A DNA stretch of 64,000 nt. Source: Bdellovibrionales bacterium. Its GTDB lineage: Bacteria; Bdellovibrionota; Bdellovibrionia; Bdellovibrionales; CAYMLA01. Positions 1 through 64,000 of the stretch are shown piece after piece. The first letter of the stretch is position 1. Each line of letters starts with the position of its first letter. The stretch lies in the NCBI GenBank assembly GCA_965217115.1, contig OZ244239.1, forward strand, positions 256,001 through 320,000. Reading direction: 5' to 3'. Below the pieces are notes generated by a model. The model did no database searches, was not told the DNA's origin, and worked only from the letters and a program-made list of their open reading frames with translations. The translations under genes were made by a program, and so were the position numbers.

Positions 1-477
1 ATCAGTGTTTTTAACTGTCCCGAAATTCTCACCAACTCCAGCTCTGTTTTCAATGGTGTCGAACTCTCTCTCTATCCATTCTTAGGTGCCCTGTCTCGGT
101 ATAAAGAAAATCCATACATTAAGGGCATTCTGGATCATTGTTTTTCACGCCTTAAAGATGATGTGACTCTGGATCAAATTCTGTCATGCACTGACGATTA
201 TATGACTTCTGATCTCACCCAAGAGTATTCCCAGTTTGATCTATGGCCACAGTCTAGCGGCAGGGAACAGATGGAGCAAATGCTGAGCACCTCTAGTAAA
301 CTAAAGGAGCTGCATAAAGACCCTAAGCAGCTTATCACCTTCAGACTCAGTGAACTTATCTTCGAAACCTGTGGAGAAATCATGCTCGATAAGAGCTGGG
401 CTTTAGAAAAACCAGTTTGGTGGTTAGGCCATGACCTTCTTAGTCAATGTGCAAGTAACAACGAGACGACTGCCTAA
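1..477 (+). CDS. Hypothetical protein, 5'-truncated by the window edge
   Basis: The frame of ORF 163..477 stays open back to base 1 (ISVFNCPEIL...). No recognisable motif. Confidence 0.6.
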   Translation: MSVFNCPEILTNSSSVFNGVELSLYPFLGALSRYKENPYIKGILDHCFSRLKDDVTLDQILSCTDDYMTSDLTQEYSQFDLWPQSSGREQMEQMLSTSSKLKELHKDPKQLITFRLSELIFETCGEIMLDKSWALEKPVWWLGHDLLSQCASNNETTA

Positions 478-2444
478 GCTGACTTCTTTCCCTTCAACCA
501 CGACTTCATGACTGCTCCCAGATCGCGGTTTAAGAAATCATCATTTTTAACTTTCTGTTTCTTCTTTAAGCGTATGATATTCAAAGCTCTTTTGGCTTCA
601 ACCATGCTTGGAGATTTTCGTAGAACCTCCTCTAGCTTATTTTGTGCCAGAGAGCTATTCCCCTTATGCATAGCCAACATACCCTCTAAATACATGTACA
701 AAAAAGATTGCCGATTCCCTGGAGGAATCGTCGACATTGATTTATCTATGTTTTTAATTATCTCCTCTCTATTCTGCGTGTTTATCATGCATAGCTTCGC
801 CCATACTATGTACTCTTTTAATTCTTCTGCATCTGGATGAATAACATTGACCTCTTTAAGAATCTCCAATGCCTCCCGACCCTTGTTATTCTGTAGGTTT
901 GCTTTGGCCTCTTCCATCCTATCATGAACTTTAATTCTTAATTTCAATGTATCCTTCTGGATTTTTTCTTCATACTCTTTACGCCTCTCTGGCGAACTGA
1001 CGTACTCCATGGATTCCTCTAAACTAGAGATGATTTCATCTCTGGCCACAAAAGACTTACTCTGTGCATCTTGTGATAGAGGGAGATTTTCAATGAACTC
1101 CTCAAAAACCATACGTATTTGGGATGATTCTGACCCCAGTCCTATCCCTAAATACTTAAACTGCTCAAAAGCATTTTTCCCACTCAGCTCTCTTTGTATA
1201 TTCTGAAGATTCTCGATCAATTCTTCTTCAGAACAATCTTCTATATGATCTTTACTAAAACTAATGAGTCGTTTAGACACAAGTAGATACAAACCTCTTA
1301 GAATATCTTCACTTGAAACAGTATCTACCTTAAATAGATCTTTGTACTTACGACTTTCGAGTAAAGTTTTTTGTAATATCTGATTATTTTTAAATAAAGG
1401 TTTCCTAAATATCTCATGACCCAGCTGAAACCGTGATCCTTTTATAAGAGAAGCACCTTCAAAGTGACGATAAAAACTCTCCAACCACTCAGGATGAATC
1501 GTCGACATCACCCAATCGTGAAGATAACTAGTCAGCTGATCAGAATCAATATGAAGCTTCTCTAGTTTTACATCAACAGGGATAAACCTAAACTCAATGT
1601 TTTTAGATACCACCCAACGACTCAGACGCAGTATGATCTGATATTCCAGAGCTAGAAGAAAAGAGTGGGGACTAATAACATTAGCCTTAATTAATTTCAC
1701 CCCCAATTTCTCAGACTGGTCTACCTCAGGGTCCCCCAGTACTCGATTCAGATCATCAGCCTTAAGATAGCCCATCTCAATAAGAAGATTACCCAGTAGT
1801 GAATCCTGTCGATTGGTACTCACCGATATAATTTTACCCTCTGACATACTAATCTGGCTCTCTAATCCAGAGCTTTGCTTTAAGGTTAGCTCCCCAGTGG
1901 AACACGTCTCTATAAGAAGACTCAGGAGCATGGGAAATTCAAAACCATGTATCTCCCTAAGCGCACCAACCGAGCGACGAATTTGTACAGGATTATTTTT
2001 ACTCTTATACAAGATATCATTAATAATCTGTCGAGAAGATTGGCCTTGAAAATCTTCCCCTCCCATCACACGGTAATGCCTATCTAATCTTTTGATTAAG
2101 TCTTCTGGAGCAAATGGCTTCTGTAAATAAAAACAAGCTTTTACACTAGAGATCGCTTCTCTAATAAAATACTTATCCTTAAAAACCCCACTCATAAAGG
2201 CAATATCTATCTGAGTGTTTTTTATTTCATTACGTACTTTAAGGGCAAGATCCACTCCCGTCATACCTGAAAGCAAGACATCTGATAGCAACATTTGATA
2301 GGTGTTTTCTTGAATTTTTTTGAGAGCCTTCTCAGGACATTCAACATGATCGACGGAGTAACCAGCCTCTTCCAGGGCGATCTTCAAGACGGAAGCCAAC
2401 GCTTCATCATCTTCTAAAATCAAAATTCTCGCTTTATTATCCAT
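474..2444 (-). CDS. Response regulator: receiver domain + DUF4388/PATAN-like domain + degenerate J-like region + C-terminal TPR
   Basis: Receiver motifs ILILEDD, LLSDVLL, MSG, LQKP. Middle segment TGELTL...EGKII...LLGNLLIEMG. C-terminal TPR-like helices. Confidence 0.8.
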   Translation of the reverse strand: MDNKARILILEDDEALASVLKIALEEAGYSVDHVECPEKALKKIQENTYQMLLSDVLLSGMTGVDLALKVRNEIKNTQIDIAFMSGVFKDKYFIREAISSVKACFYLQKPFAPEDLIKRLDRHYRVMGGEDFQGQSSRQIINDILYKSKNNPVQIRRSVGALREIHGFEFPMLLSLLIETCSTGELTLKQSSGLESQISMSEGKIISVSTNRQDSLLGNLLIEMGYLKADDLNRVLGDPEVDQSEKLGVKLIKANVISPHSFLLALEYQIILRLSRWVVSKNIEFRFIPVDVKLEKLHIDSDQLTSYLHDWVMSTIHPEWLESFYRHFEGASLIKGSRFQLGHEIFRKPLFKNNQILQKTLLESRKYKDLFKVDTVSSEDILRGLYLLVSKRLISFSKDHIEDCSEEELIENLQNIQRELSGKNAFEQFKYLGIGLGSESSQIRMVFEEFIENLPLSQDAQSKSFVARDEIISSLEESMEYVSSPERRKEYEEKIQKDTLKLRIKVHDRMEEAKANLQNNKGREALEILKEVNVIHPDAEELKEYIVWAKLCMINTQNREEIIKNIDKSMSTIPPGNRQSFLYMYLEGMLAMHKGNSSLAQNKLEEVLRKSPSMVEAKRALNIIRLKKKQKVKNDDFLNRDLGAVMKSWLKGKKSA

Positions 2445-2452
2445 GTAAAACT

Positions 2453-2479
2453 ACATCGGTCAAAACAGAGATAAAATTA
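2453..2479 (-). promoter_or_regulatory. Putative sigma28 (FliA)-type promoter
   Basis: Minus strand TAAT-N15-ACCGATGT, ending 8 nt before the ATG at 2444. Consensus is TAAA-N15-GCCGATAA. Confidence 0.45.
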
Positions 2480-2738
2480 AACTTTCTTTTTCCTCCCCTA
2501 TTGAATAAATAGTTATTTATTTCAGGTACTTAGGAGGAATTTCCCCCAAAATACTCAGATGACCAGATTATGGGCAAAGTCCATTGAATTCCTATGTATT
2601 TAGTGGTATCCCTAGCGCTATGGTTTTTCTCCATGGCTCTGCCTAGAAAAAACCGTTATAAACAATAAAAATGTAGGCTTTCTAAAATTATAACTATTAT
2701 AGAAACGCTCAAACACAAAATGAATCAAGGTGGAGAAG

Positions 2739-2915
2739 ATGGCAAAAAAAGGACGGGTTATTGTAACTTTAGAATGTACTGAAGCTAGGAAGGAAGGGAA
2801 ATCACCCTCTCGCTATACAACCACTAAAAATAAGACCAAAACACCACAGCGTCTTGAAAAAATGAAATACAATCCAACTCTACGTCGGCACACGATGCAT
2901 AAAGAGACCAAATAG
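2739..2915 (+). CDS. rpmG: 50S ribosomal protein L33
   Basis: [15 protein letters not shown]...YTTTKNK...[28 protein letters not shown] before the ATG at 2739. Confidence 0.96.
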
Positions 2916-2946
2916 CCTCTTAAAATATGCTTAGATAATTACACAT

Positions 2947-5900
2947 CTAATCTACCGCGTTTATTATCTTTGTGAAAGATTTTAAGACATCCCGACGATC
3001 TACGCGAAACTCTTGTGAATTTAGTTTATGCCAACCTATAAAACCTAATTTATTCAAAAATGAATCTTGCCTAGGTATTTTTTTATGGGAAAAGATATAA
3101 GTCAATAATGATCGGCGCATAGAAACGTCATCTAACTCACTCATTTTTAGAAGGGTCTTATCAAAGAGTGGAAATGCTGCTAAAACCTCATCCTTCATTA
3201 ACCAGCCGTCTCGATCTCCATCAAATCTTTGAAAGATCACTTCTACGGATAACAGTATTTGTAGAAATGTTCCTAACTGAGCGTATTCATAATCTCCCTC
3301 CTCAATCCAATTTCGAAAACTAACCTTCTCAATCACTGTATTAATATAATCCTTATCCCATACCAACCCTTCATCCTCATCTATATTATTATTATAGAAA
3401 CCCCCACCGCTCACCTCTGTTATTCCTCTGCGATAACGCCCTTTACTCAAACTCCAACCCAAAGGACTCTGGCTATCTTTAACAAACAAGCTCACTAAGC
3501 CTTTCATTAATTTAGGACTATCCGAGAAATCAGAAATAACACTGCTGTAAAACTCTTTAGAGAAACAAGAAAAAACCAATGAAGGCCTTTCATAAATGTC
3601 CAATCTATCTGATTTGCATTTATCCTTAAGAGATTGATAGATCTCTTTTGCATGTGAAGCACCTGATAAAACCATCAGTATTAAATTAACTGCCTCTGCA
3701 TGGTTAATCAATCCATCTCCATTTGAATGATAGGTCAGAATATCAGCATTTAATGCAAGAAATTTCCAGGTTCCATCTATCCTAGGATCAAAGAGCCCAA
3801 ATTCATAGGCCAACTTTTTGAAATCTCCATAGATCGTCTCAAGAGACTCCCCTTTTAGATCAGAGCCTTCAAGGGAATTCTGATTGTAACCTGAAAGAAC
3901 AAGCCTGACTAAAGAGTTTTTCCAGCTAATCTGAGTTAAGTCCTTATGGGTGTAATATATAGAAGATTCTCTAGAAAAATATAATCGTTCTTTTTTATTA
4001 TGCGCTAAAGAAAAATCAATATTAATGACTTCAAAGAGATTCTTTAAATCCTCGGTTATAAGGTTCTCCTTGGACTTAACCTGCCAAATAGAAACATACT
4101 CCTCCCAATTTTCTCTTAAATCGAGAAGAGAATACTTCTTACCTTCTTCGCGATATATGTCATTAATGAAACCCTGAACATTCAGCCACTGATCAATGTC
4201 CGATTTCATATTAACAATCGTCTTATCTGTAACAACGGTTGTTCCTAAATTAGCTTCGCGTCCAAAAATTTTCTGTAAAACATTATTTAAAACATGGGAA
4301 AGTGTCTCCATAGAAACTTCGGAAAACCTCACTCCAGAATCATAAATACCTCTCATTATATCTTCCATCTCTCTTAGGGAAATACTCTTGCCTTCTTTAA
4401 GAGATAAAACACTTCTCAACTCCTTAGACCATATCTCGATAAACCCCTTTAAATGATTTAGACCAGGATAGGTCACAAGCTCTTCTTTAGAGAGATATAT
4501 ATTTATCTGCCAATATGCTATATAAGTAGCTGAGAGTCCTTTCAAAAAATAGGCCCATTCACCTGAAACCACAAGGTCCTTATCTCCCCCAATCAATCCG
4601 CCTTTAACACTTGTGATCAATGGCTCATACTTGTCTACGAGCTCCACTATTTCCGACCAAGTTTCTTCAAATACTTCTTCTCCAATTTGAGGGGCCATGG
4701 TTGTGAAATTTCTTATGTGTAAAACGCCATTGAATTCATCAAATGTTGATCCCCAATCTTCAAATATTTTTAAAACTCCTTCGAGATCATTAACTACCTG
4801 TGCCCAAGGTAAATGCTCCAATGAGAATAGAGGTAAGTGAAGTTGCAATTTCAAATAAAACTGATAGGCATTATTAATAACCTCTGGAACAGCCCTTATA
4901 TCCTTGGAGTTCCAAATATCCCCTCTTCCTCCTACAAACATCGTCTTTACGTGGGGAATCTCTTCACTCCACTCTAAGGGAAATAAAGGGTCTTCTGGAT
5001 AGTACTGATGTATATCTTTAGTCGCTTGAACGATCTCTGACCAACGAAAATACCCTCGCCCATTTAGCTCAGATGCCTTTGCCAGAGCATTAAAAATGAG
5101 TCTATAATCTAAACTATTAAAAGCAAAAGATTTATCTGGGTGCTTTTTATAAATACTCCAACGAGCAAACTCCACATAAATATGTGAGAGACTCTGTAAT
5201 ATATGTTCCAACTCATGGGGACTCACTAAATCACTGTTCTCTCTGGCTAAAGCCATCTGAAATAAGTTTTGTAGAACCCTTTCATCCTTTAACATATCAG
5301 GGATAGAGACTTCCAAAGCTTCTTCAATCGTTTGTAAAAAAGATGAGACATCAGAAATCCGAATACGACCTTTCTGGGCTTTAAAGTTAGAACTAATAAT
5401 ATTGATTGCCCGTGAAATATCTTTTTCAAACTGGGAGAACTCTTCCTTCGGAATTCCCTGTTTCAAGGCCCAGATATTAGATTGATTAGCTAAAATCTTT
5501 CCTACATCCGTCCAAGTCTGTAACTTTTTAGAAGCATAAAAGAAATCCTCCCATGTCCACTTATCTCTATTTCCTCCAATGACCATTGCTTTAAAAGATC
5601 TAACCCAAACCTCTGACTTTTCATCAGACATATCTCTATTGAAAAAAGGTTTTAGAAAAATAGCGACTTCTCTTGAGCCTATAGTTCGTTTATCCTTCTG
5701 CAAAACACGAGATAAGTTTCTCAACATGAGTTTTAGAGATTCCGGATGTTTTGTGAACCCATCTGGGCCTTCTTTATTTAATACTTCTCTATGCTCTCTT
5801 AGAGAAGACAAATAAGACAAATACATCTGAGATGTTCGCTTAAGAAGCTTAACCCACTGCCCTTCTCTTATAATAAAATCTCTCCCTCCTGTAATAATGA

Positions 5901-7995
5901 ATCTAAAGTTCTTTAAATAGTCAGGTTGAAATATCTTATCTAACACAGAATCTGTATCATCATTATTTTTAAGCCATTCTCTAACAATATGCCCTATTCT
6001 TTTTATTGATATGGATGTACCCGTTGATTCTATTAAAAAACTAATATCTCTCACAATAAGATCTATATTATCTAGGAAATTCTCCCAATCCTTGTGAGCT
6101 ATTTTTTTTGCAAGAACCTTTTTGGGAAAGAGATAGTCTATACTCTTCTCTAATCTAGAAAAATGATGCTTAAGATATTGACTTAATAGCAGAAACATAT
6201 TTAGTTCCTTGAGATTTATCGTTTGACGACTTCCCCCTAAAAACAGTCTCTTTAACTCAATAGTTTTACGAATAAGTTGTCTATCAATATGACGACCATG
6301 GGTTAGTTTTAATGTCATATTTATTAATATGGACAGCTCGTCAACAGAAATTTCTGTGATTCCCTGTCGTGAAATAGCATCCTTTAATATGCCCGCGATT
6401 CTCTGAAAGGATTCTATTTTTTCGTTAGGTGATGACAGTTTTCTGTATCTCTGACTGTACTCACCGCGAACATATTCACGCCATAAACCCTGAGTTAGGC
6501 TAATCAAAGACTTCCACTCACTGACCTTAATAATATGTGCATCGCCACCGATAAAAGTTTTTTTATACTTTAACAAAACCTTATAAATATCCTTCAAAAA
6601 AGAGGGTGACTTCGTAGCCTTTCCATCTTGATTCTCAATTAATTCCATAAGACCAATAAGAGATTTTAATTCATACACCCCTTTAGACTTGCGTAAATAG
6701 CTTGTTATTTTAGAGGACGCGGCTTCTAAAGATAGTAAGGACCTCTCAAAGAAGAGCTTCTCTGATTCACCTATTTTTCTTGGATCCCACTTTAATAAAT
6801 AAACTTTATGATATGGTTCTGAAATTTTCTGGATTTGATGAAGCCCTTCTGCCCAATAAGGAATTTGCAAAAACTCTTCACTTCGTAGAGATGTTCTACT
6901 ACCACCAATAAGAAATGATTTTACCGCCATGAGAGGCTCTAAATCATAATTAATTTGGACCTTATCTGGCCACAATACATGCATTTCATTTAATATCCTT
7001 GTTATTTTATTTGTTGAAATAGCTTCCTTGTCATATTTTTGACTTATATAAGAAAAGAAATGACTTAAATCGTCAGTGATACCCCGAAACGAAGACCAAG
7101 ACTGAGCGTGCCAAATGCTCTTGTCTTGTTGCCTAATAATATCTACACGCAAATACTGCGAAAATGAAAAAGAGAACAACTCCACAAAACCAGGCCACTG
7201 ATGGGGCAATACTTTATCAACAGGCCCTCCAATAAATGCATCTTTAGACTCCCCTACTAGGGATAGGTACGTTCCTACCTGTGATGCAAACATCCATTTC
7301 TTCTTTGGTTGAACCAGTGACTCTAAACTTTTCAAAAAATGAGGGAAACGAGATATCTGGTACTCTTTATTGTTATTTTCTAATAACTTTCCTATACGCC
7401 TTTGAACATGATTAAATTCCTTAAGCCCTACCTGAAGACGATGTTCTTGTTCTTCATTATAATTAGGCCATTTTTCTTTAAAAGAGAAAATATCCATATA
7501 CGGCCTTAAAGCCAATGACATTTTGACCAATTCATCAAACACAGACACAAAACGTTTTAACTCTTGATGGGTTAACGATTTTTCATCTCCTCCCAACAAT
7601 AGCGCTTTGACTTCCAGTATGTAGGAGAGTGTCTCTACTGATACAGGAGTTTTAGTGACATATTTTTCTAGAAGATAAATAATCTCTTGAGATGAATATC
7701 TCTCTTTGCGAGAACCCTCAGCATGCCTATAGAAAATTCTAACTCCCTTTCCCAAGCATTGCCAAAACTGTTGCACCTCTTCTTCCGAAGCTGTTTGATT
7801 AAAATACTTATGCATCCACCCACGAGTTTGCGTAAAACAGGACCCTTTTTTAGAGTCTAGACGTAGAATCGTTTTTTCTTCACTCTCATCAGACTGCTTA
7901 TTCAAAAATTTCCCACAACCTGAAAAAACAACTAAAGAGGCAAACACTATCATCGTATTGAGGCAATATGATCTCTTGAAGAGATTAAAAAACAT
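2947..7995 (-). CDS. Giant (1682 aa) putative lipoprotein with internal helical repeats and C-terminal EF-hand-like loops
   Basis: Lipobox VVFSGC. About 10 recurrences of K-x-x-[ILV]-GG-x4-[ILVW]-x3-[EQD]-[LWFI]. Loops DGDRDGWLMKDE and SNGDGLINHAE. Confidence 0.75.
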   Translation of the reverse strand: MFFNLFKRSYCLNTMIVFASLVVFSGCGKFLNKQSDESEEKTILRLDSKKGSCFTQTRGWMHKYFNQTASEEEVQQFWQCLGKGVRIFYRHAEGSRKERYSSQEIIYLLEKYVTKTPVSVETLSYILEVKALLLGGDEKSLTHQELKRFVSVFDELVKMSLALRPYMDIFSFKEKWPNYNEEQEHRLQVGLKEFNHVQRRIGKLLENNNKEYQISRFPHFLKSLESLVQPKKKWMFASQVGTYLSLVGESKDAFIGGPVDKVLPHQWPGFVELFSFSFSQYLRVDIIRQQDKSIWHAQSWSSFRGITDDLSHFFSYISQKYDKEAISTNKITRILNEMHVLWPDKVQINYDLEPLMAVKSFLIGGSRTSLRSEEFLQIPYWAEGLHQIQKISEPYHKVYLLKWDPRKIGESEKLFFERSLLSLEAASSKITSYLRKSKGVYELKSLIGLMELIENQDGKATKSPSFLKDIYKVLLKYKKTFIGGDAHIIKVSEWKSLISLTQGLWREYVRGEYSQRYRKLSSPNEKIESFQRIAGILKDAISRQGITEISVDELSILINMTLKLTHGRHIDRQLIRKTIELKRLFLGGSRQTINLKELNMFLLLSQYLKHHFSRLEKSIDYLFPKKVLAKKIAHKDWENFLDNIDLIVRDISFLIESTGTSISIKRIGHIVREWLKNNDDTDSVLDKIFQPDYLKNFRFIITGGRDFIIREGQWVKLLKRTSQMYLSYLSSLREHREVLNKEGPDGFTKHPESLKLMLRNLSRVLQKDKRTIGSREVAIFLKPFFNRDMSDEKSEVWVRSFKAMVIGGNRDKWTWEDFFYASKKLQTWTDVGKILANQSNIWALKQGIPKEEFSQFEKDISRAINIISSNFKAQKGRIRISDVSSFLQTIEEALEVSIPDMLKDERVLQNLFQMALARENSDLVSPHELEHILQSLSHIYVEFARWSIYKKHPDKSFAFNSLDYRLIFNALAKASELNGRGYFRWSEIVQATKDIHQYYPEDPLFPLEWSEEIPHVKTMFVGGRGDIWNSKDIRAVPEVINNAYQFYLKLQLHLPLFSLEHLPWAQVVNDLEGVLKIFEDWGSTFDEFNGVLHIRNFTTMAPQIGEEVFEETWSEIVELVDKYEPLITSVKGGLIGGDKDLVVSGEWAYFLKGLSATYIAYWQINIYLSKEELVTYPGLNHLKGFIEIWSKELRSVLSLKEGKSISLREMEDIMRGIYDSGVRFSEVSMETLSHVLNNVLQKIFGREANLGTTVVTDKTIVNMKSDIDQWLNVQGFINDIYREEGKKYSLLDLRENWEEYVSIWQVKSKENLITEDLKNLFEVINIDFSLAHNKKERLYFSRESSIYYTHKDLTQISWKNSLVRLVLSGYNQNSLEGSDLKGESLETIYGDFKKLAYEFGLFDPRIDGTWKFLALNADILTYHSNGDGLINHAEAVNLILMVLSGASHAKEIYQSLKDKCKSDRLDIYERPSLVFSCFSKEFYSSVISDFSDSPKLMKGLVSLFVKDSQSPLGWSLSKGRYRRGITEVSGGGFYNNNIDEDEGLVWDKDYINTVIEKVSFRNWIEEGDYEYAQLGTFLQILLSVEVIFQRFDGDRDGWLMKDEVLAAFPLFDKTLLKMSELDDVSMRRSLLTYIFSHKKIPRQDSFLNKLGFIGWHKLNSQEFRVDRRDVLKSFTKIINAVD

Positions 7996-9310
7996 AGGTC
8001 ATCCCCCCGAAAATACGATCATTCTCAGTATATCTGGAAATAAAACCAGTTCTGCTCTTAGCTTCTGCCGATAGTAATTCTAATCCTGCAAATACATCCC
8101 ATTTCGTTCCAATTCTATGAATAAAATCGATGACCGTAACCGTTCCTTTTTGTGATAAATCTCGCAACCAAGTCATTTTTAAAGTTGATTGACCTAAGAG
8201 ACGTTTAAAATGAATTTTCACCGCATTTTGATAATTAAATCGTCCAAAAAAGATAGGTTCGTCACTAAAACTGTAACCCTCTTCGCGGCTCTCTCCTCCA
8301 GAGATGGTTAGGTAAGAAAGACTTCCTGACCAATTTCTTTTTTCCATTGATACATCAACTGAGTATCCTTTAGAGTTATTGTAAACCTGGTTAACAAAAT
8401 ATTCTTCAAATTCAGTTTTTACTAGCCTTTCCTGAATATAAGAAATAGACGCCGTTGTTGAGTCAGAAAAACGATAACCTAAATCACCTGATACAACCTC
8501 TTCCTGGAAAAACCTGGGAAGTAATGTGACCTCAATAAGAGGCTTTTCTCTGATTTTTAACCGTGGACGATAGCTCAGTAATAATTGATTTGCTGGTTTC
8601 ATACCATATGCACCTCTCATCCACCATCCGTCTTTCCCTCCAAACTCTAATAAAACTCCATGGGAAGGTTTGATTAAGAGGCTCTCAAGGTCGGGATGGA
8701 TAGTTTTATAATTAATTTTGGAGACCCCTGTTCCAAGCTGAAATTTCTTTGGCGGGGACTGAAACCATGGGTTACGAGATTCTATATTCCCTTCTCTCTC
8801 CCTTATAATAGGGCCATGATCGGGAATAAATGCAGGGGAGAAAAAAGCAACCCAACGTACTTGAGGACGAATCCGTTCAACGAAAAGTCCTGTTAAGCCT
8901 TGGGCTTTAGGTTTAATATAATTTGAGCGATAACGGGGCTCCCAAAGCCCAAGGCTCCAATCACGATCTATCTGACTCCAAATTATTTTTTTTCGCCCCA
9001 GAGAGATGCGCCAATTGTTATCCTCCCAAGAAGTGTAGACCTCAGATAGATTATAATCCAATTCCTTCTGTTCATAAGTTAATTTCAAATCTAAGGGGCT
9101 TTTAAAAACACTATTGACCAAAGGTTTGTGAAGAAAGCGGGCTTCAAATTTTGATCCTTGCAAAATGCCAGCCTGTTCTGACAAACCGATGGAGGAACTC
9201 CATGTATTCTTAGATAGAGCCGAGAAGTGCAACACATCCTCAGCCAAAATGACTGAGCCGTATCCACCTAAGGTCAGTAAAAATATGGTCACTGCAAATA
9301 ACTGAATCAA
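7985..9310 (-). CDS. Putative outer-membrane beta-barrel protein
   Basis: Likely start TTG at 9310 after an AGGGAG RBS, giving signal peptide MIQLFAVTIFLLTLGGYGSVILA. Amphipathic strands, GRKKIIWS motif, C-terminal GMTYVF (terminal-Phe barrel signature). Confidence 0.65.
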   Translation of the reverse strand: MIQLFAVTIFLLTLGGYGSVILAEDVLHFSALSKNTWSSSIGLSEQAGILQGSKFEARFLHKPLVNSVFKSPLDLKLTYEQKELDYNLSEVYTSWEDNNWRISLGRKKIIWSQIDRDWSLGLWEPRYRSNYIKPKAQGLTGLFVERIRPQVRWVAFFSPAFIPDHGPIIREREGNIESRNPWFQSPPKKFQLGTGVSKINYKTIHPDLESLLIKPSHGVLLEFGGKDGWWMRGAYGMKPANQLLLSYRPRLKIREKPLIEVTLLPRFFQEEVVSGDLGYRFSDSTTASISYIQERLVKTEFEEYFVNQVYNNSKGYSVDVSMEKRNWSGSLSYLTISGGESREEGYSFSDEPIFFGRFNYQNAVKIHFKRLLGQSTLKMTWLRDLSQKGTVTVIDFIHRIGTKWDVFAGLELLSAEAKSRTGFISRYTENDRIFGGMTYVF

Positions 9311-9571
9311 GTTACACTCCCTATCTATTACTTCCTGTAATTGAATGGGTAGACTAAGTAATTTTAATAGGAATTGCCAGATATTGTCGGTGAAAAGAAT
9401 ATTTTTCAAAGGCTCATAAACCCTGAAAAATTTTTTTCACCGCTCTATTTTGATTTGAAGATGGACACTCTGAAATTTTTACAATAAACTCAAATAACAA
9501 CGATTCTTTATGTATTGAGTGCAGAATCCTATAGAGATACCCAGAAACCCTAGAGTAAGCAGAGGAATAGA

Positions 9572-11731
9572 ATGAAGGAAAAATCAGAGAGAAAAAACTG
9601 GCTAAAGATACTTGTTATTCTTCTCATTCTCATCTTGAGCTATTCTTTTTTTACTTTTGATCTAGGTCAGTATCTAACACTTGATTACCTAAAATCTCAA
9701 AGGCAGTCCTTGCAAGCCTATTACATAGGCCATCGATTTTCTACTATTCTGATCTTTACGGGTGTTTACATTCTTGTAACCGCCCTTTCATTGCCTGGCG
9801 CCGCAATTATGACTCTTGCAGGAGGAGCTATATTTGGCACAGCCATAGGGACTATCACTGTTTCTTTTGCAAGCACCATTGGAGCAACACTGGCTTTCTT
9901 GGCCTCTCGTTTTTTGCTAAAAGACTATATTCAGAGCAAATTTGCTTCAAGGCTTAAGATAATAAATGAAGGTGTGGCTAAGGATGGGGCCTTTTTTCTT
10001 TTTACGATGCGTTTGATTCCTGCATTTCCATTTTTTCTTATCAATTTGGCCATGGGACTAACATCTATTGGAGTCATAACTTTTTTCTTTGTCAGCCAAA
10101 TTGGGATGCTTGCAGGCACGTTGGTTTTCGTTAATGCTGGTCATCAATTGAGTCAGATTACTTCTTTGTCAGGAGTTCTATCTCCAAATCTCTTAGGCTC
10201 TTTTGCTCTTATAGGTATTGCCCCCTTTATCTTCAAAGGTTTTATTGGCTATATTAAATCTCGCAAATATCTTAAAAAATATAAGAGCCCTAAGAAATTT
10301 AATTATAACCTCGTTGTCATAGGCGCTGGTTCAGGTGGTCTAGTCACCTCCTACATTGCTTCAGCGATTAAGGCTAAGGTTGCTTTAATTGAAAAACATA
10401 AAATGGGTGGAGATTGTCTCAATACAGGGTGTGTTCCTAGTAAAGCCCTCATCCGCTCTGCTAAAATGGTTCACTACTACAGAAACAGTCAAAAATACGG
10501 CATTGAATCTGTTGATTTTAAATTTAACTTTGCAGATGTTATGGAGAGGATTCAATCAGTTATCAAAAAAATCGAACCCCATGATTCCATTGAGCGATAC
10601 TCTGATTTAGGAGTTGATTGTATTCAGGGAGAGGCAAAAATTCTTTCTCCCTATGAGGTCCAAGTCAATAACGAGATTATCACGACTAAGAATATTATCA
10701 TCGCAACAGGGGCGCGCCCCTTCGTCCCGTCTATTCCTGGGTTAGAGGAAATAGATTTTCTTACCTCTGACAATGTGTGGAATTTACGAGAGCTTCCAAA
10801 AAAAATGATCGTTCTCGGTGGTGGGCCTATAGGTAGTGAGCTGGCACAGGCCTTCCAAAGACTTGGAGCTGAAATCACAATGATAGAACGTGGCTCTACC
10901 ATTATGGGGCGAGAAGATGACGAGATCTCTGCTGCGGTTATGGAGAAATTTCGTCATGACGGGATCAATCTACTGACCGAACACTCTGCCAAAAAAATTA
11001 TTAAAGAGAATGATCAACAGTCTCTTATCTGTGAAAAAAACAATGGCGAGGAGGTTAAGATTCCATTCGACAAAATTCTTCTCGCCCTCGGGCGAAGAGC
11101 TAACGTCACGGGTTTTGGTCTGGAAGAACTAGACATCAAGATAACAGAACGGGGAACCATCCAAGCCGATGAGTTTTTAAGAACTAATTACCCTAATATT
11201 TACGTCTGTGGTGATGTTGCTGGTCCCTATCAATTCACCCATACGGCTGCCCATCAGGCATGGTATGCTGCTGTGAATGCTCTTCTCTCTCCTATAAAGA
11301 AATTCAAAACTGATTATTCCGTTATCCCATGGGCCACGTTCACCGATCCAGAGGTTGCACGGGTGGGTCTCAATGAAAAAGAGGCTATCGAACAGAACAT
11401 CTCTTATGATGTGACCACATATGGAATTGATGATCTTGATCGTGCCATTGCCGACGACACAGACTATGGCATTGTCAAAGTTCTTACCGAGCCTGGCAAA
11501 GATCGCATATTAGGTGTTACCATTATGGGCCAGCATGCAGGAGATATTATTGCCGAATTCATTTTAGCGATGAAATACAACCTTGGTCTCAACAAAATAC
11601 TCGGCACAATTCATATTTATCCTACAAATGCAGAAATGAATAAATACGCCGCAGGTAATTGGAAAAAAGCCAACGTTCCTCGGAAATTATTAAAATTAGT
11701 TGAAAAATTTCATGCTTACCGAAGAGGTTAA
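9572..11731 (+). CDS. DedA/TVP38 (SNARE-associated) membrane domain fused to a pyridine nucleotide-disulfide oxidoreductase
   Basis: N-terminal TM region with LPGAAIMTLAGG and MRLIPAFPFFLIN. FAD motif GAGSGG, redox motif GDCLNTGCVPSK, GGGPIGSE, HIYPTNAE. Confidence 0.9.
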   Translation: MKEKSERKNWLKILVILLILILSYSFFTFDLGQYLTLDYLKSQRQSLQAYYIGHRFSTILIFTGVYILVTALSLPGAAIMTLAGGAIFGTAIGTITVSFASTIGATLAFLASRFLLKDYIQSKFASRLKIINEGVAKDGAFFLFTMRLIPAFPFFLINLAMGLTSIGVITFFFVSQIGMLAGTLVFVNAGHQLSQITSLSGVLSPNLLGSFALIGIAPFIFKGFIGYIKSRKYLKKYKSPKKFNYNLVVIGAGSGGLVTSYIASAIKAKVALIEKHKMGGDCLNTGCVPSKALIRSAKMVHYYRNSQKYGIESVDFKFNFADVMERIQSVIKKIEPHDSIERYSDLGVDCIQGEAKILSPYEVQVNNEIITTKNIIIATGARPFVPSIPGLEEIDFLTSDNVWNLRELPKKMIVLGGGPIGSELAQAFQRLGAEITMIERGSTIMGREDDEISAAVMEKFRHDGINLLTEHSAKKIIKENDQQSLICEKNNGEEVKIPFDKILLALGRRANVTGFGLEELDIKITERGTIQADEFLRTNYPNIYVCGDVAGPYQFTHTAAHQAWYAAVNALLSPIKKFKTDYSVIPWATFTDPEVARVGLNEKEAIEQNISYDVTTYGIDDLDRAIADDTDYGIVKVLTEPGKDRILGVTIMGQHAGDIIAEFILAMKYNLGLNKILGTIHIYPTNAEMNKYAAGNWKKANVPRKLLKLVEKFHAYRRG

Positions 11732-11786
11732 AATCACCCAGAATGATCACTTATATTACAGAAGTTAATAGACCGTGTGCTGATTT

Positions 11787-14700
11787 TTATTTTAATCCAA
11801 CAAACTCTAAATCTCCGAAGCTCTTATGTAAACGCTCTACCAACGCCAAATTAGTTTTAACTCTAAAATCCTCAGAGATATCCAAATAAGTCACTCTCTT
11901 AAGATCATTCAAAAACACCGACACGGACACCTTCGTCTCACCCGGGAACTCTTCACAAATATTCTTCAATTCCTCCAATTGACTCTCAACAAATTTTTCA
12001 GACAGATTAAAAGTAATCCCTCTAGAGGATGTCATTTTCTCTTCTATAATCTCAATGTCATCAACGATCACTTTGAAGTGCCCCTCTTTTTGCTCTAATT
12101 TCCCACTCACAAGAACTGGATCATCAGTATTCACTTTCGCCTCAAGATCCTCATACGCATCTGGAGGTATTACCAGCTCGATCGTGCTACTTAAGCCCTC
12201 TAAATAAGCAAAGGCCATTTTTGTTCCTTTCTTGGTGATAAAAAGCTTCTGCCCTCCTATAATTCCAGCAAATGTCACTGGGCATTGACTTACAACCTTA
12301 CCAAAGTGAGTTTTTCCCTTAATCTTAGGTAGACTTTCATATTTCTCCTCATCCATATCTTCAATGGAACATGACGTCCACAACCTTAGAAATCTATCCA
12401 ACCCATTTAATGGATGATCGCTCAAGTAAAAGCCCAAGACCTCTTTCTCATATTGCAGACGAGTTTGCCGTGTCCATGGAGGAAGACTATCTAAAACTAC
12501 TTTTTGTTCAGCCGCTTCCTCCGAGATAGAAAATAAACTCACCTGACCAACCTCTGCATCATGTCGATTTAACTCGGCCCTCTCCAGAAACTTTGTGTAT
12601 CCATTCAATAAACTAGCCCTATTATAATCAAAGCCATCAAGACCACCTGCTTTAATTAGGCACTCAACCACCTTCTTATTGACCCGACGTAAATCAATCG
12701 TATCAAAAAACTCTTCCAATGATGTAAATTGCTGGGACTCTAAACTATTGCGGCCCTCGATAAGAGCCTCCACTGCCGCTGACCCTACACCCTTAATCGC
12801 CCCCATACTGTAAAACACCATGTTATCTCTTACATCAAAGAGAATCGATGATTTATTCACATGGGGACTGCCCACCTCAATATCATGCTGGCGAGCATCC
12901 TTTACAATACGCACAACTTTATCCGTATTATTCATTTCAGAACTCAATAGACCACCATAAAACTCTGCAGTGTAATGGTTTTTTAACCAAGCTGTTTGTG
13001 CTGTAATCACGGAATAGCCCGCTGCATGGGATTTATTAAACCCATAGGAGGCAAACTTAAACATCAATTCAAATAGCTCTTCGGCTTTCTCCTTATCAAA
13101 TTTCTTGCTCACTGCACCTTCAATAAAACGTGCACGCTGCTGCTCCATCTCGGAAGTGATTTTCTTACCCATCGCGCGACGAAGCATATCGGCTTCACCC
13201 AAAGAATATCCAGCAATCTTTGCTGCAATTAACTGAACCTGTTCTTGATAAACGATAATTCCGTGGGTCTCCTTAAGAATTTCTTCTAACTCGACAAAAA
13301 GATATTCTACCTCTTCTGTTCCATGGTGTCTTGCTGTAAAAGATCGAATCATGTCCATCGGGCCTGGACGATACAATGACGTAATTGCCATAATATCGGC
13401 AAAGCTTGTCGGCTTAATCATCCTCGTCGCATCGGTAATTCCATCCCCTGAAAATTGAAAAACTCCCGTTGTATCACCACGGGATAATGTCTCATAAATA
13501 GCCTTATCGTTAATATCAATTTCTTCAGATAGAATCGTTTTATTCCGATTCTTTTTTATAAGGTCTAAAGAGTGTTGGATATGTGTTAAAGTCTTTAATC
13601 CAAGAAAATCAAATTTAATTAAACCCATCTTTTCAGCGTACTTCATATCATACTGAATAATGCTCTCTCCGTCTGACCCTCGTGCTAATGGAGAATAATT
13701 CACCAATTCTTGATCGGCAATAATCACACCCGCTGCATGAATCCCCGCATGGCGGACTAAGCCTTCAATCTTTAGAGCAATGTTAATCAAATTGTTAACC
13801 TGCGGATCCATCTCCATCAATTCAGACAATTTTGGCTCTTGCTCTAGAGCTTTGGTTAAATTAATATCTAAATCATCTGGTATGAGCTTAGCAATAGGGT
13901 CGACATCTGAATAGAGCATCCCTAAGACTCGCCCCACATCACGCACGGCCGCTTTGGCCTTTAACCTTCCGTAAGTAATAATTTGTGAAACATTTTCTTG
14001 GCCATACTTATTTGTCACATAGTCTATTACCTCTCCACGGCGATCCTGACAAAAATCAATATCAAAATCTGGCATGGAGATACGCTCAGGGTTCAAAAAT
14101 CTTTCAAAAATTAATTCATTAGACAACGGTTCTAAATCTGTAATTCCTAAACAATAAGCGACAAGACTGCCTGCACCTGATCCTCGTCCTGGCCCCACAG
14201 GAATACCGCAACCCTTTGCCCAGCTAATAAAATCCTCTACGATTAAAAAGTAACCATTAAAACCCATACTATCAATCACTGACAATTCATATTCTAAGCG
14301 ATCATTATACTCTTTTAATAGCTCTTTAGAAAATTTCCATCCACGCCCACGCAAAAAGTCTAAACGCACCTTTAAGCCATCTTCACTTTTTAAACGAATA
14401 GCCCCTGTCAGAGACAGCCCTCTCTCAGTGGGAAACACAGGCAAATGATAAATCGCCTGCCCCTCTTTATCTTTAAGCTTAAACTCCACATTACAACGGT
14501 CACTGATTTCTAAAGTGCGCTCATAAACCTCTGGCATATCCGAAAAGAGATCCCTCATCTCTTTGGGACTCTTAAAGTAAAACTGATCAGTCCCAAGTTT
14601 ATAACGATTTTCATCCATGATTGTTTTATTGCTACCAATACACACAAGAACTTCTTGCCCCAACTGGTCCTCTTGCTCGGTGTAATGCACATCATTGGCC

Positions 14701-15311
14701 GCCACCAAGGGTATTCCTAACTCTCTTGATAATTCCATTAAGAACGGATTAACTGTCTCCCATGCAGGCACGCCAGTGCGATTCATTTCTAAATAGAATC
14801 TATCTCCATAGATTTCTTTAAAAACATTTGCTTTGCGCTTAGCCTCATCTGGACCACGATTTAAAAATGTCCACGGAATTTCTCCTTGAAGTCCACCCGA
14901 AAGAGCAATGAGACCCTGATTATGTTCTTGTAAAATTTCATAATCAATACGAGGGCGATAGTAAAAACCTTCCTGATAACCAATGGTTGATATTTTAGTC
15001 AGCCTTTGATAGCCCTTGTAATCCATCGCTAGCAAAACCAGTTTACGATTGGGCGTCGATATTGCATCACGATCTTGAGTCTTCTCATGGCGACTGCCTG
15101 GAGCTATTAAAACTTCCAAACCAATGATCGGCTTAATTCCAGCACTCTTACAAGAGAAGTAAAACTCTGCCGCACCAAACATATTGCCAATATCGGTCAA
15201 AGCCAAGGCGGGCATCCCCCACTCATTGGCCTTGCGAATTAAATCTTCACTACGACAACTTGCCTCTAATAAAGAATATTGAGAATGTGTATGTAAATGA
15301 ACAAAAGACAT
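11787..15311 (-). CDS. dnaE: DNA polymerase III alpha subunit
   Basis: PHP motif FVHLHTHSQYSLL, GPGRGSGAGS, RISMPDFDIDF, GLIKFDFLGL, YGFNKSHA. Likely start ATG 15311. Confidence 0.98.
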   Translation of the reverse strand: MSFVHLHTHSQYSLLEASCRSEDLIRKANEWGMPALALTDIGNMFGAAEFYFSCKSAGIKPIIGLEVLIAPGSRHEKTQDRDAISTPNRKLVLLAMDYKGYQRLTKISTIGYQEGFYYRPRIDYEILQEHNQGLIALSGGLQGEIPWTFLNRGPDEAKRKANVFKEIYGDRFYLEMNRTGVPAWETVNPFLMELSRELGIPLVAANDVHYTEQEDQLGQEVLVCIGSNKTIMDENRYKLGTDQFYFKSPKEMRDLFSDMPEVYERTLEISDRCNVEFKLKDKEGQAIYHLPVFPTERGLSLTGAIRLKSEDGLKVRLDFLRGRGWKFSKELLKEYNDRLEYELSVIDSMGFNGYFLIVEDFISWAKGCGIPVGPGRGSGAGSLVAYCLGITDLEPLSNELIFERFLNPERISMPDFDIDFCQDRRGEVIDYVTNKYGQENVSQIITYGRLKAKAAVRDVGRVLGMLYSDVDPIAKLIPDDLDINLTKALEQEPKLSELMEMDPQVNNLINIALKIEGLVRHAGIHAAGVIIADQELVNYSPLARGSDGESIIQYDMKYAEKMGLIKFDFLGLKTLTHIQHSLDLIKKNRNKTILSEEIDINDKAIYETLSRGDTTGVFQFSGDGITDATRMIKPTSFADIMAITSLYRPGPMDMIRSFTARHHGTEEVEYLFVELEEILKETHGIIVYQEQVQLIAAKIAGYSLGEADMLRRAMGKKITSEMEQQRARFIEGAVSKKFDKEKAEELFELMFKFASYGFNKSHAAGYSVITAQTAWLKNHYTAEFYGGLLSSEMNNTDKVVRIVKDARQHDIEVGSPHVNKSSILFDVRDNMVFYSMGAIKGVGSAAVEALIEGRNSLESQQFTSLEEFFDTIDLRRVNKKVVECLIKAGGLDGFDYNRASLLNGYTKFLERAELNRHDAEVGQVSLFSISEEAAEQKVVLDSLPPWTRQTRLQYEKEVLGFYLSDHPLNGLDRFLRLWTSCSIEDMDEEKYESLPKIKGKTHFGKVVSQCPVTFAGIIGGQKLFITKKGTKMAFAYLEGLSSTIELVIPPDAYEDLEAKVNTDDPVLVSGKLEQKEGHFKVIVDDIEIIEEKMTSSRGITFNLSEKFVESQLEELKNICEEFPGETKVSVSVFLNDLKRVTYLDISEDFRVKTNLALVERLHKSFGDLEFVGLK

Positions 15312-15312
15312 T

Positions 15313-16854
15313 CTACTCCCACTCAATGGTTCCGGGGGGCTTGCTGGTCACATCATAAACCACACGGTTAACCCCTGAAACTTCATTAGTAATTCTATTA
15401 GAGAGATTTTTCATAAAATCTGGGGAAAATGGGTGCCAATCAGCCGTCATACCATCTTGACTCGTCACTGCCCTAATCACTAAAACCTTTTCATAAGTTC
15501 GCGCATCACCCTGAACACCCACCGTCTTCACGGGTAATAAAACACAAAATGCCTGCCAAATTTTATCGTAAAGGTTTTTATCTTTTAATTCACGGATATA
15601 AATATCATCACAATCGCGTAAAACATCCAGTGATTCTTTTGTCACTTCTCCCATGATACGAATGGCAAGCCCTGGTCCTGGAAATGGATGACGCCAAAGC
15701 ACATCTCTTGATAAACCTAATTGCTTTCCTAAATGCCTCACCTCGTCCTTAAAAAGTTCTCTCAAGGGCTCTACCAAATCCAAATCCATCTTATCTGGCA
15801 AACCACCCACGTTGTGATGGGACTTAATCGTCGCCGATTCTCCACGGAGGGAAACACTCTCGATCACATCTGGATATAAGGTCCCCTGCGCCAGCCACTT
15901 CACCTGATTCGGTAAGTTCTTTGTCGCCTCCATAAAGACATCAATAAAAAGACCACCAATGATCTTTCTCTTTTTCTCAGGATCAGAGACACCACTTAGT
16001 TTCTCTACAAAAAGTTCACTAGCATCTACCCCTTGAACATTAAGTCCTACTTTTTGATAGAGATTTAGAACGCTTTCATATTCATTTTTTCGCAATAAAC
16101 CATTATTAACAAAAACACAGTGCACTCTCTGAGCACCTAATGCCTTTGTTAACAAAGTTCCAACTACTGTTGAATCCACACCTCCACTGATAGCACAGAG
16201 AACATGATCCTCAACGCCTACTTTTTGCCGAACCGACTCCAACAAATGCTCGGCAATGAATCCAGAATTCCAAGTTTTCTTAGCCTTGCAATACTTCTGA
16301 GCAAAATGTTGGAAGAGCTTTTCACCATGCTGAGTGTGACTCACCTCTGGATGAAACTGCATGGCCATCACGCCAGGCCCCTCCATCGCCGCTGGATGAT
16401 TGAACTCCGAATAAGCTGTTACACTAAACCCAGGAGGAGGAGCCTTTAAAATATCTCCATGACTCATCCAAACTTTTTGTTTCAGAGGAACACCATAAAG
16501 ATCTCTCTTCCAGCTGATCTCATTATCTCCGTATTCTTTCGTTTCAGCTTTTTCTATAACACCGCCAAGCTCTTTAGCTATTAGCTGCATTCCATAACAA
16601 ATACCCAAGAGTGGAGCTATCTCCGCAAGCTCTTTCACGGTCCTATGTGGAGAGTCTTCATTGTTCACAGAGCTAGGTCCACCACTGAGAATAATTCCCG
16701 CGGGATTCATTTTTTTTATTTTTTCAATATCTACATCATAGGGAAACAACTCCGAGTAATAACCCAACTCTCTAAAACGTCGGGCAATCACTTGAGTTAG
16801 TTGTGACCCAAAATCCAATATTGCAAATCCACCATGCACAGTTTCTACTGCCAC
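15313..16854 (-). CDS. guaA: GMP synthase (glutamine-hydrolysing)
   Basis: LDFGSQ, GICYGMQ, QFHPE, SGGVDS, IKSHHNVGG, KPPGTIEWE. Confidence 0.98.
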   Translation of the reverse strand: MAVETVHGGFAILDFGSQLTQVIARRFRELGYYSELFPYDVDIEKIKKMNPAGIILSGGPSSVNNEDSPHRTVKELAEIAPLLGICYGMQLIAKELGGVIEKAETKEYGDNEISWKRDLYGVPLKQKVWMSHGDILKAPPPGFSVTAYSEFNHPAAMEGPGVMAMQFHPEVSHTQHGEKLFQHFAQKYCKAKKTWNSGFIAEHLLESVRQKVGVEDHVLCAISGGVDSTVVGTLLTKALGAQRVHCVFVNNGLLRKNEYESVLNLYQKVGLNVQGVDASELFVEKLSGVSDPEKKRKIIGGLFIDVFMEATKNLPNQVKWLAQGTLYPDVIESVSLRGESATIKSHHNVGGLPDKMDLDLVEPLRELFKDEVRHLGKQLGLSRDVLWRHPFPGPGLAIRIMGEVTKESLDVLRDCDDIYIRELKDKNLYDKIWQAFCVLLPVKTVGVQGDARTYEKVLVIRAVTSQDGMTADWHPFSPDFMKNLSNRITNEVSGVNRVVYDVTSKPPGTIEWE

Positions 16855-16885
16855 ATCATTCTCCTGATAATACTTTAATAAAGAA

Positions 16886-18355
16886 TCACAACAAATGGTA
16901 ATTTGGAGATTCTTTGGTTATGCTCACATCATGCACATGACTCTCCTTCAAACCCTGGGGACTGATGCGTACAAACTCTGCCTTCTCCTGCAACTTCTCT
17001 ATGTTTTTTGCTCCCAAATAACCCATACCCGATTTTAGACCACCAACAAGCTGATGCAAAATACCAGAAACTGGCCCCTTAAAAGCCACCTTACCCTCAA
17101 TTCCCTCTGGCACTAGCTTCTCGGCATCAAACACATCTGCCTGTCCATAGCGATCTTTTGACCCTTTGCCCATGGCTGCCAAACTGCCCATACCACGATA
17201 GGATTTATAACTACGGCCCTGATACAAAATCAGTTCACCAGGACTCTCACCTGTTCCCGCTAAAAGGTTTCCAATCATCACCGTATTAGCACCCGATGCC
17301 ACGGCTTTTACAATATCTCCAGAAAATTTAATTCCACCATCGGCAATGATTGTCTTGCCTTTTTTTCTTGCCACCTCGGCACAATCCATCACTGCAGTGA
17401 TCTGTGGCATTCCCACACCAGATATAACACGCGTCGTGCAAATACTTCCAGGACCTACCCCCACCTTCACTACATCTGCGCCACTATTGAAGAGACTCTC
17501 TGCTCCTTCAGGTGTTATCACATTCCCTGCGACAATGACCAAGTCAGGATGTTTGCCCCTCATATGCTCCACCATTTTTAAAACATTTTTTGAATGGCCA
17601 TGGGCCGTATCAATCGTCAATACGTCCACCCCTGCTGCAATCAGAGCCTCAGACCGATCTACAGAATCTGAACCCACACCCACCGCAGCTCCCACCAATA
17701 AGCGCCCGTGGGAATCCTTTGATGCCATAGGGTATGCCTTGGCTTTTTGAATATCTTTAATCGTGAGCAATCCTGATAAGTGCCCCCCTTTATCAACCAC
17801 AAGAAGTTTTTCAATACGATACTGATGAAGAAGTTTCTTAGCTTCCTCCAAGGTCGTCCCCTCAGAGGTTGTCACTAAACCATCCTTTGTCATCACTTGA
17901 CTCACAGATTGCTGAAGATTCGTCTCAAAACGAAGATCTCTGTTCGTCAAAATGCCCACGAGTTTTTTGCCTTTTTCAACGACAGGTAGACCACTGATAG
18001 AATATTTCTTCATTAATTCCAACGCATCCTGGACCGAGTTATCTGGATTTAATGTGATAGGGTCCATGATCATGCCACTTTCATGCTTCTTCACCTTTTC
18101 CACATGGAATGCTTGATCTTCAATGGACATATTCTTATGAATTATACCCAAGCCGCCATGTTGAGCCATCATCTGAGCAATCTTACTCTCAGTCACCGTA
18201 TCCATTGCCGCAGAAATAATCGGAACATTTAAATAAATATCTTTTGCAAAAAACACCTTTGTCTCGACCTCAGAAGGAATCACCTCCGAATACTTAGGCA
18301 CAAGCAAAACATCATCAAAGGTCAATGCATAACGAAAGTTCTCTTGCTTCTTCAT
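16886..18355 (-). CDS. guaB: IMP dehydrogenase
   Basis: LTFDDVLLVP, SAAMDTVT, CBS pair, GPGSICTT, YRGMGS. Confidence 0.98.
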   Translation of the reverse strand: MKKQENFRYALTFDDVLLVPKYSEVIPSEVETKVFFAKDIYLNVPIISAAMDTVTESKIAQMMAQHGGLGIIHKNMSIEDQAFHVEKVKKHESGMIMDPITLNPDNSVQDALELMKKYSISGLPVVEKGKKLVGILTNRDLRFETNLQQSVSQVMTKDGLVTTSEGTTLEEAKKLLHQYRIEKLLVVDKGGHLSGLLTIKDIQKAKAYPMASKDSHGRLLVGAAVGVGSDSVDRSEALIAAGVDVLTIDTAHGHSKNVLKMVEHMRGKHPDLVIVAGNVITPEGAESLFNSGADVVKVGVGPGSICTTRVISGVGMPQITAVMDCAEVARKKGKTIIADGGIKFSGDIVKAVASGANTVMIGNLLAGTGESPGELILYQGRSYKSYRGMGSLAAMGKGSKDRYGQADVFDAEKLVPEGIEGKVAFKGPVSGILHQLVGGLKSGMGYLGAKNIEKLQEKAEFVRISPQGLKESHVHDVSITKESPNYHLL

Positions 18356-18382
18356 ATTTACCCTACCTTTTCTAATTTCCTT

Positions 18383-18904
18383 TCAATACCAGGATTTATA
18401 AATTAAATAATTATCAGGAGACTTGTTAATTACTATTTTCTCCTTCTCCGATAGTGGACGTATAACTTTACCTGGATTACCAAAAACCAACATCCCATCC
18501 TCTACGACAGTTCCCTCTGTTAACAATGTCCCTGCGCCAATCAAGCAACCTCTACCGATTTTTACCTGATCCATAATAATAGCACCCATCCCAATTAAGC
18601 TGTTTTCTCCTATCTCACAGCCATGGATCAAGGCCCCGTGACCAATGGACACGCGATCATCTAAAGTTGCACCACATTTTTTATAAGTTCCATGGATAAT
18701 CGCCCCATCTTGAATATTGCACTCCTTCCCTACCCTAATCGAGCAAACATCCCCGCGAATCACGGCCCCAAACCATATCGATGATCTATCTCCAATTTTT
18801 ACGTCACCAATCACAGAGGCCGTTTCAGCAATAAACACATCCGCACCAATATGGGGCTTTACCTTATCACTAACATTGGTTCGATCTCTAATTTCTAACA
18901 ACAT
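18383..18904 (-). CDS. Gamma-carbonic anhydrase family (hexapeptide repeat) protein
   Basis: VIGDVKIG..SIWFGAVIRGD..NIQD..H..IGHGALIHGC, with three His ligands. Confidence 0.92.
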   Translation of the reverse strand: MLLEIRDRTNVSDKVKPHIGADVFIAETASVIGDVKIGDRSSIWFGAVIRGDVCSIRVGKECNIQDGAIIHGTYKKCGATLDDRVSIGHGALIHGCEIGENSLIGMGAIIMDQVKIGRGCLIGAGTLLTEGTVVEDGMLVFGNPGKVIRPLSEKEKIVINKSPDNYLIYKSWY

Positions 18905-18929
18905 TCATCGATCTCCAAGTAAAGAAAGA

Positions 18930-19457
18930 TCACATTAAATACTTATGGGACCTTAATTGTGCGTAATTAGAAATATCTATTCCCTGAGCCACATCTGTTG
19001 GGTCAATCTCCATTACGCGACTCTCTTGTATGAACTGAGCAGTGCCATAAAATGGAGTTTCTAACTCCAAACAAATAGTCATTACATCCTCTATAAGAAC
19101 ACGCATTTTACGCAGATTTGGGTGGTTTTTAAAATACAAAACTCCATACTGCTGTTGTCTTGAAATATCAGTAAACACACACTTAGAAATTTCTAAATTT
19201 AAACTCTCTAATAAATTTAATAAAAAACTATCTCTCGTTTTGGACATCCCGTTCTTGAGCTTTTGATCAACAAGTATCGCCGCTTCAAGAGGATTTAAAA
19301 AAATAGGAAGGGACACTGTGGTATTCTCCGATTTCATAATCATCATCGGACACTCCATATTCCCAGTTAAAGTCACTCCGTAGGGGAACAATCTAATGGT
19401 TTCACTCTTGAGTGAATGCTTAAAAACCTTATCTATCGGTATCGACATCTTGTTCAC
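18930..19457 (-). CDS. Bifunctional nuclease-like (DUF151) domain protein, divergent
   Basis: PMMIMKS...SLPIFLNPLEAAIL pattern. The C-terminal motif is degenerate. Confidence 0.55.
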   Translation of the reverse strand: MNKMSIPIDKVFKHSLKSETIRLFPYGVTLTGNMECPMMIMKSENTTVSLPIFLNPLEAAILVDQKLKNGMSKTRDSFLLNLLESLNLEISKCVFTDISRQQQYGVLYFKNHPNLRKMRVLIEDVMTICLELETPFYGTAQFIQESRVMEIDPTDVAQGIDISNYAQLRSHKYLM

Positions 19458-20776
19458 AATACTAACTCCCCCCTGAACGTGTTAGGCATTGAACGGGTGA
19501 CACTGACGTTAACAGTTCTCCCTATCAAATTTTGATTTCCAAAAAAATGGACTAATTTGTTGTGGGAGGAACGGCCAGACAAAGTTTTTCGCTTATCATC
19601 CCATTTTTCTACCAACACAGGGAATACTTGGCCCTCATACTTCTTAACCAGCTCCATAGAGAGTTCATGATGTCTTGTGAACAAGCGATCTAGTCGTTCA
19701 CTTTTCACCCCTTCTTCAATCTGGTTTGTAAACTGAGAGGCCTTAGTAAAGGGACGTGGGCTGTACTTAAAGGCAAACAAGGTTTCGTATTGGGCCTCTT
19801 CGAGTAAACTCATGGTCAACTCAAAGTCTTCTTCTGTTTCACCAGGAAATCCTACGATAATATCTGTAGAAAAAACGACCTCTGGTATTATTTCCCGAAT
19901 CATATTTAACTTCTCTAGATAAATCTCACGGGAATAACCTCGATTCATCTCAGATAGAACCCTCGTACTTCCTGATTGAACGGGGAGATGGATATAATCA
20001 CATATTTTTTCACGATACTTCTGACTAATCTCACACAGCTCTCTATCAAAATCCTTAGGGTGACTTGTTGTGTAGCGAATTCTTTCTATACTCGTGTCTT
20101 CGGCCACTGCCTTGAGTAGATGAGAAAAATGGGCCCCGCACTCTGATTTATACGAATTAACATTCTGTCCAAGTAGAGTGACTTCCTTCACCCCCCTGTT
20201 CACTAGGTTTTGAATATCTTTTATCAAATCTTGTAAGGGGCGACTCTTCTCCCTTCCCCGTGTGTAAGGGACGACGCAAAAAGTGCAAAAATTATCACAG
20301 CCTTTGGTGATATTCACAAAAGTCGACACTCCTGGGTTTCGTACCAAAGTGTCTACATGGTAGGGCTCTCTATGACGGAATCGGGCTGAAACTAATTTCT
20401 TGTTTTTCTCCCTCACTTCAGAAATAATTTCAGGAAGGCTATCAATCGCATCTGTACCAAAGACAAAATCCAACGCCGGAATATCATCAAGTAGGCGCTT
20501 TTTCTCCTGTTGCCCAACACAGCCGCCAACCCCAATCATTAAACGGGGGTTTTTCTTCTTTAACAGACGATAGCGGCCCACTTCAGAATGCACCTTATGC
20601 ACGGGCTTCTCACGCACGCTACAAGAGTTAATAATAATCACTTCAGCCTGATCTGGCGACATCACTGGCGAATAATTCTGCATCTCTAATAAAGAGTACA
20701 TTCTCTCCGTATCATTCACATTCATCTGACAACCGTAGGTAGAAATATAAACCCCACCCACTCTCTGAGTCTCCAT
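19454..20776 (-). CDS. miaB: tRNA-2-methylthio-N6-dimethylallyladenosine synthase
   Basis: TYGCQMN, NSCSVRE, GCDNFCTFC radical SAM motif, STDIIVGFPGET, C-terminal TRAM domain. Confidence 0.97.
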   Translation of the reverse strand: METQRVGGVYISTYGCQMNVNDTERMYSLLEMQNYSPVMSPDQAEVIIINSCSVREKPVHKVHSEVGRYRLLKKKNPRLMIGVGGCVGQQEKKRLLDDIPALDFVFGTDAIDSLPEIISEVREKNKKLVSARFRHREPYHVDTLVRNPGVSTFVNITKGCDNFCTFCVVPYTRGREKSRPLQDLIKDIQNLVNRGVKEVTLLGQNVNSYKSECGAHFSHLLKAVAEDTSIERIRYTTSHPKDFDRELCEISQKYREKICDYIHLPVQSGSTRVLSEMNRGYSREIYLEKLNMIREIIPEVVFSTDIIVGFPGETEEDFELTMSLLEEAQYETLFAFKYSPRPFTKASQFTNQIEEGVKSERLDRLFTRHHELSMELVKKYEGQVFPVLVEKWDDKRKTLSGRSSHNKLVHFFGNQNLIGRTVNVSVTRSMPNTFRGELVL

Positions 20777-20807
20777 CAGTATCCCTTTGCATTAGAAGCC
20801 TAAATGG

Positions 20808-20836
20808 GTTATAAGGGGACTCCCTAAGGGAGTCAA
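20808..20836 (-). promoter_or_regulatory. Sigma70-type promoter of the miaB operon, with an overlapping palindrome
   Basis: Minus strand TTGACT-N17-TATAAC. Perfect inverted repeat GACTCCCT-A-AGGGAGTC at 20818-20834. Confidence 0.6.
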
Positions 20837-20874
20837 TCACACTGGCGATATTGTTTAATTTATGGAGTCTTTAT

Positions 20875-21420
20875 ATGGATTTAGCCTTTAAACCACGACT
20901 GGATAGCTCAGTGAAATGGACGCCGCTCCCCCAGGAATTCGTAGGGCAAATCCAGGAGATCTTTGAAGAGAATTTTCAGGACAGTTTCGCTCAAAACCAC
21001 TTCATTGTACAAGGGCAGGTCTATCCCCAGGAGATTCTCCTGAGAATTGGCCACATTGCTAAGAGCAGCATAAGGCAAAAGAACTTTGAGGCTTCCATTG
21101 AGTACAATCAAAAGACAGATGACCTCAAGGAGTGTATCTATATTGCTGTTGATCTTATCGCCTCGCTTATGACCGATTACCTAAAGATAGAAAATCTTGA
21201 AGAAGACTCTGATAAGAGCTTCTACTTTCCCCTTGAGTGGAAAGAACACAGAGTAGAGAAAAAGGTCATTTATCTTAAATCCTCTTCCGTAAATACAGAA
21301 CTTGAAGCCAAAGCGGATCAATTATTGGGGAGTTATGCAACAGAAGAGCTTGTTACAGAAATCGACACTGCTACAGATGCTCTCGATCATTCCTTCCCAG
21401 ACCCAGAACTCTGTCATTAA
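20875..21420 (+). CDS. Hypothetical protein
   Basis: Long acidic ORF. ATG 20875 preceded by GGAG. Confidence 0.7.
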   Translation: MDLAFKPRLDSSVKWTPLPQEFVGQIQEIFEENFQDSFAQNHFIVQGQVYPQEILLRIGHIAKSSIRQKNFEASIEYNQKTDDLKECIYIAVDLIASLMTDYLKIENLEEDSDKSFYFPLEWKEHRVEKKVIYLKSSSVNTELEAKADQLLGSYATEELVTEIDTATDALDHSFPDPELCH

Positions 21421-21436
21421 TTAAAGTCGATCTCAA

Positions 21437-22033
21437 TCATCCTTGTCTCTTTAAAGACCGTCTTTTCCATAGCCAAACTAAAACTATAATTAACCCTAGA
21501 ATAAAAATCGCTTTCTGGGTTCTCTTTATATAATCAATTATCATCTCGCCATAAATATAATAGAGACTAAAATAACTCACCGTCGATACCGTGCAAGCTA
21601 TCAAATCACAAAAAGCAAAACGCTTAAATTCCATTTTACCTAAGCCAGCCGTTAGAAACAGACCATTACGCACTCCAAAGGGTATGAAGCGACCCAGTAA
21701 TAAGGTGACGACCCCATATTGTTCATAGAAATGAGATATCCTGCTCACCTTATCTCGCGAGATCATGTTAGCAAAGAGGCGAAAATTCCATAATTTTGGC
21801 CCCATATGTCTACCCAACTGATAGCATATTAAATCTGATAGGTAAGCTCCGAGAAAAACACTGATAAATAGCTGGCTCAGGAGTTCTGGATTCTGAACTG
21901 CCAGGGTTGCTGACACAAAAAGCATTAAGTCTTCAGATACAGGTATGTTAAATCCAGCAAGCAGAAGAAGAAAAAAAATAATGTACGGTGCCCACAAAAT
22001 GTGACTCTGTATAAAATTTAAAATAAGATCCAT
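21437..22033 (-). CDS. DedA family membrane protein
   Basis: GFNIPVSED, SDLICYQLG, GRFIPFGVR. Confidence 0.9.
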   Translation of the reverse strand: MDLILNFIQSHILWAPYIIFFLLLLAGFNIPVSEDLMLFVSATLAVQNPELLSQLFISVFLGAYLSDLICYQLGRHMGPKLWNFRLFANMISRDKVSRISHFYEQYGVVTLLLGRFIPFGVRNGLFLTAGLGKMEFKRFAFCDLIACTVSTVSYFSLYYIYGEMIIDYIKRTQKAIFILGLIIVLVWLWKRRSLKRQG

Positions 22034-22034
22034 T

Positions 22035-23249
22035 CTACTCTTTACCCTTACTTCTCTGTCTCTGTTTATCTATAGGATCTAAAACCACTTCCTTTTGTTT
22101 ACGTATAGCCTTATCTATCTTCGTAATTAAACCTATATCCGAAGGAGTTACAAAGTTAATCACTTTTCCTGATCGGCCAATTCGTGCCGTGCGGCCAGTG
22201 CGGTGAAGATAATCGTCAGTTCTTAGGGGTAGATCAAAATTTAACACCCAACTAATATTCTCAATATCTATGCCTCGTGCGGCAACATCTGTCGCAAACA
22301 AAACTCGGTAGGTTTTAGATATGAACTTTTGCATGTCAGATTTTCTCTCCAATGCAGTCCTTTCACCATGAATCAGACCAACACCCACAGAACATTTTTT
22401 ATTCTGCAAATAGAGATACGATTTCTCTAACCATGACTTCGTATTAAAAAATACAATTCCTTGGGTCTCCTTATGCTCATCCAAGAACTCCCTTAAAGCA
22501 GCCATTTTGTGTTTAGAATCCATCTCTATGTTGGAAGTTTGCACTTTATTAACAATCTTGTGGGCTCCATCAATCATGATCTTTTCAAACGATGTCTCAG
22601 TAAAAATCTCATTCACCTTCTCTTCAAGATCAGAGGGAAACGTTGCACAAAACAACCCCACCTGTAAAGATTTCGTCTTCATCTTTCTATAAAGCCTCCC
22701 AATAGAAAGATTAAATCCCATGTCCATCAAAAGATCGACTTCATCTAAAACTAGTACCTGCACATCCTCAAGATGAATCTTTCCCCTCTGGATTTGCTCT
22801 TCAATTTTTTCAGGGCTCCCGATAAGAATTTCAAAACAAGACTGTTCTAGAGGGATATCTCGACCTCTCTTATCCCCACCAACTATAAGCTTCACCCTTA
22901 AACGTATGTGATGGCAGATAGACTTTATCACTTTAGATAACTGAACTGATAATTCACGGGTCGGAGCTAAAATAACAACCTTGGGTCGCCCTGGACGAGT
23001 CTCCACTCCATTTTTCTCTTCCTCTGCCTTTGCTATTTCCAATATCGGCCACGCAAAGGAAAAAGTCTTGCCACTGCCTGTCTGAGCCACAACCAAAGGT
23101 GACTTTCCTTCTAGAAATACAGGAATAGTCGTTCTTTGAACATCCGTAGGCTCTTTAATGCCATTTTCACTTAAAAATGAAGACAGCTTTTTTGATAATC
23201 CCAACGCTTTTAAATCCATATTAATACCATCTATATTATTTACAGCCAC
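22035..23249 (-). CDS. DEAD/DEAH-box RNA helicase
   Basis: AQTGSGKT, PTREL, DEVD, CAT (motif III variant), TDVAARGID, HRTGRTAR. Confidence 0.93.
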   Translation of the reverse strand: MAVNNIDGINMDLKALGLSKKLSSFLSENGIKEPTDVQRTTIPVFLEGKSPLVVAQTGSGKTFSFAWPILEIAKAEEEKNGVETRPGRPKVVILAPTRELSVQLSKVIKSICHHIRLRVKLIVGGDKRGRDIPLEQSCFEILIGSPEKIEEQIQRGKIHLEDVQVLVLDEVDLLMDMGFNLSIGRLYRKMKTKSLQVGLFCATFPSDLEEKVNEIFTETSFEKIMIDGAHKIVNKVQTSNIEMDSKHKMAALREFLDEHKETQGIVFFNTKSWLEKSYLYLQNKKCSVGVGLIHGERTALERKSDMQKFISKTYRVLFATDVAARGIDIENISWVLNFDLPLRTDDYLHRTGRTARIGRSGKVINFVTPSDIGLITKIDKAIRKQKEVVLDPIDKQRQRSKGKE

Positions 23250-23272
23250 TTAAGTGTGTTTTACGCCATATC

Positions 23273-25030
23273 TTAGCTCGAAGCACTCGTGTACATATCA
23301 TAATAATGTCTTTTTTGGGCTAATAATTCTTTATGAGTTCCTCTTTCAGCGATTTCTCCACCCTTAATCAGCAATATCTGGTCACACTCCTCAATCGTCG
23401 AAAGACGATGGGCAATCACTATCACTGTTCTCCCCTGTAAAATCAAAGAAATAGCGTCTTGAACCAATTTCTCTGATTCAGGATCTACCGACGATGTCGC
23501 TTCATCCAAAATAATAATTTTAGGCCTCTTCACCAGCGCGCGGGCAAAAACAATGAGTTGCCTCTGACCATGGGAGAGATTCCCCCCCTGCTCCTTAACT
23601 TCAAATTCCCACTGCCCAGGAAGTTCTTCCACGATTTGATCCAAACCCACAACACAGGCAGCTGCCTTAATATCCTCTAAAGGAATAGACGAGTCACCCA
23701 TGCTAATATTAAAAGACAATGAACCCGTAAAAAGTGTTATCTCCTGAGGAACAATCGCGATCTCCCTGCGCAATAAAAATGGCTCTATCTCTTTAAGATT
23801 CTGCTTATCTAATAGGATATCCCCTTCATAACCATCATATAACTTAGACAAGAGTTTAATGATCGTCGATTTGCCACCTCCTGTTGGGCCTACAAGAGCA
23901 ATGGAACTTCCTTGGGGAACAGTAAAACTCACTCTCTTTAAGATATAGTTCATCTCTGATAGATCATAGCAGAAAGAGACATTATCAAACTCTACACAGC
24001 CCTTATCAAACTGTGGTTCTTTGTCTCCACTGATAAAATCCTTTATATCAAGAATACCAAAAATTCTTTCAATCGCAGTGAACACCCCTTGAATCATCGC
24101 CATCCGACTGCCTAAACTTTTTAGAGGCTCAAACAACGATTGCACATATTGAATAAAGGCAACGATAATTCCCAGGGACAGTCCACTGAATAATTCACTG
24201 GACACCCCAAACCATTTAAGTGACGTCCATAAGACTACACCAATAGCGATTGAGGAAATTCCTTCGATCACTGAGAACATAAGCGCATCCACATTCACAC
24301 TACCTATTTGCGCCTTTCGCGCTTCTTCATTCAATGAAAAGTATCTCCTCTGAGACTCTTCTTGGGCGTTAAGAACCTTTAGCGTATTAGAACCTTGCAT
24401 GCACTCTTGCACATAAGCGTTTGCAGCCGCGACTTTTTTCCTTGCTCTTAACATCGCCTTTTTTAATTTCTGCGAAAAAAAGTTTATAGCCCAAATTCCT
24501 ATGAGCAACATAGATAACACAACAAGAGAGAGCTTAATATTCAGGGCAAACATTCCAAGCAAGCACCCCAATAGAACGGCGATATCCACAATGGCACTTA
24601 GAATACCCTGGTCAAGTGATGCACTCAAATTATCAAAATCACCCGTTGTTCTTGTCGCTAATGCCCCACTTAGGGTCTTATCATGGTAAGCGGCCTTCAA
24701 ACGTAAAATATGTTGAGCCAAGGCATTGCGAAGATGCATAATCATTCTATTCACAGCAACAGCCGCCATAATGGCCTGTCCTGTACGCAATAAATAGTTC
24801 AAGGTAACTAAGAGAAAATACATCGCTCCAACCCAATAGAGGGTCTCCGTTTCACCTAAAATAATTCCATCATCAATCCCTCTCTTGAATAGATAAGGGA
24901 TTAGAGCATTCACCAGAGCAATAAAAGGGACAAGAAACAGACTGAAATAAATATATCTCTTGTTCTCCGTAAAATAAGGCCATAGACGTTTCAAGCTCAA
25001 TAGATCTTCACGAATTCCTTTATATTTCAT
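23273..25030 (-). CDS. ABC exporter, TMD-NBD half (MdlB/YheH-like)
   Basis: Multiple TM helices, GPTGGGKS, signature LSHGQ, ILDEATSSVD, IAHR. Confidence 0.92.
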   Translation of the reverse strand: MKYKGIREDLLSLKRLWPYFTENKRYIYFSLFLVPFIALVNALIPYLFKRGIDDGIILGETETLYWVGAMYFLLVTLNYLLRTGQAIMAAVAVNRMIMHLRNALAQHILRLKAAYHDKTLSGALATRTTGDFDNLSASLDQGILSAIVDIAVLLGCLLGMFALNIKLSLVVLSMLLIGIWAINFFSQKLKKAMLRARKKVAAANAYVQECMQGSNTLKVLNAQEESQRRYFSLNEEARKAQIGSVNVDALMFSVIEGISSIAIGVVLWTSLKWFGVSSELFSGLSLGIIVAFIQYVQSLFEPLKSLGSRMAMIQGVFTAIERIFGILDIKDFISGDKEPQFDKGCVEFDNVSFCYDLSEMNYILKRVSFTVPQGSSIALVGPTGGGKSTIIKLLSKLYDGYEGDILLDKQNLKEIEPFLLRREIAIVPQEITLFTGSLSFNISMGDSSIPLEDIKAAACVVGLDQIVEELPGQWEFEVKEQGGNLSHGQRQLIVFARALVKRPKIIILDEATSSVDPESEKLVQDAISLILQGRTVIVIAHRLSTIEECDQILLIKGGEIAERGTHKELLAQKRHYYDMYTSASS

Positions 25031-26742
25031 AGACCTTCTCTGCCTCTTCCTGATTTTATCCCAGGAAATTTCTCTGCCATCTTAGAGTAGGAACCAGAGT
25101 CTAAGATCACTCCCTGTTCTAAAACAATGACTCTATCGACTTTTTCGAGTATAGAAGATCTATGGGATGAAATGAGCACAGCCTGTTTATCTGAAAAAAT
25201 CGTCTCAATAAGTTTTTTCTCTGTCGATTGATCCACTGCTGATAAAACATCATCTAATATAATCAATGGTGTTCCACGCAAGAGAGTTCTCGCCAAAGAG
25301 AGTCTCTGTTTCTGACCCCCTGATAAACGCACCCCTTTCTCTCCGACCTGAGTTTCCCAGCCATCGGCAAAGGCTTCAATATCGTCATAAATCATGGCCT
25401 TTTTAGCTGCGTCTCTAATAGACTCACGACCTAGCCCTTCTGCACCTAAACCGATATTCTTCTCCACCGAATTAGAAAAGACGTAAGCTGTTTGCAAGGC
25501 ATAACCAATTTCTTGACGATAGGATTTAATATCAAGATGAAAAATGTCCCCACCATTCCAAAATATAGCCCCCTCAGGAGGCTGGTGGAGTTTATTAATT
25601 AAATGAAAAAGGGTGGTTTTACCTGAGCCAATTTTTCCCCAAATAGCGACTTTCTCTCCATGGTTAACATCAAAGGAGATGTTTTTTAAAGAGAAGGCAT
25701 CGTCTTCAGAAAAACGATGGGATAGATTTTTTATTGATAATAGAGGCTGACTCTTATTGTAAGAATTCCTTTCCAAGTCTCCAGACTCACATTCTTCATC
25801 AAAAATTTCATCAATCCTCTCAAGTGCAGCTAATGCTTGTTGATAGATAGAGATTAAAATACCAATCGCTGTTAATGGAAATACGAGTATTCCAATATAT
25901 ATACTAAAGGCTAGTATATCTCCCACAGTGAATCGACCATTAATAACTTCGTATCCACCATAAAGGAGAACAGCTAATTTAGAAATTCCTGTGGAAAGTG
26001 CCATTAAAGGGAACAACACTGTTTGTATCTTAATGAGTTTAATATTTGAATTGTAAACATTAAAAGTCTTCTCACGAATTTTTTTTAAAAATCCCTCATT
26101 AGCACTATTAGACTGAATAACATGGATATTACTGTAAGCCTCAGTCACTAGATTTGTTAAATCCCCTAAAGCCTCTTGGTTGTGTTTTGAGCATTTGTGT
26201 ATTTGTGGCATAAGCAATCTCGCCACAAAGATCATCAAACCCATGGGCAAAAGACATAGGAAAGTCAATAATCCGTGGACCTCGATCATTTTACTCAAAA
26301 TGAATACTAATAAAAAGATCACATTCAAAAGTTGTAACATACCAAAAGCGACCATCACTCTTAAGTGATTCACGTCATTTGCTATGCGAGAGACAACACC
26401 ACCCAAACCATGGGTTAAATAAAACTGATAGGGCAAGTAAATAAGTTTTGTAAAGAGGTCATTCTTAATCTCCGCCTCTATTTTTCTTCCTGGCCAAAAG
26501 AACAACATCCGTGACAGAGAGCGAATGATTACTTGTATCGCCCCTAATAGTACGATGAACAGAGCCAGCGAAGCAAGCCCCTCTACATCCATGCTCACAG
26601 AGAACGAATTTACGATTTCCCTGGCACTCTCAGGAATTTCTAATGCGACATAAGTCGTTAAGCCAAGGGTTATTAAACCACCCAGATACCATCGCCAGAG
26701 AGGACGTATATAATGCAATAGAAAACCAAAAAGCTTAGCCAT
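25027..26742 (-). CDS. ABC exporter, TMD-NBD half (MdlA/YheI-like)
   Basis: TM domain, GKIGSGKT, LSGGQ, ILDDVLSAVD (catalytic Glu replaced by Asp). Overlaps its partner gene by 4 nt. Confidence 0.92.
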   Translation of the reverse strand: MAKLFGFLLHYIRPLWRWYLGGLITLGLTTYVALEIPESAREIVNSFSVSMDVEGLASLALFIVLLGAIQVIIRSLSRMLFFWPGRKIEAEIKNDLFTKLIYLPYQFYLTHGLGGVVSRIANDVNHLRVMVAFGMLQLLNVIFLLVFILSKMIEVHGLLTFLCLLPMGLMIFVARLLMPQIHKCSKHNQEALGDLTNLVTEAYSNIHVIQSNSANEGFLKKIREKTFNVYNSNIKLIKIQTVLFPLMALSTGISKLAVLLYGGYEVINGRFTVGDILAFSIYIGILVFPLTAIGILISIYQQALAALERIDEIFDEECESGDLERNSYNKSQPLLSIKNLSHRFSEDDAFSLKNISFDVNHGEKVAIWGKIGSGKTTLFHLINKLHQPPEGAIFWNGGDIFHLDIKSYRQEIGYALQTAYVFSNSVEKNIGLGAEGLGRESIRDAAKKAMIYDDIEAFADGWETQVGEKGVRLSGGQKQRLSLARTLLRGTPLIILDDVLSAVDQSTEKKLIETIFSDKQAVLISSHRSSILEKVDRVIVLEQGVILDSGSYSKMAEKFPGIKSGRGREGL

Positions 26743-26756
26743 AAGAAGGCATCAGA

Positions 26757-27314
26757 CTAATCTGTATACTCCTTGAATGCAAAGGTCCCCATCTCTCTAT
26801 TTTTTATAACATGGGGTGCCTCAAACAAGCGTCCATGGAAAGAGATATAAATCCCTGGCATGGCTAAATAAGAAGCCATTATGGCTTCCACAAAATTCTG
26901 TGTTGCATCCGAATCGTCAAAGCCGAGGGGTCTCATGGCCCCCGTAAAAATGACCGGAACCCACAACTTATCGTGCTTGATTCCCTTCCAGATGTAACGA
27001 GCCGTTATCTCCATCGTATCAGTTCCATGGAGTATGATAATAGGCTTGCCCTCCCCTAAAACTTCTTTCACACTCACGAGAATTTTCTCTCGATCTTCAT
27101 CGCACATCTCAAGAGAATCCAGGGAGAGAATTTCCCTGATATCAACCTTATTATAGGGAAGACGCATTTTTCCTAGAATTTTATTTTTTATAATGGATTC
27201 ACGATTAGACAAACTCCCATCAAATTCATCATAACTTTTCTCTATAGTTCCACCAGTTGTAAAAACGATGATATCTCTTCGTAGGTTGTCTACCTTTTGT
27301 CCGTTCATTAACAT
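26757..27314 (-). CDS. Short asparaginase-family protein (N-terminal domain only)
   Basis: TTGGTIEK, HGTDTM, FTGAMRP, SDATQNF. 185 aa. Confidence 0.88.
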   Translation of the reverse strand: MLMNGQKVDNLRRDIIVFTTGGTIEKSYDEFDGSLSNRESIIKNKILGKMRLPYNKVDIREILSLDSLEMCDEDREKILVSVKEVLGEGKPIIILHGTDTMEITARYIWKGIKHDKLWVPVIFTGAMRPLGFDDSDATQNFVEAIMASYLAMPGIYISFHGRLFEAPHVIKNREMGTFAFKEYTD

Positions 27315-27315
27315 T

Positions 27316-28275
27316 TTAGTTAACCATCTCTTTTTTTAGTAACCACTGGTGAACTGTTTGCAATAATTTAAGAGTCAACCCCCGGCGCTTTAGCTTCACG
27401 TGGCGACCTTCCAGCCAAACCGTCTCTTTGGGCTCAGGCGTCAACTCCTGTTGCCTTTCCATACTTATCTTAGGAAAGAGTTCTTCCTCTCTCCCATAAA
27501 TAAGAAGAAAATCCCCCTTTAACTGAGGGAGGTGCAATCCTGGTTCTAAGCTGCTAAAAGCTTGACTCACTTCATTAGCAGCGATTTTCGCCAGAATATG
27601 AAGCTCTTTGGCTCCTAAAAAAGGGAACTCTTTCCTTCCCTTTTCTTTAAAATACTTATAAGCCAACTCCCCTATCTCAACTCCACCATAACCCAGAGTC
27701 ATCGTCACAAATGGTCGATCAAAGTAACTCGATAGCCTCTGTCCTAAAGGAGAAAAAAGCGTTCCAAGACTCACCGAGACTAAATTCAATCGCGAAGTAT
27801 CAACAAAATCCTGGGCGTAAAGCCATTTCGTAATAGATGTAATTTGACCCGGTATTTTTTCTATTGATTCAAGAATACCCCATTTCAACCATTCATGGAT
27901 TTTCTCAATGTCCAGAGAAACAGGAATCGGGTAATCATAAGTTATAACAATGTTTCTTCCAAAGAGATCTGCTAGTTTAATGGTTTCCTTGGCTGTATCA
28001 AAACCTGCCATAAGGAATATCACAGGAAGTTTCTCTCCCTGCTTTATATCACTGGGAACTTGCATATAAATTTTTATCTCACCCACTGTCTTTTGATATA
28101 AAGTGAGTTCTCTAATAGAGCTTCTATTGCCGTGCTCTCTATGGTCTTTGCGAATGGAAACACTCCAATCACGATAGCCAATCTCAGCAATCACTTTGCT
28201 AATATCAGTCGACCATATTGCTTGAACAGACAAAGTCCCTAGAAACAAAACAATCATTGGCTTAAATGACGGCAT
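27316..28275 (-). CDS. Secreted alpha/beta-hydrolase fold protein
   Basis: Signal-like N-terminus, LPVIFLMAG, nucleophile elbow VSVSLG, YGREEELFP, EGRHV. Confidence 0.7.
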   Translation of the reverse strand: MPSFKPMIVLFLGTLSVQAIWSTDISKVIAEIGYRDWSVSIRKDHREHGNRSSIRELTLYQKTVGEIKIYMQVPSDIKQGEKLPVIFLMAGFDTAKETIKLADLFGRNIVITYDYPIPVSLDIEKIHEWLKWGILESIEKIPGQITSITKWLYAQDFVDTSRLNLVSVSLGTLFSPLGQRLSSYFDRPFVTMTLGYGGVEIGELAYKYFKEKGRKEFPFLGAKELHILAKIAANEVSQAFSSLEPGLHLPQLKGDFLLIYGREEELFPKISMERQQELTPEPKETVWLEGRHVKLKRRGLTLKLLQTVHQWLLKKEMVN

Positions 28276-28514
28276 AAAATCTCCCCTATTGGACGGAGAA
28301 GGATACTAACAAATAGATGTTTTTTGGACAAAAACTAAGGGTTTTGCACTTTTTACAAGTGGCAGATTAGCTCATAATGAGACACCCACGGCAATTACTT
28401 GTGAGAACGGAAATAAAGAGTTCTGCCCGTCAGGAGCAAGTTAAGCCTATGTCAGCTTAGCTGAAAATGGATTAGATCACCTTTAAAGAAATTAAATACA
28501 CTTTGTTTATAAAC

Positions 28515-28543
28515 TTGACATAATTGCGCCTTGCAAATATTTA
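28515..28543 (+). promoter_or_regulatory. Putative sigma70 promoter of the MotB/MotA/FHA operon
   Basis: TTGACA-N17-TATTTA. Confidence 0.4.
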
Positions 28544-28630
28544 AGAACTTCACTTAAAAATCCGAGGCGATTAAAAGGAAGGAAAGCCTTCTTTTAATAA
28601 ACCTTAGGACCTTTAGCTAGGATGTATTAA

Positions 28631-30319
28631 GTGAGCTTTAATTACGACAAGTCAAAGGAGAGTGCAGATCAAGCGACCCAGTGGTCTTCTTACAGTGATT
28701 TATTTATGGCTCTCTCTGTTATTTTTCTTCTCATGTATGTCACTTCAAGTGTTCGTGAAGGCGCCACCAATATTCAGAAATTTTCTCAATATCAAGAATT
28801 AGTTCAGGAGGCTGATGATCTTCGCGAACAAAACCGTGTCTACGATGCTCTCAAAGATGACTACATACGAAAACAAGCCACTGAAAAAGAAACAGCAACA
28901 TACAAAGAGCTCATGAGCAAACTCAACCTCCTACAAGAAAAAAATAAGAATGAGGCCGGCGAGCTACAAAAACAAGCAAATGACAACCGCGACAAGGCCA
29001 AAGCCCTCAACAAATACCAGCAAGTTATTCGAAATATCATCAACAGTAGCTATGTTGCTCGGGCTCGTATAAACCAACGTGATAAAAAAATTGACACTCA
29101 AAAAGAGGTCATCACTCAGAAAGAAAATCTCATTGAAAAACGTATTTCAGATATACGTAAACTAGAAGAGACTGTTAAGTCTAAGAAACGCACTATAGCC
29201 AAAGGTAAATATCAGATTAAGAAGACTAAAACACAGCTTCGACGTAAGATCACGCAACTCAAGCGATCCTACAAAAATCAAAAAATTTCACGCACTAATA
29301 TGCGCAAGAAAATTGCATCCCTTGAAAAAAACACACGGAAGCAGCTCAGATCTTTAAAACAGAAAAACAACCAATCAAAAACTCAGCTAAAGCAAGCTAG
29401 TCGCAAAATAATCTCTGTTAACAATGCCCTTCTTCAAGCCAAATCCACAATTTACACACAGGGCTTAGAAAAAGAAAAGCTCGCTAAACAACTCACTCAG
29501 GAAGCGGAGAGGACACGGAAAAGAATTTCTAAAACAAAAAGAGAATTTCAAGCTCAACGCAAGCTTGATCGTAAACGCTTTAAGAAAGCTCTCTTAAAAG
29601 AGGCCCTTTCAAAAAAACAGATCGCTCAAAAAGAGAAGAGATTTCGACAACAAACTCAGAAAAAACAACTTCAGCTTAAACAGAAAGTCTCTAAGCTCAA
29701 GAGGAAAATGGATCTCACTCAGGGCCAACTCCAACGGGCCAAATCGCAAATTCAAGCACGCCAAAAACTGGCCCAACAGATTCTTCGTAATTTTAAGAAA
29801 ACAGGTGTCGCAGCACAGGTAAATCCACGCACAGGAGATGTGGTTCTGTCTTTTGGCAAGCAGTACTTTAAAACAGGTGGCTCCAAGTTAAACCCAGAAA
29901 TGGTCGCCCAACTTAAAAAATTCATGCCTATTTATGCAAAAAGCCTCTTTCAGAACTCCAAGATGTCCGAAAAAATCAGCAATATTGAAATCATTGGTTT
30001 CGCCTCACCTACTTATAATGGAAAATACATTGATCCCAATAGTTTGAAACCCAGTCATCAAAAGGCAGTTAGTTACAATCTAGACCTTAGTTTTAAACGT
30101 GCCAAGTCCATATTTAATTATATATTCGACATCAATAAGATGACATACAAATATCAAAAACACATTCGTCCAATGGTTAAGGTCACTGGTCGAAGCTTTT
30201 TAGCCGAAGGAGCCCAAGGACGTAATATCGCCAGCAGTTTAAAACAAAAAGAATACTGTAAAAAGTTTAATTGTAAGAAGTCTCAACGAGTTATCATTAA
30301 ATTTAATTTAAAAAATTAG
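28631..30319 (+). CDS. MotB/ZorB-like protein: N-terminal TM with conserved Asp, long Lys/Arg/Gln-rich coiled coil, C-terminal OmpA-like domain
   Basis: WSSYSDLFMALSVIFLLMYV. About 330 aa of coiled coil. YFKTGGSKL...IEIIGFAS...YNLDLSFKRAKSIF. Confidence 0.8.
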   Translation: MSFNYDKSKESADQATQWSSYSDLFMALSVIFLLMYVTSSVREGATNIQKFSQYQELVQEADDLREQNRVYDALKDDYIRKQATEKETATYKELMSKLNLLQEKNKNEAGELQKQANDNRDKAKALNKYQQVIRNIINSSYVARARINQRDKKIDTQKEVITQKENLIEKRISDIRKLEETVKSKKRTIAKGKYQIKKTKTQLRRKITQLKRSYKNQKISRTNMRKKIASLEKNTRKQLRSLKQKNNQSKTQLKQASRKIISVNNALLQAKSTIYTQGLEKEKLAKQLTQEAERTRKRISKTKREFQAQRKLDRKRFKKALLKEALSKKQIAQKEKRFRQQTQKKQLQLKQKVSKLKRKMDLTQGQLQRAKSQIQARQKLAQQILRNFKKTGVAAQVNPRTGDVVLSFGKQYFKTGGSKLNPEMVAQLKKFMPIYAKSLFQNSKMSEKISNIEIIGFASPTYNGKYIDPNSLKPSHQKAVSYNLDLSFKRAKSIFNYIFDINKMTYKYQKHIRPMVKVTGRSFLAEGAQGRNIASSLKQKEYCKKFNCKKSQRVIIKFNLKN

Positions 30320-30326
30320 GAGTTAA

Positions 30327-31298
30327 ATGATGTTTTCACAACAAATTATTCAAGGCATAATTGACAATCTAGTTCTCTTTGCTACAGATCTTCTCCTTCC
30401 ATTAATGCTCTTTAGCTTTGTGCTTGCGCTTATTGTTCGTGGATTGATCTATTACTCTATTTCACGCCATGCATGGTTTGCCCGTGAATTCGAGATGCGC
30501 GTGACGGATTTTCTTGAAACAGAAGATTACCATAAAGAGATCTCATTCTTCCCCACTGTTAAAAGAATTCTAGAGCGCACGTATTATGAAATTTTTGAAG
30601 TTCGCGCTATTATAAAACGACGTAATCCAGACTATATTATGTCCTTAGGTGACCGTGTTTTTCTTATTAATCAAGGTGTCGCTTGGCTTGTTCATGATAT
30701 TCAGAAGCAAGTCCGCCACTTCCGCCATGGAAAATCTGAGAACCCTCCTAAGATTTTACAGATGACAAAGAGTATATTCCAAAAAAATCCAGCCTTTAAT
30801 AGGATATTAGGCCTAGTCCCCGCTGCTCCAGTTAATAATATTCTCAACATTCTTCCTGGGGTTTTTGTCATTGCCGGTATCTTTGGGACTTTCCTAGGAA
30901 TTATGAAAGCCTTGCCCGAACTCGGTGGTATGGACCTCGCTAATGGAGAGCAATCAAAGATGGTCATGGATCAATTTCTTTTAAAGATCTCTTTTGCCAT
31001 GAGTACTTCTTTAATGGGTATCATGCTTTCAGTTTTCCTTAACTTCTATAACACTCTTCTCTCACCCGATAGGAAATTTATAGAAATTGTTGAACGCTTT
31101 GAAAATACGATGGATCTTCTTTGGAATCGATCAAGTAATAATTTACTTCCTGAGAATATCTCTAACTTTGATCAACATAGGGACCCCATTGATGCTCTTG
31201 CCGAGGATGCCATTCAGAGAGAGATCTCAAAAGAGAAAGCACTCTCAAAAAGCGTCTCTCGAATGTCGGAAAAGGTCAATCGAGACAAGGCATCTTAA
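30327..31298 (+). CDS. MotA/TolQ/ExbB (ZorA-like) ion-channel subunit
   Basis: Three TM segments, including LPGVFVIAGIFGTFLGIMKAL and ISFAMSTSLMGIMLS. Confidence 0.8.
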   Translation: MMFSQQIIQGIIDNLVLFATDLLLPLMLFSFVLALIVRGLIYYSISRHAWFAREFEMRVTDFLETEDYHKEISFFPTVKRILERTYYEIFEVRAIIKRRNPDYIMSLGDRVFLINQGVAWLVHDIQKQVRHFRHGKSENPPKILQMTKSIFQKNPAFNRILGLVPAAPVNNILNILPGVFVIAGIFGTFLGIMKALPELGGMDLANGEQSKMVMDQFLLKISFAMSTSLMGIMLSVFLNFYNTLLSPDRKFIEIVERFENTMDLLWNRSSNNLLPENISNFDQHRDPIDALAEDAIQREISKEKALSKSVSRMSEKVNRDKAS

Positions 31299-31307
31299 AG
31301 AAAAATT

Positions 31308-33272
31308 ATGAAAAAAAGTATTCTATTCTGTATTTCTAGATACACTAAGGAGGGACTAGACTTGATCTACGTCAACAAGAACTCCTTTGTCATTGGTCGC
31401 TCTAAGGAGGCTGATGTTGTATGTATGCATAGAGGGGTGAGTCGCAACCATGTACGGGTCTATGCTAAAGGATCAGAAATCCTCATTGAAGACCTTGGTA
31501 CCTCCAATAACACTAGAGTAGACGATATCGTCCTCCCCACTAATGAGCTTATAAAATATACCCCAGGGACAAAATTAAAATTAGGAAGTTGTAACGAAAC
31601 TTATTTCATAGATATGTACCGTTCTGAGCTTTCCATAGAAGAAGAGGCCGATGATTACTACCAGTCTATTAAAGAAAAAGCACTGACTCTACGTCAAAAA
31701 TCTGATAATGAAATCAAAAGTCTTTTCAGTCAAGCTAGGGAAGAAGTTGAAAAATTATATAGACAAGTAGAGAGAGATACAGAGGAAGAGCTCCAAGAGA
31801 AAAGGGCTTCAGCCCGTCAAAAGGCCGAGCAAGAGGCCATGGGCATACTCTCCGTAGCTAAAGCTGAAGCACAGAAAGAACTAAATAAAATTGAGGATGA
31901 AAAGAATGTTCTTCAAAAAAAATTACAGCAGGAATTAGAGAGCGACTTAGAGAATAAACGGAAAAGTAGCCTTGAAGAGATCAAAGAATATCAAAAGAAC
32001 AAAGAGATCGAAGCCGAAGAACTCTTCAAACAGAGTGTCGCTGAGTTTCATCAAAATGCAAATGAAGAAAAAGAACTTCTTCTCAAAGACTCAAAAGAGG
32101 AGAGGGAGCTTCTTCTGAAAAAATCAGAAGAGGAGAGAGAACTTCTTCTAAAAGAATCAGAGGAAGAAGCTGCTCGACTCATCAGCCAAGCAGAGAGTCA
32201 AATAAAAGATAGTCAAGATAAAATGCGTGAAGAAGTCCTCTCTGAACTCAATGACAAATGGACTTCCATCAGAGCTAAAGAACAAGAGTTGGAAACCCAT
32301 AAAGTGGCTCTCATAGATCAAGCTCAAGAGGAGATTGTCGAACTAAAAAGACTTGCTGCCGAAGAAATTCACGAATCTCATAAAAAACAAGAAGAACGAG
32401 AAAAAGAGAGCACTCAACTAAATAGTCACAAGCTAGCATGTCTCCATTTAGAGCAAGTTGAAGAGCACAAAAAACTCCAAATAAAATTAGAACAGAAGAT
32501 GGAACAACATATGAAAACGACAGCTTCTGAAATAACTCTCGAAGTAGAAGGGCTCCTCAGGTCCCGTCTTTCAGGGCTCGTGGCTTTGAGTGGATCTGAA
32601 AAAGAGAGTGGTATCTCCAGCTTAGTACAAGATACCAAGGCACTCTTACTCCAGAAATTACTCAAAGAAGACCCTCGCCATGAAAAGAAAGTAGAAGAAC
32701 ATTTCAGCTTCAATGCTATATCCATAGAGGATGTTAAAATCTGGTGGAAAAGGCCCCACGTTATCGCTCTAGGTAGCTTGGCCATTGCCTTTCTCCTTTG
32801 GAATTTTAAAGGCAACTTCTTTAATTCGACTGGCCCGTCTGCATCAGAATTGTTTGTTCAAAAAGCTCAGGAAAATAGGCAGAAAAATAAATTCACTCCT
32901 AAGATGACACCCGGTTTTAAAGACACCTACACCAAGAATATCCTCTATACTAAAGAGTATCTGGAGACAAAGAACAACTCAAAATATCAAGCTAGCTGGG
33001 TCCTCGAAGCCAATGATTTCTTTGTGACTGAGCTCAACCTAGCTGACAATGCCATTGTGAAGTTTATTGCTCTTGAGTCCAAACTCATTAAAAAATTGAT
33101 CTATCTCAGTCAACATATGGATAATCGAAGTATAGCCTCTGGCCTAGGGTCCATGATCGAAGTTGAAGACAAGGTTACTAAGGAAATGATCTCTATTTTA
33201 GAAGGAGTGGGTCACTTTGAAAAGTTTAAGAAGTTTCGTAAAAAGTTTTACAAAAAATTTACAAGTACCTAA
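31308..33272 (+). CDS. FHA domain + long acidic coiled coil + single TM + C-terminal domain protein
   Basis: FVIGRS, VSRNH, EDLGTSNNT. Glu-rich helix. TM VIALGSLAIAFLLW. Confidence 0.85.
   Translation: MKKSILFCISRYTKEGLDLIYVNKNSFVIGRSKEADVVCMHRGVSRNHVRVYAKGSEILIEDLGTSNNTRVDDIVLPTNELIKYTPGTKLKLGSCNETYFIDMYRSELSIEEEADDYYQSIKEKALTLRQKSDNEIKSLFSQAREEVEKLYRQVERDTEEELQEKRASARQKAEQEAMGILSVAKAEAQKELNKIEDEKNVLQKKLQQELESDLENKRKSSLEEIKEYQKNKEIEAEELFKQSVAEFHQNANEEKELLLKDSKEERELLLKKSEEERELLLKESEEEAARLISQAESQIKDSQDKMREEVLSELNDKWTSIRAKEQELETHKVALIDQAQEEIVELKRLAAEEIHESHKKQEEREKESTQLNSHKLACLHLEQVEEHKKLQIKLEQKMEQHMKTTASEITLEVEGLLRSRLSGLVALSGSEKESGISSLVQDTKALLLQKLLKEDPRHEKKVEEHFSFNAISIEDVKIWWKRPHVIALGSLAIAFLLWNFKGNFFNSTGPSASELFVQKAQENRQKNKFTPKMTPGFKDTYTKNILYTKEYLETKNNSKYQASWVLEANDFFVTELNLADNAIVKFIALESKLIKKLIYLSQHMDNRSIASGLGSMIEVEDKVTKEMISILEGVGHFEKFKKFRKKFYKKFTST
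32064..32162 (+). repeat. 3 x 33-bp coding tandem repeat (11-aa unit EE[KR]ELLLKxSx)
   Basis: gaagaaaaagaacttcttctcaaagactcaaaa / gaggagagggagcttcttctgaaaaaatcagaa / gaggagagagaacttcttctaaaagaatcagag. Confidence 0.85.
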
Positions 33273-33279
33273 GTCTATT

Positions 33280-33807
33280 TCATGTCGTTTCTACAGTTAG
33301 AGAAGAACTGATCATGATGCCCTTTCTTTTTAATAGTGACCATAAGCCTTCTTCATCTTCATCACTCATGACGCTAATTCCATGATTCATTAGAAGCTGT
33401 GCAGCCACTCCTCTTCCATGAATTATTTTTTTCTTTGGCCAGCTGGCTCCATCATAAAGACCCTTGACTCCACATGAAGGGCTCAACTCTTTTAAGAAAG
33501 CAACTTCAATCCTATTATTCTGAGCATAACGAAGCATTGATCGTGCTCCTTCAATAAATTCAGAACTCACATCCCTACCCGAATGAGTCTGTACCGATGA
33601 CTCTCCACTCAGTACCTCTGTCCCCGTTCCAGCCATTATATTAGCTGGCTCCCTCGGTATTGGCAGAAGTACAGCTTCAGGACAATAGAAAAATAATAAG
33701 ACCTGGGGAATTTCTTTGAGAACTGCAACCGTGTTCCTATAATGGTCCTCACCCTTGTAGTTGCACTTTACACCTGCCAAACAAGAACTCACAAGAATGC
33801 GAACCAT
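33280..33807 (-). CDS. DUF523 / 2-thiouracil desulfurase family protein
   Basis: ILVSSCLAGVKCNY, CPE, PREP, LKELSPSCG, GRGVAAQLL. Start overlaps the grxB stop (TAATG). Confidence 0.9.
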   Translation of the reverse strand: MVRILVSSCLAGVKCNYKGEDHYRNTVAVLKEIPQVLLFFYCPEAVLLPIPREPANIMAGTGTEVLSGESSVQTHSGRDVSSEFIEGARSMLRYAQNNRIEVAFLKELSPSCGVKGLYDGASWPKKKIIHGRGVAAQLLMNHGISVMSDEDEEGLWSLLKRKGIMISSSLTVETT

Positions 33808-34457
33808 TAATCCTGCCGCCAATAATCTTCATGATAATTAAACCGGCACATAGCCCCCACTCTCTGTAGGTAATCATGGATCTTATTTGAAAATTGAAAC
33901 TCAGGAACAACATACATACCCCAAAGATGGGATGCTAAAAAAATATCACAAAGAGAGAACTCTTCACCTAAAAACCAAGGATGGATCTCTTCTTCTAGCC
34001 TCTCTAGCTTTACATATAACTCTCTGCCTAATTCCTCACTTCTACGAACCAATTTCGCAAATGGTCCTCTGCTAGCCTCTTTCTTATTACGAAAATACTC
34101 CCTAGATGATTCATTAAACTCAGGGGTATAAATAAAATAAGGCATGGCCATCTTATATAGAGGATCAGAGATATCCTTGAGCCATTGATCGACTTTGCCC
34201 AAGGCCCCGTTATCCAACAAACGAGACACTTTTAAAATATTTTCCCCATCAATATGAGAAATAATGTCCATACTCTCATTAAGGATTTTTCCATTATCTT
34301 TCCATATAGGCAGCATTTTTTTTCCCGTTAATTCAACAGGAGTTCCTTCATCGTCATAGGACAAAATAACCGATTTATAATCAACAGGTAAGAATCCACA
34401 GGTCATGCGAATTCTTATACAAAAAGGGCAATGGACATAATGGTATAATGTTCCCAT
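33807..34457 (-). CDS. grxB: Glutaredoxin 2
   Basis: LYHYVHCPFCIR, GKKMLP, ESMDII, EYFRNKKE. Likely start ATG 34457. Confidence 0.88.
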   Translation of the reverse strand: MGTLYHYVHCPFCIRIRMTCGFLPVDYKSVILSYDDEGTPVELTGKKMLPIWKDNGKILNESMDIISHIDGENILKVSRLLDNGALGKVDQWLKDISDPLYKMAMPYFIYTPEFNESSREYFRNKKEASRGPFAKLVRRSEELGRELYVKLERLEEEIHPWFLGEEFSLCDIFLASHLWGMYVVPEFQFSNKIHDYLQRVGAMCRFNYHEDYWRQD

Positions 34458-34675
34458 ACCAGGGAGTGTGCATTCCCTCGGAGGCATAGACAAGCTACTT
34501 TGGTTGATTTCTTAGTGACCATTTAAAATTTAAGCTCATTTAAAAAAAATCTCTCCAATACCTTGTCAAAAGTGTAAAAAGACTCAGATTTACCCCGTAG
34601 TATTCAACACAAGCTTAGTTACCATATTTAAAGAAAACCATAAGCTTGATGATAAAATCTAAGGAGACTTTATAA

Positions 34676-36607
34676 ATGGCTAAAAAAACTCAAGAATTTC
34701 AAGCAGAAGTTAAGGATTTAATGCATTTAATGATTCATTCGCTCTATTCTCACAAGGAGATATTTTTACGGGAGCTCATTTCCAATTCCTCTGACGCTAT
34801 AGATAAACTCAAATTTGAGGCTCTCACACAGAGAGACCTTATAAAAGATGACACCAAGTTCCAAATTCGTCTAGAACCCCTAGCTGATAAAGGCCAATTA
34901 AAGATCATCGATAACGGGATCGGTATGGACTACGATGAAGTCATCAATAATATAGGAACTATCGCAAAATCAGGCACAAAAGAATTCCTTAAGCGAGCCG
35001 CTGAAGTTAAAGATAATCCTGAATTAATAGGCCAATTTGGGGTGGGTTTTTACTCTTCTTTTATGGCAGCTAAGAAAGTCATTGTTCACACACAGAAAGC
35101 TGGAACCACTGAAGGAGTTTTTTGGGAATCCGATGGGACAGGTTCCTACAGTATTGACAAGATCCCCAGGGCAGAAGGCCATGGCACGACCATCATTTTA
35201 CAATTAAAGACCAAAGAAGAGATGGGAGATAACGAGGAATATCAAGATTTCGCCAACGATTTAACCCTCTCCCACTTAATTAAAAAATACTCTGACTTCA
35301 TTTCTATTCCTATTAAAATGAAAACAGAAAAATCTATTCCTAAGAAAGACAAAGAGGGAAATCCCATTAAAGATGAATGGGAAAAAGTCATTGAAGATGA
35401 AACATTGAACTCTCAAAAAGCTCTTTGGTTGAAATCACCTTCTGAAGTAAAAGAGGAAGAATACGCGGAATTCTATCGCCATATTTGCCACGATTGGAAT
35501 CCCCCAGCTAAAACTATTCACTTTAAAGCTGAAGGGACCCTTGAATTCAATGCCCTCATGTACATACCAGGAGCTAAGCCTTTTAATTACAACACTCGTG
35601 ACGCTAAGTACGGATTAAATCTCTATGTTAAAAGAGTCTTCATTATGGATAATTGCTCTGATCTACTTCCTGATTACCTCAGGTTTGTTAATGGAGTCGT
35701 TGATAGTGATAATCTCTCTCTCAATGTCTCTAGAGAGATTCTGCAACAAGATAGACAAGTCACAGCTATGCGTAAATCCTTGACAAAAAAAGTTCTCACA
35801 TACCTTGCTAATACCTTAAAAAATGAACGTGAAAATTACGAAAAAATATGGGGCCATTTTGGACCAACTCTTAAAGAGGGCATCACTGTTGATCCATCTA
35901 ATAAAGAAAAATTACAAGATCTCTATTTATTTCATTCATCACATTCAGGCAAGTTAACCACGATCTCTGAATACATCCAGAGAATGAAAGAAAATCAAAA
36001 GGATATTCTTTTCATTACTGGTGAGGACCTGGATAAACTTAAAACCAGTCCTTACCTAGAACAGCTTAAAGAGAAAAACTACGAAGTCCTCTTCATGATC
36101 GACCCTGTCGATGAATGGCTCGTAGAGCAACTCACTTCTTATAAAGACCATAAACTTCAATCAATCACTAAAGAAAATTTAGATTTAGAAACAGACGAAG
36201 AGAAAAAATCTAAAGAAGATGAGAGAAAAGGGCAGGAAGAGCGTTTCACACCTCTAATGACTCTGATGAAAGACCACCTAAAAGAAGATCTTAAAGACAT
36301 CCGTCTATCGACACGTCTAAAAGACTCTCCCGTTTGCCTTGTTGCTGGGGAACATGACCCATCGGCTCACATGGAAAGAATCCTCTTTGGAGCAGGCGGA
36401 AATAACAGTAAGACTAAAAGAATCATGGAGCTCAACCCTGTACATCCTGTTTTTGAAAAGATGTTCTCAGCCCCCAAAGAAACTCAAGAAAATTGGACTG
36501 AGATACTCTATTCACAAGCGCTCTTAGCTGAAGGATCGGTTGTTCCTAATCCAACAAAATTTTCAAAACAAATTAGCCATCTTATGACAGGGTTTTCTTT
36601 TAACTAA
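34676..36607 (+). CDS. htpG: Molecular chaperone HtpG (Hsp90)
   Basis: YSHKEIFLRELISNSSDA, IGQFGVGFYS, LNVSREILQ. AGGAG RBS. Confidence 0.98.
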   Translation: MAKKTQEFQAEVKDLMHLMIHSLYSHKEIFLRELISNSSDAIDKLKFEALTQRDLIKDDTKFQIRLEPLADKGQLKIIDNGIGMDYDEVINNIGTIAKSGTKEFLKRAAEVKDNPELIGQFGVGFYSSFMAAKKVIVHTQKAGTTEGVFWESDGTGSYSIDKIPRAEGHGTTIILQLKTKEEMGDNEEYQDFANDLTLSHLIKKYSDFISIPIKMKTEKSIPKKDKEGNPIKDEWEKVIEDETLNSQKALWLKSPSEVKEEEYAEFYRHICHDWNPPAKTIHFKAEGTLEFNALMYIPGAKPFNYNTRDAKYGLNLYVKRVFIMDNCSDLLPDYLRFVNGVVDSDNLSLNVSREILQQDRQVTAMRKSLTKKVLTYLANTLKNERENYEKIWGHFGPTLKEGITVDPSNKEKLQDLYLFHSSHSGKLTTISEYIQRMKENQKDILFITGEDLDKLKTSPYLEQLKEKNYEVLFMIDPVDEWLVEQLTSYKDHKLQSITKENLDLETDEEKKSKEDERKGQEERFTPLMTLMKDHLKEDLKDIRLSTRLKDSPVCLVAGEHDPSAHMERILFGAGGNNSKTKRIMELNPVHPVFEKMFSAPKETQENWTEILYSQALLAEGSVVPNPTKFSKQISHLMTGFSFN

Positions 36608-36622
36608 AAAAAACTGTATACC

Positions 36623-36650
36623 AACCCTGTCAATTTAATGACGGGGTTTA
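36623..36650 (+). terminator. Probable intrinsic terminator hairpin after htpG
   Basis: AACCCTGTCA-ATTTAA-TGACGGGGTT. Confidence 0.6.
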
Positions 36651-36654
36651 TAAA

Positions 36655-37005
36655 GGTTCTTTGTGATAAACAAAACAATAGTGGAGCCAGTTTTTCTCTG
36701 ATGAGCCGTTTTTTTCTAGAGTATCTCCCAAAAGAATCCAGCCCTTTTCTTGCTCAAACATCCGTTTGTCACCTCCCATTGCAGAGAAATGCAATGGAAG
36801 TCGCCAAGCCAAACTCGCCGAAAAGAACTGGATTCTTTTGGGAGAGACTCTAGAAAAAAGGCCGTATTCAATCAATTGAGTCAATGGATCTATTTCTATG
36901 ACTGACCTCCATGTGTAACAACGCTGTTATCCATGGATAGTTTTAGAAAGAGAGCCCTCAAGATGAGTCTCTTGGGAACAGTTCCACTATTTATCACAAA
37001 GAACC
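36655..37005. mobile_element. Non-autonomous ISL3-like element (MITE), 351 bp
   Basis: Perfect 16-bp terminal inverted repeats GGTTCTTTGTGATAAA (36655-36670 and 36990-37005), both followed internally by TAGTGGA. 8-bp TTTATAAA on both flanks (36647-36654 and 37006-37013). No transposase ORF. Confidence 0.8.
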
Positions 37006-37022
37006 TTTATAAAACGGTATGA

Positions 37023-37871
37023 TTACAATCCCGTACCCTGTGCTTGCATGAATGAATAAAGAAAAACCGCATTTGGGTCTTTGCTCACAAGGTTTAGTTC
37101 ATGTTTTGTCGCCTTGACAATATCTTCTGTAACGTATTTAGACTCTAACAATCGTTCTTCAGCACTAAAGAGTAGTTCATACCAATAATCAATCACCTCT
37201 TTGCGCCTCTTAGGATGGCGATTATCGAGATGCCACGTTATAATCTCTGTAGAGATCTCCTGAAAACCCGCAGACATCAATAGATTCCCCAGCTTAACAC
37301 CAATAAAAGGATCCCCTGCTCCATCGTACTGATAATCATTAAAAGCCATCCAATATTTCCACAAATTTGGTGAATAGGGCTCAAGAAAAAAAGTGGAGTT
37401 CATCACTTCAGTCACATGGACCTTTCCTCCAGGCCTTAGTACACGTCTCACTTCACTCAAAACTTGCTGGGGATCAGTCACATGTTCTAATATCCAGCAC
37501 AAGAAAGCCCCATCAAATTTATTTGACTCAAAAGACATCTTTTCAGCATTCATCTCTAGAAGTTTATATCGCCCAGACAAGTGGGCTTGTTCTTGTAAAG
37601 ACTGCTCTGCCGTCTCAATCTGAGTCCTATTCAATTCAACCCCTGTCAAATAAATTTGAGGAAAGCGGCGTAACAATATCTCCGTCTGAGCACCCACACC
37701 AGAGCCAACTTCCAGAACATGGGAGCAACCCGACAAATCAATACTACGATAAATTGATTGCTCCAAAAATCTGGCCTGTTTACGCAATCGTTTTTGCTCG
37801 TTCTCTGAGAATCCATGGAGATAGGAAAATTTTTCTTCATCATCAATCATAATACTCGTAAGTCTACCCAC
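37023..37871 (-). CDS. Class I SAM-dependent methyltransferase
   Basis: VLEVGSGVG, FDGAFLCWILEHV, RRVLRPGG. The start may be ATG 37850. Confidence 0.9.
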   Translation of the reverse strand: MGRLTSIMIDDEEKFSYLHGFSENEQKRLRKQARFLEQSIYRSIDLSGCSHVLEVGSGVGAQTEILLRRFPQIYLTGVELNRTQIETAEQSLQEQAHLSGRYKLLEMNAEKMSFESNKFDGAFLCWILEHVTDPQQVLSEVRRVLRPGGKVHVTEVMNSTFFLEPYSPNLWKYWMAFNDYQYDGAGDPFIGVKLGNLLMSAGFQEISTEIITWHLDNRHPKRRKEVIDYWYELLFSAEERLLESKYVTEDIVKATKHELNLVSKDPNAVFLYSFMQAQGTGL

Positions 37872-38019
37872 ACTTCAAAAGAACGGCCATTGTTATTTTG
37901 ATCATTTCTTTATTTAAGATAAGGAATCCAACCATGAATCACGAAACTGTACGTCAATATATTGGGTCGTATGTGAACCAGCTACATCATTGGAGACTAG
38001 ACTAAATGACAGGTTCCAA

Positions 38020-38046
38020 GAAAGTAAATGTTTATAAAGCCGATAA
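38020..38046 (+). promoter_or_regulatory. Putative sigma28 promoter of the pilin gene
   Basis: GAAAGT...GCCGATAA with 15-nt spacing. The -10 box is a perfect match. Confidence 0.6.
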
Positions 38047-38082
38047 GGGTGTGTTATAGTAATTATAAGAGGACACTAAATA

Positions 38083-38613
38083 ATGATGGCAAAGATTCTT
38101 TCTTTAAAAATCAACAATAAAGCTTTCTCGTTAGTAGAACTAATGGTTGTGGTGGCTATTATTGGAGTTTTAGCCGCTGTGGCCGTTCCCGCTTATAAGA
38201 ACTATATAAGAAAAGCTGAAAGTGCAGAAGCTAAGGGTATATTATCTGGTATATTCTCTTTAGAAAAAGCTTATTATGCTGAACATCAGGTATATACCAG
38301 TAACCTTTTAGCTCTTGGCCTAGAGACCCCCAACCTCAAGTACTATGGTCTAGTTGGTTTTATAAATCCTAGTATTCAGGTTAATAACATAATAGCAAAT
38401 CGACCTCTGTTCGGCTTAACTTATTCCAGTCACTTTGCTTCCGGTCAGATACCTACCTATGCTCCATCATCCATGCCTGCAGAAATCACATCGTCACCTG
38501 TGGTTCAGACCTTTGCCGCGGCAGCATTGCTGTTAGAGAACGACACTGATCCAGCAAAGTCTGCATGGTACATTAATGAGAAAAAAATCCTAAGGGAGGT
38601 CATAGACCTCTAA
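38083..38613 (+). CDS. Type IV pilin
   Basis: Prepilin cleavage motif KA|FSLVELMVVVAIIGVLAAVAVPAY, with Glu5 present. Confidence 0.92.
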   Translation: MMAKILSLKINNKAFSLVELMVVVAIIGVLAAVAVPAYKNYIRKAESAEAKGILSGIFSLEKAYYAEHQVYTSNLLALGLETPNLKYYGLVGFINPSIQVNNIIANRPLFGLTYSSHFASGQIPTYAPSSMPAEITSSPVVQTFAAAALLLENDTDPAKSAWYINEKKILREVIDL

Positions 38614-38904
38614 TTTTTTAACTTTATCAGAAAGTGTTTTAACAGTTCAGTCACCCACAGCAAACTGGAACATAACTACAAATTCTATCTATGTATTAGG
38701 CCATTAAAACAAAACTAAAAAAGTGATGGTAAAAGCCTGCTATTTGTAGTCTGGACTTTCCTCCTCCTCTGCTTAAAAAAAACAAAAAGTAGGAACAGGC
38801 TTTTTTATCCCCTGCCCATTAAGTAGCATAGTTTATACTGTTTGCAAATTCTCTCAAGCCTACTGCTGTTTAAGCCCTTTTTTATTACTCTGATAGAGAG
38901 TCGT

Positions 38905-41900
38905 CTAAGGTGTTGTACAATCTGAGATCTCTGTTACTCCAGATTTTAAATTGCCAGAGCTATACAAATCGTAAACAGGAGTGCTCCCATCTTCGACTGC
39001 TTGAAGGGCCGCCTCTATGTTCACTAGACCATGACCAAAAACATTGTCCACGGCATCGGAATCAGCTGTTGTATCAATAACACCAGAGGAGTTAAGATAC
39101 TGTGCTGTATCGACTATGAGTCCTAATAATTCTTTGTTGGTATAAGTTCTATTATATTTAGTATTTGCCTCTATCATAAGTGCCATGATTCCACTGAAGG
39201 TGGCCGTTGCCTGTGATGTGGCTCCGCTACCAGTTTCTAAAATAGATAGGGTGTAATACTTGGCATAACTTCCTGCCAGAGTTCTTAGTGATTCATAAGT
39301 GGGTTCATAGGTGCTAGTGAGAGGCCCTCCTACAACTGCTTGCAATGTAATAATTCCTCCAGAAGATGAACTTAAGTCATGTATATAAGGCGTGAAGAGA
39401 GCCTCATCACCATACCCACAGTCGGGAACTTCGTTAGTGGTCGTGGACGTATTCCCAAGACTAATGCTAAGAACTAATCCTTTGTCGATGAGATCTTTTA
39501 GCTTGCCCTCTTCAGTGCTTCTGACTTCGTCATCGGTAAGACCACTGCCAGATAAACTTAAAATATCAATAGGGTTACTAGCGGCAATATCTAGTGGGTA
39601 TCCTGGAAAATATCCAAGGATAGGAGTTTTTCTGCCACTGTCGTAGATATTCACCTTAGGTGCATAGTTTAACATATAACGCGCCATCTGGGTTCCATGA
39701 TTGTACAGGGCATAGGATTCTAGACTACCTAGATTGGGATTTATCGCATTCGCGTAGGGAAAGGAATTGTTTGGATCAGGTATTTTTTCATGAATAACGA
39801 AGTCAACAATTCGATCAGGCCAGCCCAGTGCTGTAAAGACAACGCTATCATAGACATTACTACTTTTAGCAATAATCTGATCGAAAATTAAAACATTGAC
39901 ACCTGCACCGTAGATCTCTTCATCAGTTGCGTGTGAGTGTTTATGGAGAGTTTTACCCTTAGCTAGTTCACCGATGTGATAAGTACTTAGTCTTGGCCAT
40001 TGAATACGGTTAAACCAATCAGTATGAGTCCCAGTTGCGGCAAAGGTGGATTGAGATTTAATGGTTTCGTGTAACTCAGGAGTAGGGAGAGTTGTGATTG
40101 TTCTAGTCACACTATTTTGCGTGATATCTGTAAAAGTCACTGTAAAGGTCACGGCTGCATCTAAGGGAAGGTTGTAACCACCCTGTCTTCCGTTGAATAT
40201 GAAATAAAATTCAGAAGGTATAATCAGTTGATTGTTTTCTATGGAAAGACTTGGCGGATCTGTGGCCCTCTGGGTGACTAAAGAATAATTAAAATAATCT
40301 TGTCCTTGAGCAGACCCTGTATTGGTGCCTGTATGCTCGGGAAGAAACTGCATAGTCGCCGCCTCTGGTGGACTAAAATGGGGGTTCATAAAGCTTGCCC
40401 CAACGGAATCAATATCGGATAAGAGTGTTCCTGCTGGCAGTGTTATGCTAACATCTTCGTTAAGATAAAAAACATTAGAATTTGTAATAGTAAAATCGAC
40501 ATCAGCAGGACCTATAATATTTGTATTAGCTGAAGACAGCGCGATTTTAAGTTTAAAATTCTCATTAGGTTCATGGATGTTATCCTTGTTAGTGGTTATC
40601 ACAACACTCGTACTTGTTGAGCCAGCGGGAATAACATGGGATTGAGTGTCTATTTTTTTAAAATCTCCAGTCAAAGTGCTTGTATCTCCAAAGGCAGTGT
40701 CATCCTCAGTGGTTAAAAACATTGTCGTGTCTGTTGTTTGTACTTCTGATAACTCTAGAACGAGGGTTTTTTGGTTGCCTTCTTCAGCAATTGGGGAGCT
40801 GTCAGCCCAAATGACCTCTAGAGCAGGGACTATTTGCCAAGATTCACTAAAGAAAACGGCAACACTCCCATTGCTATCTGTAGTCCTTACTGAATACCAA
40901 TAATCGGTGTCTTTTAATAATGTAGAAACACCAAAGTTAGCTGCGACACTCCATGTTGTCTGGGAGAATCCAGGCCAAGGCAAGGCAGATGTAGGAGTCC
41001 AAGGAGAGACATCATCACTTCCTGGAGCGGTTCCCACGGCAAACTCTATTAAACTGTGTACGGTGTACCCGCTAGGGTGAGAGTCAAAGCCACAGGCTTC
41101 TGTTGTGGTAATGGTAAGAGATGGAGCAGTTGCCTGTGTTCCTGTTCCCGAGACGACAAGACCTAGATCAGAGGTTATGCTTGGTCGCCATGAAGCACTA
41201 GATGTGGTTTCTGCTCCAGTACTAGAAACAGCCCTCACATTAAAGAAATAATCCTGTTGAAAATCAGGAAGTGCGGGGCTAATGGATGAAAAGATGTGTT
41301 GCGTATTAGTGCCAATATTTGTCCAACCTATAATATCAGAGCTTTCTGAAGCTGTCCCTAAAGACACCTCGTAATGGTCTAATACATAGGTCGAATTTGT
41401 AGTTACGCTCCAGTCTGCTGTGGGTGACTGAACTGTTAAAGCATCTCCTGATAAAGTTAAAGAATCAATAGTAATACTAGGCGCTTCAGGTGGAGTTGGA
41501 GGTGGAATTGAAGCATACATATCTAAATAATCTTTCAGCTCTTTGGTTGTCCTTCTGCCCTCAAGTGCATCATTAGCGATAGTAGTATGTAAATTGTTAG
41601 CATTAGGATTTAATAAATATTTAAAGATAATCAACCCATCATTGGGGGCATTAAGATCCCCATTGCCATCAACATCTAAAATTGAAGCATGTGTATCTAA
41701 ATAAGCTTTCAGATCTTTGGTTGTCCTTCTGTTAGCATCATTAGCGACAGTAGTATGTAAATTGTTCGCATTAGGGTTTAATAAATATTTAAAGATAATC
41801 AATCCATCATTGGGGCCATTAAGATCCCCATTGCCATCAACATCTAAAGAAAAAGTTGAAGTCTCTGTGGATGACTGAGCTGTTAAAGCATTTCCTGATG

Positions 41901-42195
41901 AAGTTGGAAAATCAGTCTCAATATTAGACGATTCAGGTGGAGGTGTTTCTGTGGAGTCGTCAATACTAGGCGGTTCAGGTGGAGGTGTTCCTGTGGAGTC
42001 GTCAATATTAGACGATTCAGGTGAAGGTGTTCCTGGGGAGTCGTCAATACTAGACGATTCAGGTGGAGCTGTTCCTGGGGAGTTGTCAATACTAGGCGAT
42101 TCAGGTGGAGGTGTTCCTGGGGAGCCGTCATTATTCCCGCCGCTACAGCCTGTTAATAGGGTAAACGCAAGAAGTAATGTGATTTTGCTTTTCAT
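38905..42195 (-). CDS. Mosaic surface lipoprotein: Pro/Ser repeats, two dockerin-like Ca-binding repeats, FN3-like and Calx-beta-like domains, divergent S8 subtilase domain
   Basis: Lipobox LLTGC. LDVDGNGDLNxPNDGLIIFKYL twice. DNIHEPNENF. Subtilase-like GAGVNVLIFD, HGTQMA, SLGN, GATSQAT, DNVFGHGLVN. Confidence 0.8.
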   Translation of the reverse strand: MKSKITLLLAFTLLTGCSGGNNDGSPGTPPPESPSIDNSPGTAPPESSSIDDSPGTPSPESSNIDDSTGTPPPEPPSIDDSTETPPPESSNIETDFPTSSGNALTAQSSTETSTFSLDVDGNGDLNGPNDGLIIFKYLLNPNANNLHTTVANDANRRTTKDLKAYLDTHASILDVDGNGDLNAPNDGLIIFKYLLNPNANNLHTTIANDALEGRRTTKELKDYLDMYASIPPPTPPEAPSITIDSLTLSGDALTVQSPTADWSVTTNSTYVLDHYEVSLGTASESSDIIGWTNIGTNTQHIFSSISPALPDFQQDYFFNVRAVSSTGAETTSSASWRPSITSDLGLVVSGTGTQATAPSLTITTTEACGFDSHPSGYTVHSLIEFAVGTAPGSDDVSPWTPTSALPWPGFSQTTWSVAANFGVSTLLKDTDYWYSVRTTDSNGSVAVFFSESWQIVPALEVIWADSSPIAEEGNQKTLVLELSEVQTTDTTMFLTTEDDTAFGDTSTLTGDFKKIDTQSHVIPAGSTSTSVVITTNKDNIHEPNENFKLKIALSSANTNIIGPADVDFTITNSNVFYLNEDVSITLPAGTLLSDIDSVGASFMNPHFSPPEAATMQFLPEHTGTNTGSAQGQDYFNYSLVTQRATDPPSLSIENNQLIIPSEFYFIFNGRQGGYNLPLDAAVTFTVTFTDITQNSVTRTITTLPTPELHETIKSQSTFAATGTHTDWFNRIQWPRLSTYHIGELAKGKTLHKHSHATDEEIYGAGVNVLIFDQIIAKSSNVYDSVVFTALGWPDRIVDFVIHEKIPDPNNSFPYANAINPNLGSLESYALYNHGTQMARYMLNYAPKVNIYDSGRKTPILGYFPGYPLDIAASNPIDILSLSGSGLTDDEVRSTEEGKLKDLIDKGLVLSISLGNTSTTTNEVPDCGYGDEALFTPYIHDLSSSSGGIITLQAVVGGPLTSTYEPTYESLRTLAGSYAKYYTLSILETGSGATSQATATFSGIMALMIEANTKYNRTYTNKELLGLIVDTAQYLNSSGVIDTTADSDAVDNVFGHGLVNIEAALQAVEDGSTPVYDLYSSGNLKSGVTEISDCTTP
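41506..41848 (-). repeat. Two ~170-bp direct repeats encoding dockerin-like modules
   Basis: Copies start at about 41506 and 41680 (period 174) and are nearly identical apart from a 6-nt indel. Confidence 0.9.
41918..42127 (-). repeat. 5 x 42-bp coding tandem repeat (DSxGTPPPESxxID)
   Basis: Units start at 41918, 41960, 42002, 42044 and 42086. Confidence 0.92.
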
Positions 42196-42235
42196 TTAAT
42201 CTCCCTTTTAGTGAGGACTACTTTTTAGTATCGTT

Positions 42236-42343
42236 CTATTTCCTTGAGAGTCTGTTGAAGATGTTTCTGTGGAACCATTTATTGCTCTGGCTACAGCCTG
42301 TTAATAGAGCAAATATGTATAGTAATGTAATTTTGTTCTTCAT
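42236..42343 (-). pseudogene. Truncated paralogue of the downstream lipoprotein (signal peptide, lipobox, then apparent frameshift)
   Basis: MKNKITLLYIFALLTGCS versus MKSKITLLLAFTLLTGCS. The shifted frame continues GSTETSS, resembling the neighbour's STETS. Confidence 0.7.
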
Positions 42344-42583
42344 TCTGCTTTCCTTACTCTAAACATGTCCATTTTTTTTGTGCACTTCAATCTGTACTCT
42401 ATTTAATAATAACATAATTACTCATGTGTAAGGGTTATTAGTCAGTTAATATAATTTTTTTATCTGACTTAGCTATGTCATGTTATCAATAGTGAATATA
42501 AATTAAACAGTCTTTTTTTTACACTGTTCCCATATGAGACATCGGTTAAAAAAACCGATATCAAAGCTACCACGTAATAGAAT

Positions 42584-42777
42584 TATTAAGACAGAAGAAA
42601 ACATCTTGGGCACAGCACTCTTCCTGGGCGCAAAAAACTCAAAACTCCTATTTTGCAAAACCCTCTCTTTGACGGAGTTCCCCAGAAAAAAATTAACCCT
42701 CCCATCGAAAAAACGACAAATTTATGGAATAACGAATTCATGCCTGTTGCTATATGGGATGACGTTCTTTATATTGT
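42584..42777 (+). pseudogene. Decayed internal copy of the CDS at 44775
   Basis: Aligns to 44872-45067 with about 15 substitutions and one 2-nt deletion (manual alignment). Confidence 0.9.
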
Positions 42778-43009
42778 TCGATGTAAAAATATTAAATACT
42801 AACTTGAAAAAAATAACTTAAATAATCGTAAATCATCTCAAAGGGACAGAGTCTCTGGAAGGCTAGACGACAAGGCCGCTGGAGAACAACACTGTGCATT
42901 GTACGTTGAATTCTTTTAGAAACACCTGTATCAATCAAAAAAATTATAACCGCCCATTGATTAAATCGACGACTGAAAGTTCAACTTTCGGTATTCACAG
43001 GAGGAAAAC

Positions 43010-44470
43010 ATGAATAAAATCAACAGTTTTTTTACAATTGTGAGTTTAACATTATTTAGTGTGATATTTGCCCCTAAAGAATCTAAGGCGCTAATGGCTC
43101 ACTGTATTGATAGCAGTAACTATGAAGTCTGCGAAAATGATCCTATATGTTTAAGACTTAAGCCAACAGTGAACCAAAGCTGTATAACCGATTTTTCTAC
43201 CGTCGATTTAGATGGGGATAAACTAAAAGATGCTGTTTATATATATGAAACAGGAGATGACCTTTATTCTGATCGTGTATATTCCATATCTTGGAATAAA
43301 AATATGGGTAATGGGAATTTTTCTCCCAGACAGGTTATTCGCTCTATTGAGCGAAAGACATTTTTTAAAGGCAAAGAGGAGAGGGGTGCTTCCTTTCCTG
43401 AACAGAGAGCTAACTTAGTTTTAAAAGACTTAGACAGTGATGGATTAATAGATATCGTTTTTTCTTTAGGAAAGGCGGGTTATGATGTTGCTACTGGTAA
43501 TACTTATCCTGGCTACAATGAATTGTTTTGGTATAAGAATAAAGGTGGCATGTCTTTTTCGAGAAAAAAACCATTAATTACTCACAACACAACAGGTGTT
43601 ATAGTATCTACCTTTCTGGAGGATGTTAATGAAGATGGCATTCTAGATTTTGGCTACAGTGTTTTAATTAAAGCCGGTTGGGTCGACAATGTGGAAAACT
43701 ATATTATTATAGGAAAGGGTGGTGGACGCTTTTCATCAGAACCTATTCTTCTTATTTTAGAAGGTGTCGAATACACCACCTTTGGCCTGGCTATTGGGCA
43801 ATTTACAGAAGAGGGGGCTAAGAGTGCGATTTTTCTTTCTTCTTTGTTTGGGAGCTTTCGGGATGGCAGTAGGGCCTACCTTCTTGGGCTAAACCTAAGT
43901 TATGTTCTTGGTGGACACGCCACTCCACCAGAAGATAGAGACGAGTATGCGAAAAACAATACACGAAATAAATTCTACCACTTTGATACAAAAATACATC
44001 TTAAGACTGAAATAGATAAGGCCATTGTGACAGACCTTAATAACGATGGTATTGACGAGTTGTTTTTAAGCCTAAATGGAATATATGGTGGTACCTATCT
44101 TTACACTTTTTCTGGTAATGAGTTTGTGTTTTCTAAAGAAGAACTCACAGATGAATATACAACAGCGGTTATGATAAAGGATGTGGATGGAGATTCCCTC
44201 TTGGATATAGTTTACTCTACTCACCGCTTTCGTAATTGGTTCAATAAACCACGCTATTTAGCATGGAAAAAAAATCAAGGTAATGGGAAATTCTCTTCTG
44301 AGAAGATTATTAAAAAATTACCTGCCGCCAGTGTATTAGGAGCAGTAGAAGATTTAGATGGAGACGGATTGGCAGACTTCATTCTCTTATCAAAAGTAGA
44401 TGGCCAAACTACTTTTACACATTTACCAAACAGCATTCTTTCGTCAGGGCAAGAGGAAGATGCTCATTAA
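43010..44470 (+). CDS. Secreted FG-GAP/VCBS-repeat (beta-propeller) protein
   Basis: Signal peptide and AGGAGG RBS. Repeats DLDGDKLKD, DLDSDGLID, DVNEDGILD, DLNNDGID, DVDGDSLLD, DLDGDGLAD, several followed by W.KN.G.G.FS. Confidence 0.88.
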   Translation: MNKINSFFTIVSLTLFSVIFAPKESKALMAHCIDSSNYEVCENDPICLRLKPTVNQSCITDFSTVDLDGDKLKDAVYIYETGDDLYSDRVYSISWNKNMGNGNFSPRQVIRSIERKTFFKGKEERGASFPEQRANLVLKDLDSDGLIDIVFSLGKAGYDVATGNTYPGYNELFWYKNKGGMSFSRKKPLITHNTTGVIVSTFLEDVNEDGILDFGYSVLIKAGWVDNVENYIIIGKGGGRFSSEPILLILEGVEYTTFGLAIGQFTEEGAKSAIFLSSLFGSFRDGSRAYLLGLNLSYVLGGHATPPEDRDEYAKNNTRNKFYHFDTKIHLKTEIDKAIVTDLNNDGIDELFLSLNGIYGGTYLYTFSGNEFVFSKEELTDEYTTAVMIKDVDGDSLLDIVYSTHRFRNWFNKPRYLAWKKNQGNGKFSSEKIIKKLPAASVLGAVEDLDGDGLADFILLSKVDGQTTFTHLPNSILSSGQEEDAH

Positions 44471-44492
44471 CAGAACTGATTAGTGAACGATG

Positions 44493-44515
44493 GGTCTAGA
44501 AGTCTAGACCTTTTT
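44493..44515 (+). terminator. Intrinsic terminator
   Basis: GGTCTAG-AAGT-CTAGACC-TTTTT, about 22 nt after the stop codon. Confidence 0.65.
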
Positions 44516-44737
44516 CGGAATCATCACTAAACTGGAATTAAAAAATAGTTAAATATAATGGCGAAAAAGAGGCTACAATTTGTAGGCTTTTTTTTTTGTT
44601 CATAAATCTTTCCCTGCTGTGCTCTGTATAAAACAGTGACAGTTGTTCTGTTGAAGTCTCCATACATAAACTAAGTATTACCGACTCATTTTGAGACAAA
44701 TAGCCCTCTCATTAATTGTCTTATTATAGACATTCGT

Positions 44738-44765
44738 TAATATTCTTGCCGGAAGATACCGATAG
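44738..44765 (+). promoter_or_regulatory. Putative sigma28 promoter
   Basis: TAAT-N16-ACCGATAG, ending 9 nt before ATG 44775. Confidence 0.4.
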
Positions 44766-44774
44766 AAGTCTAGT

Positions 44775-45872
44775 ATGGAATTGAAATGGCTAAATGCATT
44801 CGAACTCACACCTGAGACACTTATCAAGTGGACGGCTGATAAACCCGCCCAGCACTCCCCTCTTTTCTGGATATTAAGACAGAAGAAAATATCTTGGGCA
44901 CAGCACTCTTCCTGGGCTCAAAAAGAACTCAAAATCCCTATTTTACAAGAAGCTTTCTTTGACGGAGTTCCTCAGGAAAAAATTAAAACTCTCATCGAAA
45001 AAACGACAAATTTATGGAATAACGAATTCATGCCTGTTGCTATATGGGATGGCGTTCTTTATATTGTATGTCTCTCTCCTCCTGATGATTTAGAAATCAA
45101 TTACTCTGATTTATTTAAAAAGTTGGACGGCGTAACAAAACATCAAATAGCCATCGCGACCCCTGAATGCTTAGAAAAATGGTGGAATAAACTTCCTCAT
45201 ACGGGAAAAGAATCTTCTATTTCAAAAATAAACTTTTTACAACAGACCTCTACACCAGAGAAAGTCACAACCCTAAAGCCACCAATAGATATCACAAGAA
45301 CATTCAATGTTAACTTTCCACCCAAACCAGAAGACTACACAACGACAAGAGCCCTTGAAAGTGACTCTCTAGATATACCAAATAAGGATCTCAGCACAAT
45401 CAGATCTTTGTCCCCAGATAGTGCCACTGATTGGAAGGAGATCGGAGAATTAATATTTCCAAAAATGGAAAAATATTATAGACAAACGATGATCATGGCA
45501 CTCGACGGTCACAACCTTTGGCCTAAATCATGGAACAACCAGTGGAACGAACCATCTTTAGAAGAAGTGACACCCACTCCTCTTGGAACAGCTAGTATTT
45601 TTGAGATTGTTTCCAAAACGCAAAAACCCTACCACGGACCTGTCTTCGCGAACCCTATTAATAATCATTTTTTTAGCTTCTGGGATTCAAACAAACTTGC
45701 TAAATACATCACTATCGTACCAATTATCGTTCATGGACAAATCGAAGCTATGCTCATTGGCACCTCTGATTCAGAGATTAACTCCCGTAGAAGGCTATCA
45801 GCTATGGAGAATTGGGGTAAAGAAATTTCCACTTCCCTCTCTCCGGTGACTTCAATACTCAAAGCCTTCTAG
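44775..45872 (+). CDS. Hypothetical protein (GspE/PilB N-domain-like N-terminus, GAF-like C-terminus)
   Basis: FMPVAIWDGVLYIVCLSP. C-terminal SIFEIVSKTQKPYHGP...ITIVPIIVHGQIEAMLIG. Domain labels are tentative. Confidence 0.6.
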   Translation: MELKWLNAFELTPETLIKWTADKPAQHSPLFWILRQKKISWAQHSSWAQKELKIPILQEAFFDGVPQEKIKTLIEKTTNLWNNEFMPVAIWDGVLYIVCLSPPDDLEINYSDLFKKLDGVTKHQIAIATPECLEKWWNKLPHTGKESSISKINFLQQTSTPEKVTTLKPPIDITRTFNVNFPPKPEDYTTTRALESDSLDIPNKDLSTIRSLSPDSATDWKEIGELIFPKMEKYYRQTMIMALDGHNLWPKSWNNQWNEPSLEEVTPTPLGTASIFEIVSKTQKPYHGPVFANPINNHFFSFWDSNKLAKYITIVPIIVHGQIEAMLIGTSDSEINSRRRLSAMENWGKEISTSLSPVTSILKAF

Positions 45873-46311
45873 AGAGAACCATCCGTCGCTGCTCTGCAAC
45901 CCCCGTTCTCTGAAGATTTAAGCAAAACACGCTCCAATCAATAGGAATAAATTCTTTATGTAAACGATCTCCCCACTCAATAAGAATTAATCCGTGGGGA
46001 CGGGAGAATAAATCCCAAAAACCTGTTGTCTCTAAGTCCTCATCATTTTCTAAACGATAAAGATCTAAATGATCAACAATTCTACCATTTGGTAACTCAT
46101 AAGAATTATGGATCGAAAAAGAAGGAGAACAAGCATCCTCATACCCCAGCCCTTGTAATAAAAAGGTCACCCACTGAGTCTTTCCCACCCCCATAGGCCC
46201 CTCTAATAAAACCACCGTCTTGTCTTCTAAATTATCAGCAATAAACTCATGTGCTTTCTTCTTAAGCACATTTAAGTCATCGACAAGAGAGGTTAAGTGT
46301 TCTTCTGCCAT
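45859..46311 (-). CDS. tsaE: tRNA threonylcarbamoyladenosine biosynthesis ATPase
   Basis: LEGPMGVGKT, SPSFSI, HLDLYRL, LIEW. Confidence 0.95.
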   Translation of the reverse strand: MAEEHLTSLVDDLNVLKKKAHEFIADNLEDKTVVLLEGPMGVGKTQWVTFLLQGLGYEDACSPSFSIHNSYELPNGRIVDHLDLYRLENDEDLETTGFWDLFSRPHGLILIEWGDRLHKEFIPIDWSVFCLNLQRTGVAEQRRMVLSRRL

Positions 46312-46315
46312 AGCA

Positions 46316-47038
46316 TTAAATCACTTTCTTCATTTCACGCACAGCTTTTTTTAATCCCATCTCCAAAGAGTAACAAATTAAAGAATGCCCTATGTTTAAT
46401 TCTTGTAAATGAGGCAGGTTTTTGGCTATGACACTTGCCGAGTGAAAATCCAATCCATGTCCCGCATGAACCCTAAGATTTAATTTATGGGCACAGATCG
46501 CTGCCTTTTTTAATCTTTGCCATTCATGACGCTTTTTTTCCCCTCTCAATAAAACCCAGGAGCCCGTATGCAGTTCCACTGCATCAGCTCCAATCTCGGC
46601 ACAGGCCTCTATCTGTTTAATACTTGGATCAATAAAAGGAGATACTTCAATCCCTCCATCCTGTAATTTTCTGGTGACTTCTCTCATCTTTCTCATATGA
46701 CCTGCTACATCCAATCCCCCTTCGGTTGTCAGCTCTCTTCTCTTCTCTGGAACAAGGCAAACAATGGAAGGTTTATTCTTTAGAGCCACACTCACCATTT
46801 TTTGAGTCGCTGCCATCTCTAAATTCAATGGCACTAAAGATTTCTTAGACAATAACTCCACATCACGATCTTGAATATGACGACGATCTTCTCTTAAATG
46901 AATCGTTATTTGATCGGCACCACCCTGCACTGCTAGATTCATCATATTTACTAAATCAGGATAGGGGGTGGTTGCACCACGAACCTCCCTTAAGGTTGCA
47001 GCATGATCAATATTCACACCCAAACGAATTCGGCCCAT
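46316..47038 (-). CDS. pdxJ: Pyridoxine 5'-phosphate synthase
   Basis: LGVNIDH, HLREDRRHI, ELTTEGG, ELHTG, AGHGL, ELNIGH. Confidence 0.98.
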   Translation of the reverse strand: MGRIRLGVNIDHAATLREVRGATTPYPDLVNMMNLAVQGGADQITIHLREDRRHIQDRDVELLSKKSLVPLNLEMAATQKMVSVALKNKPSIVCLVPEKRRELTTEGGLDVAGHMRKMREVTRKLQDGGIEVSPFIDPSIKQIEACAEIGADAVELHTGSWVLLRGEKKRHEWQRLKKAAICAHKLNLRVHAGHGLDFHSASVIAKNLPHLQELNIGHSLICYSLEMGLKKAVREMKKVI

Positions 47039-47044
47039 CTCTTC

Positions 47045-48412
47045 TTACCCTAAGGACTTTTGTAGAAATTTAGCCATCTTTTCCGCCAGTTCATTAATTT
47101 TCCCCTTGCTCGGTCCCTCTACCAAAATCCTTACAACAGATTCTGTTCCAGAGTAACGCACAAAAATACGTCCCGCTCCTTTTAACTGCTCAGAGATATC
47201 CCCATGTAACTTCTCATAACCATCTAATTCATGTAAAGGTATCTTAATATTTACACGCAAATTAATCAAAATTTGAGGCACCTCTTCAAACTCTTTCACC
47301 AAATTATGTAACGCCGTCTGACGCGCTTTCATAATTCCCAAAATACTAAGTCCCGCTATCAATCCATCACCTGTTGTCGAATGATCTAGAAAAATAATAT
47401 GTCCCGACTGTTCTCCGCCTAACACATAACCTTTGTTACGCATCTCTTCGATCACATTACGATCACCAACATCCGTCTTAACAAGAGATATCCCAGACTT
47501 TGTCATTAGTTTTTCCAAACCAAAATTACTCATCTGAGTCGCCACCACTGTGTTATGTGGTAATTTACCACACTCCTTTAGGTAAATAGCACAAATAGCC
47601 AAGATCTGATCTCCATTAACTACCTTGCCCCGCTTATCTGTCATGATCACACGATCTGCATCACCATCTAAAGCAATACCCACGTCCGCCCGATACTCAA
47701 CAACCGCTTCACCTAAACGACTGGGATATAATGCTCCTGATTTATCATTAATATTTGTCCCATTAGGCTTATTACCAATGACAATCACCTCTGCTCCTAA
47801 TTCCTGCAACACCATAGGAGCAACCTTGTAGGAGGCACCATGGGCACAATCTAGCACAATACGAATTCCATCCAGAGTTTCTTTTTGTGGAAATGTATCT
47901 TTAACAAAAACGATATAACGACCAGTGCTATCCTCTATTCTTTTACTACGACCAATCTCCTCAGAACTGGGTAAAAGCTCATTGAGGTCAGTATTAAAAA
48001 CTAACTCCTCAATCTCTCTCTCCATTTCCTCAGAAATTTTATAACCATCAAAACCAAAGATTTTAATTCCATTATCATAATAAGCATTATGAGAAGCTGA
48101 AATAACAACTCCCGCATCAGCCCTCATATTACGAGTTAAGAAACCAATTCCAGGTGTCGGCAGAGGACCTACAAATTGCACATGAACACCCATAGAGTTC
48201 AACCCACTAGCCAGAGCCATTTCGATCATATAGCCTGATAAGCGTGTGTCTTTTCCAATAACAACTTTGATTGCCCGAGATGGAATATTATCCCTACGAC
48301 GTAGGATGCATCCCAACGCCTGGCCCACCTTCAACACAATGTCAGGTGTAATAGGAAAAACATTTGATTTACCTCGGATTCCATCTGTTCCAAAGAGTTT
48401 CTGCTTTCTCAT
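47045..48412 (-). CDS. glmM: Phosphoglucosamine mutase
   Basis: FGTDGIRG, SASHN, DGDADR, GGEQSGH, RYSGTE. Confidence 0.97.
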   Translation of the reverse strand: MRKQKLFGTDGIRGKSNVFPITPDIVLKVGQALGCILRRRDNIPSRAIKVVIGKDTRLSGYMIEMALASGLNSMGVHVQFVGPLPTPGIGFLTRNMRADAGVVISASHNAYYDNGIKIFGFDGYKISEEMEREIEELVFNTDLNELLPSSEEIGRSKRIEDSTGRYIVFVKDTFPQKETLDGIRIVLDCAHGASYKVAPMVLQELGAEVIVIGNKPNGTNINDKSGALYPSRLGEAVVEYRADVGIALDGDADRVIMTDKRGKVVNGDQILAICAIYLKECGKLPHNTVVATQMSNFGLEKLMTKSGISLVKTDVGDRNVIEEMRNKGYVLGGEQSGHIIFLDHSTTGDGLIAGLSILGIMKARQTALHNLVKEFEEVPQILINLRVNIKIPLHELDGYEKLHGDISEQLKGAGRIFVRYSGTESVVRILVEGPSKGKINELAEKMAKFLQKSLG

Positions 48413-48469
48413 AAAACCACGATCCTTCCCAGTGCCCTTCTCACATCATATAAATACGGATGTTCCTTA

Positions 48470-48883
48470 TTATTTACTTTTATCGGTCTTGCCCACGATG
48501 ATTGCAGTAAAAAATTTTGGACTCACCCAGAGCAATCTCGTTCCTAATGGCAAATCAATCATCTTTGATGTGATTTCTTTTTTTACCCTACCTGGCTCCT
48601 CATTTGCCAAGTTAATCACTACAGCTCGTTCATCAATATCCCGTGACAATCTCTTAAGAGCATGACGAGTTCCTGAGATTCTAACCTTCACTTCTTCAAC
48701 CGGTTTTTTAAAAAAATGAGATTGGGAAGGCAAGAGATATTGAATCGGTAATTCATAGGTCATCACAAAATCACGCCGACCTAGAATCATAACCCATAAA
48801 ATAAAAGCTATAAAAAATGCCACCATTTTATAGGTCATATTATCGGTGAAAACTTTATCCCATAACTCTCTGGGTCGTATCAT
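48470..48883 (-). CDS. CdaR/YbbR-like protein (single domain)
   Basis: N-terminal TM (KMVAFFIAFILWV), V.VRISG motif, position between cdaA and glmM. Confidence 0.8.
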   Translation of the reverse strand: MIRPRELWDKVFTDNMTYKMVAFFIAFILWVMILGRRDFVMTYELPIQYLLPSQSHFFKKPVEEVKVRISGTRHALKRLSRDIDERAVVINLANEEPGRVKKEITSKMIDLPLGTRLLWVSPKFFTAIIVGKTDKSK

Positions 48884-49680
48884 TTAGCTCCTCTATTTTC
48901 AGAAGGTTTCAAACCAAAAAATTCATATAACTTTCCACGCAATTCACTCACAGCAAGATTAGAAATCACTTCCCCCCCTTGAACGACACTCACCATCTTA
49001 GACTCCTCACTCACAACCAATACCACTGCATCTGTTTCATCGGTGAGCCCCATGGCAGCGCGATGCCTTGTGCCCCAATTTTTATTTAAAGTTGGATTCT
49101 GGCTCAATGGTAGAAAGCATCCCGCCAAATCAATTCTTGCATGGCGAATAAGAACCGCCCCGTCATGGAGAGGGGATGATGGATGAAAAATTGAAAGTAA
49201 AATTTCCGAGGAAACCTGTGAGTCAAGTTCAGACCCCCCCTCAATGTGATAGTCCACATTAATATCTCTCTCCAAGACTAATAAAGCTCCGAACCCTCTC
49301 TGGGCCAATAACATGACTCCTCTACATATCTCTTCAATCACATGGGTTTCTTCATCAGCATCAATGTCCATAAGGAGGGGGTTACTACCGATATGGGCCA
49401 ATGCGTGGCGAATCTCTCCTTGAAAAATAATCACCATGATCACAAATAAATTATTAAAAAACTTCTCTAACAACCAATTAAACGTATGAAATTCCAACCA
49501 AATACTCGCCAGATAGGCAATGCCCAACACTCCCAAACCCGAGAGCATTTGCACTGTTCCCGTACGACGAATCAGAAGTAAGACACGATAAATAATCATC
49601 CATACCAAGACCATATCTATCAGGTCTTGAAGTCTAAGATGACTTATAAAAAAATGAATGTTTTCAAGTAGACTTTCGAT
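48880..49680 (-). CDS. cdaA: Diadenylate cyclase CdaA (start uncertain)
   Basis: Three TMs, FQGEIR, SPLHDGAV, GTRHRAA. The frame is open upstream of ATG 49614 through QDLIDM to an ATC at 49680. Confidence 0.92.
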   Translation of the reverse strand: MESLLENIHFFISHLRLQDLIDMVLVWMIIYRVLLLIRRTGTVQMLSGLGVLGIAYLASIWLEFHTFNWLLEKFFNNLFVIMVIIFQGEIRHALAHIGSNPLLMDIDADEETHVIEEICRGVMLLAQRGFGALLVLERDINVDYHIEGGSELDSQVSSEILLSIFHPSSPLHDGAVLIRHARIDLAGCFLPLSQNPTLNKNWGTRHRAAMGLTDETDAVVLVVSEESKMVSVVQGGEVISNLAVSELRGKLYEFFGLKPSENRGAK

Positions 49681-49695
49681 ACACTGGCTCCAACT

Positions 49696-51678
49696 CTATA
49701 CAGTTACAGGATCAGAACCACCAACATCAGAATTATTGACATCAATATTATCAACCACAGACTCGTCTTCGTCGTTAAGTGCTTGTAACTCTTCAGCAGT
49801 TATTTTGTTTGCCTCTTTTTGCTCTTCTTGTTCAATTCGTCGCTTAGACAAACCTTCTAGAGATAAACCATCATAGATGAGATCCACTTCCTCTCCATTG
49901 AGAGTTTCATACTCAAGTAACGATTTTGCTAAAACATGAAGAATCTCGGTTTTTTCATTTAAGATACGTTTAGCAGTCTCGTAACCTTCATCGATTAAAC
50001 GAGAGACCTCTCGATCAATCTCCTCTGAAATTGCATCGGAATGGGTCTCAGAATTATTCTGCTGCATTCCTAAGAATACAGGACCTTCGCTCTTAGCATA
50101 GGATTGAGGGCCTAGTTTCTCACTCATTCCCCACTCACAAACCATACGTCGAGACAGGCTCGTTGCCTTTTCAATATCATTGCCTGCACCCGTAGTATAA
50201 TCAGTAAAAATAATTTCTTCGGCTGCTCGTCCACCAAAGAGATAGGCGATCAAGTTTGTCGCCTTGCTCTTGGACATGCTTAAACTGTCTTCCTTTGGCA
50301 AAGTATAGGTCACGCCTAAAGCCATTCCCCGTGGAATGATCGTCACCTTGTGAATAGGATCTAAGCCAGGCAAGAATTTGCCCACAAGAGTGTGTCCCGC
50401 CTCGTGATAAGCTGTCATTTTTTTATCGGCATCACTGATAACCATCGAACGACGCTCCGAACCCAGCATGACCTTATCCTTAGCCAACTCAAAATCTTCC
50501 CCTTCAAGATAGCGCTTGTCACTCCTGGCTGCCAAGAGAGCGGCCTCATTGACCAAGTTTTCCAAATCAGCCCCCGAAAATCCAGGAGTTCCACGGGCAA
50601 TTTTTTCTAACTCCACTTTCGGCGCCAAGGGCGTTCGACGTGTATGTACATCTAAAATCTTTTTACGTCCCAGAAGATCGGGATTACTCACCATCACTCG
50701 ACGATCAAAACGCCCTGGTCGCAGCAATGCTGGATCTAAAACATCTGGCCTATTTGTAGCCGCAATAAGGATCACTCCCTCATTGTCCTCAAAACCATCC
50801 ATCTCCACCAAGAGTTGATTCAAAGTCTGTTCACGCTCATCGTGACCGCCTCCCATACCTGAACCACGGTGACGACCGACGGCATCTATCTCATCAATAA
50901 AAATCAAACACGGTGAATGTTTCTTCCCTTGCTCAAAAAGATCACGCACACGACTAGCGCCCACACCGACAAACATCTCCACAAAGTCTGAACCTGAAAT
51001 ACTAAAAAATGGCACACCAGCCTCTCCTGCCACTGCACGCGCCAAGAGAGTCTTACCCGTTCCCGGAGGTCCCACCAATAAAACACCTTTAGGAATACGT
51101 CCACCCAGGCGAGTGTATTTTCTAGGATTTTTTAAGAAGTTCACAATCTCCTGCAACTCCTCTTTAGCTTCTTCAATCCCAGCAACATCCTTAAACGTCA
51201 CTTTCTTTTTTGATTCGTGCAGTAACTTTGCTTTGCTCTTACCAAAAGACATGGCTTTACCACCACCAGCCTGAACTTGACGCATAATAAATATGAACAT
51301 TCCAATAATGAGAATCAGCGGTAACCAATTAATTAAAATATTTTGCAACAAAGAATCATCTTCACCACGAGCAAAATTAGGCGTGAGACCATAGGACTCT
51401 ATCATCTTGATTCCTGTATCCCCTGTATTGCCCACGATAGTAAAGAGCTTGCCGCCATACTCATCTATAAACTCAGGGCTTATCTCTCCAGTTATTTCAT
51501 TATTATCCTGATGAAGAATCACATTATCAATATGCTTATTTTCCAAAGCGTTTTTAAACTTAGAGTAGGAAAAATCAGGAATCATCACCGAGCGTTGTTT
51601 TTCATAGGCCGAAAAGACAAAGATTGCGATCACAATAAGAAAGAACCAAAGAGCGACGGTTTTTTGCGTATTTTTCAT
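49696..51678 (-). CDS. ftsH: ATP-dependent zinc metalloprotease FtsH
   Basis: Two TMs, [32 protein letters not shown]. Confidence 0.98.
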
Positions 51679-51717
51679 ATTTCATCCAATAAAAAAGTTG
51701 TAAATAGCATTCCTTTA

Positions 51718-51746
51718 AGACTAGCACGCCCCCCCCCACAACTCAA
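51718..51746 (-). promoter_or_regulatory. Sigma70 promoter of the ftsH operon, with a G9 tract in the spacer
   Basis: Minus strand TTGAGT-tgtgggggggggcgtgc(17)-TAGTCT, with a TGn extension. Confidence 0.55.
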
Positions 51747-51778
51747 CGTAACTATTTAATAAATGCTATTAGACTGGG

Positions 51779-52753
51779 TTAAGAGAAGCCAAAGTGCCGA
51801 GTGTCAACCAACCATTCACATCTCGCCACTACAAAAGAGAAATTCTTTTGCTCTGTGCGTAAACGTTTATAGATCTCACCGACATGACCAGCCGTGTAGG
51901 AGTTCACATTCTTACTTTTCAAATAGAAGGCTAAAAATCTTTTCTTATCTCCCTCTGCAAGGGCTTCATAGGAACGGCGACATATTCTCTCTTCTCCGAC
52001 AAGCAGTTTCTCCCACTGCTCACTGCTTTGAGTCCCTGCCTTCTCTACCTCTTGGGAAATCAGCTCTAGAGAACTCCCTAAGCTATTCACGCTGCCTTCA
52101 CGCTTTTTCTCTAAACTCACTAACCACTCTTGCCTCAGCCAATTTCGAAGGGGCTCAATGCTCTTGTTGCTCGGATCTTCCAGCCACCCTTCGGACCACT
52201 TATTCTCAACATAAGACTTCAACTCTTTCCGACGAATCTGTAGAAATGGACGATATATCTGCAACGACCCACACCCACTTAAAACTCCCATAGACTCAAG
52301 CCCTCCGGCTCCTGTTCCTCGAATCAAGCGAATCAAACGAGTTTCAAGTAAATCATCCCAATGATGACCCTGAACCAGATATCTATACCCTTGGGATTGT
52401 TGAATTTTAATAAGTTCTTCCCGGCGCAATTTGCGTAGGCTATCCTCACTCCCGTGACTCTTATTCCCATCACTGTGCTGATTGCCATCGGTATTAGAAT
52501 AAAATGGCCTTTTCAGGTTGATAGCCAATCTCTCTACAAAGCCATAGGCGCGGTTACGATAAATCTCATTTTCTGCAGAGCCATGGTGAATATAAGCCAG
52601 ACCCATTTTTAAGTTTAACTTCTTAGACAGGACATCCATGGCAAAGGCTGCCGCCACAGAGTCAACTCCTCCAGAACAACACACCAGAAATGACGGCGAC
52701 TCTAACTCTAAGTGGGAAAACTCTTTGAAAATACCCATCTCCAAAGAGTTCAA
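51779..52753 (-). CDS. tilS: tRNA(Ile)-lysidine synthase
   Basis: SGGVDS, GHHWDDLLET, RGTG, RPFL, EDPSN, RNWLR. Confidence 0.93.
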   Translation of the reverse strand: MNSLEMGIFKEFSHLELESPSFLVCCSGGVDSVAAAFAMDVLSKKLNLKMGLAYIHHGSAENEIYRNRAYGFVERLAINLKRPFYSNTDGNQHSDGNKSHGSEDSLRKLRREELIKIQQSQGYRYLVQGHHWDDLLETRLIRLIRGTGAGGLESMGVLSGCGSLQIYRPFLQIRRKELKSYVENKWSEGWLEDPSNKSIEPLRNWLRQEWLVSLEKKREGSVNSLGSSLELISQEVEKAGTQSSEQWEKLLVGEERICRRSYEALAEGDKKRFLAFYLKSKNVNSYTAGHVGEIYKRLRTEQKNFSFVVARCEWLVDTRHFGFS

Positions 52754-52776
52754 GCGATACTTTAAAATCTTGTCAC

Positions 52777-53295
52777 CTACCAGTTATTCCAACCTTTGGT
52801 AAAACAGCTTCCAAGACGGCAGCTCATACGGCGACGAACTCCTGACCCTCTAAATATCCAACCAAAGCGAGTGCAGTCACTCTGAAGACATTGGATTCTA
52901 AAGCTCTTGTGTTTCTCTCGGATACGCCAACCATTGGTAAAGCAGCTGGGCCTAGACAAAACATCTCTCTGATCAGAGCCAGAAGTGGATTGAGAACAAA
53001 AAATCTGACGAATAAGATAGCCATTAAGCAATTCTTCATCCCAACCATATTCAAAACAATCGCCACTGTGACAACGAATGCTTAAATGAGCATCGCCTAC
53101 ATAGCTCAATACATCCCAGCCATTGTGACGACAATCATTGTCCACACACTCAACTTCTCCCGTGATAAAACCATTGTTAAAAACAACCCAACCGTTGGTT
53201 AAACAGTTGTCTTCATTACAAGACACCTGCACATCACCATAAGCTGCACCCATCATGCTCAAAAATACAAATATCACGCCCATCAGCTTAGTCAT
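52777..53295 (-). CDS. Secreted Cys-rich repeat protein
   Basis: ATG 53295 after AGGGAGG. Signal peptide, then six C-x4-C-x3-GW units. Confidence 0.75.
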   Translation of the reverse strand: MTKLMGVIFVFLSMMGAAYGDVQVSCNEDNCLTNGWVVFNNGFITGEVECVDNDCRHNGWDVLSYVGDAHLSIRCHSGDCFEYGWDEELLNGYLIRQIFCSQSTSGSDQRDVLSRPSCFTNGWRIREKHKSFRIQCLQSDCTRFGWIFRGSGVRRRMSCRLGSCFTKGWNNW

Positions 53296-53387
53296 CAAAA
53301 CCTCCCTACTCGGATATTCACGGCAAATCGCCAAACCCAAGGGGCATTTCCCCATTTGAGCTAAAAAAAGTCAATGATATGATGCTG

Positions 53388-53738
53388 TCAGTCATTTTCT
53401 TGGGGGGCTTTTTTCTCAAACTCGATCTCTGCTGAGACTTTAACCTTATGACCTCTCGCAAAACGGACGATTTCTTTAGAAAAATCCACCTGCTTCAGCA
53501 TTTTAAGTATCTCTCCACTGACACGATTAACCAGGTCCTCTTTTGATTTAGCCGCACCTTGTAAGAGTCCATTGAGAATATCTTTAGGCAATTTAACCTC
53601 ACCTAAGTAGGAGCGAATACCTTCTTCTGTCATAAACGCTGCCCCTGCCCCAAGGGTCAAAATTTTCTTAAGAGTGTCCCCAAGACCAAATCCAGAGTCC
53701 TCTGTTAATTCTGTTTCATCTTCACTATCGGTTGCCAT
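53388..53738 (-). CDS. Hypothetical protein
   Basis: LKKILTLGAGAAFMTEEGIR...KLPKD. Overlaps the upstream SRPBCC gene. Confidence 0.75.
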   Translation of the reverse strand: MATDSEDETELTEDSGFGLGDTLKKILTLGAGAAFMTEEGIRSYLGEVKLPKDILNGLLQGAAKSKEDLVNRVSGEILKMLKQVDFSKEIVRFARGHKVKVSAEIEFEKKAPQEND

Positions 53739-54159
53739 AAAGATCTTCCACTCTTTTGTGATAAGCACTCATCATGCTTGGCAGATTCACATTCACAAGA
53801 GCCTTAGCCACAGGGCTTGGGACAAACATCGTAAACTTAGCGTCAATCATATACTCGGCCCGCACTTGACCAGCCTCCTCAGTTAATTTCCAAGAACCAA
53901 TAGAGCTTTTAAAGATATCTCCTGAAGCAAATTCCCAAGAAACTTCTTCGGTGTTCTCCTCACTCATCCACAGACGATAGGTAAAGTTCTTAATCAATGA
54001 AATACTATATTCAACGAGTTTACGATTTTCCTCACTCTGAATAATTTGACAGGTTTTTACTTCAGGCAAGAACTCAGGATACTTTTCATAATCAGTCACA
54101 ATGGCAAAAAATTGCTCCACACTGCAGTTAAAAACTTCCGTCGTTTGCGCCTGTGCCAT
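53725..54159 (-). CDS. SRPBCC/START-fold (Coq10/RatA-like) protein
   Basis: VTDYEKYPEFLP, GSWKL. Confidence 0.88.
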   Translation of the reverse strand: MAQAQTTEVFNCSVEQFFAIVTDYEKYPEFLPEVKTCQIIQSEENRKLVEYSISLIKNFTYRLWMSEENTEEVSWEFASGDIFKSSIGSWKLTEEAGQVRAEYMIDAKFTMFVPSPVAKALVNVNLPSMMSAYHKRVEDLYGNR

Positions 54160-54288
54160 GATGCCCCCTAAAAAAAGTATCTTCTCATTCCATTATAACA
54201 AGAAAACTCATTTAAAAGTCCAGCATAAAAAAACGAATAACCTGTTTTCATCTGTGACAAACGTGATCTGCCAAGAACCCTTTTATGG

Positions 54289-55269
54289 TTAAAAAATCTT
54301 CTTTAAGGAGATATTATGGTGAGCATCAATCATTCGCACGGTTCCTGTTTTGGAGCGCATGATAATAGATTGGGTCGTTAGATGATGGGCATTCTTATAA
54401 ACCACTCCATGCACTAGAGGCCCGTGGGTGACTCCTGTACATGAGAACATCACATCTCCAGAGGCTAGTTCATCAATCTTGTAGGCTTTATCCAAATCAG
54501 TCACTCCCATCTTTGTGGCACGTTCACGTTCACTGTCATTACGGAAGTTCAATCGCCCTTGAAAATCTCCACCAATACAACGCAACGCTGCCGCTGCAAT
54601 AACTCCCTCTGGAGCTCCTCCAGTTCCCATCATCATATCAATACCCATATCACCCCAAGAAGTCGCTATTGCTCCTGACACATCACCGTCATCAATCAAG
54701 TGAATTCTGGCTCCCTGCTCTCGCACTTGTCTAATCAACTCTTCATGTCTCGGTCGATTGAGTATCACTACGGTCACATCTTTTAAGGATTTTTTAAGAG
54801 ATTTAGCCACAGCCTGGAGGTTGTCTCTCGTGGAAGCATCAATATCTATAAGCCCTTTTGCCTTTGGGCCCACTGCTATCTTGTCCATATAAGTGTCGGG
54901 AGCATGCAGAAATCCACCGTGTTCAGCTAAGGCCACAACAGATGTTGCCCCGACCCCTCCTCTTGCGCAAATCGTAGTTCCCTCTAGGGGATCTAGAGCG
55001 ATATCAATCACAGGGTCACTCTCGCCTCCTCGACCTACTTTTTCTCCAATATAGAGCATAGGAGCTTCATCTCTCTCCCCTTCACCGATGACCACCGTGC
55101 CATTAATACTAATACCATCGAAAGCCTTTCTCATGGCATCTACCGCCAATTGATCTGCCCCTTTTTCGTCTCCTTTTCCCATCAAACGAGACGATGCCAG
55201 TGCAGCGGCCTCTGTCACTCGAACTAATTCTAAGGCGAGATTTCTATCCATAAATTCATTTTCTCCCAT
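54289..55269 (-). CDS. glpX: Class II fructose-1,6-bisphosphatase
   Basis: VRVTEAAAL, VIGEGERDEAPML, DPLEGT, DGDV, GGAPEGV. Confidence 0.97.
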   Translation of the reverse strand: MGENEFMDRNLALELVRVTEAAALASSRLMGKGDEKGADQLAVDAMRKAFDGISINGTVVIGEGERDEAPMLYIGEKVGRGGESDPVIDIALDPLEGTTICARGGVGATSVVALAEHGGFLHAPDTYMDKIAVGPKAKGLIDIDASTRDNLQAVAKSLKKSLKDVTVVILNRPRHEELIRQVREQGARIHLIDDGDVSGAIATSWGDMGIDMMMGTGGAPEGVIAAAALRCIGGDFQGRLNFRNDSERERATKMGVTDLDKAYKIDELASGDVMFSCTGVTHGPLVHGVVYKNAHHLTTQSIIMRSKTGTVRMIDAHHNISLKKIF

Positions 55270-55331
55270 AACTCTGATGATCGTAAATCATCTGGTGAAA
55301 GCACTCAAACAGTGTATAATAGAACACAGAT

Positions 55332-55898
55332 ATGAAGATCAATACAAAATTAAAAAAACTCCCCCTCATTTTAACCCTTGCACGTATCGCTGTCGTGCCA
55401 ATTATCATGTATCTTATAGCCATAGAGACGCAGGCAACCAATTGGTGGGCTTGTGCTCTTTTTCTTTTGGCCTCCATCACCGACTATCTTGACGGTTTTT
55501 TTGCCCGACGATGGAATGCCACGACGAACCTGGGAAAGTTTTTAGACCCTGTTGCAGATAAAATTCTTATTTTATCTGTCCTTATTATGCTCATCCCCGG
55601 CGATCATTTAGGCCCCGGTTATTTGGGATCGTTAATGGTGGTTCTACTCATGACCCGAGATATACTTATCGGTGCGATACGCGCTGCTGCCGCTGCTGAG
55701 AATACCATCATCTCTGCTGCTCCCTTGGGCAAATACAAAACGGCTCTGCAGATGATCGGTATCCCCGCTATTCTCATTGGTGATTTCACATATCTTCCCA
55801 TTTCTTTAATTTCTCTAGGGCTCTATGCTCTTTGGATAAGCGTTGTTCTCAGCACAATCAGTGGCTTGGATTACTTGATCAAGTACACCAATAGTTAA
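55332..55898 (+). CDS. pgsA: CDP-diacylglycerol--glycerol-3-phosphate 3-phosphatidyltransferase
   Basis: TDYLDGFFAR, GKFLDPVADK, GKYKTALQM. Confidence 0.93.
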   Translation: MKINTKLKKLPLILTLARIAVVPIIMYLIAIETQATNWWACALFLLASITDYLDGFFARRWNATTNLGKFLDPVADKILILSVLIMLIPGDHLGPGYLGSLMVVLLMTRDILIGAIRAAAAAENTIISAAPLGKYKTALQMIGIPAILIGDFTYLPISLISLGLYALWISVVLSTISGLDYLIKYTNS

Positions 55899-56134
55899 AG
55901 AAGTGACATTCTGACCTGGAAGTCCATCATCATAGCCTCTTCATTTTGAAAAACCGTAAGAATACAACTTCCTCTTGGACCTTTAACAACCACGGCAACC
56001 CTCTGTTTAGGATCTTTTAGATACTCCCCCACATCAGTATGAGTAAAAGCCTGATCAAAACCTTCTTCTTGTAAAAAAAACTCGGCTTCTTTCATCGATA
56101 AAAACCTGTGGTTTTCACTAATACGATCACTCAC
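55895..56134 (-). CDS. Small hypothetical protein
   Basis: 79-aa ORF directly downstream of the cyclase gene, with protein-like composition. Confidence 0.55.
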   Translation of the reverse strand: MSDRISENHRFLSMKEAEFFLQEEGFDQAFTHTDVGEYLKDPKQRVAVVVKGPRGSCILTVFQNEEAMMMDFQVRMSLL

Positions 56135-56170
56135 TTCTTCGCCCTTCCTTGCCTACAAGCACAATCTAAC

Positions 56171-58339
56171 TCAGGCAGCATAGTGTTTTTTCACATCTTT
56201 TTCAAACAAAGAATCTGTCTCTATGAGTTTTTGAATCAACTCATTCAAAGATTCATCTTGAATTTTTCTTGCCGCAATAAGTGCTTGTCGTCGAACTTTT
56301 TCATTATCATGATCGATGTAGCCCCTTAGACTCGTTACTAGATTCCGCAGGGGCGTGGAAGTTTCAAAGGCAACTAGATTCTCTTTTTTATAAAAACTAG
56401 CTAATTCACCAAGAACAAATAATGCCGACGCTGTATAATCTGATCTTTTGTCCCTTAACATCTTCGTCAGAACCCTTAACAGAGGCTTTCCTAAATTCTC
56501 TCGACCCGTTTTAATAAGGACGTTTGCCAACACTCTGTTATTGACATGATGAATAAGTCTATCTTCAAATAATTTTTCAAGGGGGACATTAAAGTACTGA
56601 TAGACTTCAATAATATTGGCCATCAAGCGATGACTCTTCCCTCTCTCAAGGAACCCATCAAAAATAGGCTCAATTTCATTAATGAAAGTCTCGCGGTCAA
56701 ATAAAGCCGTTGATAGATTTACTGCTGTCGAGAGAAGAAACGTCCACTGGCTTCCATCATGGTTCTCACAATGTGAATGGAAAACATTTAGAATCTTCTG
56801 GTACTCCTTCACTAACTCATCATCAGACACAGATATTTTAAAATCCCCAATAACAGATAGAGCCTGAGTGTAAAATTGATGGTTCATCGTCTTTGGCGTT
56901 GAGATCAATGACTCTGATATAAAAGATAACATCTCAAGAACGGACGGAAGGCTACGGTAATAAGTCAGTTTTTTCATACCAACATTTGTTTTTTGCAGAT
57001 GGTTGAGATACGTAGACAAAGGCTTGTGCTCTTTATAAGAGTAAATTTGTACAGGCTGTGGAAGTCCCTTAAGCTCAACGAGATCACCACGCTCACTTTT
57101 ACATAGGAAATCAATGTTCGCAGCAAAATCATTGTTATAATAAGCAGTGTTCATTTCTCTCTCTTTAATATGAGATAAAATACGTACAGTTTCAATCAAT
57201 ATTCCCCCTGAGAGGGAGTGTCCATTAACTTGTTTACCAAAACGTAAATCACCATGGGCTAAAGCCGATTTTACAAAAAAGCCATAACCATTTTCTTCCT
57301 GTACCCTCTTATTAAATCGAGCGGCGGTCTCATTGATCTCACGCACGGCGCTTATAGCAATGGCACGAGAATTTTGATGTTGATCATCCTTAAAGTAATA
57401 GATCACTTCATCACCGAGAAACTCAGAGAGAACCCCTCCATAACGAGACACAATGACAGTTACTTCTGTGAAAAAATCATTAATCACGGACATAAAGGCC
57501 TCAACTGAATAATGATTAAATATATGACTAAAATTATTTATATCTGTCCGCACTATAGTACAATCAAACCTGTATGGAGCTTTTTTACCAGAATCTATTT
57601 CTGTCTTAAGAGCTGATAGAACCTGATTCCCTAGTTTAAAGTTCTCATCCTCAAGAGTTTCTACTCTATCTCTGAAGGCACCAAAGCCCTTTGCCAACGC
57701 TTCACCTTCTTCAGATTTGTGTTTAATATCTTGTAGCTCCTTCTTAGAACCTCTGACCATGAGCTTTAGAGTTAATGAGATCTCTTTAAAATAGTACAGG
57801 CTAATTAATAATAGAGAGACAAAAACAAAGAGGATCTCTCTTAAATAATCTCCTCTATAGTTCATGAATTGCTCAAAAACTCTATAAAATCCAGGATTAA
57901 TCACTCCGACGGTGAACACTTTATCGCCAACACGGGTGCTGGCATAAGCCATGTTTTTGAAGTCGAGAACGTGACCAATGCTCTCTGTCAATATATCCTT
58001 CGGTGGGTTCTCCAATGCTTTAGAGTAAAAGTACTCTAACTTTCCATTTAAAACCTTCTTCAACGTTGATCGACTCACGTCAGTGATCATGTAAAAATCC
58101 ACAAAATTTTGATCTATGGCTCTTTCCACGTGAAGAGCAGCCTGTTCTGTCTGACCTAACTGTAAAAACCCTCGGCCCATATCGATATAGGATTGCATAT
58201 TTTCAATTTTTCTATTCTCTACAGCATTCCAACTTTCATGTGAATGCCTTAAAATATCAAAGGCGTAATACAAGATATAGGTACACAAAAAAGCACTCAC
58301 TATCAGAAAAACTGTCTGTTTTTTTTTCTTTAACTCCAT
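56171..58339 (-). CDS. Membrane class III nucleotide cyclase with C-terminal HEAT/ARM-like repeats
   Basis: Two TMs around a sensor region. TIVRTDINNFS and SEFLGDEV. C-terminal RVLAN..., SALFVLGEL and KVRRQAL helices. Confidence 0.82.
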   Translation of the reverse strand: MELKKKKQTVFLIVSAFLCTYILYYAFDILRHSHESWNAVENRKIENMQSYIDMGRGFLQLGQTEQAALHVERAIDQNFVDFYMITDVSRSTLKKVLNGKLEYFYSKALENPPKDILTESIGHVLDFKNMAYASTRVGDKVFTVGVINPGFYRVFEQFMNYRGDYLREILFVFVSLLLISLYYFKEISLTLKLMVRGSKKELQDIKHKSEEGEALAKGFGAFRDRVETLEDENFKLGNQVLSALKTEIDSGKKAPYRFDCTIVRTDINNFSHIFNHYSVEAFMSVINDFFTEVTVIVSRYGGVLSEFLGDEVIYYFKDDQHQNSRAIAISAVREINETAARFNKRVQEENGYGFFVKSALAHGDLRFGKQVNGHSLSGGILIETVRILSHIKEREMNTAYYNNDFAANIDFLCKSERGDLVELKGLPQPVQIYSYKEHKPLSTYLNHLQKTNVGMKKLTYYRSLPSVLEMLSFISESLISTPKTMNHQFYTQALSVIGDFKISVSDDELVKEYQKILNVFHSHCENHDGSQWTFLLSTAVNLSTALFDRETFINEIEPIFDGFLERGKSHRLMANIIEVYQYFNVPLEKLFEDRLIHHVNNRVLANVLIKTGRENLGKPLLRVLTKMLRDKRSDYTASALFVLGELASFYKKENLVAFETSTPLRNLVTSLRGYIDHDNEKVRRQALIAARKIQDESLNELIQKLIETDSLFEKDVKKHYAA

Positions 58340-58386
58340 TAGGTTTTCTCCTCATTTTAATAATGACTCTTTGAGTGCCCATTTAA

Positions 58387-60360
58387 TTAAAGTTTATCCA
58401 TTTTTCCTTTCCTGTAACTATAATGTTTTTTACACTTCTCACTACAACCATAAGTTACGCCTAGGTGATCAATACGGATGCCTTGGTTCTTTAACCTTTC
58501 AGCTATCCCCTCTCTCTTAGCTCTCAGCGACTGAATAATCCTACGGGGATTATTCTCAATATTGTAAATCATCAGCCCTGTTGAGAGTGAACTGGAATAA
58601 GAACCCCTGCCACTTCCATCATCGTCCTGGAGATTGGGTTTTTTAGCCCCTTGAGTTTTTACATTTACATTTACATTTACCCCTCCCTTGTCTTTGCCTT
58701 TAGGTGAATAGAATATTTTAGGTCCATTCTCTGAACTCCCATCAGAAACAGTTTTACCAGGCAAGACAAGCACTCTGCCTTGATTTGTTGACCTGGACCC
58801 CTTTATTTTTCTTCCTTGCGTCACATCAGTCTGCTCATGTCTCTTTCCTTTTACCCCTTCTCCAAATTCTACCAGTGGTTTTTTCTCGAGAAATCTTTCA
58901 CTGTCGCCCTGTGGAGGGGGGGGGGGCTGGGTTTCTTTAGGGGTTTCTTTAGAAGTTTCTTTAAAATTTTCTTCCACTTCGCCACTCCCTTCTGGAACAC
59001 GCCCTTTTATGACGGTCCACTGGGGAGGTGCAAAATTGCTGGCAGGCAAGCTTCTTTCCACTCCTTCACCTTTGGCGACAGCCTGGGGTAAAAAGGCGGC
59101 ACGTAAAACTCCACTTGCACGGCCTATCAGGGGGTTGACTCTTTCCAGCTGCGCGCTAACATTCAAACGACCCTCGGCTGTTGAAACTGGTAGAGGGAAT
59201 TTATTACGTAATTGCCCCCTATGCCCAGGTGACGCTTGATCTAGAGGGGGCGGCAGCCCACTTTCTACGACACTTGCAGCATTGAAAACACTCGCTCCCA
59301 CTTCGTTTGTTTTTCCATTAGCGCCAAGTACTGCTATTTTCGTATTTATTTTTTTATCCTTAAGCAAGTCTTTACAGGAGTCCTCATCTTCATCGAAACA
59401 ACAACCGATGACCACATCCGTGGATTCACCCAATGTTTTCCGCAAAAAACCATCGATAAATACATCCTGAACGTATTCTCCATCCCCAGAGGACAGAACA
59501 CTCTCTGGAATATTCATCTGATTTTTACCATCAATAAAAGACGGCTCACTCGTGTCTCTCTTACAAGCTATCTTAGGAGCTTTAAGGTTCAATATATCCG
59601 CCTTAACTTGAGTGACCATTTTGTTCAATTTCATCTTTTGTAAACAAGAAACTCCAACACTCTCCACAGCAGTCACAGCTTTGACACCACCTTCCACCAT
59701 CTGCTCTCTATGCTCGTTAGAAAAACCCTGGCAAGACTTGTCCATTAATAAGTCCAAGGATTTTTTAATCCAAATTTTTCGAAAAGTAACTTGAAGCTCC
59801 CTCATATCCTGTAGATTCCCGCTCTGATGACAGGCATTTATATGTCCCAAACGTAAAAGACCTTTCGGGGTCCTCTTGTGCACAAACGGCGTTTCTGTAT
59901 AGGGCTGGGACTCTTTGCCCACAAATTTGTAAATCTTCTCTTTAGAATCGTAAGAGTAGGTGAGTTTCTGTTTCACTCCATGGACTTCACGCAAGAGATA
60001 TAGCTTTTGATAGTGTCCTTGATGATCGGGGGTGGCGTATCGTAATTCAACACCATCTTTTCTAATGATCGCCTCATCCACGTGGCCATTACCACTGTTG
60101 TCATGGTACTCCAACCTGATGTCAGACGTCTTTCCTCCGGGACTATCAACTAAGATGATTTGATGATTTACATTTCCATCTTCATCCATGTTTTCTACAA
60201 TCCTGTGGGCGAGTCCCTTTTCAGAAGTCCACTCTTTCGTCGATAGTTTCGCCTCTGCTACAGACAGGGCAGAGCAAATAACTGCTAAAAGAAAAGATCT
60301 TAAACACCCATCTCCCAAAGAAATCACTCCCTCATTTTTAAGCACGAACCCACGCAACAC
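58387..60360 (-). CDS. Hypothetical secreted protein with a Cys-containing core and low-complexity linker
   Basis: 657-aa ORF, AGGAG RBS, signal-like segment ending LSVAEA. Confidence 0.7.
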   Translation of the reverse strand: MLRGFVLKNEGVISLGDGCLRSFLLAVICSALSVAEAKLSTKEWTSEKGLAHRIVENMDEDGNVNHQIILVDSPGGKTSDIRLEYHDNSGNGHVDEAIIRKDGVELRYATPDHQGHYQKLYLLREVHGVKQKLTYSYDSKEKIYKFVGKESQPYTETPFVHKRTPKGLLRLGHINACHQSGNLQDMRELQVTFRKIWIKKSLDLLMDKSCQGFSNEHREQMVEGGVKAVTAVESVGVSCLQKMKLNKMVTQVKADILNLKAPKIACKRDTSEPSFIDGKNQMNIPESVLSSGDGEYVQDVFIDGFLRKTLGESTDVVIGCCFDEDEDSCKDLLKDKKINTKIAVLGANGKTNEVGASVFNAASVVESGLPPPLDQASPGHRGQLRNKFPLPVSTAEGRLNVSAQLERVNPLIGRASGVLRAAFLPQAVAKGEGVERSLPASNFAPPQWTVIKGRVPEGSGEVEENFKETSKETPKETQPPPPPQGDSERFLEKKPLVEFGEGVKGKRHEQTDVTQGRKIKGSRSTNQGRVLVLPGKTVSDGSSENGPKIFYSPKGKDKGGVNVNVNVKTQGAKKPNLQDDDGSGRGSYSSSLSTGLMIYNIENNPRRIIQSLRAKREGIAERLKNQGIRIDHLGVTYGCSEKCKKHYSYRKGKMDKL

Positions 60361-60449
60361 CGTTTGACTCCTAAGATTCTCCCCAGGAGCTTCTGCACCC
60401 CACGATATTTAACGCCTCTTAATACGCCCCTTATGACAATACCAAACCT

Positions 60450-60477
60450 CTATCGGCCAATCACAGAAAGATGATTA
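60450..60477 (-). promoter_or_regulatory. Putative sigma28 promoter
   Basis: Minus strand TAAT-N16-GCCGATAG. Confidence 0.5.
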
Positions 60478-60610
60478 AGAGATCATAATAATGTTCCAAT
60501 ATGGGACGTCAGACCCTAAAAAATGCTTTTTCCTTCAACTTCACCCATTCAATTTACGATAGCTTTTCCAGGGGCAGTCGCGATAGTCTCTTCTCTTCTA
60601 AGAGAGACCC

Positions 60611-62029
60611 GTGAACTTGAATCTTATGAAAAATATTTTCAACAACGATTTTCTAAAACCCATTGCCTTGGCCCTCTTTGTCATCGCCTCTCTGTTCTTC
60701 TCTCTGTTCTTCTCTCTCTCTGGGCAACAGTCAAAAGCCCCTTCGGGCCATACAGAACAGGCCTCCTGGTTTATCAATAGCAAGACTGTCCTAGAGGTCA
60801 GAGAAGATGACCATGGCAGTTATTGGCCCCAATTTGATTCATCGGTCTACCCATTGAGCGCCATAGGTCTGCTCATTGTAAATAAGGAGCTACAGTGCAC
60901 AGGCTTTATTGTGGGCCCCTATGAAGTGATCACTGCCGCTCACTGTATTTATGATATTAAAAACATTGGCGGCACCCATGGGAAGGACCCCTATGACGAC
61001 ATCATCATTGTCTTTGAGCGTTTTGAGAACAATCACTCAGGTAATAAAAAATATCGCCTCCGCCCCGTTCTTACACACTCTGCTCACACAGCACAAGTAG
61101 ACCGGCAGAGACGACCTCGGAGAGCGCCTGCTGGGTTTTTACATGATTGGTACCTCTTAAAGAGTGACAAGCCCATCGGCGAATACTTTGGCTGGCTAGG
61201 TCTTAAAAACTCCCAGCAAGGGACGACGTCTTCAAGCCAACGGGTTCCCGAATATTTCAGCAGAGAAATGATGAAATACTTCATCACCTCTGGCAACTCC
61301 CTGAATCATATTTTTCAGCTCAGATCCCAAACACCTGTCAAAGAAGATGTGATTCAAGGGCCTAACGAGCTGGCTTTAACCAAAACAATTGTCCCCTCCT
61401 TTATCAGTGCCAACGGGATAGGGAAGCACACTGTGGACAGGGGAAATTTTTCCACCTTTCCCATGTCCATTTCCTATGATTGCAATTTTAAAGATTTCCT
61501 CTACAAAGATCTCCTATTCACCAATCTCATCCACAACTGCAATATCTCAGGGGGCGCCTCTGGTTCCCCCCACCTGGAGATCTCTGATAACAAGGCCTAC
61601 GTCACAGGCATCATCTCGGGGGGTAGTGGGAATATCAAGCAATCTGCCAAGAAGACAATCACAGAGCGCATTATTAAACATTTACAAGAGCTTTACAGCA
61701 TCTTGAAAAAACACAATCCAGAAGAGGACTCTGCCTACCAATACTCCTTTGACAAGAAAACAGGAAAGCGCGTTGCACAGTTAAAACGAATGCTCAAACG
61801 CAAGGGTATTTTTATCAATAAAAAGAGCTCCGACATTGGCAATGTCTTTGAACATCTCCAAACACAACGGCGTAGATTTAACACGATCAGCAAAGAGCGC
61901 CTTCCATTTTTCTTCACACAGGCAAAGACTCATCCGATGGAGAGGAATTACAACCAATCCACTCCCTCTGATGATTTTTTCTATCCTGTCAGAGATTACC
62001 TTAAAGAAAACTATCCCCACCTTTTCTAA
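60611..62029 (+). CDS. Trypsin-like (S1, V8-type) serine protease
   Basis: N-terminal hydrophobic anchor, CTGF, TAAHC, HDWYLL, CNISGGASGSP. Confidence 0.85.
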   Translation: MNLNLMKNIFNNDFLKPIALALFVIASLFFSLFFSLSGQQSKAPSGHTEQASWFINSKTVLEVREDDHGSYWPQFDSSVYPLSAIGLLIVNKELQCTGFIVGPYEVITAAHCIYDIKNIGGTHGKDPYDDIIIVFERFENNHSGNKKYRLRPVLTHSAHTAQVDRQRRPRRAPAGFLHDWYLLKSDKPIGEYFGWLGLKNSQQGTTSSSQRVPEYFSREMMKYFITSGNSLNHIFQLRSQTPVKEDVIQGPNELALTKTIVPSFISANGIGKHTVDRGNFSTFPMSISYDCNFKDFLYKDLLFTNLIHNCNISGGASGSPHLEISDNKAYVTGIISGGSGNIKQSAKKTITERIIKHLQELYSILKKHNPEEDSAYQYSFDKKTGKRVAQLKRMLKRKGIFINKKSSDIGNVFEHLQTQRRRFNTISKERLPFFFTQAKTHPMERNYNQSTPSDDFFYPVRDYLKENYPHLF

Positions 62030-62217
62030 GGAAAATGCCACCCCCCCAGGGGAGTTTCTCTCTCCCACCGGAGGTGACCCCTAAGGGCTCAGAGTATTGA
62101 TGTTTTTTCATATTTAGGAAATATCTACACAAATAAATTCAAATTTAAGGGACCAACACCCTCAGACACCTTTAATTGAGGTGCCACACTGGCATGGACG
62201 TCGCATCGGATCTGTGT

Positions 62218-63954
62218 ATGATGAGCAAAGATATTCCCTCCCTATTTTCAACCCTTCTCACCAGTGGCTCTTTAGCCCTCGGAGTGGCCCATTTAGGGTT
62301 GACTGGTTGCTCGGCGAAAATAGATCAGGAGCCCGCCACCATCATCAAAATCGTCCACCCTAAACCCACCCAGAAAAAGCTGCGCAGTGATTTGTTTGCA
62401 GCCGTTCTCAAAAAAGATTACGACTCCGTGGAACAACTGATCCAAAGAGAAGTTGATGTTAATTCCTATGACAGACACGGTCACACCCCGCTTATGCGTG
62501 CCGTGCAACAGAGGGAGATCATCATCGTCCAGCTTCTGTTAAAAGCTGGCGCAAAAATCTATCAAAAACAACGAGATCACTCAGACACGGTTTTAGATCT
62601 TCTCGAATCCGACGGCAATATCAAAAAAACCGTTAAAGAACATGAACACGCCCTCCTCCTTAAATTGCAAGAACAGCTCGAAGGGCAGGAATTTGCCCAG
62701 GCCCTCACCCTCACCCAAGGGCAGTTTATCCCCATAAATTCAATTCTGCCCAGTAAGAGAGATCTATTGGACACCACGCTTATCTCCATCAGGGATCGCC
62801 CTGAACGGGCTAAGGACTATGTTGCTTTTCTTCTAGAAAATCTAACTGACGATAGGGCGCTGCTCTACAAGAACTACAAAAACCTCATGGTTTTCATCTC
62901 CTCCACACAGGACAGGGAACTCCTAAAAACCGTTGTTCTAAAAACCGTCAATACGTCCCTTCAAACCCTGCCGAGGGGTCACTCCTATGAAAAATATTAT
63001 TTCTTCAATTCACAGGATCACGATCACATTCAGTGGTTTCTGTTCAAGTTAAAACTCTTAAAAAAATACAACTTCACCCATCGAACATTCTTCTTAAGAG
63101 ATATCATCTCCCCCCAGCCTGAAACGGTTTTCTTAAACGAACACATTCTAAAGGTGATCGAGAAGATCACTCTCACCGAATTAAGCTCCTTCTACGAACT
63201 CTTGGAGGTAACAGCCCAGTACCTGCGAGAGGATCTGTCTCTTCTAAAGGCGAAGTACCATCCTGAAAAACTCAACTCCCCTGAGTTGAATGTCCTGAGA
63301 CAGGAAGATCTTAGACGCATGCAAGGGCGAGTGAACCATCACTTCAACGATATTCTCTGGGTGATGTTGGAAAATTCAAGGGAAGATCTTCTATTTACTG
63401 ATGCTGTTTCCAAAACCATCGACATTTGGAAAAAAATAGGTCTTCAAGACATCGGCATTCAAGCTTCAGTGTTCTCTAAGGAAGATAAGGATTTAAAAAA
63501 TCTCGACCAAGCCGTTCTTATTATATTAAAAAGCTTTTACTTTAAAAAACATGATTTTGAAGAGATTCACAGAATCATTGATGATCTAGAGCTTTTCTAC
63601 AACGCCTCTAAAAAATTCAACACAGAGAGTGTTCTCTATGTTTCAAACAGCCAAATAAAAAAAGGGCCAAAAAAACAACTCATTGAGAAACTGATTGTAA
63701 ATACGGAAACCGTCTCTCCACAACAAATAGAGCAACTCTTTAGGGTCAGGCACCTACGGACAATCACCTGGCTATTAGAGTCACACCTGGAATTCTCTCA
63801 CATCAATCTCCTGGCCACCTACGCGTACAGACACATCACAATCGCCAGTGAGCGGGGTAAAATCATTAATTTACTCAAGATGAAGGGTTACAACCCTCCT
63901 AAAACAAAGACAACGTGTATCAAAAGCGCTAACCCAAACATAGACTGTCGCTAA
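62218..63954 (+). CDS. Ankyrin-repeat putative lipoprotein
   Basis: Lipobox LTGC. DVNSYDRHGHTPLMRAV...LLLKAGA. Start uncertain (62176 or 62218). Confidence 0.75.
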   Translation: MMSKDIPSLFSTLLTSGSLALGVAHLGLTGCSAKIDQEPATIIKIVHPKPTQKKLRSDLFAAVLKKDYDSVEQLIQREVDVNSYDRHGHTPLMRAVQQREIIIVQLLLKAGAKIYQKQRDHSDTVLDLLESDGNIKKTVKEHEHALLLKLQEQLEGQEFAQALTLTQGQFIPINSILPSKRDLLDTTLISIRDRPERAKDYVAFLLENLTDDRALLYKNYKNLMVFISSTQDRELLKTVVLKTVNTSLQTLPRGHSYEKYYFFNSQDHDHIQWFLFKLKLLKKYNFTHRTFFLRDIISPQPETVFLNEHILKVIEKITLTELSSFYELLEVTAQYLREDLSLLKAKYHPEKLNSPELNVLRQEDLRRMQGRVNHHFNDILWVMLENSREDLLFTDAVSKTIDIWKKIGLQDIGIQASVFSKEDKDLKNLDQAVLIILKSFYFKKHDFEEIHRIIDDLELFYNASKKFNTESVLYVSNSQIKKGPKKQLIEKLIVNTETVSPQQIEQLFRVRHLRTITWLLESHLEFSHINLLATYAYRHITIASERGKIINLLKMKGYNPPKTKTTCIKSANPNIDCR

Positions 63955-64000
63955 TCAAATATTTTCCTTAAAGTCTCGATACGACAGGACAGGTTTAACA

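Follow-up and report, generated by a model that had tools for sequence, protein, structure and literature searches.

The three adjacent genes at positions 28631..33272 of the window, the whole 64,000-nucleotide stretch of Bdellovibrionales DNA analysed here, encode what we tentatively regard as a Bdellovibrionota-specific three-subunit machine, built on a 5:2 ion-driven motor of the ZorAB lineage and supplied with its tail in trans by a TolA- or GltG-like bitopic partner. We hold this reading to be quite possible, if somewhat short of probable. Profile and model comparisons support the assignment of genes 1 and 2 to the MotAB superfamily, with ZorB and ZorA as their nearest relatives; PADLOC, NCBIfam, PDB profiles and Foldseek all bear out the MotB/ZorB-like and MotA/ZorA-like identities first proposed for them.

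All three open reading frames lie on the + strand, and the tight, co-oriented packing noted at the outset is confirmed by the ORF listing for the 64-kb window, which leaves only 7 and 9 nt between neighbours. Gene 1 (28631..30319; 562 aa, GTG start; ORF, PADLOC and PDB profile match) is the ZorB/MotB-type B subunit, gene 2 (30327..31298; 323 aa; ORF, profile and Foldseek) is the ZorA-type A subunit, lacking the long tail, and gene 3 (31308..33272; 654 aa; ORF, Pfam and blastp) encodes an FHA domain, a helical rod, a transmembrane (TM) helix and a periplasmic helical domain. They are the orthologues of Bd1167, Bd1168 and Bd1169, respectively. The motifs originally quoted are all there: QWSSYSDLFM in gene 1, GIFGTFLG and FAMSTSLMG in gene 2, and IGRS, SRNH and TSNNT in gene 3. 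By inspection, the 355-nt intergenic region upstream (28276..28630, +) is the presumed promoter or leader; the promoter in this genome presumably lies within it, and a consensus scan found no strong sigma-70 match there. The genes flanking the operon are housekeeping genes, those recognised by Pfam between 12 and 50 kb of the window being DnaE, GuaA, GuaB, a MiaB-like protein, a DEAD helicase, two ABC exporters, an asparaginase, a 2-thiouracil desulfurase, Grx2, HtpG, a methyltransferase, TsaE, PdxJ, GlmM, DAC and FtsH. Flagellar, Ton/Tol and Zorya effector genes, said earlier to be missing nearby, are absent across this interval by both Pfam and PADLOC, and PADLOC gave nothing on the neighbours beyond generic ATPase, helicase and methylase cross-hits.

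Gene 2 points most clearly towards ZorA. It matches PADLOC ZorA1 (2.9e-9) and NCBIfam ZorA_2 (1.3e-8, compared with 0.91 for TolQ), although at 34 bits it falls far below the NCBIfam ZorA cut-offs (100 bits), and its match to Pfam MotA_ExbB (1.1e-4, 22.3 bits) is just below the 22.9-bit cut-off. A profile of the gene 2 family searched against the PDB matched ZorA chains only, from 6.8e-8 (8vvn_C) through 6e-7 to 3e-6 (8qyh, 8qyy, 8qyk and 8qyd) to 1.3e-3; MotA, ExbB and TolQ chains were not matched at E<=1. For the AF2 model (pLDDT 81.3), the top four Foldseek matches are ZorA (E ~2e-3, prob 1.0, TM 0.44-0.56), followed by TolQ and ExbB, MotA ranking 50th, and the precomputed Pfam assignment is PF28082, named ZorA-like_t1 (Pfam 38.1). 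The modelled fold is a three-helix channel of the ZorA/ExbB/TolQ type, with ZorA nearest; unlike MotA, it has three TM helices, not four. Alignment to ZorA structures places the channel helices TM2 (LPGxFxxxGIFGTFLG) and TM3 (FAMSTSxxGI) and a conserved periplasmic loop in residues 166-246 (30822..31064, +). Here L176, P177, G178, G184, G187, T188, F189, G191, M225, S228, G231 and I232 are identical in 13/13 sequences, and GxxGTxxG is found in 86/86 orthologues. Residues 247-323 (31065..31298, +; alignment and AF2) form a short cytoplasmic C-terminal stub carrying W266, N272, FDEHRDPxEALAE and a final helix; AF2 gives helices at 247-268 and 287-322, the last 40 residues having pLDDT 61-69, and a small-residue pair (AS, AA, VA, AG etc.) ends 84 of the 86 orthologues. 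The long ZorA tail is indeed missing, as the initial annotation held: some 75 residues follow TM3, compared with the ~500 of the E. coli ZorA (EcZorA) tail, residues 223-729 (PMC11946911). With 34-54% identity, gene 2 shows the highest conservation within the triad.

Gene 1 is correspondingly ZorB-like, matching PADLOC ZorB1 at 6.8e-25 (strongest over residues 359-562), and ZorB chains lead the PDB matches of its family profile (8vvi_A 9.1e-5, 8qyd_F 1.7e-4, 8vvn_B 6e-4). It shares 38.5% identity (E 1e-132) with the protein at the Bd1167 coordinates, and 31-45% among aligned orthologues. Residues 1-44 (28631..28762, +) comprise a short cytoplasmic N-terminus (FxYDK) and a TM helix with Asp23 (WxxYSDLF), placed by alignment, by the hydrophobic stretch 23-41 and by a weak match to Pfam MotB_plug (0.0066, residues 17-44). 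W18, Y21, S22, D23, L24 and F25 are identical in 13/13 aligned sequences. Among the 77 orthologues of at least 430 aa, 2 of which are cut at a contig end, W..Y[SA]D[LM] is present in 72 and a variant motif keeping the Asp in 3 more, such that the channel Asp occurs in all 75 that are N-terminally complete. The C-terminal residues 376-562 (29756..30319, +; PADLOC ZorB1 and alignment) form a ZorB-like peptidoglycan-binding domain with YNLDLSxxRA and a C-terminal CxxxxC; Y482, N483, D485, L486, S487, R490, C543 and C548 are identical in 13/13, Cx4C lies close to the C-terminus in 82/84 orthologues, and Pfam OmpA gave no match to gene 1 at E<=1. Between these regions, residues 45-375 (28763..29755, +; composition and heptad test) open with a juxtamembrane segment that is conserved as far as residue ~150 and continue as a variable, proline-free rod. 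A crude heptad test (a/d occupancy 0.602, shuffled 0.491+-0.020) supports a coiled coil, and MotB/ZorB topology predicts that it is periplasmic. The linker measures 222-433 aa in 54 orthologues and is Pro-free in 52 of these. The very basic coiled coil of about 330 aa initially described holds for this genome (pI 10.6, net charge +59, no Pro in 331 residues) but not for the family, since 8 of 12 orthologues have a net charge of only -2 to +5; among the sequences compared, few genomes besides this one have so basic a rod.

Gene 3 matches the protein at the Bd1169 coordinates at its two ends (blastp E 1e-17 at the N-terminus, 4e-13 at the C-terminus). Its FHA domain (residues 22-94; 31371..31589, +; Pfam and PDB matches) has intact GR, SRNH and TSNNT, scores 1e-9 and 39.1 bits against a Pfam cut-off of 20.7, and has as its top PDB match the FHA domain of a GGDEF protein (6hc1/6hbz, 1.2e-5). 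The full signature occurs here and in 49/73 orthologous ORFs. The coupling to phospho-signalling first suggested is not general, as the phosphothreonine-binding Arg, Ser/His and Asn are lost in ~14 orthologues from a single Bacteriovoracaceae/Peredibacter/Halobacteriovorax clade. By composition, residues 106-480 (31623..32747, +) form an acidic, Pro-poor helical rod, predicted to be cytoplasmic, of ~375 residues with pI 5.0, net charge -27 and 1 Pro, and ~56 nm long if one helix. The rod is acidic in 10/10 orthologues (net -5 to -55 over 397-992 aa), and the contrast between a basic gene 1 rod and an acidic gene 3 rod is not conserved in the sequences aligned. Of the acidic coiled coil proposed earlier, the acidity is borne out, but the coiled coil is not clearly supported: heptad occupancy, by the same crude test, is 0.534, not above shuffles (0.517+-0.018), and a lone charged helix may be the better description of this rod. 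Directly before the single TM helix comes KIWWKRP, rich in K/R and W; the helix is placed at residues ~484-504 (32757..32819, +; AF2 and alignment), which corresponds to helix 59-80 of the AF2 fragment (residues 483-504), and a hydrophobic peak is seen in most orthologues. The positive charges before this helix and the cytoplasmic nature of FHA domains suggest an N-in topology. The remaining ~525-654 (32880..33272, +; AF2) form a conserved helical-bundle domain (FxPxxTxxYKxTYTxNILYT), predicted to be periplasmic and modelled with pLDDT 94-98 (fragment residues 100-230). This domain had no Pfam match and no Foldseek match in the PDB at E<=1e-3; the best hit of a VIA wide search (Z 7.0) is no higher than what is given as noise for models made of helices. 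An N-terminal FHA domain is present in every protein that has both this C-terminal domain and a precomputed Pfam match (6 of 7 matches).

The triad recurs elsewhere as a unit, as had been expected of it. Over 92 loci, gene 2 is conserved in 90, gene 1 in 88 and gene 3 in 72, with the next family in at most 8. Among the 77 loci with at least 2.5 kb of downstream DNA, gene 3 is found in 73, immediately 3' of gene 2 in 65, and not beside the pair in 4 (L029, L030, L044 and L089); gene 1 is present in 74/75. This is no chance arrangement, because the identical gene order recurs across dozens of genomes, in which the flanking genes differ. Of the best 80 of 443 relatives among genome contigs, 75 are named Bdellovibrionota, and no other phylum with a credible label yielded the triad; at E<=1e-10, matches comprise 90/251 Bdellovibrionota genomes and 224 cluster representatives among 1.84 billion. 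On these searches the triad is restricted to one phylum, of predatory bacteria. The gene tree groups by family label (10 changes, compared with 16.3 in shuffles; 0/200 shuffles match), and presence is patchy inside genera (12/14 in g31, 5/8 in g11).

Published data on B. bacteriovorus HD100 (G162), in which the ORFs of the triad fall exactly on the Bd1167-Bd1169 coordinates, place the operon in the attack phase. PMC3627812 gives one mapped transcription start for 1167-1168-1169, 17 nt before Bd1167 and with no FliA site, and attack/growth phase RPKM of 932/35, 1354/23 and 527/14 for Bd1167, Bd1168 and Bd1169, a 27-55x attack-phase excess. In PMC12546842, all three proteins are quantified with a common profile of attack-phase maximum, minimum at 3-4 h and recovery by 5-7 h. 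Published Tn-seq, with planktonic and biofilm V. cholerae and E. coli as prey, gives fitness W of 1.5-2.0 for all three genes, defects being scored at W<0.1-0.5; the screen did recover gliding and pilus genes as defective. The triad is dispensable for axenic growth and predation under these conditions, and any role must therefore be conditional. A function in predation or motility, as the initial annotation ventured, is not supported by these mutants, whereas attack-phase-specific expression does link the triad to the hunting stage. Literature searches found no paper describing the triad as a motor, and, as first claimed, it matches no characterised system.

How would such a machine be built? 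The ZorA-ZorB cores of anti-phage Zorya, solved for types I-II (8QYD from E. coli, 8VVN from Shewanella and 8VVI from Sulfuricurvum), are the closest relatives of both subunits in sequence and fold, sharing a three-TM A subunit, a B subunit whose TM helix carries an Asp and whose C-terminal peptidoglycan-binding domain contains cysteines, adjacent B and A genes, and a long cytoplasmic helical rod belonging to the system. In contrast, the gene order here is B-A, the 222-433-residue coiled coil separates TM and peptidoglycan-binding domain where ZorB is described as linker-less, and the rod is on a separate bitopic FHA protein. MotA-MotB and PomA-PomB share the ion-driven 5:2 principle and a B subunit with Asp-bearing TM, post-TM segment, linker and peptidoglycan-binding domain, but the triad differs from a flagellar stator in its surroundings and in the HD100 promoter as published. 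TolQ-TolR-TolA and ExbB-ExbD-TonB likewise combine an A ring, a TM-Asp B dimer and a single-pass, N-in third protein with a long rod and terminal domain. However, TolA and TonB extend their rods through the periplasm, ending in TonB-C/TolA-III domains that reach the outer membrane, and TolR and ExbD have no OmpA-like domain; here the periplasmic rod is on the B subunit and that of the third protein is cytoplasmic.

In the machine we favour, five gene 2 subunits would surround two gene 1 helices, and ion flow past Asp23 would turn the A ring against a B dimer fixed on the cell wall through a periplasmic coiled coil and peptidoglycan-binding domain. That coiled coil would span ~49 nm here as a single continuous helix, and 33-64 nm across the family if straight. 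Since this far exceeds the roughly 9 nm quoted between inner membrane and wall in E. coli, a simple stator post would work only with a rod that runs flat or doubles back. As third subunit, gene 3 would dock by its one TM helix outside the A ring in the manner of TolA, TonB and GltG, and its FHA-tipped cytoplasmic rod, 55-150 nm long, would take the place of the tail that is fused to ZorA. The state of the wall anchor would gate motor activity, which could then move or twist this rod and control a partner at the FHA tip. In most lineages this partner would perhaps be a phosphoprotein, and where the phosphothreonine residues are lost it would be bound independently of phosphorylation. The earlier proposal that the FHA protein provides tail or load in trans is plausible by analogy with GltG, a bitopic FHA protein that binds the AglR motor through its TM helix in two-hybrid assays (PMC3169522 and PMC11761067). 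A further precedent for such a third subunit is this genome's own GltG/AglRQS-like locus. The most likely role would be to sense or transduce the state of the envelope while the cell is free-living in attack phase, a function it could lose without harm to predation on laboratory prey. Counted against the ZorAB-motor reading are the sub-cut-off gene 2 scores, the great length of the gene 1 rod, the lack of a clear gene 3 heptad signal, the loss of FHA residues, the patchiness, the 4 of 77 loci without gene 3 beside the pair and the absence of a predation defect in mutants.

Could the triad instead be a fourth kind of Zorya, its ZorAB-like motor sensing envelope attack by phage and its FHA-rod protein replacing the tail and recruiting an effector encoded elsewhere? 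Zorya proteins are nearest to both motor subunits, and the patchy distribution, dispensability and expression in the phage-exposed stage would all fit. We nevertheless consider this unlikely. There are no ZorC/D, ZorE or ZorF/G genes and no nuclease or effector gene conserved alongside, gene 3 has no specific PADLOC match, and the locus lies outside any defence island, with flanks that vary between genomes. Confinement to one phylum and a tree that follows family labels do not suggest wide transfer, and attack-phase mRNA is high. The ZorA tail and linker-less ZorB, reported to be necessary for Zorya function, are both absent.

It is similarly improbable, in our judgement, that genes 1 and 3 serve chiefly as structural elements, their long rods tethering wall to inner membrane, organising its cytoplasmic face and setting the spacing, shape or stiffness of the attack-phase envelope. 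On this account the channel would do little or nothing as a motor, and there would be no binding between it and gene 3; the attack-phase cell is small and fast-swimming. Long helical rods of variable length do dominate both proteins, their lengths rising together weakly (Spearman 0.40, n=51, uncorrected for relatedness), expression is attack-phase-specific, and Bd1167 has been read as a crescentin-like coiled-coil protein down-regulated upon prey entry (PMC2797640). The strict conservation of the ion-pathway residues argues against it, as does the higher identity of gene 2 than of gene 1, unexpected of a vestigial channel, and Tn-seq surfaced no shape or growth phenotype.

An accessory gliding or invasion engine of the AglRQS-Glt type, with gene 3 as a GltG-like link to a cytoplasmic track, is very unlikely: the parallel with AglR5QS-GltG, the restriction to a predatory phylum and the attack-phase operon favour it, but insertions in all three genes leave predation intact in a screen that detected gliding and pilus genes, Glt-type periplasmic or outer-membrane genes are not conserved alongside, and the same genome has a separate GltG/AglRQS-like locus. 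In Myxococcus xanthus gliding too, a 5:2-type motor is encoded beside an FHA-bearing bitopic protein, GltG (PglI, MXAN_4867), which like gene 3 has an N-terminal cytoplasmic FHA, one TM helix and a periplasmic domain. AglRQS, however, is TolQR-like with ExbD-type B subunits, whereas that of the triad resembles ZorAB and has a peptidoglycan-binding B subunit, and gene 3 has neither TonB-C nor a second FHA beside the TM, its long element being cytoplasmic, not periplasmic. The second locus in this genome encodes an FHA-FHA-TM-TonB-C-like protein, followed by a MotA_ExbB protein and two ExbD proteins; beyond the FHA domain, gene 3 is dissimilar in sequence to this GltG-like protein (E 1.1).

The operon comprises three co-oriented genes on the forward strand: gene 1 (28631-30319, 562 residues), gene 2 (30327-31298, 323 residues) and gene 3 (31308-33272, 654 residues), separated in the ORF listing by gaps of 7 nt and 9 nt. 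A 355-nt gap lies 5' of gene 1, and a convergent gene ends 7 nt 3' of gene 3. All of the motifs quoted in the initial annotation are found in the translations, and its reading of the domains, as a MotB/ZorB-like subunit, a ZorA-like subunit and a membrane-bound FHA protein, is consistent with Pfam and PADLOC scans. Between 12 and 50 kb of the window, Pfam identifies the neighbours as ordinary housekeeping genes (DnaE, GuaA, GuaB, a MiaB-like enzyme, a DEAD helicase, two ABC exporters, asparaginase, 2-thiouracil desulfurase, Grx2, HtpG, a methyltransferase, TsaE, PdxJ, GlmM, a DAC cyclase and FtsH). No Rfam or tRNA match was obtained anywhere in the window. About 5 kb 3' of the operon is a gene for a pilin-like protein with an N-terminal methylation motif (38083-38613), grouped (38083-44470) with genes for a 1096-residue protein with a weak subtilase end (38905-42195, reverse strand) and an FG-GAP repeat protein (43010-44470).

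To which of the ion-driven motors are genes 1 and 2 related? Five kinds of 5:2 motor are understood, the flagellar, Ton, Tol, gliding/T9SS and Zorya motors, each with a different output. Gene 2 scores 22.3 bits against the Pfam MotA_ExbB model, just under the cut-off of 22.9, and matches 18 PADLOC models of ZorA, the best being ZorA1 (2.9e-9, over the channel part only). Both single-sequence and profile searches of PDB sequences returned Zorya chains only (by profile 8vvn_C at 6.8e-8; 8qyh, 8qyy, 8qyk and 8qyd at 6e-7 to 3e-6; 8vvi_F at 1.3e-3), and chains of MotA, ExbB and TolQ were absent at E≤1. Modelled with AlphaFold2 (mean pLDDT 81.3), gene 2 has the channel fold of a 5:2 motor A subunit, the top 50 Foldseek matches being ZorA, TolQ, ExbB and MotA chains (E 2e-3 to 0.17, with probability about 1.0 for the leaders); ZorA leads (E about 2e-3, probability 1.0, TM 0.44-0.56), TolQ and ExbB come next, and MotA first appears at rank 50. 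NCBIfam gives the same order, with E-values of 1.3e-8 to 1e-3 for ZorA subfamilies and 0.91 for TolQ, every score falling far short of the curated cut-offs (18-34 bits for the ZorA models, against 100-750). Gene 2 and many of its relatives also fall in the precomputed Pfam 38.1 family PF28082, ZorA-like_t1, a name taken from the Atlas output only. Gene 1 matches PADLOC ZorB1 at 6.8e-25, with its best stretch at residues 359-562, and has a weak Pfam MotB_plug match at residues 17-44. ZorB chains lead its profile search of the PDB, followed by coiled-coil noise; 8vvi_A aligns with the peptidoglycan-binding domain and 8qyd_F with the N-terminal helix, and 8vvn_B is matched too. The structural and profile comparison that the initial annotation had called for thus identifies ZorA and ZorB as the closest matches, and the pair appears to fall within the Zorya branch of the superfamily of 5:2 motors.

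The residues expected of such a motor are strictly conserved. Gene 1, which adjoins the A-subunit gene, bears Asp23 in its N-terminal transmembrane helix within a WxxYSDLF motif that does not vary among the 13 aligned orthologues, and this channel aspartate is kept in all 75 orthologues with a complete N-terminus. The GxxGTxxG motif of gene 2 is present in 86 of 86 orthologues. Pfam's OmpA model gave no match to gene 1 at E≤1; its predicted peptidoglycan-binding domain is recognised from the ZorB1 and 8vvi_A matches and from YNLDLSxxRA, which has the N-x2-L-S-x2-R-A pattern of OmpA-like domains. This motif and a C-terminal CxxxxC are both invariant in the 13 aligned proteins, and the CxxxxC is found in 82 of 84 orthologues. 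Judged by homology and residue conservation, the products of genes 1 and 2 very probably assemble into a peptidoglycan-anchored, ion-driven A5B2 unit.

The architecture nevertheless departs from Zorya, in that the anchor bears a very long periplasmic stalk and a separate, FHA-tipped membrane protein carries what may be the tail. The tail of E. coli ZorA occupies residues 223-729, and in ZorB the peptidoglycan-binding domain is joined to the transmembrane helix without a linker (PMC11946911). Gene 2, in contrast, has only 77 residues after TM3, and gene 1 inserts between its Asp-bearing helix and peptidoglycan-binding domain a rod of 331 residues without proline, a linker whose length in 54 orthologues ranges from 222 to 433 residues. 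That this rod is a coiled coil is supported by a crude heptad test (0.602, against 0.491±0.020 for shuffled sequences). If straight, it would be about 49 nm long here, and 33-64 nm for linkers of 222-433 residues. Since this far exceeds the membrane-to-wall distance of about 9 nm in E. coli (PMC11946911), a rod as predicted must lie obliquely, lie along the wall or fold back.

The rod of gene 3 may be of a different kind. Residues 106-480 carry a net charge of -27 and almost no proline, and the heptad test does not support a coiled coil (0.534, against 0.517±0.018 for shuffled sequences); it may be a charged single helix, which would be about 56 nm long here if continuous, and longer in orthologues. 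The rod spans 397-992 residues in ten orthologues, the window's copy being the shortest seen. The gene 1 rod has a net charge of +59 here, whereas 8 of 12 orthologues lie between -2 and +5, so that a strongly positive charge is not a family trait. Complementarity between a basic rod in gene 1 and an acidic rod in gene 3 was considered and rejected, since the family does not keep the basic charge and the predicted topology puts the membrane between the two rods. The lengths of genes 1 and 3 rise together weakly over 51 of the orthologous loci (L019-L110; Spearman 0.40, p 0.003, uncorrected for kinship).

Gene 3 begins with an FHA domain (residues 22-94; Pfam FHA 39.1 bits, cut-off 20.7), whose closest solved relative is the FHA domain of a GGDEF protein. 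The residues associated with phosphothreonine binding, Gly-Arg, Ser-x-x-His and Asn, are present as Gly-Arg, Ser-Arg-Asn-His and Ser-Asn-Asn-Thr (GR, SRNH and TSNNT). The full signature is found in 49 of 73 gene 3 ORFs. About 14 of the other 24 form one Bacteriovoracaceae/Peredibacter/Halobacteriovorax clade, in which an FHA-like N-terminus is kept and the Arg, Ser/His and Asn are lost; one locus (L099) has a near-intact variant, and the remaining ORFs are fragments or have misplaced starts. With the signature intact here and lost in one clade, phospho-dependent binding is likely in the window's genome but is not the conserved core of the system. This genome contains 3 Pkinase and 9 FHA matches, and kinases are therefore available.

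The rod is followed by a hydrophobic helix (residues about 484-504) preceded by a Lys/Arg/Trp-rich motif, and the last ~130 residues are predicted as a helical bundle (pLDDT 94-98). Because the helix is preceded by positive charges and FHA domains are cytoplasmic, the FHA domain and long rod are predicted to be cytoplasmic and the bundle to be the periplasmic part. The bundle matches no Pfam family, nothing in the PDB by Foldseek at E≤1e-3, and nothing above the noise range for helical models in a wide VIA search (best Z 7.0, for CagA and RsbR-N). A single-sequence word search with it found only the gene 3 protein, and the Atlas gave no usable match. Seven proteins with this bundle were found, and all six that have a precomputed Pfam match bear an N-terminal FHA domain.

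The orthologues of the operon in Bdellovibrio bacteriovorus HD100 are Bd1167, Bd1168 and Bd1169 (1107745-1109313, 1109326-1110231 and 1110232-1112616; PMC3627812). The ORFs at exactly these coordinates match genes 1 and 2 at 38.5% identity (E 1e-132) and 48% identity (E 3e-103), and gene 3 over its N-terminus (E 1e-17) and C-terminus (E 4e-13). They are still annotated as 'microtubule binding protein', 'hypothetical' and 'large Ala/Glu-rich protein', and an exact look-up of Bdellovibrio orthologues on record returned 'microtubule-binding protein' for gene 1 and 'hypothetical protein' for gene 2. The transcriptome study annotates a three-gene operon, 1167-1168-1169, with one transcription start 17 nt 5' of Bd1167 (120 reads) and without a FliA site, and reports attack/growth-phase RPKM values of 932/35, 1354/23 and 527/14 for Bd1167, Bd1168 and Bd1169, respectively (PMC3627812). 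Bd1167 is also listed as down-regulated 30 min into predation (PMC2797640). All three proteins are quantified in the proteome (41, 16 and 52 unique peptides) and share a profile, on a log2 scale, with a maximum in attack phase, a minimum at 3-4 h, where they drop by 1.2, 0.9 and 0.7, and recovery by 5-7 h (PMC12546842). An apparent vast excess of the B subunit over the A subunit in these data was discounted, the values being log2-scaled (the T6h-minus-AP difference is the listed log2 fold change) and TMT intensities not being comparable between proteins. In Tn-seq of 109J, the genes EP01_RS15535, RS15540 and RS15545 have fitness values of 1.5-2.0 on planktonic and biofilm V. cholerae and E. 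coli, in a host-independent background where a defect is W<0.1-0.5 and neutral controls are near 1. The operon is therefore expressed, stage-specific and dispensable there for axenic growth and predation, a dispensability that covers those Tn-seq conditions in that background.

How widely is the module distributed? Strong orthologues of gene 2 (E≤1e-49) occur in 22 of 40 genomes of the same order; matches at E≤0.001 extend to 26 of 41, including the window's own genome and three weak paralogue matches, and matches at E≤1e-10 to 90 of 251 genomes sampled across the phylum. When one genome per species was scanned, 443 relatives were found, and 75 of the best 80 bear Bdellovibrionota names; of the other five, three are 'Proteobacteria bacterium' MAGs, one is a 2-kb 'Auribacterota' contig and one a 'Thioalkalivibrio' contig whose matches and their coordinates are identical to those of a Bdellovibrionales MAG contig. 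HMMER against 1.84 billion cluster representatives gave only 224 relatives at E≤1e-10. A tree of gene 2 (74 rows) groups by the submitters' family labels (10 changes, against 16.3 when shuffled, matched by 0 of 200 shuffles), with the window's protein among Pseudobdellovibrionaceae/Bdellovibrionia MAGs. Within genera the triad is patchy, being present in 12 of 14 genomes of one (g31) and 5 of 8 of another (g11). In two g31 genomes without the module (G178 and G245) the flanking genes are ~1.2 Mb apart, so that the comparison is uninformative on replacement.

The neighbourhood comparison proposed in the initial annotation shows that the three genes recur together. ORF clustering of 92 loci, at least four of them duplicates of the same contigs, yields only three common families, gene 2 (in 90), gene 1 (in 88) and gene 3 (in 72); the next family occurs in at most 8, and there is therefore no fourth partner, whether kinase, phosphatase or nuclease. 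Of 75 loci, 74 have gene 1 upstream of gene 2. Where at least 2.5 kb is available downstream of gene 2 (77 loci), gene 3 is complete in 69, in 65 of them directly adjacent and on the same strand, and in four more it runs off the contig end, a total of 73 of 77; no gene 3 was found in L029, L030, L044 or L089. The genes flanking the operon in the window are not conserved with the triad. L029 and L030, the two most divergent loci, have upstream of gene 1 a divergently transcribed gene for an ankyrin-repeat protein of 530-562 residues (8605-10293, forward strand, in L029 and 1679-3271, reverse strand, in L030), adjoining ORFs that by eye appear SpoVR-like and YeaH-like. As an FHA replacement for gene 3 this protein was rejected, Pfam finding ankyrin repeats only.

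A role in phage defence, as in Zorya, would fit the homology, the patchy presence and the dispensability of the module. No effector is conserved with it, however: ZorC/ZorD, ZorE and ZorF/ZorG do not adjoin the operon, gene 3 has no PADLOC match, and the neighbours at 12 to 50 kb give generic cross-hits only, which bears out the initial annotation's remark that no Zorya effector genes lie nearby. The operon also lacks an island context, and the module has not spread past one phylum. We consider a defence role improbable. The Zorya motor lineage also occurs in predatory bacteria, as an operon that is inherited vertically, highly expressed and stage-specific.

What, then, might gene 3 do? The proposal made in the initial annotation, that it supplies the missing ZorA tail in trans, has a precedent in GltG, the Myxococcus xanthus gliding protein, which has a cytoplasmic N-terminal FHA domain, one transmembrane helix and a periplasmic domain, and whose transmembrane helix binds AglR of the AglRQS motor in a two-hybrid assay (PMC3169522, PMC11761067). 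By analogy with TolA, TonB and above all GltG, the transmembrane helix of gene 3 would dock on the A ring formed by gene 2, making gene 3 a single-pass third subunit. It would thereby provide a cytoplasmic rod whose length is of the same order as that of the ZorA tail, with the FHA domain at its far tip. The likeness is partial. TolA, TonB and GltG have a periplasmic rod and a TonB-C/TolA-III end, whereas gene 3 has no Pfam TonB_C match, and its long rod is predicted on the cytoplasmic side, with the ~130-residue bundle in the periplasm. If gene 3 does act as such a tail, the module would serve as a natural experiment for studying the way in which motor activity passes through Zorya-type tails, and would link a rotary motor to Ser/Thr phospho-signalling.

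A bolder and doubtful extension would make this split motor the hunting cell's trans-envelope mechanosensor. Its wall anchor, on a ~50 nm periplasmic coiled coil, would report deformation or breach of the envelope, whether through prey contact, phage or osmotic insult; the state of the anchor would gate ion flow, and the rotating A ring would drag the separately encoded rod of ~55-150 nm, whose FHA tip would capture or release a phosphoprotein and so convert proton-motive force into a cytoplasmic signal. If true, the Zorya motor lineage would have a use outside defence for the first time, and no earlier 5:2 motor would have had a detachable subunit as its output shaft. That the two rod proteins, genes 1 and 3, are mainly structural is equally hard to favour: this accords with an earlier 'crescentin-like' reading and leaves the strict conservation of the channel unexplained. 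Least probable is a motor for motility or invasion, which the GltG parallel and the attack-phase timing would suit but which is at odds with the Tn-seq data and for which Glt-type partners are absent.

The module is directly testable through Bd1167-Bd1169, since HD100 is genetically tractable and transcript, proteome and Tn-seq data exist. The literature searched, with subscription-only papers and bioRxiv supplements outside its scope, nowhere describes the module as a motor; a phylogenetic survey of MotAB relatives left ZorAB out of its trees (PMC12505986).

The window's genome has a separate GltG/AglRQS-like locus outside the window (1830856-1834700 of contig C1; 1856-5700 of locus L111). 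It encodes a 681-residue protein with an N-terminal FHA domain, a second FHA-like stretch, a transmembrane helix, a Lys-rich linker and what by eye is a TonB-C-like end, followed by a MotA_ExbB protein (220 residues), two ExbD proteins (157 and 203 residues) and an LptC-like gene. Gene 3 matches the 681-residue protein only at E 1.1, and is not a close paralogue. At 866212-874521 of the same contig (1212-9521 of L112) are three consecutive genes for FHA proteins of 541, 322 (with TPR) and 677 residues (with two FHA stretches), ~2.6 kb upstream of a MotA_ExbB/ExbD pair. FHA proteins thus occur near 5:2 motors three times in a 2.17-Mb genome.

Finally, the C-terminal end of gene 2 is itself conserved. 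The protein ends in a pair of small residues in 84 of 86 orthologues (AS in 29, AA in 27, VA in 11, AG in 7, SA in 5, and others), the last residues here being encoded at 31290-31298 on the forward strand, and a free end conserved in this way might be what a protease or a peptide-binding domain recognises. Most proteins of the gene 2 family have 300-450 residues, but seven (P0125, P0151, P0163, P0192, P0194, P0195 and P0266) have 511-626; their extra C-terminal part is acidic or Pro-rich, of low complexity, disordered-looking and not coiled-coil-like, and in three it ends in a short helical heptad-like stretch. The Atlas also holds short ZorA-like_t1 proteins of ~359-409 residues in clusters whose commonest phyla are Bacillota and Nitrospirota, so that short-tailed relatives of ZorA outside canonical Zorya may exist in other phyla.
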